From Psilocybe cubensis (taxonomy: Eukaryota): 64,000 bases of DNA. The stretch covers positions 1,054,001 to 1,118,000 of the forward strand of contig CM039007.1 in assembly GCA_017499595.2 (NCBI GenBank), read 5' to 3'. Within the stretch, counting starts at the first letter, position 1, and each line of letters begins with the position of its first letter. Below the pieces are notes generated by a model. That model had not been told where the DNA came from. It was given only the letters and a program-made list of their open reading frames with translations, and searched no databases. Position numbers and translations under genes: made by a program. Positions 1 to 64,000 of this stretch are shown here, one piece after another.

Positions 1-628
1 TTGAGTACTTTGTCATGTGCGGCCATGTCAAGTTCGTGCAGGTTGATGAAAATTAAAATGGATGATTTCAAGTAGCATGATGAGGGGAACATCTGGAAAT
101 GCTTCAGGAAAAGATTCACTAGTAGAAGAACTCTCTGACGAGTTGTTAACAAAGTCAGGAATCTGGGAAAATGGACGAGACTCTGGTGTGGCAGTAGCGG
201 CTTCTGTCTTGGGTGCACTCTACTGAGCATGATCTTGAATTGCTTGTTGGTTAGGTTAATACCAAACCCGGCAGATGATCGAGGTGGTGTGTCGCCCGAC
301 GATGATAACATGCTTAGTGATGAAAGGGAAGGCGATGGTGATGGTGGTAGAGAAGAGGTGGGAGAAAGAGATAAACTTCCTAGGCCGGAAACTAGCTGGT
401 CTGCGACTACGAAAGAATCTGAAAGCTCAGAATCAGATAGCGAGGAGTCGTCGTTACTCACGCTTTCAAGAGGTAGGGGATGAATCGATGAGGTTTGTAT
501 GAGGTGTGGAAATGAATCGGCCGCAATCGTCTCTCAATCCGGTCGCGCGACACACCGACACGACCATCTAATCTAATCAACGCATGCCCCGATCAATGTT
601 GGTTGATCCGAGATCGCCTCATGACAAA
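1..628 (-). mobile_element. Possible degenerate retrotransposon 5' end / gag-like remnant running off the window edge
   Basis: Minus-strand Ser/Pro-rich reading, then pieces in different frames (FPEAFPDVPLIMLLEIIHFNF / INLHELDMAAHDK). From memory these resemble ORF1/gag-like proteins of basidiomycete tyrosine-recombinase retroelements. A TGTCATGA-like start lies near 628. Frameshifted and truncated. Confidence 0.3.
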
Positions 629-800
629 CAAATACAACCACAACAATCACCATCCTTGCATCCTTGATCATGTTCCGGCCAAACTTTTCGGGCGCGCAAT
701 GTCGTATCTATGAAGGCTCACCAAATTCAAAATTTCATTGAACTTCAGTCCGTTCCTCAATAATCTCAAAGACAATGAACAAAAAGTTCATTCAAATATG

Positions 801-3490
801 CTATTGCTCTAAATTCATCCTCGATGTTCGGAATAATTCAACCATCCCAATAGGAATCAAATCGTGATCCACCACCTCCAGACCACCAAAACTATCAATG
901 ATGGCGCCTCCATACACGCTGAGAATCCATTTCTCGTACCAATCCATCGAATCCCATTCCAAGTCCCTGGAGTTGTCCCGCATGGCCTCCCTGATCTTTG
1001 GCATAAGGGTTATGCGTCTTGGATTAGGAGAGCATAGCATCTCCCTGTATGTCTCACCCCATCTGGATAACCAAGATTCCCTCAAAGACATATACTCATC
1101 AAATGACATAAATGCGACTTTCGTAGGACCGACTCTTGAGTCCCGCCTTTCTTTGCTAGCCTCATACTCACTCCTATCACCGTCAGCTTGTTTTTTGAAC
1201 AAATCCTCGGGTGACGCGTTGGTCTTTCCGTTTGATGCCAGAGGTCGCCCAAACTTCTCCAAACCTAGGACATCGAGTGCCACGTTACGCAGCCCCAGTC
1301 CACCTCTCGCAATGGGGAAATAAAAATACCCATCAGGCATGTCTTTAATGTCAAAGCGGTCTTCAATGGTTTTCTTCAGATATCCAACCGCTCCTCCATC
1401 GGTACCCTCGTATTTTGGAAATAGCTCCGTCTGAATACGACCCATGGTTTCGATCAAATCGTTGATGTGCGCATCGGTAAAACAATTTGCAGGAATACCT
1501 CCAAAATTTCTCAAGAATGAGGCGACATATTTGTTGTAGGCATTGATCCAACCGAATACGGATTTCGAACCCGCAAGCTGGCGTTTCGTCTCGGCGATAT
1601 GACGGTTAACATCCTCCTGATCAATAACAAATCGACCAGTGTTTGGGTCAAATTTTAGGAAACCCCAGCGGACATCTCCTTCAGGCAGCCTAACGTGGTC
1701 ATCCGTCAGTGTCCCCACGAAGGTGGAACCAGTTTTCTTCTTGTTGAATTTGAGCCCAGCAAGATCGGCATACGTGTTCATCTCTGCCCACCCGTCAGCC
1801 ACCTTCTTCGCATCCGAATCCCATATCCAGAGGTCGTCGTGCATTCTGTACAGGTGCAGGCCTCCAGCCCTCTGATTGACCGCCAAATCCATGACAAAAA
1901 GGACTGCCTCTCCAAAAACAACGCTCATGGCATACGCAATTGGCGTACCGCGTTTGCGGATGCGAGACTGGGTATCTTCTGGAAAACGCAGCGGCGTGGC
2001 TAGGAAAGCACGGAAGAAATTGAGCCAGGGTGTAGGGAAGCCTAAGAACTCGAGCACGGTGAAGATTGTGTCGTGCGGCAGAGAAGGCCCGAACCACTCC
2101 AAATCTGAACGGACAATACAGTGACTACCGTGCAGAGTTTTGTTCAAGTAGCAATCTGTGGTCATGACATGTAGTAGCTTGCGCTTGACTGTTGCAGGTG
2201 AGGCCATGTTTTCGTCTTCGTCATCACCTTCTGGAGCATCCACCAAGTCATCGTAGCTCGATGGGATGCTGACTTCGTCCTGCAACCGATTGAGGAAGAA
2301 GTATTGTCTCCGATTATCATCCCTTGCGCTATTGACGGAAAAGGATCCGTCCCCGTCCTGTAGTTGCATAGACCAACGTTTTGAATTCGCAGGCGTTGGT
2401 TGACCAGGACGCGCCCAAGCTTTACTGTCAAAGACATCGAATAATCGTATCTTCATCTCGACTTGCCATGCCACTGCTATATGCTGAAGGAACAGTGCGT
2501 CGATAATCTCTGGGTCGGTGAAGCCCCTGACAAGATTGGTAAATATCAGATTTATGCATTTGCCTTTGGGAGTTACGCTTACCGATATTTTCCATGAAGG
2601 TGACGGCGAAACTCGACAACCATCGGCTCCTTTGGCCAGCACCAGGAGCCTAGGTTGCTCAGCCGCATGTTGAGGACGCTGGCCAACTCCTTCATCACTG
2701 TACCATTCCCCTTGAACGCCTTTAGCACGTCTCTGTTTTCCTCGTCCATCAATCCAGATGACAACAAGCCTTGGATAGCATAGCCCACATCCGCGGTTGT
2801 GATGGGCTTTCTTTGCAGAGCATATCCAAAATTGGCAAAATTGTTCCTCAACCTTTCCAATGCGGCTGCTCCCTCCGCCGAATCAAATAGCCCTTCCAAG
2901 TAATCATGCAATTTGTCGGTGTCGATGGGATAGTCTTCGAAAATGACAGACTCAAGTTTCTCCTTCTCCGCACGCAGATCCGTCCGCCCAACATCCACAA
3001 AGCTCATCGCATCCGAGTCAAAGGTCTCCTCTTCCACTCCGGATTGATAGGTCAAAGCCGCAGAGTCTCCGCTAGATATCCACTCATTAAACAGGTTCCC
3101 AAACAGCTTTGCAGCGTTGAAACGTAGGGTATTGTGGTGCATGTGGTCCTCAAGCGTTTGTGCCCATCCTCGTGCAACGTCGATATTGAAGCTAGGATCC
3201 CTTTCTGCCTGGTGGATCCAAAAATCAAGGTCTGAGAGCTGAAGCTTGCCGCCAATACTGTCAAGCCTGCTAACTGCACCGGACCCTGTCCAAGATTCAA
3301 CGGCTTTGGCAAGAACCTTAACTTGACCAAGAATGTCCCCCTTTTCCGCCAACGCTTTTGAGTCGTCTATGACCTTGATATGCGCCTGGTATGCGAGACG
3401 TTGTTTCTCAAGCTCGGCGAGTTTGATGTCCGTTATGAAGCTTATTGTCCTTCCGAAGGATGATTTCCCGATGTTGGATGGTTTGGACAT
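801..3490 (-). CDS. rvt: rvt-type cellular reverse transcriptase-related protein, about 877 aa, 2 exons (3490-2583, 2526-801)
   Basis: The 303-aa and 613-aa ORFs join in frame across a 56-nt GTAAGC...CAG intron (2582-2527), giving GKYR-GFTDPEIIDALFLQHI. N-terminal coiled coil ITDIKLAELEKQR. RT motifs IVRSDLEWFGPSLPH (catalytic Asp), KRGTPIAYAMSVVFGE, LYRMHDDLWIW (HDD in place of YxDD), GLKFNKKKTGS and VRWGFL. No gag, protease, RNase H, integrase or endonuclease. Confidence 0.88.
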
Positions 3491-4555
3491 GTTGCGGCTA
3501 CTGAGTTATTGGTAAGTCTTTCCGAAGGGTCTGAGCTGAGGGCGAAACTGAGGGCTTGTTTTTTCATTTTGTTATTGTAGGCTGGTCTATTTATCTGAGG
3601 TTGCTTTGAAATTCTATGTCCTTCTATGGGATACGAGAACCTCCTTGTCGATGTTTTGAGCGCTCATTTTGTTGTCGAAATGACTCGTTTACTTCGGGCT
3701 TCTTGGCCGAACCGTTTTTGCTACGTGGAAGTACCGCATTTGTTACATTTGTGCAGAACATGTGCATCTTTTCCTGACGCACCAACACTAGATTGAGAAA
3801 AATGCAGTGCAGAACTGTGCAGAAGGTAAAAGAACAATTTCGTGTCTTCTACTTAAGTAGCAGTATAGTACTCGCGTACCGCGTTCTGAAGTTTCGAGTA
3901 CGAATGCTGTCAGTAATTGACTCCGGGTGCACTGGCCACCAACCGACTTGGTTTATGTTCTTACATGTGGGCCTCAAAATATGTATGCAAACATTCTGTT
4001 ACCTTTCCGTATTGAAAGACAGTCAAGACTGGACAAGGATCTACGAGACTACTACTGGCTGTCGGGAATGGTGGGAATTTGTACACTCGTGTCAAATTTT
4101 TACCCGATTGAGGAGGACAACAGGGGTTTTACGGGTTCGCAGCTAACGATCATCATCAGTTGCTTGTCACATCCGTCATGGTGTTCGGGACTCTCGACAG
4201 TTAAAACCTTAACGGTGGTCTAGTTCTTGATCGCTGTAGCCTTACCAGCTCGACATGATCTTGATTGATATATTCAAAAATCAATTCACAATGGTAGGCT
4301 ACACCGTCTGCTTCTCTTCACTGACTAGTCTGAAATCTTGTACTAGGTTGAATGACGACAGTGAACAATATGATTATTGACCTACACAAACATCAAGGCT
4401 CCTATCGGCGGAAAACGAGAACGAGAACTAAATGAAATTTATTCACGGATTGATGTATGATCCCCGCGTTCTCTGTCAGAAATCCTAAACTTGGCCACCG
4501 ATGGTATACAAAAGGGGGCATCGTTAGAATGATGGTAGTCTCCCTATCCCTTCTC

Positions 4556-6174
4556 ATGCCATCTCGGACTCAGCCTCTTTATGCTTTCAATCTTCCGTTT
4601 GAAGTATGGCAGCACATCTCGTCGTTTCTTTCTGTGGATGAAGTATGGGTGCTACAAGGTTTGAACCGTATGTTGCGGGGTATTGCTCTGGATACGCGAT
4701 TTCGATGCATCAAAGTGAATCTTTCGCCGCAGCACCCTGCGAGCTACGCGAGGCGCTTTCGATTTTTAGGGTAAGTCTGAATACTGATTGGGATGCCACT
4801 ATTTATCAATGCTCTTCAGGGAAGATCACATAGCAAAGCGTGTCAAAGAGATCCATTTTCTGCCCCATGTTCCTCAGGATCCCTTTGACGTGAAGGGACC
4901 TCGCCATAAAAGTGAGATGAGGACAAGTAGGTCTCAATTCAAGGGAATCTTCGAGGATGTCGTTTCGCCCGAGTCGAATTTCATTGTCACTACCATCGCA
5001 CGTTTTAAGAAAGCGTCACTTTTGCGCATCGAAGCCAGCTACGACACACGCTTGCGTCCCCCGGTTCTCCAGCTTATACACGGAAGTCTTCGAATTTTGG
5101 CCAATACCATTCGTAGTCTGACCCTCATGGTTTCTTTCGACATGATGTCTACCATCATTTTGCCAGACCTTGTTCTGACTCGACTGGAAGCTCTTGAAAT
5201 CGTACCTTTGATACTGGAACGGCCCAATAATCAGAGCGAAATTTTGACCCTTTACTCCAACACATTGAAGGCGACACTATTACCCTTTGTCAATCGCCAC
5301 CGTCTTACATTGAAATCTTTCAATTTTGTTCCTCAGAAAACCCAAATGCTCTGGATCTCCTCAAAGTCCAAATGCATGGCACATTTTAATATGTCTCTGC
5401 TATTCGAGGGCATAAACCATATTCCACACTTGGTATATTTATCTGTCAGTGTCCCCGCTACCACGTCTACCAACGATGCCACCCAGCGATTCTTTTCTCT
5501 GCACTCTCAATCCCTCCGCCATCTACAGATTTCCATGGCTCACATGTCTGTTCTCAACTACTTAACCTTCCTGGAACGATTCGAAGTCCCCTTACCCCAA
5601 CTCGAAGTTCTCACCCTTGATTGCGGCTTTCGGTCACGGAGTCTCATTGCTGATCCAGCTCTCCCCAAATTCCTCGGCCAATATGCTTCAAACTTAATCA
5701 GCCTCAAACTTTTAAAAAAACAACTGGGGAAGTGCGAGATTTTTTCCCTATTTGAAATACCGCATGGGTCGCCTGTGGTTTACAACAAGCTCCGACGGCT
5801 CGAAGTCTGCCTGTACTGCTTGACACCAGAAATCATAGACATGCTGGCGTGCTCATTGCCTGCGCTCGAAGAACTCGATATCGCCGTTCGCATTTTCAAA
5901 GGAGAAACCGCATCAAACAATGGAAGGAATCAGGTACGGTTTGTTTATGATGCCACTCTACAAGCATTCATATCTTTTCATTATTATCTAGTTTTGCGTG
6001 GAAATGTGTGCTCGTAATTACAGTGGGTGGACGCTTCAACGACTGTCAGTAAAAAGCGTTGATTCGAAGCCGATATCACTCGCGAATGTTCATTGCATCT
6101 TTGCAATGATCGAAGCACTGCCTCACTTAGTATTTATCAACGAGGTCAGCCGAATTTCTTACTACGTGTCGTAG
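4556..6174 (+). CDS. F-box domain / LRR(RNI)-like protein, paralog 1; introns 4771-4819 and 5934-5991
   Basis: F-box motif LPFEVWQHISSFLSVDEVWVLQGLNRMLRGIAL followed by degenerate LxxLxL repeats (LPQLEVLTL, LRRLEV, LPALEELDI). Spliced frame is open to TAG at 6174. Confidence 0.8.
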
Positions 6175-6544
6175 CCTTCCTGTTGCCTCCGCGTGTATAT
6201 ACTTGACACCAAGCATTGTTGTTGTTGATTTTGGTGGAAACTTCGGGATGTGACTGCCGCCCTGCGGCTCGTCACCCAGTTTCTAGAGTCTCTGCTCTGA
6301 GTCTCGCGTCTTCAGTGTTAATTCAGACATCTGATCCGTACCTCATAAAAGGGGATAATTTCAATTTGATTTCTTGTGAGGTGTGGGGAATTTTAGGGGT
6401 ACCGCGTACCGGACAGTGCTGAACACGTGCCGCCTGCGCCGATGATGCATGCCCTCCATCCAGAAGCCCTTGAACCTTGAATATTGAATGCTTTGACAAA
6501 CACCACGCCATCCTTCCAACCTCCGAACTTCAAGGTTAAGCCCA

Positions 6545-8076
6545 ATGGCAACGTCTTCGTCCACGTCTATCTCAAAAGACACGCCCTTACGGAAGAGGAT
6601 GCGTGTATTGGAACGGGCACAGTCGCTCACCAGCCTGAACAAGTTGGATGGCAAACCTTTGGACATAAATCTCAAGCACAACGATACTGCGGAAGATGTA
6701 CCACACATATCCTACACTGATTATGAAACTATATCCAGCTCAAGCGATGACGAAGGCGGGGCTGAAAATCGAGAGGAAGCGTCAAATACAAGCAGAACGG
6801 AGCATGCTAAACCCCAGAGGCCCACATTGGACACCAAGGGCGCATACCACTATTCTCGCAATAGGTCAGAGAGATCAGAGAGTAGCCCAATGTCACCGAA
6901 ATCACGGGCATGGTACGAGTTCGACCTAGCAGTGGTCGTTGCTTTAGTCTCGCCAATTGGGAACTGGCTTACTGGCGGGGACCATGTCAAGAATCTTCTC
7001 CTTATAGTTTTACTCATTTTCTATCTGCACCAAGTAATCGAAGGTCCGTTCATCCCTGCGTCAATTATCTCTAGCTAACGGACAGTTCAGTACCATGGAG
7101 ATTGTACCACAAATGTCGGCCCCATAGACGAGCGGAGCACATCCCACCGTCAGGCGCGCTTGCAGATTCAACGTCGAAAGAGGCACAATACGCCCAACTC
7201 GCAGCCTCCGAGCTCCAGAAATTCGAATTTCTTTTCCTCTTCCTCACATTTCTCTCTCCGTTTCTTGGAGCCGCGCTTCTTCGCTATGCAACCGATGCTA
7301 TACTGGGTCCAGACGCGGTCTCGTGGTTCAGCACCGGCTTATTCGTCCTCGCTACCGGCATGCGACCATGGATACATCTCGTCGAAAGGCTGAACGAACG
7401 CACCGATGAGCTGCATGATTTTGTCCATTATCCATCCCCTTCTCATTCTTCTTCTGAAGAACGACAAAAACTTCTCGAAGACCGCGTCGCCCAGTTAGAG
7501 AAATCGCTTCTTAAAATGAAGACCAAGGTTAACCATGCCACGGAAGATGTATACGACTACGTTGACGATGCCGTTGACGCTGTTGAGCATGCTATCCGGA
7601 AACAGGACCGACGATGGGATAAATTTGAAGGCAAGATTAAAGACGTTGAACGGGTCGTCGTTCAGTTATCTTCAAAAGCTTCGGCGCAGCCAAATCTCTT
7701 ATCCAAAACGATTTCAATCGATCTGTGCAACATGAAAGCATATACTCGATATTTACTCGCGAAGCTGGTGCCCGACTGGATTATACATCCTCAAAAGATG
7801 ATATATTCGTCTTACCCTGAGGATCCGACGGCCAACATTATGCTCACCAAGAAAGTGAAAAAGCGCTCAATATCTGGATCATCGTCTCCCTCCCCTTGCG
7901 TTACCCCTTTGGAGACCATTGTCGAGGAGAGCGCTGAATATGTCGAAGATCCCGTAGCTCGCAGCTCTCTCCTCGCCAGACCTTCCTATATCACATCGGC
8001 ACTGATTTATCGCACCGGCTACATAATGACTGCGCCTCTACGCGCTGTTCTAAGGATGATCTTGAGAAAATATTGA
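6545..8076 (+). CDS. Conserved hypothetical fungal membrane protein with coiled coil; intron 7044-7090
   Basis: The 177-aa and 324-aa ORFs splice in frame (QVIE-VPWRLY). Several hydrophobic helices (LLLIVLLIFYL, FLFLFLTFLSPFLG, WFSTGLFVLA) and a heptad-like segment. Confidence 0.75.
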
Positions 8077-8533
8077 CCAACCGGGCCACCCCGCTACCTC
8101 TCATTGCTACACTGTTCTACCGTATTTATTCCCATCCACTGTACCGCAGCATCGCCATCTTTTTGTACTTGACTTTCCATCCAGTTGTATCATTACGTCT
8201 TCCACACTACGTCTTCCACCTAAATTGCCCTACAGACCTACAGCATTGCAAGTTCCTATCGCGCAACTTTCGACAAGTGATTCTTTCTATACTTAAAGAT
8301 GCACTTTCAGGTCCTCTCAGTCACTACCTAGTTCTCTGCATTCAGGGGTTCAACGGACATTGATGCTGTTTGCCTTGACTGACAGATGATTTTGTAGCTG
8401 CGACGTGCGTATGCTTGTGAAATGATTGCTAAATTCCAGCGTGATAACGGTTTCACAAGACCTTCAGAAAACGATTTGGCTCTTTCCTCCACGACTTCGA
8501 AAAGAAATTCAAATTTTATTTAGAGTTATGTTC

Positions 8534-8582
8534 CCGAAGTTTTAGCGAAGGTGTTGTTTGACCACCTTCGCTAAAACCTCGG
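8534..8582. repeat. Inverted repeat: 20-bp stem with one mismatch and a 9-nt loop
   Basis: ccgaagttttagcgaaggtg-ttgtttgac-caccttcgctaaaacctcgg. Confidence 0.85.
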
Positions 8583-8688
8583 ATTTTTAAACCCGGGCGC
8601 TAGGTGATATTTAATTAACTTTCCCCGCATTTTGTGCCAATTGCCTACCCTCCACGGACACTCACTTGCCCCCACATTCTCCTCCATA

Positions 8689-10914
8689 ATGTCTACTTCT
8701 GTAAATCAAGACAAGCAGAATCCAAATGATCTCCCTGTGACTGCGATTCCTGTCACTCCTGATGTCCGCGTTTCTGGCACTCCCGTGCCACCACCACCTA
8801 AGAAGACCAATGCGTTCGGCTATCCTATTCCAGCACCTCAGATATTTCACCCTGCGGCGGCGACGGCAACGCACTTTTTTATCAGCGACAAGCAGTGGGA
8901 CGAGATTTTAAAGCATGGTGAATTTGACGACATTATCGTTGGAAGTGGATTTTGCGCACTGGCGTATGTTACCGAGGCACTGGAAAGGGATCCGTATAGA
9001 AAAATTCTAATTCTTGAGCGTGGAGGTCAGAGACTTTGAAATGATTGTAATATGATTATAACTCACACATATCCTAAAGGCTTCTGGCTGGCGGATCACT
9101 ATCAGGTATTAAGCGAAGTTGCAGTTCACAGGAGCAGTTCTGACACTGAATTTCTCAGAATTTACCACTCCCGTATAGAGTCATTTTGGGCGAGTCGACT
9201 GTTTCATTTCCGTGGCAATTATCTTCAAAGACCTATCAATCCGAGCTAAAGTGCACACGGCAAATTCTGTACCTTGTTCCAAGATACTGATTTTCTTCGA
9301 TGAGCTAGGTTGGTGGCCGGCTTCACACCGTTCTTCGGGGGGAGGTCGCCATTCTGGTAAGACTTTGAATCATTTTAAGGGGTTAAAAATGGATTCTGAG
9401 GTGATATTGGTCAAGGTCTGGATGGTGCCCCGAGCCCACAAGGAATTATATGAGGGGTTGGCCCGAGTCGATGCTCAAGACTACCGAGGAACCCATATTT
9501 TGGGAGAAAGCCAGACGTTTGCTCCATGTTACGCGTGCAGACAAAATACAGGACGGCGTCTTTTCCACTCTTCAAACAAAAATTGATCACATACTTCAGA
9601 AAAACATATCCCAAATTCTTTCATCTCGAAGCGCTGAGCCGGCTCCTTTGGCAGTCGGTAGGAGGACACCGACTTCCAGGCTCCTGTTCAACAAATTCGC
9701 TGTTCAAGGCCCACTTCTTACCCTTCATAATAAGCAAAATCAGCTGGCAAACACAGGCAAGGGCAGTCCACTTCTTATCGCTACAGATGTCACCGTCGAA
9801 CGCTTCTTCGCCGATGAGGAAAACAACAACGCGGTCAAGGTCCTGAAGACTTCTCGAGGAAATCTATGCTTCCCTAAAGGTAAAACGAACATCATCCTCG
9901 CAAACAGCGCTATACCAGCGGCTACGGTCATCTTGAACTCTTTGGAATCGATGAAAGCTCGAGCAGGTCATCGCTTAAGCGGCCAGATCCTAGGCCAAAC
10001 CATTGCGCGTTTCCCAATTGATCAAGAACGTTTCCCGGACCTCGGACGCTGCACCAAGGGAGATGCTTGCGACGGCGATTGTGGCTATAACTTGCAGATG
10101 ACTGCAAACTACATCGCTGGAATGGACGATGCAACACAGCTTCAGTATCACATTCAGGTATCCGCCATCTATTCTCCTCATCCAAAATGGGATATCGTAG
10201 ACGCTGCGCGGGAGAGCACAGATTATGCTGCATCTGTTACACCAGAGCAGCTAGAAGGTTCCGAAGACCATCTCATTCTTGGTAAGGGTGTGTCTCAAAT
10301 GTTCAATAATGCTTATTGAGTAACATGCAGTTTGCACGAGCTTGGGCGAATATAACGAACAGAATCCGGAGGCATGGGTGAAATACAACCCGCAGGACAG
10401 AAATCCAATTACTAACGTCAAGGTCCAAGCCACGATGGATCCCAAGACGAAATCTCTGCAGAAAGTCATGGATCAAGCAACGTAAGTAATGATCGACTGA
10501 AATGCTTACCGTTGGCTTATCTCCTATGTCTCATCTACAGTTTCGACGCAATCGCTGTTATGGCGGGTCCGCAATCTCGAGAGCTTGAGTATTGGCATCA
10601 CGAAGGTGGATGGAGTAATGTCAAACCCACTCCAGAAGAGGTCTGCATGCCTGGGCTTATTCACGACGCCTCGACGTTGTATATGGGACCTGAGTCGGAT
10701 CCTCACGCCGCTATTGACCAAAACTACGCGGTCTATGGCTGCAAGAATGTTTATGTAACTGGTGCCGCCATTTTCCCTTCTGCTGGTATGTTACACGGCT
10801 CCATGGTGAAGGGTGAGACTGACGCCACTTTAAGGATCGTGGAATCCAACCTATACCATGGTTGCATTTGCCCAAGATCTCGCAAGAAAAATTGTCCCAG
10901 TTTCAACGAGGTAG
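8689..10914 (+). CDS. GMC-family FAD-dependent oxidoreductase, multi-exon, no evident signal peptide
   Basis: Rossmann motif DDIIVGSGFCALAY...ILILERGG, spliced FGGRSPFWSGWCP, and C-terminal IHDASTLYMG plus NVYVTGAAIFPSAG-SWNPTYTM (His/Asn pair). Stop at 10914 after the last intron. Confidence 0.85.
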
Positions 10915-11156
10915 CGGCAGTGACCTGGTAAAACGAGTACATTTCTAATAGTGTACTATCTTCCAAGATTTTTAGGCATCTAAGTTTCAACAAAATATAC
11001 TCACATTCGCAGTCGCGTCGTGCTCATTTCGAATATCATGATATAGCTCTAACATGGTATATGCGTATTGGAACTCAGTATGGCGCAATTTACTTCCTCA
11101 CAAGCTTCATAATGACTTTCAAACTAGGGTCCGAAGAACCTCGATACAATATTCCT

Positions 11157-11360
11157 TATGTGCCGTGATGTTATTTCGCTCGAAGCCATTGTTTGTATTT
11201 ATCAACTGATACGCTCGGGATTCCATCAAGTTTAACCACACTATGGTCTCCTATTACGGTACGTTGAATTTAACAGGATAGTCATCGCCCATAGTGAAGG
11301 TACTTCTGGAACAGGAATCATTGGTGAGTCTTCTTATCCATATCCTGTCGACTACCCTCT
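11157..11360 (+). repeat. Diverged direct repeat, copy A (copy B at 15630-15928)
   Basis: Shared blocks ttcgctcgaagccatt, atcaactgatac, ttaacaggatagtcat, gaaggtacttctggaac, ggtgagtcttct and ctaccctct occur in the same order in both copies. Confidence 0.8.
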
Positions 11361-12093
11361 CATCAGCATTCCCTCGACAATCGAAAATGAGTAGACTCGG
11401 GACAGACTGCATGATAATCTGCTACAAAATCGTGCTCCTGTGTCTCTGGGACAATGAACTGTATTGACAAAATATGAGGATCAGCCCGCTGAGCACTGCG
11501 CGTGTACCTCAGCGCATTAGTTGACTTCAACAATGCATCGGCAGAGACACCTGAGGGAGGCATGACGAAAAAGTGACAAATCCGCATTTTTACTGGTGCA
11601 AGTGCTCCTTATCTTCTAGAGCGTTTTCTAAAGGCTTGCAGAGGCTGAGACGGTCTAAATAAAAGCCACAATTCGTATCATTGCTTTCAAGGATGGCAGC
11701 AAAATGGATTACTGATCGTACGTCAAGCTCCGAAAAGCTGATCATTGAATTAGGATTGCCTCAAACAGTTAAGTACTTGACGATTAATGTATCCTGTCCC
11801 GGGCAATGAGTTGAAAGGATATCTGGGGTTCAAGACGAGGACCTAGTCCGAGAAACTATAGCTAGTATAACCCGCAACACTAACCAAAAAGGTTCAATAA
11901 TATCTATGCAGTTGACACACCATATGTACCATACTCCCGAAGATCTGGAACCGAGATTAAAGGAATCAGCATTCATACGAGGGCTCAAGCGCTCAGGAGC
12001 TGTTCAATTGTGAATATCAACGACATTTACTTATATATATATAATTGCTATTCTCTTCTGCCTACCTCGACATTATCATCGCGAAACCCAACT

Positions 12094-14572
12094 ATGGTCG
12101 AGATCTCGCTGCAAATGCCTAGCCCCACCGCTATTCAGGGACTCTCTAGCCCGACCTTTAAGGCTCCTCCGTTCAGGGAGTCTTTTTTTACAGTTCCAGA
12201 GTTATACGATTGGCATTCCGTGCACAGCAAGGACCATCCATATTTCGTATACTTTGACGAAACTACGCAGACAAATATCACAATACGCTGGTCCGACGCG
12301 GTGAGAGCCGTCCACTTCATTGCAAACCATGTAATGCGGATCGTCGGTGAACAAGAACATGGAGCTGCAAAGCCTTTGATTGGATTGTACTCTTCTGCAG
12401 GTTAGACGATATAGTCGTACATGACGTGCAGAAGTATTCACTTACCATTTGTGCTCAGATACCTTAACGTATATCCTTTCATTTGTCGGGATACTGCGAG
12501 CGGGATACCCAGTCTTTCTCATCTCAAAACGTTTAGCACCAGCTGCACTTGAACATCTGGTTACTAAGAGCGGAGTCAAGCACGTCTTTGTTGCCGAGCA
12601 CGATAAGATCCTGAGCAATAATATTCAGGATATTCAATCCAAACTTTGCGCCAGAATCGGCGTGTCCCATATTCCATTTTGGCTCGATACGCTCTCTCCA
12701 GAATTTGTTGTACAGAAACCTCCAATGGGTCAATACAATCCTGAGGATATATGCCTTGTCCTTCACTCATCCGGTTGGTCCATACGATCTGAATCAGGTA
12801 TAATGTTTTAGTACTGATGATATATTCGCATGCAAAGGTTCAACGGCTCTACCTCAGTTGAACGTATGGACTCACAAGATGTTACACCTTGCCGTATGGC
12901 AATTATGTATGGACTCAGCATCACTAGTCGCATTCTGGTAGCCATTGTATTCTTACTGATTCGGGCATCAGGGTACGGCGAACGAGACGTATGTGGCCAG
13001 ATTATGTCCACACCGTCTATTCCAACGGCTGGGGCATCAGTTGTGATGGAATCCATTTACCCAGTGAGCAAGATTGAGCAAGAAGTTTTAGTACGCCCCG
13101 TCTAATATAGAGATACACAGGCCGCCTCTGGTTTGGTCCTCTCTGGCTTGAAACCGTCTTCCCCTCCAACCTCTATTGACGCTGAAAATGTCTGGAAGAG
13201 TATGGTTTCCACACAATCGACATTTGGTTTTGTTTTACAGTCATTTTTGGGAGTGAGCGACATTTTGTTTGATATCTTTGTGACGTTTTACTTGCTCACT
13301 ACTGTGACAGCTTTGGTCGGAGGACCCTGAGAAGGTGAAAGTGTTGGCTAAATTAGAAGGAGTGGTAAGATACTGTACACCTTTCGGGGAGTGCACGTCA
13401 CTGAGATCATATCTTTCTAGATGTTTGCTGGGGGACCTCTGGCGTGGGAGGTTGGGGATTTTCTCGCGAGAAATGGCGTAGAGATCTTCTCGATCTTCGG
13501 CTCGTGAGTCACGGGGCCCTCGATGGTTTATTCCTATATATTGATACACGGAACATGTAGGTCTGAGGCCGGAATGGTGTGCCGAGCATTCCCTAGTAGG
13601 ACTCTCTTTGTCATCATGCTGAGAGATGCTAACGTCAATATCTAGGCAAGAAGGGTTTAGACTGGGAGTATTTCGCCTTGAATTACGTCTTAGACCCCGT
13701 ATTCCGATCCCAGCCTGACGAAAAAATGGTTGAGCTGGTTCTTAAGGTTCGTTAGGTCATACAAGTTCGTTGATGTTCTGATCTATTCGGCTAGAGATGC
13801 CAAACACATACACCCACAAAAACAAACACGGAAGTAAATGGCGTTCCTGCGTGTGCGACCGGTGATTTATTGGAACCCCACCCAAAAAATCAAGGTCTCT
13901 GGAGATATGTGTGTCGCATTTCAGATCGGGAGACTATAGGACCCGGAGGAGCAAAGGTCCGTCATTCATCTTGATCGTTACAGTCTATTCTCCCTAGAGA
14001 TCTGATTGAATGTAATCGTTTACTCGCAGGTCAATGTAGTGGCGTTGGGTATGCGCTTAATCTATCTATCAGTGTTAATGAGGAATTTAATGGAAATTCT
14101 AACACGGTACTCAAGCCCGGATCTTGATGGCGAACCCCCTCGTCGCTGGCGCTGTCATATTCAGCACATCAGACACATCTAGTACCGGAATCAACTGTGG
14201 AACAATTATTGAGCCTGTCGGGACATACACTGACCTCAGTGGCTCGGATGGTATTAACCGATATTTAGAACTTGTTTGGTATGTCTTTCCCCATTGGATA
14301 AATGTTGTCACCTCATTCCCTTGTATTTGCATAGGCCCTCCTTCGAAAAGTGCAATAGCATTTCCACAGATGCGGCGAGATTAACGCGCGAGGTAAATGA
14401 GAAGAGTTCATTTTGACAATCCGATGGCAACTAATATGGACTTGATCAATATTCACAGAAGATAATCATAGCCTCAAGCACGAAACCATTCATATATGGT
14501 GAGAAGGGGATGCCTCGTCGAAAGGATGTCCTGTCCATGTACCAGGACGAGATAAGTAGTCTGCAATTTTGA
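12094..14572 (+). CDS. Stand-alone adenylation (AMP-binding, ANL superfamily) protein resembling the A domain of basidiomycete adenylate-forming reductases; many introns
   Basis: N-terminal PELYDWHSVHSKDHPYFVY, GILRAGYPVFLIS, P-loop LHSSG-STALPQ, IFGSSEAG, ATGDLLEPHP and terminal KPFIYGEKGMPRRKDVLSMYQDEI followed by TGA at 14572. No T or R domain follows. Confidence 0.75.
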
Positions 14573-15629
14573 AACTTGTTGGTGGAAGGTGGTCAAACCA
14601 ACATGTGTATTGTTTAACGCGACCGTCGCAAATGTCAAGTTCTGAATCAATTAGAGAATCTGAAGAATATAAATGACGTTGACAATTGACTGTAAAAATA
14701 TGAAGGACACTCACCTTGTCTTTCAATCGACTTTGAATTGTTTCCACGTACACGACCCATGGCACATATATGCGCCTGTGTAACAATTGACTGAACACAC
14801 TTTGATAGTGTTGGCAGTAAGACTGGGTACAATACAAGCGCAAGAAGCTTATCAACCGGCGAAAGCACACCATAGAGATCAAATCGACCAGCTTAATGGT
14901 AGCCCTGTACATCTGCATGGGAAAATTAGTGGGGCGTCCCTATGGAAAGTGGGACTGTCAAACCTCGAAAGCCTTTGCCAAAAACACCCCGGGCGGACAT
15001 GCTGGCCATTTGCTGTATGATACATGTGCACGTTGCGCTCAATGACATATTTTTTCCGCTCTAGCCTCCCGGTCAGTTTTTGTCTGTTTTTGTAACGTGT
15101 CTTTATTCAACATTTTGAATGCGCGGACGCAGAACCGAAGACGACATACCCATTTAGGGCGAGTAACTGGGAGTCACTGAGCAGAGGCCGTTGTGAGATG
15201 TGAGTGGTATCTGAGATCTTCCAAACTAACTGAGACCTAATACAAGCCTATGGTTCCAGCGATACCAGAAAGATGTGGCTTCAAAGCGTAGATCAAGGAG
15301 CGCTGGTGCCTACAGCGCCATATGTTGTCTTTGGTGCCTGCCCTAAGTCCCGTTTACGTCCGCTCGCTCATGTTGACGAATTGAAAGTCCGACCCGGCAC
15401 GTCACGCTGCTGTTGAGGTTCCCGGTCCCTGACCCGCCGCCGACGTTCCTCCCAATTCCTCCCCTCGTCTCAACGACCAGCAGCAGTTTGCCGGTTTCGT
15501 GCTCGCCACCAACCACCCTTTATTTCCACGATACCTCCATCTCTTTCTAGCGGCGGACTAACACGCTGTTGGTTTCGAGCTTAGTTTTCACGAGCTTGGG
15601 AGCCTTCAAGCTTCAACTCTCCTGAGTCA

Positions 15630-15928
15630 TTATGCCGTGAGGTTTTGGCGGTGCTTACTTCGCTCGAAGCCATTAGAGATATCAACTGATACATTCGGGA
15701 CTTCCTCAAGTTTCGAAATTGCCCACCTTTCGTTCATTTCTACGCACGGCACGAATCATTCCATGGGAAAAACAAACCGCATTGCGGTTTGTTAAGCGTT
15801 AACAGGATAGTCATTGGTGATTATGAAGGTACTTCTGGAACGGGAATCACTGGTGAGTCTTCTCAATATCCGCTCCGCACTCTAGAGTAATAAGATAGAT
15901 ATAGTTGTATCCTACCGACTACCCTCTT
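15630..15928 (+). repeat. Diverged direct repeat, copy B (copy A at 11157-11360)
   Basis: Same ordered blocks as copy A, with insertions. Confidence 0.8.
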
Positions 15929-17095
15929 GTCAACGATCCCTCGACTTTATTAACGCCATCCACTCAACGTTCTGGATACCAAACGGAAGTAGATCAACGC
16001 TCGACTTTGTGGCGCCCTGTATCAAATACAGTCTCTCTCCTATCCTGCTCGATGCTACGCAACTTCTTCAACCTTGAGCTCCTCGCACAGACACTGAAAC
16101 AGGTTCAGACATTGTCGGTCAACGTAGCCGTATCGATTTTTATATTCGCCACCTCCTTGAAGGTTCGCAGTTTTCATCTCAACGCCGCAAGTCATATTAA
16201 TTGACGATTCTTACGATTAAGGTGATTCCAATGCACCTTGAACCTTCCCCTTCTTCATGGTGGCTACAATTTACAATGCATTTGTCTACCTTATTGGGCT
16301 TCTCGCTCAGGCCCCCTCTAGCTCCCTCCGTCAGCGCAATGAAAACGGGTTTCAGGCTGCTTTTCTAATACCGGCGCATGTTTCTTGTCATCTAAATGAT
16401 ACCATTAAGTCGGCTTTATCTCTTGGCTCTGGTTCTCATTCTTTCTTAGACCCCTGTCCTTCGAAAGGGATGGATCTACGTCGTTAAGTTTAGATCACGT
16501 TGCACCTAGACTTTCCTGTCGGATCGGCATTATATCTTGGAACTCTCATGCGTACATCAACACGTTTATTTTATCTCTCTCGATAAGCCTCCCCTTGCCA
16601 GCTTTTCAAGAATTTTTACCTCGACGTCGCGCCAGCACAGCCACACAACACATGATTTCCACATTTGGCTTGGACATACACTCATCCATTTTGGGATATC
16701 CTATTTTCCCTTCTTACTTCCACTTTTGCCATTCCCCTTGTGCAGATGTCAAACATGAGTTCACGACTTTTAGAAAAGAAACGCTCCAATATATAAGCTG
16801 CCGGTCATGTCGACTCGCCGCCTTTGTTTCTAAAGCGGAATACCATTTATCGCTCATAACGAAGAAGGCGGATTTCGCACCGTGGACTCTCGGGGTACTT
16901 GATTCCCTTCAGTGAGTCAGGATAAACGAATTCCTTGTTCTCTGGGTTCTTAATCCAGAAGACCTGTCAAGCCCGAAATGCCCACTTTTTCTGTCTTTTC
17001 GTTCTTACGAGGTGGCTCTGCCTTGCCTCCAGCGACTCCATCCTGTCGTCGCCATACCCCGTAGCTGACCTCTGGCCAGGGATACGTAGAAAACT

Positions 17096-19155
17096 ATGGC
17101 AGTAGCATTAGTCACTTTGTCGTTTATATGCGCAGGTCTGCTCGCGGTGTTCGTCCCAGTCAAGAGGGTTCGCACAAGTATACCTCATCTCGCAATCATT
17201 GTATGGCTCCTTGGGCACAATCTCATTCATGCGATTAACGCAGCCGTGTGGGCTGGAAATGTTGATATACACGTTCCAATATGGTGCGATATAGGTAAGT
17301 AATACGTTGGATCTATGCGGAGCACGAACACAGCTAATCAACATCCGGCAGTTACGAAGGTTCTCTTGGGCATCAAGGTCGCATTGCCTGGCGCGTTGGT
17401 GTGCATAGCATGTCAACTGGAGCTTTCTTCGTCGCAGAGGACAATCCTGAAGGATAGAAGAGTTTTACGAAACCGTATGATTTTTGAACTATTTCTTTGC
17501 TATGTTCTTCCTACATTATATATGCTATTGCGTGAGTGCTTTCTACCCTTTCTTCTCCCTGTTTCTAACTGATGGCTCTACCCTAGACCTCGTCATCCAA
17601 GATCGCAGGTTTGATCTTGTCAGAGACTATGGATGCTCAGCCTCTTCCCATCCTTCAACTTTCGCTTTTCTAATAACTTGGCTTCCACCTCTCGTTATAT
17701 GTAGCATAGCCCTTATCATATCTGGTGAGTTCCGCCTCATTTGTGCAAATGTATGTTTTCTGACCCTAAGTACAGGTGTATCCATTCACAATTCTGGCCG
17801 CGTCGTCGGAATGAGTTTATCAAAGCATCTAGAAACGCGCTCGACGATGACTGCCTCGCAATTTAATCGCCAGCTTATCATCTGCATGACCATGGCCGGA
17901 TCTCTTGTTCTGCTCAACCTATCAACCCTGTTTTCTATACACTCCTTCGAACCATGGACGTCCTGGAGTTCAGTCCACGCTTTCATGACGAAGATTGAAA
18001 TCATCAAAAATTCATCGGACGTCAAGACGGTTCAGTTTTTGTGGTGGTCGATGTTCGCGATATCTGTTCTCTACATCATTCTGCTGTTTGCCATTGCTGA
18101 GGATGGACGTGATCTCTACCGGTGGGTTAGGGAGCAGGCCACTCGCAAACGCAAGTTCCCTCGTCGCCTCGAGCTACCTCTCTAGTAAGTCCTACCATTC
18201 CATAGCTGTGTTATTATATACTTATACTTCGACACCAAGCCTCAAGAGAAAGCCATCTCTTCCTGCGCCCGAGATGATTTCACGCTCTCCATCTTTGACC
18301 AAATCTCATATGCGGCCTCTTACCATCGAACTCAAATCGGGCTGGGAGGATGACCTATTGGATGACAAGAAATCCAAGCGCAGAGGACCTCGAGAAGACG
18401 TGAAACCTCCATCGTTTTCCTCGAGGCCATCCGAGGGCGTTTTCCATGACGTGGAAGCTCAAAGTCTTTCAGAAGATAAGCCAAGACCCGATTCCCCTTT
18501 AATTTGTGCTAGTCCAACGATGAGTTGTCGTTCGATCTCAGAAGACGACCAAATGTTCATGGAATCGACGATATCGTATCTCAGCTCTCCCACGGCAAAG
18601 ACGCTCGGTATTCTCCCTCCTCTGCAAATCCCACCTCCCGCGAAAGCCCCTCCCCCACCATTGGCAATAGAGATTCCGCAGAGAGCTGTCACGCCTCCGC
18701 CTGCGCTTAAGCCGAAGTCCATTCTCAAGGCACCCCGATCCCCACCTTCCAAACCGGTGCCGACGGACATCGACGAACCTATCAACTCAGTCTTCGACGC
18801 GGCCTGGCCTGTTCCTCCCCTCTCTCCTGTCCCTACGATGGCCTTCTCCACGAAGCGCGCCCCCCGCCCGCGTTCTCGGTCACACTCGCCTGCTTCTGCT
18901 GCGCAGGAAGTTGGGTATCCTTTATGTCAAACATCAACTCCTCCTCACAGAAGAGCCCGCCCCTTTGAAGGTTCGAGCATCTCGTCCGTTGACTCGGAAA
19001 TCATCCCATCACCCCTATCACCAACTTCAAGGAAGGCAGCGCACAGACAAACAGGAGTATATGGGCTGCGTAAAGTCTGGAGCAAGGAACGCCTTGGTCA
19101 GGGTTCTCCGGCCTCTCAAGCTATCCATATGACTGTTGTAAAGGAGATCGCATAA
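17096..19155 (+). CDS. STE3-like pheromone receptor-like GPCR #1 with a long Pro/Ser-rich tail; probably a non-mating-type receptor
   Basis: AINAAVWAGNVDIHVPIWCDI, VIQDRRFDLVRDYGC and PWTSWSSVH match the STE3 family. It lacks the PLPWH motif of the other four receptors. Four GT-AG introns; spliced into a tail of about 300 aa ending at 19155. Confidence 0.85.
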
Positions 19156-20064
19156 ACTTGTGTCAGCATACCTTCCCCATGTTTCACCGTGCTAGGATAC
19201 TTAGACTCTTTCCGCTCTGACGACCTCTTATGATGCGAATGGATTCTTCGCCGTTCAACCCCCTTCGCCTCTTCACACTCCCTTACCTTTTAACTTTAAA
19301 CCCACACCCCCTACTTCCCTCTCCGATGTATTTATCATTCCTGTGTTTGTCGCCTTAGGCTTCGTGTAGCATAGATACCACTTTGTAGCTTAACCTTTGT
19401 TCGATAGCATGCATTTATATGCGATTTATGTTCGATTTACCAAGTTCCCGACACAGCTTTCAGAACACTGCCAGTGGGGCAAAGAAGCACGTAAGCGCGA
19501 GCGCTGATTGGCTCACCTTGCACTCGGGAATAACCGGCGCTCTCGAGCACTGCCACCTTGCGAGTATCGTTCAGATTTTCACCACTTTCCTTCACATTCT
19601 TACACACCCTTCATCAAGTCATCAATCACAGGACGGACAGATTGCTATGCTATACTCCACTTCACAGTCTTCACAGTTGTTTCTCATGGATGTCTTTCAC
19701 GGTTGACATTACGCGATGCCCGACAATTTTCACGGGTTTTTGACGACAATACCTATATTCGATTTGGAACTGTCGCTGTTTGCATCTATCGATCATCACT
19801 TTCGCAAGCAAACTGCCTGAGACGCTGCTGACTTCCATTGGCATGCATTGCCTTGTGGATGACTTGAGTTTTGTCACTGGATGTCATCAAGTCTGCAGTT
19901 ATGGGTGATTTTTCACTGTTGAATGTCTATTCTCCATCATGTTCTAATCAATCCATTAGGAAAGTTCCATCTAGGCTATGGTCATCATCTTAGAATAGCT
20001 TGCTCACTATGTTAAAAAGCACGACTTCAAGTTGTCATTCTCCATTGCGACAACCTCTATTCGA

Positions 20065-21629
20065 ATGTCTCGATTTCCATACGAATTGTGGCTACTCATC
20101 ATCTCTTATCTACTCGACCATGAAATATGGAATCTGTGTACTGTGAATAAGAGTATCCGTAACATTGCTATGAGCAGGCTTTACGAAAAAGTTGCCGTAT
20201 CTATGAAGGATGTAGATGTAAAGAAATATCGTCATCAATTTTTACGGCTCAGGTGCGACTATTGATTCTTCAGTTCATTTCCAGAATAACAAGGATTATG
20301 TAGTGAAGACGGCATAGCGCCACACGTACGCTACCTTTCGTTTGATCCCTACGCGCGATCCTACTTCCCTCCAGCAATTCAAACTTCGCGAAGAACTGTG
20401 CTTATCAAGAAACTGTTCTCGAACCTCCTGAATAGAGACGATGTTGATATCATTCATGCCATTGATAGATTCATCAATCTCCGGCATATTGAAATCCAAT
20501 ATCAATCTGTTCGGCCAATACCACTTACAAAATGTGGACCCCTTATCCGTGCGAGTCTTTTGTCGCATTCCACTCGCCTACAAACACTTAAATTTTCCTT
20601 TCCATTCGAATCTTTGATGACCTTCATACCATCGGATCTGTACCTTCCTCTTCTAACATCATTTTCAGTCACCTTATTTACGCTAACAGGCAACTTATCG
20701 GATGTAAACGAACATTTCGCATACACCGCCACCAAAGTATTGGTGCCCTTCATCAATCGACACCGTTTATCACTAAGTATATTGGTGCTAACCCTGGCGC
20801 CGCTGCCGCCAACATGGGATATGTATTCATTGAGCTTGGATACAACATTTAACCTCTTCCCACTCCTTATATCTCTCGACCACATCCCTAACCTTCGGTA
20901 TTTGACGATAGCCCTTTCGTCTTTTACATCAATCGACTCTACTTATCACTTTTTGGAGATGCATTCCTCTACTTTGAGACGGCTGAAGATCGATATGACA
21001 CATATGGAGCTCACTACAACGCATGGAGTTCTGGATCAATTTAAAGTCTCGTTACCGCTGCTCGAAGAGATTGTAGTCCAATACTACTATGATACGAAGT
21101 CCTTGACAACCTCCCCGTACCAAGAACCAACCTTGGGCTTTATTCGACAACATTCCTCGACATTAACCTCCTTGAAATTGTTAAACAGCTTCCACACTGA
21201 AGCGCATTTTCACGCGACTCCTGGGATGCTTTCCATCTTGTCCTCACGCCTTGAGAACCTTTATGAGCTCGACTTGCTGGTACGTCGGCTCAAAAGACGG
21301 CATACAAGCCCGGAAGAGATTAACGAAGAATACGAGGCAAGTCGGCCATTTTGCCTGTGTCTGCCATTGAGTACTGACCTGATGTGTAGTTCTGCTCCGA
21401 CATTCGTCATCACATATATCAGCATTGGAAACTCAGGCATCTAAAATTGGAGGTAAAGAGTGGCGGTCGCCGTACACGAACAAGGTACGGGAATGGGATA
21501 GTCGCTGTTGCAACAAGAATGCCTTTCCTGGAAACATTCAACGATATGCCGTTGGCAGAATATATGCGCGGAGCCAGACAGGCTGTGGATTTGATATTAG
21601 ACATGGCGGTTGATTGTCAACCTGCATAG
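20065..21629 (+). CDS. F-box/LRR-like protein, paralog 2; introns 20253-20303 and GC-AG 21337-21389
   Basis: FPYELWLLIISYLLDHEIWNLCTVNKSIRNIA F-box. Shares LVPFINRHRL and the terminal FC...W.L.HL exon with the other paralogs. Confidence 0.8.
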
Positions 21630-22050
21630 TTCAGACGATTCTCACATCGAATATATATATTAAATTGTTTTGCAGGTGTTACTTCACTCGTTTATTTTAC
21701 TGGAGTTGAATGTGTTGCTTGAATAAATTGAAGGTCATGCACATGCCTGGAAGACCTTTTCCTCGGCGACCTATTGACAGGTAATATTGTTGCGTATCCT
21801 TGACGTCGTTTCTCATTGCTCGATCATAGCCTTGGAGGTTGCAACATCTATTAATAGGTCCTCCTTATGGATTATCCGTGGCCTGTGTAGTGCACAGTTG
21901 CCACAGCTGTCAACAAGCCGCGCATAGCTATCCTTGTACAGCTATGCTAGGTCCGTTTGCAACGTCAATGCTCGGACTGGTGCGACGGACGATAAGAAAG
22001 ACCCCTCTATCCGAAAGTGTTGAAACTTTCTGTCGATCAACAACGCATAC

Positions 22051-23685
22051 ATGGGCAATCTTCCATACGAACTATGGCTGCATATCACCTCCTTTCTGAA
22101 TGATGAGGAAGTGTGGATGATGCGATCTCTTAACAGGACTGTGCGTGGAATTGTTTTGGACAGGCATTTCCGGAAGGTCTGCTTATCAATGCTAGATGTA
22201 TACTCCAGGGAATACCGCAGTCGATTTTCGCGGTTCAGGTGAGTTTCTTCGCCGTGCATTTATTTTGGTTCCAATAACTGATAATATTCAAGCAATAGTA
22301 ATATATCGACACGTGTGCGCGAGCTACACGTTTGCACCGTTGTGCCCGCTACCTCGAAAATTGCAAAGCCGGCATCGTCTCGAGAGAAGATACTTTCATT
22401 CCTCAGTCAATCATGGCGTAATATTGTAAAGAGCGACAGGGACGCGGTTTCTGAAACCCTTCAGACCTTCACGGAACTCAGACACGTGGTGCTGAAATTT
22501 GACTTGATTCAAGCGATGGATCTCTCGAAGACCACGCGCCTTTTGCAGAACTGCTTGCTTCCTTCAACAAATCATCTAAATTCTCTCGAAATGTCGTTTC
22601 CTATCGAATTGATTGGGAAAACTATACCACCGGCTCTCTTATTGCCTCATCTCAAATCTTTTACTGTGACTTTATTCACTCATAGGAGCGCTGCAGAAGC
22701 TGAGAGACTCTTCACCACGACGGCTACGACAACACTGGTGCCATTCATTAACCGGCATCGCTTTACTTTGACCACTTTAAACCTATGGCTCTATCCCTTG
22801 GCCCCCTCTTTATATACGCTTCGACCAGTAACACCTACAAATTTCAATCTCTCGCCATTGTTTACATCACTAGGACATTTCCCGCACTTGGAAATATTGT
22901 CAATCAGCATTTCGGCATCTACAACCTTGGGATATATTTCTCGCCTGCTCAAATGCACCTCACTACTTTAATACACCTAAGCGTCATCATTGGTGATTCA
23001 AAAACGACATCGACTCGAGGACTTTTAGACCAATTCGATGTGCCGATGCCAAAGCTTGAGGACTTTCTTCTTCGATGTCAGTACGACACCTCTGCACTTG
23101 CATCTTCTTCATACCAAAAATCCACCTTGCAATCTACCCATCAGCAAGTGTCTTCGTTGGTCTCCATGAAACTGCGCAACGTCTTGCATAACAGAGAAGA
23201 CTTTCTCACCATTTTCGATCCAGCTGTGTCTTATCACAAACTTAAATATTTGCACATGTCACTTCAGATTCTTACTCCGGATATGTTGGACATTTTTGCT
23301 CTTCACTTGCACAATCTTCACGGGCTTTACATCCTTGTCAGGTTTCTCAAATGTCGTCACAAAGGAAATTTGATCATCAATGAACAGGAAGAGAACGAAG
23401 TGAGTCGATGATGATTTGCCTTTGGCTGATCAAATGATTAACGAAGTTTGATTTTAGTTCTGTACCATAATAAAGCGGCATGACTACAGCAGCTGGAGTC
23501 TCAAGCATCTGATATTGATAGTGGGAGATGACTCACGGACCAACTATATCTCTAACGGGGAGGCAGCTGTTGCAGAGGTCATGTCTTTGGAAACATTTAA
23601 CGGCATGCCATGGGCAAGGTTTATTAAGTATGCACGACGAGATGCAGTACCGCAGTATAACTATACAGTGCCCTGGCTAATATAA
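22051..23685 (+). pseudogene. F-box/LRR-like paralog 3 with a 1-nt frameshift near 22951
   Basis: LPYELWLHITSFLNDEEVW F-box. Reads ctg ctc aa atg cac where paralog 4 has ttt ttc gag atg cat, so the homology jumps from ORF 22315-22971 to ORF 22785-23411. Could also be a sequencing error. Confidence 0.7.
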
Positions 23686-24570
23686 TAGATAATTCAGCAC
23701 ATTCCAGAATTTTTGTGAACCCCACCCTAGCAATGCATCACCAACATACATCGTCCCATCACAATTTGCACGCTTGGCATGTTCTCTGCTGTCAGTGACA
23801 TGAGTCCCAGCAGCTGCCGGACTTTGAGCCCATTTCCCTCAATTTTTTACACATACTAATTACCTGCCCCGTCAATCTGTGATGTGGTGGAGGGAGGGGT
23901 GTGCGCGTGATCCAAAGCTTGATCTAAAAACGACTCTTTTATTGTTGTATTGTCGACGTGCCAGTGTAGCCTTGCTCCAACATTCGTCTTCACAACTATT
24001 GGCAGCATTAGATACTTTCAAAATACTGTATTATCATTGCTGGCAACATTCAACATTATGGACAAACTGTAGATTTGTGTTCTCGAACATGGCCGTTGAA
24101 TATAGCCTGAAATGATGTAACACTGCATCTGCCAGGTGTGACTGCGTTTATTTGTTTTCCTGGAGATCAACACATCGTTTGACAGATTAAAGGTAGACCC
24201 TGCGACGACCAGATAAGTTTCGAACATTATTTTGCAGTAACCGTTCCTCGGCACGCTCAAGACTTGTAATATACAAACGAATATCCTTGGTGTCTGTCTG
24301 TGCGTGGGTCTGTGTGGGTATCGAGCTACCTTTCCAGTCCTCAAGTCATTGCCTTCAAGTTGATGTTGCAAGTGATCTAAAAATACTAGGCTCCTCTTTA
24401 TCAATTTGTTCACAGCCTATGTAGAGTACGACGGTTGAAGCACCTGTCAAACCTCCATGTACAGTTGTACAAGGTATACCTGCAACATCAATCCACGGAC
24501 TATATCATGGACTGGTGCCACAGCCCATCTATCCGCAACAACGTTGCAATATTCCGCCATCCACACCTAC

Positions 24571-26153
24571 ATGGTCAACCTTCCATACGAACTATGGCTC
24601 CATGTCAGTTTCTATCTGACTGAGGAGGAAATATGGGAGATACGAAATCTTAACAGGATTCTACGTAGCATTGCTTTTGATAGATGCGGTTTCAAAATAT
24701 CTGTATCGATGCAAGATATATACTCTAGAAAATACCGCCATCGGTTTTCGCTGTTGAGGTGAGTGTCTCTGCCACGTATTCAAATTTGTTCCATGGATTG
24801 ATTATACACCACCGAAAGACCAAGAGCGCCATGCGTGTACGAGCTAGAGGTTCTCAGTGTTGCCCCTAAAATCGCAAAAACGGCGTCATCTCGAGAGAAC
24901 GTACTTTCCATCCTCGGTAAATCCTGCCGAAATCTAGTGAAGAGCGACAGGGACGCGGTATCCAATACCCTTTTGACCTTCACTGAAGTCAGACATGCAG
25001 TGTTGGAATTTGACTTCTTTCAGGAAATATCTTTCAGCAAACTCGTGCGCCTTTTGCAAAACTGCTTACTTCCTTCAGCAAATTGTCTAAAGTCGCTCGA
25101 GATATCATATCCTATGGATTTCATCGCGCAAACTCTATCAACGACTCTTTTTTTCCCTCACCTGGAATCGTTTACTGTGACATTGTTCACTCATTACAAA
25201 GCTGTCCTAGCTGAGAGACTTAGGATCTTCAATACGACGGCTGCACCGGCACTAGTGTCATTCATTAATCGACATCGACTGACGTTGACCACTTTGAAGA
25301 TGTGGTTTCTACCCTTCCGCAAGTCAACGGGTAACTTTGGAAGGTCAATTTCTACAAATTTCAAACTGTCGCGGCTGTTTGCCTTACTAGAGCACATCCC
25401 AAAACTGAACACGCTGTCAATCAGCATTGCAGGATCTACCAATGTGGAATGTATCTTTCGCTTTTTCGAGATGCATTTGACAACTCTCGCAAATCTGACC
25501 ATTGTTATGGATCGTATAATCCCCAATTCAACACAAGGATTTTTTCAGTTTGAACTATCCTTTCCCAAGCTCGAAGATTATCAAAGATCCACCCCGGAAT
25601 GTGAACTCCAAAAAGTGTCTTCCCTGGTATCCATCGAGCTACGCAACTCCATGCACACTGAAGAAGAATTTCTCACCATCTTCAATCCGGCAGTGTCTTA
25701 TCACAAACTCAAAGACTTGCGGATATCACTCAAGATTCTTACTCTGGACATATTGGATATTTTTTCTCTTCACCTTCCCAACCTTCACAGCCTTGAGCTC
25801 GATGTTGAATTTCTTAGATCTCGGTTCAAAGGATATGCGACGATCGATGAACGGGAAGAAAACGAAGTGAGCTTGGATCCTTTGTTTTTCTCTGATAAAA
25901 TGATTGATGATGGTTGATTTAGTTTTGCACAGGCATAAAACAGCGCGACTATAGCCGCTGGAGTCTCAAACATATGATATTGATAGTAGGAGATGAACCA
26001 CGGGGAAGTTATATCTCTAACGGGACAGCAGCTGTCGCTGAGGTTATGTCTTCTTTGGAAACATTTAACGACATGCCATGGGAAAGGTTTATTCAGCATG
26101 CAAGACAAGTTGCAGTTCCACAATACCACTATGTAACAAGATGGGTAATGTAA
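24571..26153 (+). CDS. F-box/LRR-like protein, paralog 4
   Basis: LPYELWLHVSFYLTEEEIW F-box, the same two intron positions as its paralogs, and close similarity to paralog 3 (IVKSDRDAVS, PAVSYHKLK). Open to TAA at 26153. Confidence 0.82.
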
Positions 26154-27798
26154 CAGCAGATTTCAATTAAACTGCGCTACAGAAAGTCCCAGAATTCGAC
26201 CAGTGAAATTTATTATTGAAACGAAGCGGTTGACATTCAGTAATCGACCCGAAGAGCATGGGAGGCTGAGACTAAAGCTGGACAAGCAAGGTGCTCAAGA
26301 CACAAATAACACATCTTCCTGCGCCTTTACTGAGTGACGGCCGGGACATTTGGCCAGCAAAAATGAAAATAAAGCCGATTGGTACCGTCCAAATTGTAAC
26401 ACAAAGAGTTTGTATCTTTGTCTGATGGAGGCGTTCCAATGTTTACTGTCATATTCCGCTGGGAGATTCAAATATTTCTAAACTTTTCTCAATTGTTCAA
26501 CACATATTCACTCTATTAGCTTTAAAATTGGCACGCCTCCAGTACGGAATATTACCTTTTTAAATATCAAATCCAAGTACATATCTCAAGCGGTTGAAGC
26601 AGAGGAGCGTTTCAGCGACAACAAGTTCCCCAAATCAGAGAAATTCAAATCCTTTCGCCGCACGTAGTCATAGTGGCGATTCAAGGACAGACAGCAAACC
26701 ATCAGAATAATTAGTTATGACGTCGATGATCTAAAAATAATTCTTCTATTGTTTTTTTTGAAGCGCGTGATGGTGATCTGATTACATAGGCGTGGGAACC
26801 ATCCTCGATGCGGCCAAAAGACAATAAGGAGGGCTGGACGACATTCAATAAGAACAATAGCTATGGCTGGACAGAGCATTCCCCTCCTTTCTTCGACCTA
26901 CTATGACTGGATAACGCACATTCGAATCTCAGAGGATGTCCTACGCGAAGAGGCCCATAACTTGACTTAAAAGCGAATCTAGGAGGATGGTCATGGAGCT
27001 CTGGGCGTTTTAGAGTTGAAAGGGACGGGTACGGGCATATGGTGCGTTAGATAGGCAACATTTACTTGTTCTACTCTCAAGGGCTTTCTTGAAACAGGCT
27101 TTGGAAGCTTTGCCACTTGAATTGGGTTTCAAGCTAATTCGTTATCTTCCATCGACTGGGCCTCTTCACCATACTATCTACCGAAAATCAATTCATTTCC
27201 ACCACCTATTTCTCTCAATGTCATTTCATCTGTTATCATAGCATACTTTTGCGATGCGCCTTTTGGATTTGGCCTTGTTCTCATTCCAGAAACCGCAACT
27301 TCCCCAGGACTAGAATTCACTTCACGTGATGATATCCACACTAGCTGGACATCCGCATTTGGGCGTTCCTTTGTGATACCCCGCTTCATACACCGTGTTC
27401 CTATGATTCGCGCCGCCGAACGACACATTCTCCCACCATCGCGCTCCGTCCGTGCTATTTCGGCCCCCTTGCTTGACATCGTGACGCTATGGAACAAAGC
27501 AACGTCCGAAAAGGGATGTCGCTTTTGCTTATGTGAGATGGCTCTTTTGGGTGAAGGGACAAGGTCACATCCATACTGGGACAAGAAAATGTGAAGCTTC
27601 GAAGGGACTCTCAGGACAAGGAACAACCCAAACGCGTACAGGGAGGGATGTCGAGAGCAATTGCTCTTATACTGGACGAGGTGTCATTTTTTATCACCGC
27701 CTCCAGTTGATCTACCTTCGTGTACTCGAACGTTGTCGTCTCGGGCGCCCCTCCGCACACACTCCCCGACAGCGATACCACCCCATCTGTAGATCAGT

Positions 27799-29361
27799 AT
27801 GACTTACCCAAACGGCATCTTTTCCGCCTTCGCCTTTATTGGCTTCCTCATGTGCAGCATTCCCCTCCCATGGCATCTAGAAGGTACACACTCTTCTTCA
27901 ATCTACTTTCGACGATCACATTACTTATATCCATCGTTTTATTAGCCTGGAACACAGGAACCTGTCTGTACATGGTGTGGACTGGTCTGTCTTGCCTCAA
28001 CCAGTTTGTCAACTCCGTCGTATGGAATGACAACGCAATCAATTGGTCTCCAACTTGGTGTGATATCTGTAAGTCCTCGAGGATTTTGTTTATCTTCGAA
28101 TTGCTTATCACTGTGTATTGTAGCATCGCGGTTCATCGTCGGCAGCGCCGTCGCCATTCCCGCAGCATCGTTGTGCATCAATCGTCGCTTGTATCACATC
28201 TCTTCAGTGAGGTCTGTGACTATCTCTAAGGCTGAGAAACGCCGCGACGTCATGGTCGATCTTTCCATCGGCCTCGGTATCCCTCTGGTAGAGATGATTC
28301 TCCGTATGTTGTTTTACCTGTTCTCTATCGATTTGTTTCTAATCGACTCTACAGAATATATCGTTCAGGGTCATCGATTCAATATCTACGAAAACGTTGG
28401 TTGCTACCCCTTCACATACAACACTTGGCCTGCCTACGTTCTTGTCTACTGCCCACCCATTGTGATTGGCATCATTTCCGGTATCTATGCCATCCTCAGC
28501 ATCATTCAATTCAACAAAAGCCGATCCCAGTTCAACGACCTTCTCTCTGGCCACAGCAACCTGACCTCCAGCCGATACGTTCGTCTGATGTGTCTCGCCG
28601 GTGTCGAAGTTCTTTGCACTGTCCCCATCGGTGTATATGCTCTTTCTCTCAACATCAGAACTGGCATCCAACCATGGATCAGCTGGGCCGACACTCACTA
28701 CGCCTTCTCTCGCGTCGATCAATTTCCCGCTGTCCTCTGGCGCTCTACCTCGGTCGGCGAGTCCTCGCTCGAGCTCTCTCGCTGGCTCGTCGTCGTCTGT
28801 GCTATCGTCTTCTTCGCCTTCTTTGGATTCGCCGACGAGGCTAAGAAGAACTACCGCTCCTACATGCAGTCTGTCGCCAAGCGCGTCGGTATCTCCACCG
28901 GCTCATTTGGCAGCAGCAGCGGCGCTTTCAGCTCGACCGGCTCGAAATCGAAAGTCATGGGTTCCAATGGCAAAGTCCGCCCTGTGCTCCCTACTTTTGT
29001 CCACCAGGACTTCCTCCGCCGCCACGACTCGATCGACTCATTCACAGACGTCTCATCAGCCTCGCTGCGCGACGTCAGCGGCCACCTCAACGAGAAGGGC
29101 GACCCGGAGAAACAGGAGGAATTCAACCCTACCCTTTCCTATAGCGGCCTCACTCTCTCTGATGTCGGCGGAACACTCAACGACTGCTCCGCACCACCCT
29201 ACTCTCCCGCTCCTTCTCTAGGCGCATCGTCCTCTGCATCCTCATTGACTGTGCCTGAGCCCGCACGCACTCGCTCCAATTCCAACGCCTCCACACCGTC
29301 TTCGCAGGTGCCCATCCTCTCAGATTCAAAATCAAAATCGAATACACCAGATATCGTCTGA
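27799..29361 (+). CDS. STE3: STE3-type pheromone receptor #2
   Basis: MTYPNGIFSAFAFIGFLMCSIPLPWHLE-AWNTGTCLYMVW, NSVVWNDNAINWSPTWCDI, AIPAASLCINRRLY, YIVQGHRFNIYENVGC, RYVRLMCLA, PWISWADTH and FFAFFGFADEAKKNY. Three introns. Confidence 0.95.
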
Positions 29362-30629
29362 GATGGATTCATGTGCCCTGCTTTATTCGTTCTTTCATAC
29401 CCCACTGTATCATTATTAGTTAACTCTCAACACCCACTGTAGCTATAGCGTCTTATCTTTCTCTCTCTTTTTCTTGGTTATTCTCCTCGCATTGAAAACC
29501 CTACTCCATATTTACAGGCTCGTTCGCATTTTAGTAATAGCGAGGTTCATAGATGTACACTCTTATAGAAGAGTTTACACCCACAAAATCAAACCACAGT
29601 TTAACCATCTATGTTTTGGCGTGAACATCATTAAGCCTTGGAACAATTGGATTAAAATAGACTTGGCCATTGACTGTTCTATTGTTGGTCGTTGAACTTT
29701 GTGGGTGACCCAGTTGTTTGGAGAGGCGGTATGGGTGCCATTATACCATTGTGCGATAGCCATTTGCTGGAAGTTGAAAGATTCGGATTTTCCTGATTTG
29801 TGTACTGCTTGGTACCGTCTTCCATGTTTGTATCCCGGGTCACACTACACTTTGACCTACATCGCTATTGTAGTGCCACTTTCAGTCCTGATAGCATAAT
29901 AGGCCAGCTTCGATACACATATTCAGATGGAAAGGTATACTATTTTCTTCCAATCCTTGCGTAGGTATTATTGTGTTGTTTCCATGTTCATAAGAGGAAA
30001 TTGAATCCCAACAGAACTTGCAGAGTGGCGAGTCAAGCACGGAAAGGGTCGAGTGCCCACAACCACTCGATCATTCTCCAATCACCTTCTCTATGATCTA
30101 AATCCAATTGTCATGTATATTATATTATTCCAGGATGCTCGATTATGAATGTGCCATTCCATTTTAATTGTTGGATGGTTCGTAGAACGTTCGAGGACGT
30201 GCTATCCATAGCTGAGTACATTCGAGTCATGGACAGAGGTGGAAATGTGTCTGACTCGTACAAGAATTTTGTGACAATTCAACAGAGGAAATTTGAAGTA
30301 CAATCAATGGTTTAAATTTGTGATAATATGACGATTTTTAATGATACAATTTGAATAATTTAATCAGCCTCAGAGGTCGGAACGATGTGTGAGATGAGAG
30401 GCAGAAGAAGCATGGGAGAAATCGAGTCGCCCACAAGAACCAATAAGAACGAATGTGGTATAGTGCTTAGGCACGTATTTGAAGAATAATTAAAGATGCA
30501 GATGGTATCTGAGTTGAAGACTTCGTGATTATTGATAGCTGACCTTTCATGTACAACATAAGCGCCCATGATCAAGTAGTTCCATAGCGTAAATAAACGT
30601 ACCGAGTTACAGAGACTATATTTGCGGCT

Positions 30630-30767
30630 CTATGCGACTGTGCAGAAGCCAGCGAAGCCAATTCGAGTGTCGGCGCTCGTCAACTCTTTCATCGAGTCGT
30701 CTGATTTGTTCCTGTCCACGGTCGGTATGGTAAACGGTGGGGAGGTATATTCTTTGAATACGTCCAT
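30630..30767 (-). CDS. Lipopeptide pheromone precursor A, 45 aa (not in the ORF track)
   Basis: Translates as MDVFKEYTSPPFTIPTVDRNKSDDSMKELTSADTRIGFAGFCTVA*. MDxF start and CaaX (CTVA). The mature region nearly matches precursor C. Confidence 0.9.
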   Translation of the reverse strand: MDVFKEYTSPPFTIPTVDRNKSDDSMKELTSADTRIGFAGFCTVA

Positions 30768-31582
30768 TTCACGGGAGGTAAAAGCTGATTTGAGATTAAA
30801 TTTTAGATTGGTTTACAGGAAGGTTTGCAGGAAATGAGGGGAAATTACAGCATATGTCGATTGAGATTATACCGTTCAAATAGCTCATCCTTTTCCCGAT
30901 GTGGGTTTTGGACAGGCCTATGCGACAGGATAGCAATTCTGGCGCTAATTGTTTCATCGAGCGGTTATTTCGATGACTGGTTAGAGCAGAGTGGCGACCA
31001 ACAATCCGATATGGGTGGTTTACCCTTCACGTCTACCTGTCTTAGCCGCCGGACAAAAAACACATACAGGTATTTGGAATGCAGGGCCAATGTCGGTATG
31101 CGTTGCAAGTGCCGCTGCCCAAGAACTAGTTCTCTGGAGAGCTGGGCCTTCATTACGTTGTTCCGAACGATGCCCATGCTTGACATTCAAGTTAAAGCCA
31201 ACTGGGTTAGCCTCAGGCAGGCTCCCCAGACCTAGTCGAGCAGAGGAACGGCATTTATCATGAAGTTTTCCGTCGTGATCGTGATCATGTCGCCAAAAAT
31301 ATGTCTTATATTACAAAATATTTACAAGTACATTCAAAGGTCTGGATAATAAGAACGAATGAGGGATCCTACTGACTGGAATGAACGAAAGACAACACGG
31401 TCTCATGTGGAGGTTGACAGTTGTTAAGTTACAGGGTTTTCTTGAATGCTGAAGTAAATAGAGACGAAATATTCTATTATGCTCTATTCGATGAATAAAT
31501 CGTCAGCATCAAAGTATTTCATCCTTAACTCGAGGCAGCTCTCACCCTGTGAAAGAGTTCCAGAGTATGACATAGTAATCGA

Positions 31583-31729
31583 CTAGGCGATTACACAAAA
31601 CCATGTTGGTCCACCTCCACTAGCTTTTATTCGGACCTCGTAGTCGGCAAAAGCCTGCCCCTCTTCCTCATGATTGGTTGAGAATTGGGGGGATATATCA
31701 GAGGGTGAGAAGGAAGTGAATGTATCCAT
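31583..31729 (-). CDS. Lipopeptide pheromone precursor B, 48 aa
   Basis: MDTFTSFSPSDISPQFSTNHEEEGQAFADYEVRIKASGGGPTWFCVIA*. MDxF start, acidic pro-region, CaaX CVIA. Confidence 0.92.
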   Translation of the reverse strand: MDTFTSFSPSDISPQFSTNHEEEGQAFADYEVRIKASGGGPTWFCVIA

Positions 31730-33269
31730 GTTGGAGAATTCGTAGATGTTCGAATTTATTTGAATGTAAGGTTGTGGGTATATTGAGTCTGTGAAGAAAA
31801 ACAACACCACTTTATGAAGTTCATGAGTACAATTACTGCTTTTAAATTGATTTGCCGAGCTATTATAATTGTCCTGTCGTCGCGCAATCGAACCCGATAC
31901 ACTGTTTCCAAGCTAATTTTTGACTATTGTAATGAGTATTTCATTATATTTGAGGCCATAGTTTTATTATCGTCGTTTTTCCAAAGTAAGAAATGACCAC
32001 AGCTATCTAATTGAGCAGAGAGTAGGCCCGTGCAAGGTCCAAGCGAGATGCACCAGGATTACATATGAGCTTTCCTAACACGGCTGAATCCTGGGATTTA
32101 TCCCAGCTTTAATAACATTCCTACTAGGTAAGTTTAATTCCATAAACAGAACATAATCCGATCGCAAACGGACGCGCCAAGTACGCGCCGCAGGCTATTT
32201 GCTTTATCACGTGGTGGGAATTTCAGTTGGTTCACGATATGGACCAAGCCTAACTTCATCTTTATCCCTTCAACGTTCTTCAACGTCCAACGATCGAGAA
32301 ACGCATGAATCTCCTTCAGTGTCTGCAGCTTTAGCTTGAAAAAAATTTACCATGATGTTTTTGAGCTTTATGAACGCTCTAGCCTGGTATTATCATCTGT
32401 TAAATATAAATATCTACGAATGTCACCGTCAAATTGATCACAAAGTTGTCTTCAACTCTGGCAACACTGACTATCATTCCCGAGTTACAGTTTTCTAAGA
32501 AAGTGTTACCCTGGAGAAAAGACTGCTGGATAATTGGATAACCTCACTCTGAGGTGCGACAGAAGTAAATGATTCCAGATCAATTTCATAAAGTTGTGTT
32601 ACAGGTGATATATACACTACTGTACATAAGATTCTGTGGGTAATGCGGTATCGATGTGTTGGATATTGGTATTGATATAAGTCTGGTATGATGATAGAAG
32701 ACGAAAAAAAAAAGATGAGAGAAACTGAGAGGATGTACGAAATGAGCGAAGTTGAGTGTGTTGGATGAAGGGACGCTAGTTGAATATAAAGCGATGCAGA
32801 AAGATAATGCGTTACTGATAGCTTGGTGAGAACAGACGTTTTATAACGCCTGGTAGGCTCGGCATCGCGTGTAAATGAGTGTAGAAGTCGTCCGCGTGAG
32901 AAGGGCAGAAGATGATGGATGATATGTTGCGCAGAGAGGAATGGCCGATGTCGTTGGTAAATGAACTTGAGAGAGGACATTTGACTGAGGGCGAATGATG
33001 GTGACAGGCGCAATGAGATGTGTGGAAAGTAGAGAGTAGCGGTAACGAGTGAGGGGAGGAAAGGTCGGAATGTGTAGACAGAGGGAGGGAGGGGAGTATG
33101 CGAGCTAATGCCAGCGAATAACTGAATGATAAATACGAGCGAAACCACCGGTTCTAGAAACGATAGAATGGAACATTATGAGCCCATAATCTTAGAGGAA
33201 ATAAACACAGAAACTCACGAGATGATGGGAGGTATCGCAGGCAAAGGCGACCTTGCCTTGGTAGACGAC

Positions 33270-33464
33270 TTAGGCAATGACGCAGAATCCAGCAAAGCCA
33301 ACACGAGTGTCAGAGTTCACTAGATCCTCCATGCAGTCATCAGGCTCAGCTCTTTCATCTGAGTCTAAGAAGGATGGGCGGGACACCGACGCAGAGTCGT
33401 TCTGGTCTTGATGACCGGCGCCGGTCTCAAGAAACTCGAAGGTGAAGTTTGTGAATGAGTCCAT
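33270..33464 (-). CDS. Lipopeptide pheromone precursor C, 64 aa
   Basis: MDSFTNF...DDCMEDLVNSDTRVGFAGFCVIA*. CaaX CVIA. Confidence 0.92.
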   Translation of the reverse strand: MDSFTNFTFEFLETGAGHQDQNDSASVSRPSFLDSDERAEPDDCMEDLVNSDTRVGFAGFCVIA

Positions 33465-34358
33465 TGTAGCGGGTAGTATAAAGGATGTCGCTTGATAACG
33501 AAGAGTATGAGGTATCTCTGGGAGGAGAAGGCAAAGGTCGCTCAGAAGAACGGAGAGGTAAAGTGCAGAGATTCTTCGTTACGGAAATGTCCCCTGAACT
33601 TTTACTTTTAATAAGTTGACCGTGGGAGTTCTCATTGATGGATAAATTTGGAGAACAATCTGGGAACAATCAGCATTGTATTAGATTTGTTCTTCTGACT
33701 CGATTATAATACCAAGATAATACATATCGGTCCCTCCCAGTTTCCGATCTATGGAGGTTTACGTTCACCCTTGCAGAGCATTCCTTGGGGATTTAGATTC
33801 TGAAGTCCAGACCGATTTCCGTCAATGGTCCACCATGGGCGGTCGGCTATCGTCATCCAATAAACACCCGCGTTACGTACAATAATGCATTCAATATATT
33901 TTTTAAGGTTTGGCGTTGAAATATAACCAAATATAACAATGTATTCAGGCTCATTGTTCTTAAGTCACGTATCTGTGACCTCGATAATTTTTGTGGTAAT
34001 ATAAGTATTACCTGCCATGGGCAGGTATTCTGGAATAACATAATTATTTCATATAATCTAGTACACAGTAGTAGACACAAGTATTGCGACGAAGCCGCAT
34101 TTTCGAGTAAATGATTGCAGCCATTGCTGCCACAATATAGTGTTATACAGCTGTTCGAACCCGCGGGAGTCACGAGTGTTCGAGATGATGTGGAAGATAC
34201 CAGATTACGTAACATTTTCATCATCGTTTCCAAATGCCCATTGTTCAAATCTACATTGTTTACCCTGAGAGCCAATCCGACATTCCAATGATACAAAGAG
34301 CTCTTCATAGAGGGCATATGCCTTTTTCTTAACCCCACAGTACGTTACTGACTCTCAT

Positions 34359-35833
34359 ATGGACCCAACATACCCGATCTTCACCACCTGTGCTTTCATC
34401 GGATGCCTCCTGGTCCTCATCCCACTGCCATGGCATCTACAAGCTCTGAACGCTGGGACGTGTCTTTTCATGATATGGACAGCAATTGCATGCCTTAACC
34501 AGTTTGTCAACTCGATCATCTGGCATGGTAATGCGCTCGACAAAGCACCTCTATGGTGTGACATATGTACGCACTTTCAATGTCGTCTCTTGTTCGAACA
34601 CCTACAATTCATCTTTCCAGCTACTCGTCTCACAGTAGGAATATCTGTTGCTATACCAGCCGCTTCGTTATGTATAAATCGACGGCTATACAAAATTGCA
34701 AGCTGTCAGACTGCCACGATCACATACTCTCAGGTTAGTTACTTAATGAATTTCGTTATTTGGTATAACACGCTTCCTATCATAGAGGAGAAGAGCTGTT
34801 TTCATCGACCTAGCGATTGGACTTGGAATACCAGCACTGCAGATGGCCCTCCGTACGACACTAATGTCTATCATTTACTGTTTTTTTCTGACCTGTATCT
34901 ATAGAGTTCATCGTCCAGGGCCATCGATATGATATATGGGAAGATATAGGATGTCTCCCTACCACAGTCAACACCCCCGCTGCCTACCCTTTATCATTTA
35001 TATGGCCTAATGTTATAAGCCTTATTTCTGCTGTTTACTGCAGTACGTATAATCCTCTTTCTATAATTATGTCGATTTCCCTTGAACTAATGATCCTTCT
35101 GCATATTCCTTAGCATTGACTCTGAGGGCATTCTTGCTGCGCAGAGCCCAGTTCAACCACATCGTGGCTTCTAATACCTCTCTCACGGTCAATCGTTATT
35201 TTCGACTCATGTGCCTTGCAACGACAGAGATTCTTGTTACTATTCCAATATCGAGCTACGGAGTTTATCTGAACGCCACCTCTGCACCGATTTACCCTTG
35301 GAAAAGCTGGTCAGATATTCATTATGACTGGTACACTCCCAACATTTATCCTGCAGTAATATGGCGGATGAGTCGCAAAGCCATCATTATTTTGGAGCTC
35401 AATAGATGGTTGCTCGTCTTTTGTGCTTTCATGTTCTTCGCATTTTTTGGCTTTGCAGAGGAAGCTCTGAAAAACTACCGCAGCTTTTATTGCAGTGTTG
35501 TCACTGCCATTGGCGTACATGCTCCTGGAGATAAAGCTGCTATCGAGTGAGGTTTATATTCTTTCATACACGCTAAAGTCGCTGATTGTTGTCTGGCTTT
35601 CTAGCAAAAAAAGGTACATACTGCCGTTAAGACGCACAGCAGAAACTTCTGTATCCTCCCGACAATGCCCATTAGATTCAACAATAGCACGAAGTGACTC
35701 ATGTTACTCATCTACGTCAACAAAATACTCAGCTACACTTCAACCATCTCCTTGCACTCCTCCCTCCAAGTTCGACTTCGAGAAATTTGGAACTCCGATT
35801 CATGACCCGGCGTTTAATCAGTCCGCGAAGTAG
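34359..35833 (+). CDS. STE3: STE3-type pheromone receptor #3; introns 34567-34620, 34734-34785, 34853-34904, 35043-35113, 35547-35604
   Basis: MDPTYPIF...LIPLPWHLQALNAGTCLFMIW, APLWCDI, AIPAASLCINRRLY, NRYFRLMCLA, PWKSWSDIH and FFAFFGFAEEALKNY. Confidence 0.95.
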
Positions 35834-36093
35834 CTCGAAATGTATTGCTTATAATTATATCTCAGTATTCATCATTTTTTGAAGAAATTATCGTTGTACA
35901 TATTTGGATTTTCCGTCTAAGGGTAATGTCGTTTGCAATACATAGTATGGCAATCTTGCTACAGATGCATCGTTTCTTCCTTCATGTAACATTGATCGCC
36001 AGCTTTGTTAGTATAAACGTCAAATTTTAAGTAAGTCAAGTTCAATGATGAGTGCAGAATCATTTACGGATAAGATAAGATATAGTTCGCTCT

Positions 36094-37320
36094 AAGGCTC
36101 CAACCGTTTCATTTGTTTATCGTTTGTAAACGGTATATATCATTTCGTTTAGTTTACGAGCCTTGCTAAACAGTTTACAAACATTTATAAACGGTTCAAA
36201 CGGTAACATATTTTTGTGCTAAAGTATATCTCTTTTTTGGACAATGATGGGTGCGTATTACATCAAATGATTCATTTTTTATTCTTTACACCAAACTAAT
36301 AACTCATTTGCACTCTTGTTTTGGTACCATTTTTGTACCAATTAAGTGCCGACTATTATATTCCTTGGCAAATGGGCCGCATTAGGACAAGTGATGCGTT
36401 GAACGCTGTTGAACGCCTGCCCCTTGTAGCTACCCTCGAGCTTACTGTTTACAAACATTTATAAACGTTTGTAAACTGTGCTCGGATAGTTTGCTCTTTG
36501 AGATTGAAAGAGTTAGGTGAAGTATAAAAGAAGAACAGAATATCCGCAGGTCACGTATATTCCGTGGGTGCGTAGGGCTTGGGCGGGTGGTCGGGAGCGA
36601 CCGAAGCATAGTCACGAGAAGTGACCGAGAACGAAACGAAACACGCAAACGCGCGGGTCGTGAAGAAACGAAAAGCGAGGAGATTGAATGGCCGCCAAAG
36701 GCCCTGAGCGCTTGGATTGAACCACTTGGAAATCCCAAACGAGAACCAACGGTGGCAGTACCAAACACTGGGAAAAAGGAGAAAAGGGAGAGGAGGGTGG
36801 GGTCGAAATTTGAAAAGTGGAGCGAGGAGAAAGGACGAGTGAAGCTGAACGAGTTTGAGGGCGAGCCGAGAAGGAGAGGGAAGAAAACGAGGCATGAAGT
36901 ATTATATAGGTGTACCTGTATATTGAATCTACAAGAAGAGCTTCGAGAAAACATGACAGGTGAGACCTGACGAGTGTCAGACTCAGGAACAGGAAGTACT
37001 GGAGAAGATCATTAAAACAGAAACGTGAAGAAGATGATCACAAACGAGCAATGACAATCCTCACTGATCCAAATTCCTATCGTGGTTTTTTATTAAAATG
37101 CTTGTAATCTGTAAAAAGTATCTGAAAAATTTGCGGTAACGTGCGTCCGAGACATAGCTTTAATGTACAAATCCAAGACTAAGACCTGAAGGAGAGAGAA
37201 AAAGGAGAGAAAATTGTAAGAAAAAAACTCAGATTCTGCCAGGCATCGCTTCGGCTCCGGGTCTTTTCAGACCTGGTAGATTGTTCCTGAAAACAGCCTT
37301 AAAACAGTGAAAAGCGAAAA
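36094..37320. mobile_element. Possible degenerate DNA transposon / MITE-like remnant
   Basis: Repeated gtttacaaacatttataaacg (about 36172 and 36447), the second forming a near-palindrome. Short inverted aaggctc...gagcctt. Followed by purine-rich, low-complexity sequence unlike the surrounding genes. No transposase recognised. Confidence 0.35.
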
Positions 37321-38148
37321 TCATAAATGCTAATATCAGTCTGAATGCAACCTGTCAGAACGATCAACGTGGACTCCATGGCGGAAAGAGTAAAACAATC
37401 ATGCGTCTTCCATTCATACTTGCACATTCTCAACACTTCGACTGTCCATGGGTTATGCACACCCTTTAGCACATATTACAGTCGCTATCTTAAACTGAGG
37501 CCCCGAATCTCCACATATGGGCATGTCCGCCTATGACCCTGCTTTCAACTCTCAATTCTTTGATAATTGCGTCTGAAATCTGTGAAACTGGACAATGCAC
37601 TAAGGGCGCCTCTCAATCGGATAGCTTTTCCACCCTGCAGGGCACTTATATTCGGATTGCACGCCTTCTGTGCCCTCCGCGAGAAATGGACAATGTGAAT
37701 GAAATAACAACTTCTGGGCCTCAGATCTGCCCAAACCTGGGTATGTGTATAGAGGTGCTTTAAAATTATTTTACATCAATTCCTCTGCTCTCCTATGCAT
37801 CAACGTCGGCCATTATCGAGTCATTGTGCCGAAGACATGGTATGGATCTCAAGTAATCTCAAGCGAACGGAAATAACGAGAAATTGCAGTAGAAATGGAA
37901 TGAATTCGTCGAATAGTAGCACTACGCTAGCAAATGCATACAATAGCATAATATATAACAAAAGGCATAATCTAAGGAATCGATTAGAATCTTCAACCTT
38001 TAATGCATAAAATTATTGAAAATCATACGATAGTCGTTTTCATTGACCGGCATGAGGATTGATGTAACAAGCAGAGATATCAGATCTTACAGAGAGTTAG
38101 CATCTCGTCCTATAGCAGATGACGAAAGTAAGGATGTACCTTATGTTG

Positions 38149-38328
38149 TTAAGAAATGATACAGAAATAGGTGGTTCCAGCAGACCGATTACGTTCATCG
38201 TCTGTTAACATTGGCTCGACATCAGCGGGAGGGCCGCTTAACATAAGCACAAGCTCTTCGAAGGTGTCTGATGACGCCAGGGAGTCAGTCGAATCGATGG
38301 GGATTGATGGTGAGGGATAAGTATGCAT
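38149..38328 (-). CDS. Lipopeptide pheromone precursor D, 59 aa
   Basis: MHTYPSPSIPIDSTDSLASSDTFEELVLMLSGPPADVEPMLTDDERNRSAGTTYFCIIS*. ER processing motif and CaaX CIIS. Confidence 0.9.
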   Translation of the reverse strand: MHTYPSPSIPIDSTDSLASSDTFEELVLMLSGPPADVEPMLTDDERNRSAGTTYFCIIS

Positions 38329-39200
38329 TATTGAGTGGGACAGTGGTGCAGGTGTTTCCAGAGGTGGTCGAGTGGTAGAAAGCAAGAAGGGTTTTGAGCC
38401 TAGGGGCGAACTGCGCATGCTTTTAAGCTTGAAATTGTTTTCTTATTGGCATTGTCCCATTGTTAACAACTCGGGGATATGAATGGCGTGAGAATTCCAT
38501 ATTCTAAGTCGAAGCCCTTAGATTCCGGAAAGAATGGTCTATTTTAGCCGACATCATTCCAACCAAAACTTAAGCCAAGGCTTTGCCGAGGGAACTGTGC
38601 AGTAATGTACTTTTGTGACATAGATACGGGATTAATAGGAATTTTGTTCGCGGCAAAAGATTTACTGCAAACTATATTTGTTTGTACACACTGAAAATAC
38701 CAGTTTAGTGACTAAGTGTGACAGTTATTTGGCACTTGTCACTTACTTGTTTTGCTGTCCTACTATTACTAAGCCAAAGGCAAATTCCGGCACTCAGCCT
38801 TCAGGACCCAAGGTTGGGCAGTCGAGACAGCTACGCGGAAGACGGCCAAATCACGCAAACTAGCAAAATTACCGATGAGTATTTACGAAAATGTTGTGGA
38901 AACTAACATCGATACCACTAAGATACCACCATATCAACAGCATTCCTAGAGCTATGTCCTTCTCAAACTGGAAGGTGTCGATGCTTTGCTGCAGGATCGT
39001 GGCATAGCTTGAAATAAACTCAAAATAGGAGCATTCCCTATGTAGCTCGGTTACGCAGAAATTCAAGTCAGATTGTATGAATAGAACGCTGAGTCGATGG
39101 GCTCAGGTCGAATTTAATATGTCACATTACGGTAAACAGAATTACAGAACACAGGATGAATCGGAACGAAGATGCTATACATGTAATCAAGAGAATTAAA

Positions 39201-40631
39201 TCAATGCCCATTGTTATCCGAAAAAATAGTCGAGCATTGAGTGTGAACAGACTGTGAATATGTAGACGACATGTCCGTTGTAAAAGTTTTGTCTGAGAAT
39301 GGGGATCCCGTGGCTGACGTTGGAGGCGGCTTCCAAGGATAGGAATTATGAGATGAAGGGGTCAGTGGACATATAAGTGTGATTTGCGATGTCGAGAATT
39401 GGGATTGAACGTCGGGTTTGCTGATGGTCGCCATTTTAAAATCGGGGATATCCAATGAGCTGAATAGATAAGTCAGATTGCTGAGTACAGATATTTGCGA
39501 TATGGAACATACTGGGACGGTAGGCTGTCTGAGACCTTTTGCTTGAGCAGAGAAGGGAATTTTCCCAGAATTGCGGACTTAATCCATTGATAGCAGGCCC
39601 GATATTCTTTTATTGCATCTTGTCCGAAAGAGAAGAAAGCGAAGAATATAAAGGTTGATATCGGAACGGTCCACCAAAGCATGTACGTGTAAAAGAGGGC
39701 CTGCTTTGGGATAAAGATGGTGGGGAACACCGCGATTCGAGAGAAGTTTGAATGAACGTCTTCCCAACTAATCCACGGTCGAAGGCCAGCTCTCATGGTA
39801 AACCACATCGTGAGCGCTATCACGCCCGCACCCCAGAACATTTGTACGAGAGACATAGCCATAAGTCGAAAGTACCGCGAGGGTGTGAGTACGGATGAGG
39901 TTTGTAGATGCCTTGCGAAAGTAATGCGACGATTCCAGAAATTACGAAAGGCAATGCCTACAAGTTGTCGTATATGTAGATAGTATTGTAACTTAGGACA
40001 AGGACATACCTGATAGAATAAATGCTCCTAGGGAGAAAGATAGTGGAGGTACCCAAATTAAGAAAATTGAAGCAACAGAGACGTAAGTTGCTGCTCGACA
40101 CCCGAAGTCCTCTATAATGTCAAATCGGTGGCCTTGTACAACGTAATCTAGGTCATAAATAAGAGAGAGCTTGCGTAGAAGGGTTGTAAGGTACGCACGG
40201 GTAGCCATATAAACCATGGGCAGACCGAAACACATCAAGAGGTCGAAATAAAGCCTTTTTCGTCTTTGAGCATAATCGGTTGAGATTTGGCGAATGGATG
40301 AAACGCGTTCCAGGTGTAGACACAAGCAGAAAATGGAAACAGGAAGAGCAAGGTTCGCACCCATGTTGATCTTGGTGCCTATGTACCGCGTTAGAGAACT
40401 GACATATGGTGAGGGAATAGATTCAGACTTACTGATATCACACCATACAACAGCGACTATATCAACATTTCCCGCCCAAATGATCGTGTCTACCCCGTTA
40501 ATGAGATTGCATACAAAAAGCCAGAGTGCAATTGATATCGTCGGAACCGTGCCTGACCGCCAGTGCCATGGAAGAGGGGCAACGCTGAGTGCTGCTGCTA
40601 TGAAGGAAGCGATGGGCAGTTCAAGGTGCAT
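39201..40631 (-). CDS. STE3: STE3-type pheromone receptor #4
   Basis: MHLELPIASF...APLPWHWRSG, IWAGNVDIVAVVWCDI, YVVQGHRFDIIEDFGC, RPWISWEDVHSNF and FFAFFSFGQDAIKEY. Last exon splices into SLDIPDF...NNGH*. Confidence 0.95.
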
Positions 40632-41516
40632 TGCTTGTGGGGAGGAGATGACAACTCGAAATCAGAGCTACTTTGCCTGATAAACATTTTGGATGAGAAT
40701 TCGGGTATATTTGCTGAACAAACAGACAAAGGCCTATTGAGAGCATTGAGGGGCGAGACGAACAATGGGAACAATCGGAGTTTAAAATATTAGGGCCCAG
40801 AAATGAGGTCAGTGAAGCGGAGTTGAACGCCTCCCCAAACAGCCAATAGGACACATCTAATGTCCACATCGACGTCAGAATCGGTCAATATACGTGAGAC
40901 GCCATCTGATACTATAATTTAGAGGTGACCTTGAACATGTTTACTTCATTGCAATTTAACAACTGCAATTACCTCTATCGGCCAATGCTCTAGGTCTTCG
41001 CCATTGATTATATTGTCTTTGAGTTTTGATGCTTTCAGCCTCGCGTTCAAGTTAAGATAAATGAATTGGTATCTTAAACTACAAGCGCTACAAGACTGAA
41101 GCGAGTAATGCAAAGTGATCGAAATGTTTGGCTAAGTATTGCTATTTTTCACAAAAGGCTGGAAGGACGAAATGATATAACGACAAAGGGATATGAAAAA
41201 ACCGATAGAAAGGAATGAACGATCATAATGCATGTATGTAGATGGTACAATCAGAAGATATTCATATATTGATAAGGATACAAGGGAAACGAAGCTGGAA
41301 GGAACGTGGGGTCATGTTGATAATCGGCCGCTCCGTAATCTTAAGGCGGGAGTGGCGAAATCACACAGAAAGTATGAAATGGGGTATCACGGTGCGGCGA
41401 AGGTGGATAGTGTGGTTCTGAGGAGGGTTGACCTGAAGGAATCTGAGGTGGTTGGTTCTGCCGTCGTCAAATTGTAAGTGTGCTCAAATCAAGCATAGAA
41501 TGGAAGTTTACCTACT

Positions 41517-41684
41517 TTATGCAATAGTGCAAAACGCCGTTATAATGCCAGAGTTATATCTTTCAGAGTCGGAAAGACAGGCATCGGCATCATCACAAGA
41601 GTTTAGTGACTCTCCTGAAGCGTCTCTAGTAGCTTGAGGTTCATCAAATTGGATGAGGTCCAACATGGATTCAAAGGAGTCCAT
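41517..41684 (-). CDS. Lipopeptide pheromone precursor E, 55 aa
   Basis: MDSFESMLDLIQFDEPQATRDASGESLNSCDDADACLSDSERYNSGIITAFCTIA*. ER motif and CaaX CTIA. Confidence 0.92.
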   Translation of the reverse strand: MDSFESMLDLIQFDEPQATRDASGESLNSCDDADACLSDSERYNSGIITAFCTIA

Positions 41685-42625
41685 TGGTGCAATATTTGTC
41701 GCGAGATGGTATAGGTTCAAAAGTATCGCAATGCGTTGAAGCGCGAGTGTGAGTAAGAGCGAAGGAGTTGGTGCAAAAGATAGGGTGGGCGGAAATGCAT
41801 GTCTTGCTCGTTTTATGCTTTTGTGCATCCCCGCATTTGGTAAATGACATTGACACTTTTTGTTCGACAAATGGGGATAGATTTTTTTCTTAGGATTCTC
41901 TACCGCTCTTGGAAATATCCCCCGAAACCTTAAAGTTGAATCCCCCTTGGCAGCTATTTCTATATCGGGATGACATTCTGATTGTGACTTTGAATAAAAT
42001 TATGTTTTTCTTCACGTCGTTTGGTTAAGATTCTTAGTGATTCTTAGTCGCCTCATAATCTGTAGCATACCATACGCAAATTTTGCAGACTTAAATTTTT
42101 AATGCAAGATCTCGGGAAACTTAACGAATGGACAATACTTTGGAAATTCTAAACGTGGGAATCCTAGGTTCAAGTTAGGGAATGGGATACCGATAGGGGG
42201 ACTCTGACATTTTATACTATATACCTATCAATAACGAATTAATTCAATGACAGACTTGTATAATACCTTGACAGACAAATCCCTCTGGACGGGCCTTGGT
42301 TGATTGTATAATTGCTAATCGTACCACAATGCCGCAAAAATGAAGCGGAGATTGTAAATCCAAGTTTACCATCACCCCTCACAATGCTTTCAGGTGACAC
42401 AATGGTCACAATGAGTGTGACTTTTTGTTCCCTCGAAGGAGTTTAGCCTTGCTGCAAAACCTCCAACAAACTCCGCTTGTTCAGTGTCCCAAAGTCCTTT
42501 GTTCCTTCATTCACGCGTAATCTCATATACCACGATGGCAGGGATTTTGGCGTCTTTCAATTCCGCGTCCCAGCGTCTCTCTTTCCTCCTCTCCGGACTT
42601 GAACGCATTTTTGTCGCGTTTCACA

Positions 42626-44191
42626 ATGCACGCATCTCATGATCCTACGTACCCTCTCTTTCCAGTCCTGTCGTTCCTCGGCTTCGTTGTCGCTCTCATT
42701 CCTCTGCCATGGCATCTTCAAGCTTGGAACTCTGGAACCTGCGCCTTTATGATTTGGACGTCGTTATCATGTCTGGTTGAATTCATCAACAGCCTCATCT
42801 GGTCGGGGAACATTGACGATAATTTACCTGTGTGGTGTGATATCTGTATGTCTTCTCGGTACTACTTTCGTCTTCACTGCATTAAAATGTTTCATTATAG
42901 CTACGAAATTTTTACTCGGAGCGGGAGTTGGAATCACAGCGTCTTCCCTATGTATAAGCCGTCGACTGTATAGCATCGCAACGACTCAAAACACCTCCAT
43001 CACACGAGCCGATGTCAGTCCTCTCTCTTAACCCTTTGTTCTTCCCATCTCACCAATTTCTTTCAGAAACGTCGCGCTCTTATAATTGACCTATTAATTG
43101 CCGTCGGTATACCAGTTCTAGTAATGGCTCTGCGTATGTTCTACTTCAATCAACTTGACCTACCCGTTTCTAACACTCTTTTGCCAGACTATGTTGTGCA
43201 ACCTCACCGTTATGATATTCTTGAAGACATCGGCTGCCAGCCTGCGATATACAACACGCTACCGGCATACTTTCTCGTTTTCATGTGGCCGATCCTTCTC
43301 GGCGCAATCTCTTTTGTGTATTCTGGTACGCCCGTCTTCGCCTTTATCTCTCTTACACTCAATCCTAAATTGTCCCTTCTAGCTCTCACCTTCCGCGCTT
43401 TTTGGATGCGTCGCCTTCAATTTGCTCAACTCGTATCAACAAATTCCTCCCTCAGCATCGGTCGCTACGTTCGCCTCATGATGCTCGCCGTGACCGACAT
43501 GGCGCTGACAGTCCCACTGGGGATCTTCAGTGTCGTCTTCGGCACACAGGGCGTCGGCCTTGCGCCCTGGATATCCTGGGAGGACACGCACTTCAACTTC
43601 TCCCACGTCATTCAAGTCCCTGCTGAATTCTGGAGGACCAGTCCGTCGTACCAGGTCAGCGTGGAGCTTACGCGCTGGTTGTTTGTCGCGTCCGCGTTTA
43701 TCTTCTTTGGGCTGTTTGGATTTGCTGGAGAGGCCCAGCGAAATTACAAGCTCGCGTTCTGGAAGAGCGTCAAGCCTCTGGGATGGACGCCATCTAATAC
43801 GAAGAAATCAGAGATCGTTTCGTTGCCGAGGTCAGTGTGATATCGTTTTATACGGCGAACGATCCCCCGCTCACTGCCTACTTTCTTCAGTTGGAGGAAG
43901 GCCGCTGACTCGAAGAACGTCTCCATCTCCGACCCCGTTTTCCTTGGTAAAAACAGCCAAAACCTATCCGGGAAAGCTTCGACGACGTTCAGCGTCGCCT
44001 CGTCCACGGACGCGACCGTCCGCGTCGATATCGACATCGAGAAGTTCGCCGATCAGCCTACACCCTCAACACCAGCTCCTGCCTACGTCTACCCACCGCC
44101 TTCATCATGTTATAGCTATACCATCACGACTGACGTCTCTCCGTCGTCTTCTGCGACACCTCACGACCCTCATTGGCCAGTGCATCGCTGA
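42626..44191 (+). CDS. STE3: STE3-type pheromone receptor #5
   Basis: MHASHDPTYPLFP...LIPLPWHLQAWNSGTCAFMIW, PVWCDI, YVVQPHRYDILEDIGC, GRYVRLMMLA, PWISWEDTH and FGLFGFAGEAQRNY. Spliced tail ends in TGA at 44191. Confidence 0.93.
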
Positions 44192-46058
44192 TGCTTTTCG
44201 TTAAAAGTTTTCTTTCTTTATTGTCTTGGTTTGTTAATGCTATCTATGTGTACCTAGAGTACTGCTTTGTTCTCTCCTATCATCCGTTTGCTAACCCCAA
44301 ATGCTATCACAAAATCGATTATTAACCCTGTTGTATTATATATTGGAATAAATGTATTTTCAGCTCTTAACCAAACTGTGGACCGTTACTTTAAACTTTG
44401 GTATGATGTTTTTGAACATTAAAAAAATATTCGACAGTCGGCAAATAAAAGATTATTCGGTCTCTTAGAATTCTAGCAATTTAAACAAGTGAACATCTCG
44501 CCGATCCATCAGGTACCGATGCCTGCGGGGAAGATAAGATGTTAGATAATATCTGGGGCAATGGGCATTCTTGTGTCTTGTGGGCTAACGTGCTCAAAAT
44601 GGGAACTGGGGACACTCCCCTTGAAGCGCTGGCATTCCGTACAAATTGGCACCCTCGGTCATCGGGAGTATACATGTGGACATACATCTCTAGAATGCTT
44701 CCCCATGTCCGCCTGGATGATTTTGGATAATTACATTTCCCAAGCGCTGGTGCGCACAACTTGAACTTTGGATGTACCGCATTGTCCGGTGGAACATCCG
44801 CTTCCATTTCGTTCCTGTTTAATTTTATCGCCCAGAGTTTTCTGCCGGGCATAGGGTAAGATAAAGTTCATTAGTAAAGAAAATACCACCGAAGAGATGT
44901 TTTTTTTTTTTTTTTTTTTCATGGAAGTTCTTATGATCGAATTTGTTAGAATTTTTCAAACTTACGTTTCGGGATATGGTGACCCATACCCTTTTCCGAT
45001 ATTATGAGTCAGTTGGAGCGTATCCCGGAAGCTGTTAGGATTCCCTGCTCTGACTTCTTGCTCCGGGTATCAGAGCCATTAGAACCTCAAGGTACATTGC
45101 CTTTACAATAATGCTCCACCGTCCAATATTCGAAATCTTGATGAAAATATGAGTCAGTAACATAACAGAACAAAACGAAAGGCTGCGGGTTCCATTTCAG
45201 AATTTTCCACCGTATGCGCCTCGGATCTGTCTGCGAACTGGATCTTTGTGCCACCCCGGTAAACATGGAATGCAGAACCCGAATATTATACATGTACTTC
45301 TTTCTGGAAAATCTTTAGGTACCCCATTTTGAGTCGGGTACCTTTATCAGTTTTTGGACGCTGATTTACATACCCTAGTATTTTATTGCTGTGTCTGCAG
45401 TCTATATGCAGCGTTTGGGATTGCCGATGTTTATTCCTTCCTAATTCGTATTTGTGTGCAGTAGGTGTACAGCAATTCGAGATATTCCGGGTGCCAGAGT
45501 TCGCCTTTCTCCCCCTATGTCAATGCCAGATCTAGACACAAGGTACCCTAGATCTCTTCTTTAGATATAATCCAGCAGAAACCAAACAAAAAAATGTAAA
45601 TGCACCAAGCGCCCAGAAATAAACACTGTCAAACATGTATACCAAACATCACAGGAAATACCTGTAAATTACGGAGAATCTCCCGGAGAATCTTCCGATC
45701 CAGTATGCACATGCACAGCTACCTGACACAAGGTGAAAAAATCCAACCTTTCGGCTCAGACGAGCAGGTGGTCACTTTGCAGGTGGAGTGGACGTTACGT
45801 GAAGTCCAATATCACAAGGGCGGTCGAGGCGGGTCTACAGGAACGGCGCCGACCGATACAGGCACCGAAGCGGACCGATGTGTACGGATGGGGAAACTTT
45901 GTTCACCTTGTTAGTCGAACAATGGCTTAAAAATAGATGACAAGTTCGGCTTCTTGCCCGCAGCCGTGAAACGCTCCCACGGGTGCCCCATGGACCGCCA
46001 AATGCGTCGAACAATATGTTGAAGACTGCGATTGTTTACTTAGGTTTTCAGTGGCGCA

Positions 46059-46065
46059 TATATAA
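46059..46065 (+). promoter_or_regulatory. TATA box upstream of pheromone precursor F
   Basis: TATATAA about 135 nt upstream of the ATG, followed by a pyrimidine-rich leader. Confidence 0.55.
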
Positions 46066-46195
46066 GACCCCTATCGTGGAAGGAGGGCGTTAATTCTTTT
46101 CTTCAGAGTTACCCCCACCTCGATTAACTTCGTTCTTCAAGCTTCAACACTTCTTTGCCCTCACAGGCTAGCAACCATCTCCAAACTTCATCAGC

Positions 46196-46321
46196 ATGGA
46201 CCAGTTCCTTACCTTCCTTGATTTCTCCGCTTCTGAGGAATTGGAAGAGATTAGCATCGACGCCCTCCCCGTCGATGAAGACTCACGATACCGCCCTGCT
46301 ACGTGGTGTATCGTGGCCTAA
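46196..46321 (+). CDS. Lipopeptide pheromone (or pheromone-like) precursor F, 41 aa (not in the ORF track)
   Basis: MDQFLTFLDFSASEELEEISIDALPVDEDSRYRPATWCIVA*. MDxF start, acidic pro-region, PVDED motif, CaaX CIVA. Confidence 0.9.
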   Translation: MDQFLTFLDFSASEELEEISIDALPVDEDSRYRPATWCIVA

Positions 46322-46617
46322 CCGTACCCACCCAGTGCGTCTCTCTACCACCTTCTGTTGTGAAGTACAGCATACTGACTTTACCCTTCTCTCCTATAGA
46401 TCTTGGGTACATTTCAACGGAGGATAGCTCACCTTCGTCAGCCTTTACACACTGTGGTAGGTCCATTGTTCCCCCATCTTTTGTTGACGTTCCCTCATTG
46501 TTGCCTTCCTCCACAGTGAACACCATCAGCATTTCGTTCTCACTCCCTGCCCCCGACAATGTTCCTTCGACTTTTTCCCAAACAGAAACCTCGAAGAACG
46601 ACCACCATATCCACACC

Positions 46618-46722
46618 CTCATTCTCTTCAGTTCATTCTCCTCAACCTCATTCTCATCAACTCATTCTCCTCGACTCATTCTCCTCGACTCATTCTCCTC
46701 AACCCCTCCACACTCATTCAAC
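46618..46722 (+). repeat. Imperfect tandem repeat, unit about 14-15 nt (ctcattctcctcRa), about 6 copies
   Basis: ctcattctcttca / ttcattctcctcaac / ctcattctcatcaa / ctcattctcctcga x2 / ctcattctcctcaa, downstream of precursor F. Confidence 0.8.
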
Positions 46723-47543
46723 TTTTTTATTTCTCTCTCGTCCTCCCAAATCAATTGTAAAACAACATCAAGTCTTTCATCTCGGTCCTTCGATGTGTAT
46801 CTCTAAGCAGTTAGATGTATTTCATATCACACTCACAGTATAATGCGTTAGGCATTTAGGATACAAGTGATACCCCAATGCAATTAGGTCCTAGAAGACC
46901 TCTTTTTTTTATCTTTCGTATCTGTGCGATGGTTCGACTGAAGGCTCGTGCTCGCTTCAAGAATGGACGCTTAGGTCGTCAGTTGAGTATCTCGGCCATG
47001 AACCAGGACAACGAGTGAGTCGTTTTGAGTAAAGTGAAGAAGAGCCTTATTGATGCGCATGCTTTTGAACCATCAGGACAAGACTGGAGCGAGCGTACCT
47101 TGCTTATATTCAAGTTGACACAGCTGCATGTCTTTCGGAATCCCGCTCTTCAATGGTGTAGTTCCCAGCGTCAATCATTGGACACCACGCTGACATTGCT
47201 TTTCAGGAGCTTGAGCTCGAGTGCGTGTTCAGTAGCTTCAAAGTCGCCATTCAACATCGTGATTAGATCTCCGCGCGTAGCTATACGGTCGAGATACCCA
47301 GTTTTCTGTGGTGTTCTCTATCAGTGACAGCCTTGAACACATCGCACAGTTGAAGCGAGAACGGCCCACGGTAGGTGTCTCCGAGAAACTCAAACGTTCT
47401 TCCCAGTTGACGCAGCAGTTTGTAGGCATCGACCCACCGCAGTACAGCACATGCACGACGTATCAGTCTTTCAAGATAGCAAAACAGTGCGTGTTCATTC
47501 AGCTCTTCATATACCGTTCGCTGACTGCAAAACAGATGTCTGG

Positions 47544-48490
47544 TCACGGAAGCAGGTCGTCAAGGAACTCTTCCATTTCTTCGAGTTGCGTTTTGGGTTT
47601 CACTTGGGTGCCTTCTGGTAAAGGCAAAGCAGGTGCCTCCTGGTATTCTGATATCCGACCAGGCGAAAGTAAACGGAGATGAAATCGAAGAACCATGGTA
47701 AGTTATATGTAACGTACCTTGCTTTCGTGTTCGTGTTGATGACGATGGCACAGCAGGCTTCGCTCGTAGCTTGAATGACTTTGCTCTAAACCGGTTTTTC
47801 AGGTCTAGGCGGGCGTGCTGGGTTCAGCACGACAATTCGCAGGAGCGAAGAACAACCGACTCACCCCACGTCGCTTCGGCGGCCTTCTTCTCTCGACTCA
47901 TTTCATCGAGCTCTTCGTCCCAAACGATTTGCTCTACTTTCCCCTTCTTCGATACTGCTTGAGAAGCGGTGTATGTTGGTTTGGAAGTGATGTGCGCTAG
48001 CGATGTATCGACGTCGTCGTCGTCGTAATCTTTCTTTTCTATGGCACTCAGAAGTGGCCCCGCATCGTCTGATATCTTCTGTTTCTCCAGGAACGCACTC
48101 AGATCGACCTCTGGCTCGACAACAGGCTCGCCTTGCACAATCCCAACCACATCAACAAAGATTTCAAAAAGAAAAAAAGGAAATCGACAACGCACCATCC
48201 GAATCCAGCTCGACCTCCTCTTCTTTATACCGATCAGCATTAGTACCAAGGCTGCGCCGACTATACTTCTGCGCCAACTCTTGCGCGCGTTCCGCTTGCT
48301 CTTCCTCCGTTAACTGTTCCGCACCTTCACCCTCCAACAAAAGACGGGTGCCAAATTGTGCTGGGCGGCCCATGCCACGCCCTCGTCCGCGGGCGCGAAG
48401 GTACTTCCCAAGACCACCGCGAGACTTACCCCTCCCCCTCCCCCTCCCTTGGCTTGCAGCACCAGCAGAAGACTCTCCAGCGTCCGCCAT
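47544..48490 (-). CDS. Hypothetical protein with an RG-rich N-terminus, multi-exon
   Basis: MADAGESSAGAASQGRGRGRGKSRGGLGKYLRARGRGRG..., then EPEVDLSAFLEKQK, EKKAAEATW-DLKNRFRAK and terminal EEMEEFLDDLLP*. The pieces join through GT-AG introns. Confidence 0.72.
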
Positions 48491-48562
48491 CACCTATATC
48501 CAGTACAACTCGGCAAACCGATCAAATAATTGAAGATCGGGGTCAAACTATCGATGTTAGCT

Positions 48563-48590
48563 CGGATTGCGGATTGCGGATTGCGGATTG
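48563..48590 (+). repeat. Heptamer tandem repeat (cggattg)x4
   Basis: Directly visible upstream of the 48490 gene. Confidence 0.85.
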
Positions 48591-49224
48591 CGCAGTGGCA
48601 AGTCCTTCTCTCTCTACGTTGATCTGTATGTATGTGAGGCGACGAGTGTTGATTTTATGTGGTAGGGTATTGTGGATTGTGGGAGGATATGGGTGTTGGT
48701 GGCTTTGGCTTTTGGTGGTGGTAGAGTCTCGAAGATACGGGCTTGCCCTCGAAAGGCACGCGAGCAGGTTAATATAGCCACGTGATGGACGTGACTGGCC
48801 CCTAAGTATGTATATCGCGTTTGCCGCCTTTGTGATGGGCTAAAATACAGTGGCCTACAGAGGCCACTGGGTAGCAGTGAAATGCCGTGAACTTTTTGAA
48901 CAACTGTGCCGCGTAGTTTACGTTTTTATGTGCCTTATTTTATAGAATGATAATCTTGTTTTTATTGAATCATAGTACATTGCGCGTTGAGGGCAAAAGA
49001 CATCGTTTTCATGACATTCAGACACGCGAACTCTGCCCGAGTGTAATAGTACATCATACAATCCGTAACCGGGTCATCATTTTCTGTCCAAATAGCTTCA
49101 CTCATCCAGCTACAACAAGCCATTCACGACTTCGAGATGTAAAAAAGCGCATATTAGCCGTAGTATTACACTACCGTCAAGTCCATCGTTTTACAGATTA
49201 AATCACATATAAATCAAAAACATC

Positions 49225-51320
49225 TTAGAGTGTATACCGGAAATCGGGATGGCGGTCACCAAGGTCGACCCAAGCGCGCACACCACCATCCGGTTCACTT
49301 TCCGTGGCATAAGGCGCCAGAACCTCCTGGCGAGTACGTTCCTTGTTTTTGTTTTTCCAGGATAGGATGGAGGCGTTGACGATAGCTAGTACAATCGTCA
49401 TGATCATGCTGCGTATATACAGTCAGATCATAGACACGGGAAGCAGCATGCAAATGACGCACAAAATAAGATTCATGACTGTTGTTTTATGGAACCGAGG
49501 GCCTTCGCTGGTTGGGTATCTCCAAGTACTCAAAATGCCTCCCTAATTGTGACTTTTAGCTTCCAAAAGCAACATCAGAGCTCGTGAACTTACCATACTA
49601 GTAGCCATAAAACCAACAGCGATACTGGTCGCTCTTGTATAGTACGGTTCCGAGTTGTTGGATATCCAAGCAGCGATGACAGGTACAGTTCCGTATATCC
49701 CACTAGCCATGAGGTATATGGCTCCATATGCAGCATGCTTGTTGGTGGTTCCTTTTTGACTGTTAGTGTGAGACGTAGAAAGGCTGCAGACCGTACCCAC
49801 CTAGATACATAGCGTAACCAGCAATTCCGATAAGGCAAACCGAGCATAATGGAATAGCTCGACTCTTCAGGCGATCAGACGTGTACGCGACAACGAGTGT
49901 CACTGAAAATCAATCAGCTCAACACAGGTATCACACTGATGTCCCAGGCTTACCAACAAAAGCACTAGCGAAAGGACCGACACTCAGAAGCTGCGAATGG
50001 TTCGGGCTGAAGCCCAGCTGGTTGATGATGGACGGCGCGAAGAGTGCAAGACCGAAGAGGTTCGTTCCACCCATAAAGAAAGTGATGAACATCAGAATGA
50101 CATGAGGAGACTTCAACGAGCTCAAAACATGTCTGATGCGGAATTCATCGAGTGGGTTGACAAACGGTCTGTCTTTCTCCAAGCGGCGCATGACAAGGCT
50201 TCAAAATAGCGAGATTAGCTCAATGTGCCATAGGCTTGGCTTGGAAAAAGGCACTTACTCTTTTTGATTGTCAGACAGGAATCGCGACTCTCTGGGTGTC
50301 GCTGGAACCATAAAGAATCCAAGAACACCCATCAGCACGCTAAAGATACCTTCCTGTCAAATAGGGCTAGGTCAGCAAGATAATCATCTAAGAGTCGGTA
50401 CCCTCATACCAGGATAAAAATCCATGCCCACGCAGGTTTTCCTCCAAGGCCTTGCATGTTGTCGATGGCGGCTGCAAGAAGCCCAGAGAATGCACTGGAA
50501 AGCTACTTTCATAGTTAGCCAGGCCCTGTACAGTAAACAATAAGACGGGTGCCTACAGATGCAGCGGAGAAGAAGAATGCAATGCTGTCAAAAGAATACT
50601 TTGAACACTGCGAGGAGTAATTTTTTTTGTCAAACTCACCGATACGATAGTTCGGCACGGGTGTAGAATCCAGAAAGGTAAAGCACAATACCAGGGAACA
50701 TCGGTCCTTCTACAAGCCCCAAAAAGAATCGTGCAGCGATGAGATCGTGGAATGACGATACGAAGCCTTGGAAAATAACGATGATGCCCCAAAGAGTCAG
50801 AATAACTGGCATCGCGATGTTGGGTCCGATTTTGCGCAATAGAAGGTTAGCTGGGACTTCGGCCATAATGTAGGGCCTGTTTGAAGCATTAAATCATGGT
50901 AATGACATCGCATATGAAGGGAGAAAACGCGTACACGTATGTAACCGTTACGCAAATTTGGTATTGTCGGTCAGTCATTTTGAGACCTTTTTGAAGACCC
51001 GCAACTCTTGCATTTCCTGAAATAATGGCATATGAACATCTGGGTACCTCCAAGGCCCCTAGCAGCACATACCGATATTAGCACGATCCTAAACTGAATT
51101 TAGCACATAGTAATTGCCAAAAATAATTGCGACCCACCAGGAATGACAGTAGGTAGAACATGGTCATCATAGGAAGGATAGTCCAATCCAATTTCCTCAC
51201 TGCGCTTCGGATCTTTGCATGATCGACCTCATTGAAGCTGTCCTTCTCCAAGTCGGATTTGTGAACAGAGGACGAGGCGGGGCTGCACGGTTTAGGCTCG
51301 GTATTCGGGTTGGTGGCCAT
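49225..51320 (-). CDS. MFS transporter, anion:cation symporter family (Dal5/Tna1-like allantoate/nicotinate permease)
   Basis: VRKLDWTILPMMTMFYLLSFL-DRANIGNARVAGL, EVPANLLLRKIGP, ARFFLGLVEGPMFPGIVLYLSGFYTRAEL and terminal LGDRHPDFRYTL. Confidence 0.92.
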
Positions 51321-53107
51321 TGTATAAGTCGATGACAGCATGCGCAGAGCAACAACTCGAAGCGATCTGTGTTGCGGGTGGCGCTACCAAGCTCAAAGAT
51401 CCTTTCTTCGTAAACAGACATGCCTATTAAATAGTAGCTCGATTAGATCTGCAGGTGGCAAATCAGTATATTACACTGATTTTCCGCGCGTATTTGAATT
51501 GACAGCACCCACATTTAGATCCTAAAAAGACACTCAGCGGATACCCGGTTTGACAATGCTATTTTTTGCGCACCTTCGACCTCGAATTGGAAACGCAGCT
51601 CAGCAAGTAACTGCATATGCGCTACATATAGGGCTTCTGACAAGAATGTGTAGCTGCAAGAAAACATACTGTGAGAAGGCCGACCCAGTCGCCGAAGGAA
51701 AAAGAACACAGCGCCCTAAAGCAAATTGTACAACAATGATGTAAGCCTTGAGGACAGAGCGTTGAAACGTATCAAATTTTAACAACGTAACTCGCGTCTG
51801 AATGTTGTGGGGCTTATGTTCTGGACAAATGGGCTGGTAAGTTGAAAGGGTCGCATATAGCAGTTAAAAATGGTTTAAAGCTGGTACCTTGTTATAAATT
51901 TATTCCAACTCTCTAATATAAGCAACGCTTCCTGACAAGTTACATCACACTAGATAGAACGCCTGCCCTGCACCTGACTGCTCATAATCGAGAAGGTAGT
52001 TTAATTATGCACCGTTGCAGTACAGAAGTGACATTTGCAGGTAATGATAGTCGATTGTCAGACCATGTAAACGAGTCGAGGAGATATTGAACCATGGCTA
52101 ATGTGAAGAATATTCCTAGAAAAAGGTACCTGCGAATGATCAAACAGTCAAAATACGTCATTTACCAAACAACAAAGTTGCAGCTTACTCGCAGCGTGAT
52201 TGTAAGTGTTAGCTTGGGACACCCGGTTACTGTGCCACAACATCGCGTGTTTGAATATCCAAATCGCTTGATCTATCGAGTTGTCTTCTGCATTCATCAG
52301 TTCATTGACGCTGATGACTTTATGGGCCAATGCCTTGAGTGTAGCCTACGGCAAGTGATTAATGAATGTTCCCAGAAACCGGATGAACCACGTTACCGAG
52401 AATGCATGATTTGCAAATGATAGGGTGGCCTTGGGTTCTTCGAGGAAAGCGATTGACCGAAAGGAAAACATAACACAAAAATGTAGAATGTAGGAGGTTG
52501 ATGAGGCGACCTGTCTCTGAAAGTGAATGGTTTGTATGTTGCTACACGTTGAGCGACATCGCGTTGACTTGAATAGCTTGTCCAGGAAGACGAATTCACC
52601 TAGAACCTTGTAGAGCAAAGCTTCAAATCTGTCAGTAAATGTCCAAGTGGTAAGTATAGGAAGTAGCGCCGACGAGGCCGTAAAACTGGTACTCTTGATG
52701 GTCGTAATCGCTCTAAAGATGTAACACTATCAAAATAGAAATGGGCTTGGCTGCAAATCTCTATTTACAGCGAGAGATAAAGTGGCGTTAGCAGATTGTT
52801 ACCTGCTATCAACGTTTTCAGAGATGAATGTATGGGAGGAACAGGATAAACATACTTTTTGCTGTATTCCCTATCATGCATTTGATTAGAAATATAAGAG
52901 GAGGTGAGAACCACGCCGGCCATGTGCAGAAAGTTGAAAGGAAAGAAAAGAACATACTCTTCCACACAATTGTGCACGGAAAGACGAAATGATCTGAGCT
53001 GGCTGATCATAAATGAGGTTTGTGCGTGAATATCATCCTGGGGCCACTCTCCCAACTGCTGCAGAGATATTTCGTGTAAAATGGCATGATATTAGGCGAT
53101 CCATACA

Positions 53108-54034
53108 TCAATCAGAATAGTAAACTTCAACCTCGACCTGTCTCACATAGTTCGCCCATGCTGCAAACTAAAATAATATTGGTCAGAGTCGGCTGAAGAC
53201 AAAACAAGTTACTTCACCTTTGCCTTCGCGATTACAACAATCCTATCACTGGGCTGCAAACATCGAACGTATCCCATGCCTTTCCCAGCACCAGTCGAAT
53301 CAATGAACTTCATCTCGTCCTCCTCTGCATAGTCGGGGACCTCATCAGACCACACAATTTGGTGTATTGCATCTTCGCGGGAGGCACGTATGTTCCGTTG
53401 TAGATGCCAAGTGCTCGAATCTGTTTGACTAGGATTCGCGACCAAAGCGATCTTCATACCGTCTCCAACTGTGTCGTCCATTGCATCCATGAAGTCCCGG
53501 ACGCGCGTAAGAATCAGACCCTCTTCTGTGCCAGGTTGTTCGCCAACTGAAGTCTTCTCGACTTCACGGATAATGCCCGCTTCAAACCATGTCCAGGACC
53601 CGAGATATTTGCCTGCGTAGACAACATTCATTAGCGCTGCAATCTACTAAAGAATGACTTTGTGACGTACTGGGGAAGTTGTTCTCGCTGCAGAACCCTT
53701 GGTCGTGACTGATGGTCCTAAACACCACTTTCTTGATTCTCACAAACTTTGTCGTCCCTATCAGCTCGGATAGTTTTGGAGTGACCAAAGAGCACTCGGG
53801 ACCCCCGGTTTCAAATACGCATGTCGGTACGTCGTCTGGTGGTCTCACACCAAAGTGGACTTTGGGCCAGTACTGGGCCTCATCGATGATGACGTTGGCC
53901 AACTCCACGGGAACCCAGAGCGTAAGGTAACCGCGTACAACATCGACGTCGTCCGGTAATGGTGTATAGTGGCGACCTTGCGCAGATTGTTCGTCTTCAT
54001 TCGAATCGGTCAATGTCGACATTAAGCTGCCCAT
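53108..54034 (-). CDS. Conserved hypothetical basidiomycete protein, 3 exons
   Basis: VPVELANVIIDEAQYWP, SHDQG, YLGSWTWFEA, WHLQRNIRAS and DRIVVIAKAK-FAAWANYVRQVEVEVYYSD*, with in-frame splicing. The start could be 54022. Confidence 0.72.
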
Positions 54035-56162
54035 CCTGTGTGCAACCCCTGGGTTGTGTGTTGATTGTCGGAAAAAGAGATGATATCAATGGGGTATACA
54101 CTCCACAGAAGTTGAAATGGAAAATCCCATGTGTTGTTTAAGCTGCAATGCACACTCTCGGATGCATTGAATGTTGGTGATGGTTGTTGGTGTGACTTGT
54201 CCATGCTTTGCCTGCCCAAGCTGGGCCGTGATCATGTTGTCGGTGCTTCCGGGATGTGCCGTATGCAAAGTAAACCAACAAGTGGCTTTCTTTCCTCGAC
54301 CATCTTCGACCACCATCCATACTCCCCCACGCATTCTTCTCAGCGCTTCTGGAAATAACAAAAGTATAAATCTACTCTGGCGACATGGAGCGCGATGACC
54401 GTCCCCATGGACCGCGGGAGGTAATCATGCTTCCGTCGGACGCCTGAAGGCCTCCCATCCACTTTCTCCTGGTGTACCTTCTCGGAGACACGACCACTGT
54501 GGACTCTCATCAATGCATTATCGATTCCCAAAGTCGTGTCAGAAACTGAAAATGCCAACTCTGTCTCTCCCCAACGCCTTGTCCTCTACATGTCTCCTCA
54601 CTTGGTACTCGGTCTTGAGGGATTTTTCACATCGAAGATTGACGCCCTGGCGGTCCTCCATGATTTTACAACTCGAACTTGTCCTCAGTACGGATAAATT
54701 CTCTTGAAGTCGATGTTCATTCAAACTTCGTATCTGGAATATGGAGTCGAGTTCGGAAAGGACCTTTATATCTAAAGCGACTCACTAAATCAGATAAGCG
54801 TCAAATCGTTGGTCGTGTTCTCTTTCCTCTGAGCACTCGTTGCGGTCGTACTGCCTGCATACATCAGGAACGCAAATAGGGGTCCCTTATATGAAAGTTT
54901 TGGGGATCGGTCTCATCGCCGGCTGAACTGCGCTACCTTTGAGTTGCGTCCTACGGTCATTCTTTGGAAGATGATCTTGAAGTAAACTTTTGATTGAAAG
55001 ACTTACTCTCCGACACTCTCATTGTTATGGTTTAAGACCAACAAAACTTCCTTCGCCTATTCGTGGTTAACCAGCTTGAAAACCAATGGTTCAGTTCTAT
55101 CCTAATGAAACTTCTCTATGGTAGTGGTGACGTCTCGGTTAACCCGTCCAACACAGTGTCGGGTTTCAAGTGCTATAAACCTGAATCAGCACTCTGGGTG
55201 GTTAAATTGCCACTTCAACAATCGTACCGTGTACGAATAATGGATTGTGAGAGGGGGACATCAACTCCTCCCAGTGTCACAAACTGTCGTTTGTTTGCGC
55301 AGGTATCCTTGTGTACTGGCCAATATTTCCTGAACTGCGAAATGGAAGCGTCCATTCAATAGCAGGTTGGAGAGCGCGATCGCGTGCGGATGTTCTGTCT
55401 TGAATATGAGTCACCATTTCTTGATCAACACAATCAATACCGACCTTATCTGCTTTCTTCATCGGGGCTCTGCTGTATTCCGGTCTTTGAGATTCCACAA
55501 ATTCCAAACAAACCCTAACTAACCCAGCATTGTTACTATCTTCTGAGTGAAGTCGATAAAAAAACTCGCACATGTGGCATTTCGAAATGGCTTCCTTGGT
55601 GTGGTCGTGGGTTGAGTGGCCTGTGCCATTGTCGTGTTACAACACACCTAGTGACGCGTTTTCTCTTCATTGTTCATCTCAGGCGAGTCCCAAGAGACCC
55701 GCGACTTAGTGTAGTGTCATTTCGCGAGGATTGTCTGGTTGCTTCCTTGGACCTGTTCACCTGGGATAAGTCGTACGTATCGTGGTATATCTAGGATAGA
55801 CTAGGAATAGGAATCTTTGTGGAGTGCACGAGAAGTTTATTGCTGAAATGAACCGTTTCGGTGGCATCTGACGAGAAGAGTAGGGTATGAGGAAATCACA
55901 CACAGAATACCAACTTCATTTCTTTGAAACATGAGAGGCACCAAAGCGATGTCAACACTCTTATATAGCATGTTGATTGAGAGACGTACACAATAATCCC
56001 GGATTTGGGAAGTTCAATGGCGCCATAATATAATACAATGATGCAAGAGAAAGTCGACTCGATGTCTTGATAAAATAAAAGAAAGGACATTAATTCGATG
56101 TTGGAGTCCTGACTTAAAAGAACTGTGTCAACAAACAGTTCAATTTTTTGTGGTTGGAAAAA

Positions 56163-56241
56163 TTCGGGTACGGGGAATCGAACCCCGAGCTGCCGCGATC
56201 TGTATGAGAGGCGGCAATGTTAGCCGTTACACCATACCCGA
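56163..56241 (-). tRNA. tRNA-Glu(CTC) with a 7-nt intron (56198-56204)
   Basis: Acceptor stem TCGGGTA/TACCCGA, D arm, anticodon stem GCCGC/GCGGC with loop CT-CTC-A-[TACAGAT]-C, and T arm CGGGG-TTCGATT-CCCCG. A TTTTT Pol III terminator follows immediately. Confidence 0.93.
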
Positions 56242-56884
56242 CATAATTTGTCCGGTAAAACATGTAATTAGATGGTCAAGGACTTGGCAATGAAAGTGGT
56301 TAAGTGATCGGAGTCGTGGGAATTGGAAATATTTCATATCGAAGTCCGAGTCAGACTGTCTTTCGTCTCTGTTTTACTCCATTTTCGCCTATAAAATTTC
56401 CTCTTTCATTATCGTCCAATGTTTTGGGAACCTCATCCTCTTGAGCGCATGTTATATGCCAGAACATGAACACTATCAAAATTGAAAACGCTTCATCCCC
56501 GTTACCTTTAAAATTTTGAGGAAGACGTCAAAGGTGTTGAAACGCGAATACGAGTTGAACTCGAACTCAATTGAGCAAGTGAAGGAAGAGTGTAAGTTGG
56601 TGAGTAATCCTCTATAACGAAGAAGCACAACCAAACTGTGATCTTGATAGGTATGCGAAAACGGCGAAGTAAAGGCTGCTTCTCCTTCTGGGTCGCTCAA
56701 CTCTAGGGCGAATGTTTTCGTGAGTATTCAGTATTTACTGTATGTGAGATGTTAATTCTGACGAGCTAGTGAATTTCTTCGTAATAATCATCTTGGTTTC
56801 CGGCTTTCAAACTACATGACCAATACCGATATATATCGCAATGGCACATAAATTTCGAATTTCGACTCGTGTACGGGGGTATAG

Positions 56885-56998
56885 TTTGATGTAGCCATCA
56901 ACTCCAAGCCATCCGGGCGCATCGTGTTCCAGCTATTCGACGACACAGTCCCCAAAACCTCGCGCAACTTCCGCGAACTCGCGACAGGTCAGCATGGG
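56885..56998 (+). pseudogene. Cyclophilin (PPIase) N-terminal fragment
   Basis: [38 protein letters not shown] matches the cyclophilin A N-terminus. The expected GY...FHR and QGGDF motifs do not follow. Confidence 0.8.
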
Positions 56999-58266
56999 AA
57001 TACGACGACAGTCACCAGACTCAGCGATACTTCATCTGGTCAACGTTACGCTCAGAGTACCCTGAACAAAAAACCCAGGCTAGTCAAGAAAGAGGATGTG
57101 GTACAATCGTCCAATCATGCCGAGAAAATGTCCTTGGATCGTTCTCGTGCGCGCTGTGATGATAGAGAATTCCCAGCTATCCAAAGAGTTACGTGTACTG
57201 CGCAAAAGGTGAGCACCTTATTTTACTAGTCTAAATGAATATAATAATAATGATAAACCGAATAATACACCGTCTTACCTATTCATGAATTAGGCTGATT
57301 TCATTCTGTCTAGATCAGCAAAACGAAAGTGGAGAAATGTTATATGTTGAAGGAGAAAGATTTGATCGGCCTTGAAAGAGAAACAAGGTATGTATCTGTG
57401 TACATACTCTATTTTCCTTGTTTGACACAGAAGTGTAAGGTTTTGGCAGCCACCAGACATTCCGCAAAATGTTTGGGCACCTATTTATCTTTATCGGGAG
57501 TACGAAATTGAACGTGTGGCTTGGAAAAAGTTTGGGGGTTACCACGGATTTCTCAAAGCGTGAGTTGAAAGACCTTTCTGATTCAATCACATCCTGATCA
57601 TATCATATCGTAGTCTGTACAGGCGTGCTCGTAGAAAAAGGTCCCCCAGACAAAAGAGATTGATCCCATTTCCACTGGCTTACTGTGAGCCATTCTTGCG
57701 TCTGTGGAGACAACGAATGGGATCAACACCCCTTTACGTTGATTTCGTTAAGACAGCAGTCGGGGATGGCTTTGGGCTGTATGAGTATGAAATACCCCAA
57801 GGCCATCTCACTACCATCGCTTATCGGTCCAAAAATTGGCCGTAGCTTCTCAATATTGCTGGTAAGTATGCATATTGCTGTGTGTGGCGTTGACTGACAA
57901 ACACAAGTCTTATACAGTATACGTGAATGTAATAATGCTACATTGGAGCAATATGATTTGTTTTTGAGCCTTCTAATTGAACCTGCCAGTCGGCACGGCG
58001 TGTATCAGGAACCGAGTGCAAAAAGGGGCACTAACTCGCATAACCCTGCAAGTCTGGTCTTCTCGAAACAGGTGTCTTTGCTACCAGGAAGACATGTTCC
58101 TGTTGAAATGTTATAACGATTTATATCTCAACTCGAGTTAAGTATCTCAGTGCTTACATTGCTTCTCCAATTGCGCTGATATAACAGAACTTCGTTCTCA
58201 ACCTCACGACAAGTCAGTGGTACCTGATTGTAGAATGTCAGAGTTGGACTAAGGCTAAGCTTAGGT

Positions 58267-58875
58267 GCAGCATCTTCGTCGAGCTCTATCATGTGCTTAC
58301 CCTCCTTACGTTAACCACTTCATCCGTTTTTTGTCGTGGGTGTGGTGGGAAAGCAGCCGCTTCCAACGGACGCGGTAAATGGCGACGCGGTCATCCATGG
58401 TACCAGTCACGGATGTCCTAAATAAAAATACATCCTTGAGCGTCGAAGTGGTGGCTCGGGGTGAATCTGGACGGGTGAGCTTCAATTGAACGTTTCAATA
58501 TGACTTCTGATAGTTTAGACAGAGCCAGCTGAAGCTGGGCACTACGAGTATTTTTTGCTGTGTTTTCCAACAAATTTGCTCTGAACGAGCCAATGGGCAA
58601 GCGCCGCCTTCCATGCATCACAAATGATCATACCAGGTACATTTTTGAAACTTGGTGTGTGATTCGACTTTGGCTCATTCAACCGCAGAAGCTCACGTTT
58701 GACCCAATTAAATGGAACCTCTCACTTATTTCCGCAAAGTGTGGATAAATCAACTGATCTTTTCGAGTGTTCTCTGCTCAAACGCCAGGGTCGACTGGTA
58801 CATTCAGTTTTTTCAACTCTTCCATTTACCCATGATGATTGACGGGTTCAATAGCTGGTTGACGAATGGTTCACA
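58267..58875 (+). repeat. Direct repeat of about 600 bp, copy 1 (upstream of the carboxylesterase)
   Basis: Colinear with 62296-62902: cttacgttaacca, ggcgacgcggtcat, ggatgtcctaaa, gaaacttggtgtgtgattc, gacccaattaaatggaacctct. Confidence 0.85.
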
Positions 58876-58964
58876 GGTGCGCAGTCGGTTTATGAATCTG
58901 ATCTCAGGGCTCAATTATCTTATAAAGAGGCCTTCCAAATCCACGTTCATACTGCTCAGTAAGA

Positions 58965-61589
58965 ATGGTTTCTTCCTTCGTTTCCGCAACTAGACTATGG
59001 CTGCTTCTGCTAATCGCGTATCTTGGAAGGGTCACAGCGACAACGTTCATCGATGGCTCAAGCTCTATTGTTAAACTCAACTATGGCTCCTTTCAAGGAA
59101 GTGTAGCGGGGGAGCTCGAGATGTTCCTTGGCATGCCATTCGCAGCACCCCCGTACGCATCTTACAGGGTGATTTTCATAAAAAGTATTGTAGTTAATCA
59201 TTGAGCTTTCGCAGGATTGGAAATCTTCGATTTGCACCGCCCGAACCTCCAATTCCGTTCAACGGTGTTCGCCAGGCAACGACTTTCGGTTCTGCATGCT
59301 TCCAACAAGTGCAGCCATCGATAAACATCTCTGCATCTCCTGCCGTTACTCCTCCGTCTGCAAGTGGAACATCAAGCTCGCTTGCTGTATCAGAGGATTG
59401 TATGCTATTGATTTTGGATCTGTTGTTTGGCAGTTAATCTTAGCATCACCCCAGGTCTTTTTATCAACGTGGTGAAACCTGCAAAGATTCCTTCCGGCAA
59501 GGCACTTCCTGTTTTATTCGTGAGTATTTGTCTTCGATCTTGAATATTATGGCATTACGTCTAACTTCGATACATCAGTGGATATATGGAGGTTCGTTGT
59601 ATTCCTCTCAAAATTCGACCCATTCTGTATAAGTCAAACCCCACAATGAGGTGGATTCCAAGTTGGGGATACCTCGCTTAATCCAGGAAATACCGTAGTC
59701 TCGCGTTCAATTGCCTTAGACGAACCGGTTGTATATGTATCGGCGAATTACCGCCTCAGTGGTCGGAATTTTCTTTTCGTTACACTCTTTTTACTTTGCC
59801 TAATGGCACAAATTTACCTGTAGCCCTTGGTTGGCTGGCTGGAAAAGAAGTCAAGGAGGCTGGAATCGGAAATGCAGGGCTAAGAGATCGTGAGTTGACT
59901 TGTGTACATCTATATGCGTTGTCGCTCATATATTCTAGAACGCTTTGCCATGAAATGGGTCCAGGATCACATAAGACATTTCGGAGGCGACCCTAATAGG
60001 GTAACGATGTAACTTTTTCAAGATTACTTTCACCATACCATGGATGACCTACTTATTTTGGAATTTTATAGTTGGGGAGAAAGTGCGGGTGCTATCTCAG
60101 TAGGCGCCCACATCGTTGTGAATGACGGCAATCCTACCGGGCTATTCCACGGAGCAGTAATGGTATATTCCATGACCTTCATCGATTCAGCTTCCGTTTT
60201 CATCACACAAACTTATACAGGAATCTGGCTCCCCACTTCCTACCGTGGACATTACCACCAAACAACCTGTCTTTGAACAGCTTTTGGCTAACACCGGGTG
60301 TACAGGGAGTGCTGACCCTATTGCATGCCTGAGAGCGGTCCCGTTCGACGTATTAGGGGATGCTATGAATTTATCTGACAGTCTATTTTCATTTGCAAGC
60401 CGGATAATCCCGTGGCAACCAACAGTGGATGGAGATTTTATCAAAAGAGATCCTCAAGTTTCTATTCAAAAAGGGTTATACGCAAAGGTATGGGCTTCTA
60501 CTTTTCTGACTTTTTTGAAGCGTCCACACGGTTATTAATATTGTTAGGTCCCCTTCATTACGGGGGATTGCGACGACGAAGGAACGTGAGTGTTATTTAT
60601 CACATAGGAAAGCTTGACTTTGGCCAACCTTCTGACGTCCTCTTAAAGACTGTTCTCACTGTCCAACACGAATATCACGTATGTATTCCTACTTCATGGG
60701 TAGCATGAGCTCAAATAAGGAAAACTGTTTAAAGCACCAACGAAGAATTCTTGTCTTATATGGAAAACATGTTTGTACATTCCAATTCTTCTTTATATCA
60801 ATGAGACGCTGAGAATGTGCGTAGCTATTTTCGAGGTCTGGTATCCCAGGAACAGTTGGCCGAGGTCGCCGCAGCATATCCTGAAAATGTCACCTTGGTA
60901 CGAGTTAGTTGCTTTTAGACGCCCTTGATGCTAAATAGGATTACTGGTTTGATAGGGTTCTCCATTCGATACTGGGACCGCCAACGCAATCACGTATCGT
61001 GTTTCTCCGTCCCCTTTGATTATCTAACCTGAGAACCATGGATAGGCCAGAGTTCAAGCGCATGGCGTCAGTTTCAGGTGACCTGTTCTTCCAAGCTCCC
61101 CGTCGGTTCTTCTTGCAGACCGCTTCAAAGACCCAGTCTACTTATGCCTTTTGTAAGCTCATTGTAGCGAAACAATTGTCTTTCGCTGACCTCGCACAAG
61201 TATTCAAACGTGGAAAATCCATCCCCATTCTAGGAGCGTCCCACGGAACTGATATTCCCGAGTTTTATGGAACTGGAACAGACCCCGACTTCATTGGCAC
61301 AGATGGACTAGGTACTTGTTGTGACCATTTTTCGATAGCGCAAGGAAAGCTCACCTGCTTCATAGTCAATTTCGCAAACACGGGGAACCCATCGCTTCCC
61401 AAAAACCCTATTAGCCTCCTCTCCGCCGTTGACTGGAAACCCTGGAGCTCCTCCCCGACCAGTCCCCCAATTTTGACGTTCCTGGACCCGGCGCCCGCAA
61501 TCTCGATTACATCCGATACGTCTAGAGAGGAAGCGATGAATTTATTGTCACGAATCTCTCTCGAGCTCGACTCAAGCGCTGGCCAATAA
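58965..61589 (+). CDS. Secreted type-B carboxylesterase/lipase (carotenoid ester lipase-like), many introns
   Basis: Signal-like N-terminus, FLGMPFAAPP, SEDC, WIYG-GGF oxyanion hole, GESAG nucleophile, DDEG acid and ASHGTDI histidine. Confidence 0.93.
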
Positions 61590-62295
61590 TAGCCAGTATA
61601 TGTATCCCTTTGACGAGTTGAAATCAAATTCATTTTGTTGTTCTTTGCGACTTGACAATAGTCAAGCAGAATCATCGGATAGGGTGCGTATGATTTCATT
61701 CCCCTTTCTGTGATCATTTTACAGTGCCCATCAGAGGCGCAAACCTGTGACCTTTGCCGAGGACCTGGCGTCGATTTGTGATGGGTGCACTCATAGCATT
61801 CTGACCCCCACGTCGAGCGACGAAGCACTTATATTGCAAACCACCCTCCCATTTTCTCAAGAAACATGACCACAAAGTTCTCAAGCGCCCCTTTGAGTGG
61901 GCATTTTGTGGGCCCAAGAAGATTTATAGTATCACCAAGGAGTCGACAACAACGTCGGTGTCCATTACACTATCTTCAGCTGCACAGACGGACGCGATAG
62001 CCATGAAGGCAGATGTCTGTGGAGGGTTGTACATCAAGTTTGGGTGTGTATCTTAGCGTCCTCATCCTGCTTCGCTTCTCTGAGATCAGTAGCAGACAAG
62101 CGATAGCTGCGAACGCAGCGGCGCTCCCGGAGCCGATCCAGAAGCAGGTTCGGGTCCGAATCTTTCTGTGTACATGGCTACTCCAATTGTGCTAATATAA
62201 CACAATATTATATAACATGCTAACTTGTTCTCACCCTCATGGCAAGCCGATAGTACTTTTCTGGTGAGTCTGTATCGGACTTGGCCTAATTTGCT

Positions 62296-62902
62296 GCAGC
62301 ATCTTTGTCCAGCTCTGTTGAGCTCTGTTACCATCCTTACGTTAACCATTTCATTGGTATTTCATCATGGGTATGATGGGAAAGTAGCCGCTTTCAACGG
62401 ATGCGGTAAGTGGCGACGCGGTCATCATGATGGTACCAGCCATGGATGTCCTAAACACATCCTTAGGCATCTAACTGATGGCTTGGATTGAGCCTGGATG
62501 GGGAAGCTTCAATTGAAACTTGTGCTCCGAGTTCTGATATTGTTTATAGAGCTGAAGCTGAATTAATACCCCAGGTTTTTTTGTTCCTGTGTGTTGCTAT
62601 AGATTTCTCTATGAAGAAGCGAGAGGTCACCGGTCAAGCGGTGCCTTCTATACATTACGAATGGTTATACCATGTATGTTGAAACTTGGTGTGTGATTCA
62701 ACTGTGGCTATTCAACCGAGGTAGCTCCCGTTCGACCCAATTAAATGGAACCTCTAACTTATTTCTGCATGGTGCGGATGACTCTGCTGATCTTTCGGAG
62801 TGTTTTCTGTTCAAACGCGCTGTCGACTGTTATATTCGGTTTTTTCGACTTCCATTTCCCCCGTGACTTATGGCGTCAATAGATGGCTAACGAACAGTTC
62901 AC
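62296..62902 (+). repeat. Direct repeat of about 600 bp, copy 2 (duplicate of the esterase upstream region)
   Basis: See copy 1. Similarity ends at gttcac, where CACTAC begins. Confidence 0.85.
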
Positions 62903-64000
62903 TACGGCGTGTCAACTTCGCAAGTATAATCAAACCGCGCTACCTTCGGTTACACACTCATTGTACGTCAAACTTAGTGTCTAAGGCGTTATTCCAAATG
63001 TGTGACATATCAAGTGCACTTGTATCATCGAACCGGGCAAATAGAAAAATAAGTGCACTCAAGTGCACGCAAGTGCATGCAAGTGCAATGCAAGTGCAAC
63101 TCTGCACTTGCATCGCGCGTGACAGTGTGTGAATATGTCACAATTATTTCCTCGGGACAAAGGTGCCGGTGCATGCCGAGTGAGGAGAACATGCCATGTT
63201 TTGCTCGTACAACTGAGGTCTGAGGCAAATAAACAATTTTGGCTTCTAGCATGAGTTTTGAATATTACCTCTGTTAGACTATTTATTCTAAAATTTGCTT
63301 CAGACAGTTTGTGCGCCATTTTCTGGCACATTTCACTGCCAGGGATGTGTTGTCACGGACTTGTGATCTGTCGTCACAAGAACCAATGAACTCGTTGTAA
63401 ATACACCTTCTGCCTTGGAGTATGGGAAAATAAAACATAAAACTTATATATTTCGGTCTGTGTGGTATACCCATTCTCCCGAATAGTGTTTTTTACTCTC
63501 TCTGGGCACCTTGGGGCGAAATAAATCAAAAATAAGTTTGAATATTCTCTCTACAATGATGAGGTACTACATCAAGCAAAACAATGTCTGCCTGCTAAAA
63601 CTTCCGCTATTCGGATTAAGAAATCGGGTAACATTAAAAATTATGCTTATAGCTGGGGATTCTGCTGGCAATTATACAATAATTGACTCGTCTCCGATAA
63701 CCTTCTAATTTATGTCACATTTATGTCACATGCACTGCACTTGCACTGCACTGCACTTGCGTGCACTTGCACTGCACTCGCGTGCACTCACGTGCACTTG
63801 CGCGCACTTTCATGCACTCGCACTGCACTTGCATGCACTCGCATTGCACTTGCATTGCACTTGCGTGCACTTGCGTGCACTTGCACTGCACTTGCACACA
63901 CTTACATTGCACTTGAATGCACTTATGTTTACTTCATAGTACTCGAGTGTCACCGTGCCTATGGAAGGCTTTTTGGGGGTTGACGCTTGACATGTCTAGA
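62900..64000. mobile_element. CACTA-like non-autonomous / foldback element with inverted subterminal repeat arrays
   Basis: Starts CACTACGGCGTGTCAAC at the break in the duplication. An (aagtgca)n array at about 63010-63110 faces an inverted (tgcactt)n array at about 63730-63925. The window end ttgacatgtctag resembles a decayed reverse complement of the left end. No transposase. Confidence 0.6.

Follow-up and report, generated by a model that had tools for sequence, protein, structure and literature searches.

Genes with reverse-transcriptase (RT) motifs in a fungal genome raise the question of whether they are remnants of a mobile element or belong to the host. The question is posed here by a minus-strand coding region of Psilocybe cubensis at positions 801-3490 of a 64-kb stretch of DNA, called the window below. 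A sequence-only reading had placed it among the rvt genes. These are reverse-transcriptase-related cellular genes, reportedly described by Gladyshev and Arkhipova in 2011, and among eukaryotes the member that has been studied is Neurospora crassa RVT; Yushenova and Arkhipova are said to have contributed a further primary rvt paper in 2018. The region is very probably an intact host gene of this family, which equals UG37 of the UG/Abi reverse transcriptases.

The gene has two exons (Table 1). Their joined coding sequence of 2634 nt encodes 877 aa, opens at the first ATG of the exon 1 frame and has one terminal stop, at 803-801. The intron shows a GTAAGC donor, a CTGAT branch-like motif and a CAG acceptor. 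Read without splicing, the frame stops immediately past residue 303, while joining the exons restores G300, K301, Y302 and R303, all invariant in the alignment of relatives. The intron occupies the same codon and phase in 12 of 70 related metagenome loci. Moreover, the spliced product is letter for letter a public protein (P0003), listed in NCBI/UniRef as the 877-aa 'hypothetical protein JR316_0010625 [Psilocybe cubensis]', so that the spliced frame of about 877 aa originally proposed can be considered confirmed. The accompanying prediction, that automated tools would mislabel the gene as a transposon fragment or as two hypothetical proteins, was wrong. The public model is whole and exact; the gene is already annotated, intact but unnamed.

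Table 1. Features of the rvt gene and its surroundings, in window positions (residues refer to the 877-aa protein)
Feature	Position	Strand	Remarks
Exon 1	2583..3490	-	residues 1-302 and first two bases of codon 303; all-helical N-terminal domain
Sense intron	2527..2582	-	56 nt, phase 2, GT..AG; comparative basis
Exon 2	801..2526	-	last base of codon 303 to residue 877; RT fingers and palm, conserved C-terminal domain
D444 codon, catalytic Asp of RT motif 3 (A), in SDLEWFGPS	2103..2105	-	invariant in 32/32; predicted strand 438-445
D533 and D534 codons, catalytic pair of RT motif 5 (C), in HDD	1833..1838	-	invariant in 32/32; hairpin between predicted strands 529-531 and 534-539
Acidic disordered loop, residues 380-412	2199..2297	-	11 D/E of 33; candidate rvt 'loop 2a'
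Junction of antisense polarity	2539..2599	+	61 nt, GT..AG on the + strand; overlaps the sense intron
Context: five STE3-type pheromone-receptor genes and one pheromone-precursor ORF	17481..43840	.	B mating-type-like region, Pfam
STE3	17481-18185		Pfam match
STE3	27946-29361		Pfam match
STE3	34311-34904		Pfam match
STE3	42974-43840		Pfam match
STE3	39473-40661	-	Pfam match
Pheromone	41517-41999	-	Pfam match

The lack of a name can be traced to domain thresholds. RVT_1, the sole Pfam match, falls below its cut-off (26.7 versus 29.6 bits), and the only NCBIfam match, to a group II intron RT, reaches 16 bits against a cut-off of 300. As the Pfam thresholds miss the RT domain, the gene remains a 'hypothetical protein'. 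The UG37 model identifies it directly. Against the PADLOC profile RT_UG37 (PDLC03776), the protein scores 193 bits along its whole length (E 1.4e-57), collinearly over the 778 profile positions (7-234, 389-657 and 732-768). Its parts also find their places separately: exon 1 alone aligns to 7-234 (E 2.7e-10), the RT core to 389-655 (E 2.3e-41) and the C-terminus to 732-768 (E 0.005). The next-best RT models, UG17, UG19 and Drt9, stay at 2e-4 to 8e-4. Eight other family members (three Agaricales proteins, one ascomycete, one member of the Ustilaginomycotina and three metagenome loci) were tested, and all match RT_UG37, at 1e-54 to 1e-77. UG37 corresponds to rvt according to a passage of Mestre et al. 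(2022, PMC9226505). The match, which includes the non-RT N-terminus, thus bears out the rvt assignment made from the sequence, and the gene is an ordinary member of an already described, large fungal family.

The gene resembles described rvt genes, whose traits were also drawn from PMC5718144. Like them, it is a free-standing host gene and encodes about 880 aa. Its N-terminal domain is helical, its RT core keeps every catalytic Asp residue and its C-terminal domain is conserved; an acidic disordered stretch ahead of motif 3 is a candidate for the rvt loop. A spliceosomal intron, purifying selection and the absence of transposon features are also shared. Unlike in those descriptions, the gene is not single-copy, it is the faster-evolving copy, and a perfect Gcn4-type element upstream is missing. 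The likeness to N. crassa RVT is one of description, as the sequence tie runs here via the UG37 profile. As for UG37 itself (Mestre et al. 2022, PMC9226505), the match is collinear over the model, but the model was built from prokaryotic sequences, whereas the P. cubensis gene is eukaryotic and bears an intron. A literature search for newer work on UG37 or rvt returned nothing beyond PMC9226505. Genome contigs were also searched by pattern for bacterial relatives: 17 stretches matched and none was confirmed. The patterns were specific to fungi, and this result is therefore silent on bacterial rvt. One low-GC locus (L046) was considered as a bacterial relative and rejected. Its neighbour, an SK-channel gene, gives it a eukaryotic look, and no bacterial comparison could be drawn from it.

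The active site is preserved. The motifs that had been quoted are all present: RSDLEWFGPSL at residues 442-452, RGTP at 495-498 and RMHDD at 530-534. D444, R491, R493, G496, P498, H532, D533, D534, K567, T568 and G569 are invariant in all 32 aligned sequences, and the statement that all three catalytic Asp residues are retained holds. In the AlphaFold2 (AF2) model (pLDDT 83.8, pTM 0.82) the protein adopts an RT-like fold. The loop at 380-412 lies directly upstream of the motif-3 strand, has no predicted secondary structure and drops below a pLDDT of 50 at 396-409; among the aligned relatives, this stretch varies and contains gaps. The N-terminus forms an all-helical domain of about 300 aa, with predicted helices at 11-37, 40-49, 53-66, 85-97, 103-140 and beyond. 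Helix 11-37 is conserved, and the domain that contains it is homologous to the UG37 N-terminus. Of the N-terminal coiled coil described earlier, the long predicted helix could be recovered; the coiled coil as such was confirmed as a helix only. A predicted complex of two copies of residues 1-300 scored 0.00, which was counted neither for nor against multimerisation.

A retrotransposon origin, in which the frame would be an ORF left by a LINE-like or LTR element, either decayed or solo, is the obvious competitor to a host gene, and some observations point that way. The generic RVT_1 is the only Pfam match, several family copies per genome occur in Agaricales, and the top structural matches are R2 and LINE-1 ORF2p. 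However, RVT_1 stays below threshold while RT_UG37 matches at full length, non-RT N-terminus included. A Foldseek search with the AF2 model returned R2, LINE-1 ORF2p, Prp8, a group II intron RT and DRT9 at E-values of 5e-11 to 4e-7, but at just 10-15% identity and TM-scores of 0.3-0.57, which indicates a shared RT fold and nothing closer. The best of these matches (R2, LINE-1 ORF2p and Prp8, E 5e-11 to 1e-7) share 10-12% identity at TM 0.3-0.4 and reflect the common right-hand RT fold. Moreover, the gene lacks an endonuclease, other element parts and repeats, and the window lacks dispersed copies. Pfam detected no endonuclease, RNase H, integrase or gag domain in the gene and no element-type domain in the 30 largest neighbouring ORFs. 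Direct or inverted repeats longer than 28 nt are absent from positions 1-7000; none frames the gene, and its surroundings show no terminal structure of an element, be it an LTR, a TIR, a poly-A tract or a target-site duplication. The window holds no second copy. The earlier statement that transposon domains and terminal repeats are absent is upheld by these searches. Besides its own product, the closest relative in a collection of 5.8 billion sequences shares 56% identity over exon 2 and 61% when aligned at full length. Paralogs that are merely 51-61% identical, deeper tree forks that follow the fungal family, a pN/pS of about 0.08 and a spliceosomal intron at a site common to relatives likewise argue against an element. 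A retrotransposon origin is thus extremely unlikely.

If the gene belongs to the host, it does not do so alone. The same 3.08-Mb contig encodes another P. cubensis family member, JR316_0010909 (901 aa), which is 51% identical over exon 2. At least two paralogs at 51-54% identity are thus present in P. cubensis. Among the matches listed, Galerina marginata has at least six members, and P. cyanescens, Gymnopilus dilepis and Cyclocybe aegerita have two each. In the tree the copies are old paralogs, and the family is multi-copy in Agaricales, against the description of rvt as single-copy in passages of PMC9226505 and PMC10680173.

The copy at 801-3490 is the faster-evolving of the at least two P. 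cubensis paralogs, at about twice the rate of its sister (terminal branch of 0.58 versus 0.27 in the tree). It departs from the family at 16 of 225 highly conserved columns, compared to 0-5 in its eight closest tree relatives (P0004, P0006, P0007, P0011, P0015, P0019, P0021 and P0029), and no close ortholog stands among the P. cyanescens matches listed. Given the long branch and the 16 departures, some functional loss or change is possible. The copy could act as a regulator or be a duplicate in decay, with no sense expression and with an antisense transcript across it. The contigs at hand offer one more hint in this direction: the sole junction in contigs that may derive from RNA is of antisense polarity, and no contig is spliced in sense. 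The joint, 2537 to 2599, occurs in one contig each of runs X1 and X2; in the DNA-sized runs X3 and X4, the contigs continue through 2539-2599 unbroken. The 61-nt junction would shift the sense frame. Yet these contigs speak to presence and not to absence. Among the five runs, X1 and X2 are only guessed to be RNA, and none of those on record as RNA holds the gene; gaps in X1/X2 contig cover (601-1016, 2993-3200 and 3617-3700) were not counted as evidence. The gene itself also argues for retained function. Its frame is open over 877 codons, every invariant catalytic residue is kept, and most of the departures are conservative (L>I, E>D, R>K, T>S, I>V). Furthermore, alleles differ by 27 synonymous and 8 nonsynonymous changes (pN/pS about 0.08; 35 coding differences among 40 listed of 98), a ratio that indicates purifying selection on this copy. 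A lost or changed enzymatic role is accordingly quite improbable.

The gene had also been said to lie beside the B mating-type locus. A receptor cluster is indeed found in the same window (Table 1), but the adjacency is loose. About 14 kb separate the rvt gene from the nearest STE3 ORF, and several unrelated ORFs, including a GMC-oxidoreductase fragment, lie in that interval. A functional tie, for instance a mating-related role within a non-recombining mating haplotype, could be read from this shared neighbourhood of five receptor genes and a pheromone-precursor ORF, and from the sizeable allelic divergence (24/695 nt in X1, 28/817 nt in X2 and 24/1274 nt in the X4 contig). Given the distance and the intervening ORFs, it is a most improbable reading. 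The comparison of flanks 1-800 and 3600-16000 with 79 metagenome loci (synteny, tblastx) gave no matches and was uninformative, and a literature search for mating-type work in P. cubensis returned one genome paper, on an unrelated subject.

As an rvt protein, the 877-aa product can be given a putative biochemistry, all of it inferred from relatives. By analogy with other rvt proteins, namely N. crassa RVT and bacterial RVTs, it would multimerise via its helical N-terminus. Nucleotide polymerisation at the RT palm (D444, D533 and D534) would then proceed without a template, with the protein itself as the probable primer. In PMC9226505, the rvt N-terminal coiled coil is said to mediate multimerisation, and both rvt and AbiK are reported to show protein priming and non-templated synthesis. 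Non-templated polymerisation, induction by stress and a need for the catalytic residues were described for relatives in PMC10680173. N. crassa RVT was reported to act as a terminal transferase and to be up-regulated upon a block of protein synthesis (PMC3520738). With regard to regulation of the P. cubensis gene, no perfect TGASTCA (Gcn4/CPC1-type) element occurs in the 1 kb upstream (3491-4500), and the window total is 8 versus 12 expected by chance.

A relation to bacterial defence enzymes was considered as well. By sequence, the closest solved structure is that of DRT9 (9ioa_A, E 0.087), the sequence set of which includes 9vma, titled as a DRT9 hexamer, and the PADLOC Drt9 model gives a weak match (5e-4 to 8e-4). 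The similarity to protein-primed, template-independent RTs of the DRT9/AbiK type is marginal. It does not extend beyond the palm (residues 186-267 of exon 2), and the N- and C-terminal domains differ. We know of no defence role for rvt. For UG37, the prediction of such a role was inconclusive in Mestre et al. (2022, PMC9226505).

A wider scenario can be imagined from these elements. In dark-spored Agaricales, rvt might now be a small, diversifying family, in which the fast copy, some 14 kb from an STE3-type gene, would be held off in sense through spliced antisense transcription, up to the onset of stress or infection. The paralogs would then act as inducible, immune-like, protein-primed polymerases, comparable to the bacterial DRT/Abi systems, rather than serve a single housekeeping stress function. 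This scenario is speculative and unlikely to be correct.

The rvt enzymes are among the few RT relatives that cells have kept for their own use. The cellular role of the family is still poorly understood. The copy at 801-3490, an intact rvt gene in all probability, adds little on that role. Its side points are of modest value: a family that is multi-copy in Agaricales, Pfam thresholds that miss what the UG37 model recognises, and a possible spliced antisense transcript over the sense intron, which could bear on the regulation of the gene.

The gene on the minus strand at 3490-801 is an intact member of the already described rvt family, cellular genes that are related to reverse transcriptases. 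Its whole protein matched the PADLOC model RT_UG37 (E 1.4e-57, 193 bits); UG17, UG19 and Drt9, the RT models that came next, reached only 2e-4 to 8e-4. The match is collinear along the protein and extends beyond the RT core. Exon 1 alone aligned with model positions 7-234 of 778 (E 2.7e-10), the RT core with positions 389-655 (E 2.3e-41), and the last 158 residues with positions 732-768 (E 0.005). This full-length match, N-terminal exon included, bears out the rvt assignment of the sequence-only reading. According to passages of Mestre et al. (2022, PMC9226505), UG37 corresponds to the rvt elements, which have an N-terminal coiled coil and protein-primed synthesis, and occur in eukaryotes and a few bacteria, outside retrotransposons. 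All eight other members tested (three proteins from Agaricales, one each from the ascomycete Lophium and from Meira of the Ustilaginomycotina, and three metagenome loci) also matched RT_UG37 (1e-54 to 1e-77). In a phmmer search of 1.84 billion cluster representatives, 1189 clusters passed E<=1e-3, 858 of them also <=1e-10 and 434 also <=1e-30. Ten distant full-length members were looked up, and the five that were named belong to the Dothideomycetes, Eurotiomycetes, Ustilaginomycotina and Agaricomycetes. Next to the homolog on metagenome locus L046 lie a TPR/ADP-ribosyltransferase protein and a fragment of an SK potassium channel; the locus probably comes from a eukaryote of low GC rather than from a bacterium.

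When 3490-2583 and 2526-801 are joined, the coding sequence spans 2634 nt, with 877 codons and a single terminal stop, and the unspliced frame meets stops directly beyond residue 303. A branch-like CTGAT motif lies about 20 nt ahead of the 3' end of the intron. In the homology search, the spliced product was identical at every residue to 'hypothetical protein JR316_0010625 [Psilocybe cubensis]'; the earlier gene model is therefore exact and already public. Mislabelling as a transposon fragment or as two proteins had been predicted and did not occur, as the public model is whole, neither split nor called a transposon, and merely unnamed. Its precomputed Pfam field is empty because the RVT_1 score in the Pfam scan (26.7 bits) is under the cut-off of 29.6.

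Coordinates of the rvt gene frames, neighbouring features and one metagenome homolog
Feature	Position	Strand	Details
Upstream frame of rvt gene	2579-3505	minus	308 codons, ATG at 3490
Downstream frame of rvt gene, other phase	801-2882	minus	693 codons
Sense intron of rvt gene	2582-2527	minus	56 nt; GTAAGC start, CAG end
Skipped stretch (contigs of X1, X2)	2539-2599	plus	GT..AG ends, opposite polarity to rvt gene
Neighbouring ORF pair	4454-6017	plus	F-box-like N-terminal stretch by eye
GMC oxidoreductase C-terminal match (PF05199)	10416-10931	plus	E 1.2e-8, C-terminal part only
STE3-type receptor ORF	~17.5-18.2 kb		Pfam
STE3-type receptor ORF	~27.9-29.4 kb		Pfam
STE3-type receptor ORF	~34.3-34.9 kb		Pfam
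STE3-type receptor ORF	~39.5-40.7 kb	minus	Pfam
STE3-type receptor ORF	~43.0-43.8 kb		Pfam
Pheromone-precursor ORF	41517-41999	minus	Pfam
rvt homolog, metagenome locus L046	L046:3962-6514		850 aa, intronless, 28% identical, RT_UG37 E 6.8e-77; locus GC 0.33

Among public sequencing runs, none recorded as RNA contained the gene, and the support for the sense splice 2582/2527 comes from comparison with homologs. In an alignment of 32 sequences G300, K301, Y302 and R303 never vary, and the splice restores all four. Two annotated homologs (P0021 and P0048) carry insertions precisely at this junction, which we infer to be intron read-through. The intron site is spanned by 70 of the 79 related metagenome loci, 58 of them continuous and 12 broken with a frame change at query residue 303 or a few residues off. 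For nine of these 12, a scripted search located a single canonical GT..AG intron (47-56 nt) whose removal restores the conserved junction; L010 and L012, identical at the site, showed the same intron by eye, and L020 a donor only. Some of the 12 intron-bearing loci are near-duplicates, and the independent count is lower. Given 12 loci with and 58 without it, either the family has seen gain or loss of the intron in the GKYR codons, or some contigs are RNA-derived. Even close relatives whose loci sit on long genomic contigs (L004, 62.5 kb; L005, 23 kb; L009, 29 kb) lack it.

A junction of the opposite polarity was seen at an overlapping site. In the public sequencing runs X1 and X2, which belong to one study and are only guessed to be RNA, one contig each joins 2537 to 2599, skipping 61 nt, 44 of which are shared with the sense intron. 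Read on the minus strand, the skip has canonical ends at no placement of the cut and shifts the frame. In X3 and X4, runs of genome size, the contigs are continuous across 2537-2599. The junction may well stem from a natural antisense transcript that is spliced, the reading we favour. Alternatively, the junction could mark a 61-bp deletion allele, but the mostly synonymous differences on the same X1 and X2 contigs argue against a dead allele.

A mobile element was also considered, and no direct or inverted repeats framing the gene were found in a repeat search of 1-7000, where the longest repeat, an imperfect inverted pair of 28 nt, lies upstream of the neighbouring ORF. Pfam scans of the gene and 30 neighbouring ORFs found no endonuclease, RNase H, integrase or gag domains, and the absence of transposon domains and terminal repeats noted earlier thus holds. 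Within the 64-kb window, tblastn with the rvt protein matched the gene itself alone, with no second copy. Identity to the nearest database protein is 56% across exon 2 and 61% for the entire protein. In contigs of four public runs from two studies, 40 of 98 allelic differences were listed, five of them upstream of the start codon; the 35 coding ones comprise 27 synonymous and 8 nonsynonymous changes (pN/pS ~0.08). Taken with a GC of 0.49, inside the range of the window, the lack of repeats, element domains and window copies, the diverged relatives and the low pN/pS fit a constrained host gene.

The gene had been placed beside the B mating-type locus. The STE3/pheromone cluster at 17481-43840 does look like a B mating-type region; it begins ~14 kb from the rvt gene, with several unrelated ORFs between, and no tie between the two was found in the window. 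Among these intervening ORFs, 10416-10931 probably represents a single exon, with the larger gene extending over ~8.6-10.9 kb. Of the ORF pair at 4454-6017, the ORF scanned, 4788-6017 (plus strand), had no Pfam match at E<=1e-3. Within 2167-3606, 24 allelic differences were counted in 695 nt (X1), 28 in 817 nt (X2) and 24 in 1274 nt (X4), together with indels (5 and 25 nt) shortly upstream of the start codon (3525-3531) and two haplotypes within single runs. This high divergence may reflect linkage to the mating-type region.

While rvt genes are described as single-copy in the relevant part of PMC9226505, P. cubensis has at least two paralogs, and the family is multi-copy here. The second, JR316_0010909, has 901 aa, is 51% identical over exon 2 and shares the 3.08-Mb contig with the gene. 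The matches listed include six copies in Galerina marginata and two apiece in P. cyanescens, Gymnopilus dilepis and Cyclocybe aegerita. A quick maximum-likelihood tree was built from 32 rows hand-chosen among 120 listed matches; its deep branching follows fungal family, with duplications inside the dark-spored agarics. One Galerina protein is the sister of the window's copy (SH-aLRT 99), whose terminal branch is 0.58 vs 0.27, and the second P. cubensis copy groups tightly with a protein of P. cyanescens. At 225 highly conserved columns, the window's copy departs 16 times, its eight closest tree relatives (P0004, P0006, P0007, P0011, P0015, P0019, P0021 and P0029) 0-5 times, and sequences elsewhere up to 27 times. 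Most of the 16 departures are conservative, which points to a paralog that evolves somewhat faster and is not decaying.

The three catalytic Asp residues are retained, as first read: D444, in the SDLEWFGPS motif, D533 and D534 are invariant across the 32 full-length Agaricales relatives, as are R491, R493, G496, P498, H532, K567, T568 and G569. An AlphaFold2 model built from this alignment is confident (mean pLDDT 83.8, pTM 0.82). It predicts an all-helical N-terminal domain of ~300 residues (first helix 11-37), a disordered acidic stretch at 380-412 (11/33 D/E) just N-terminal to the D444 strand, the HDD hairpin and a helical C-terminal domain. With 10-15% identity, Foldseek matched the model to R2, LINE-1 ORF2p, Prp8, a group II intron RT and DRT9, i.e., the common RT fold and nothing closer. 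The sole solved relative by sequence is 9ioa_A (E 0.087), whose sequence set contains 9vma, titled DRT9 hexamer.

Passages of the meeting reports PMC10680173 and PMC3520738 describe strong induction of other rvt genes by amino-acid starvation or translation block, and, in the former, intact catalytic residues were required for relief of such stress. No perfect TGASTCA (Gcn4-type) element occurs within 1 kb upstream of the gene studied here. For other rvt proteins, non-templated polymerisation (in part of PMC10680173) and protein priming with N-terminal multimerisation (in part of PMC9226505) are described. By analogy, the P. cubensis protein would multimerise via its N-terminus and polymerise nucleotides without a template in a protein-primed manner. 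Since it has lost none of the conserved catalytic residues and keeps its domain layout complete, the same activity would be expected of it.
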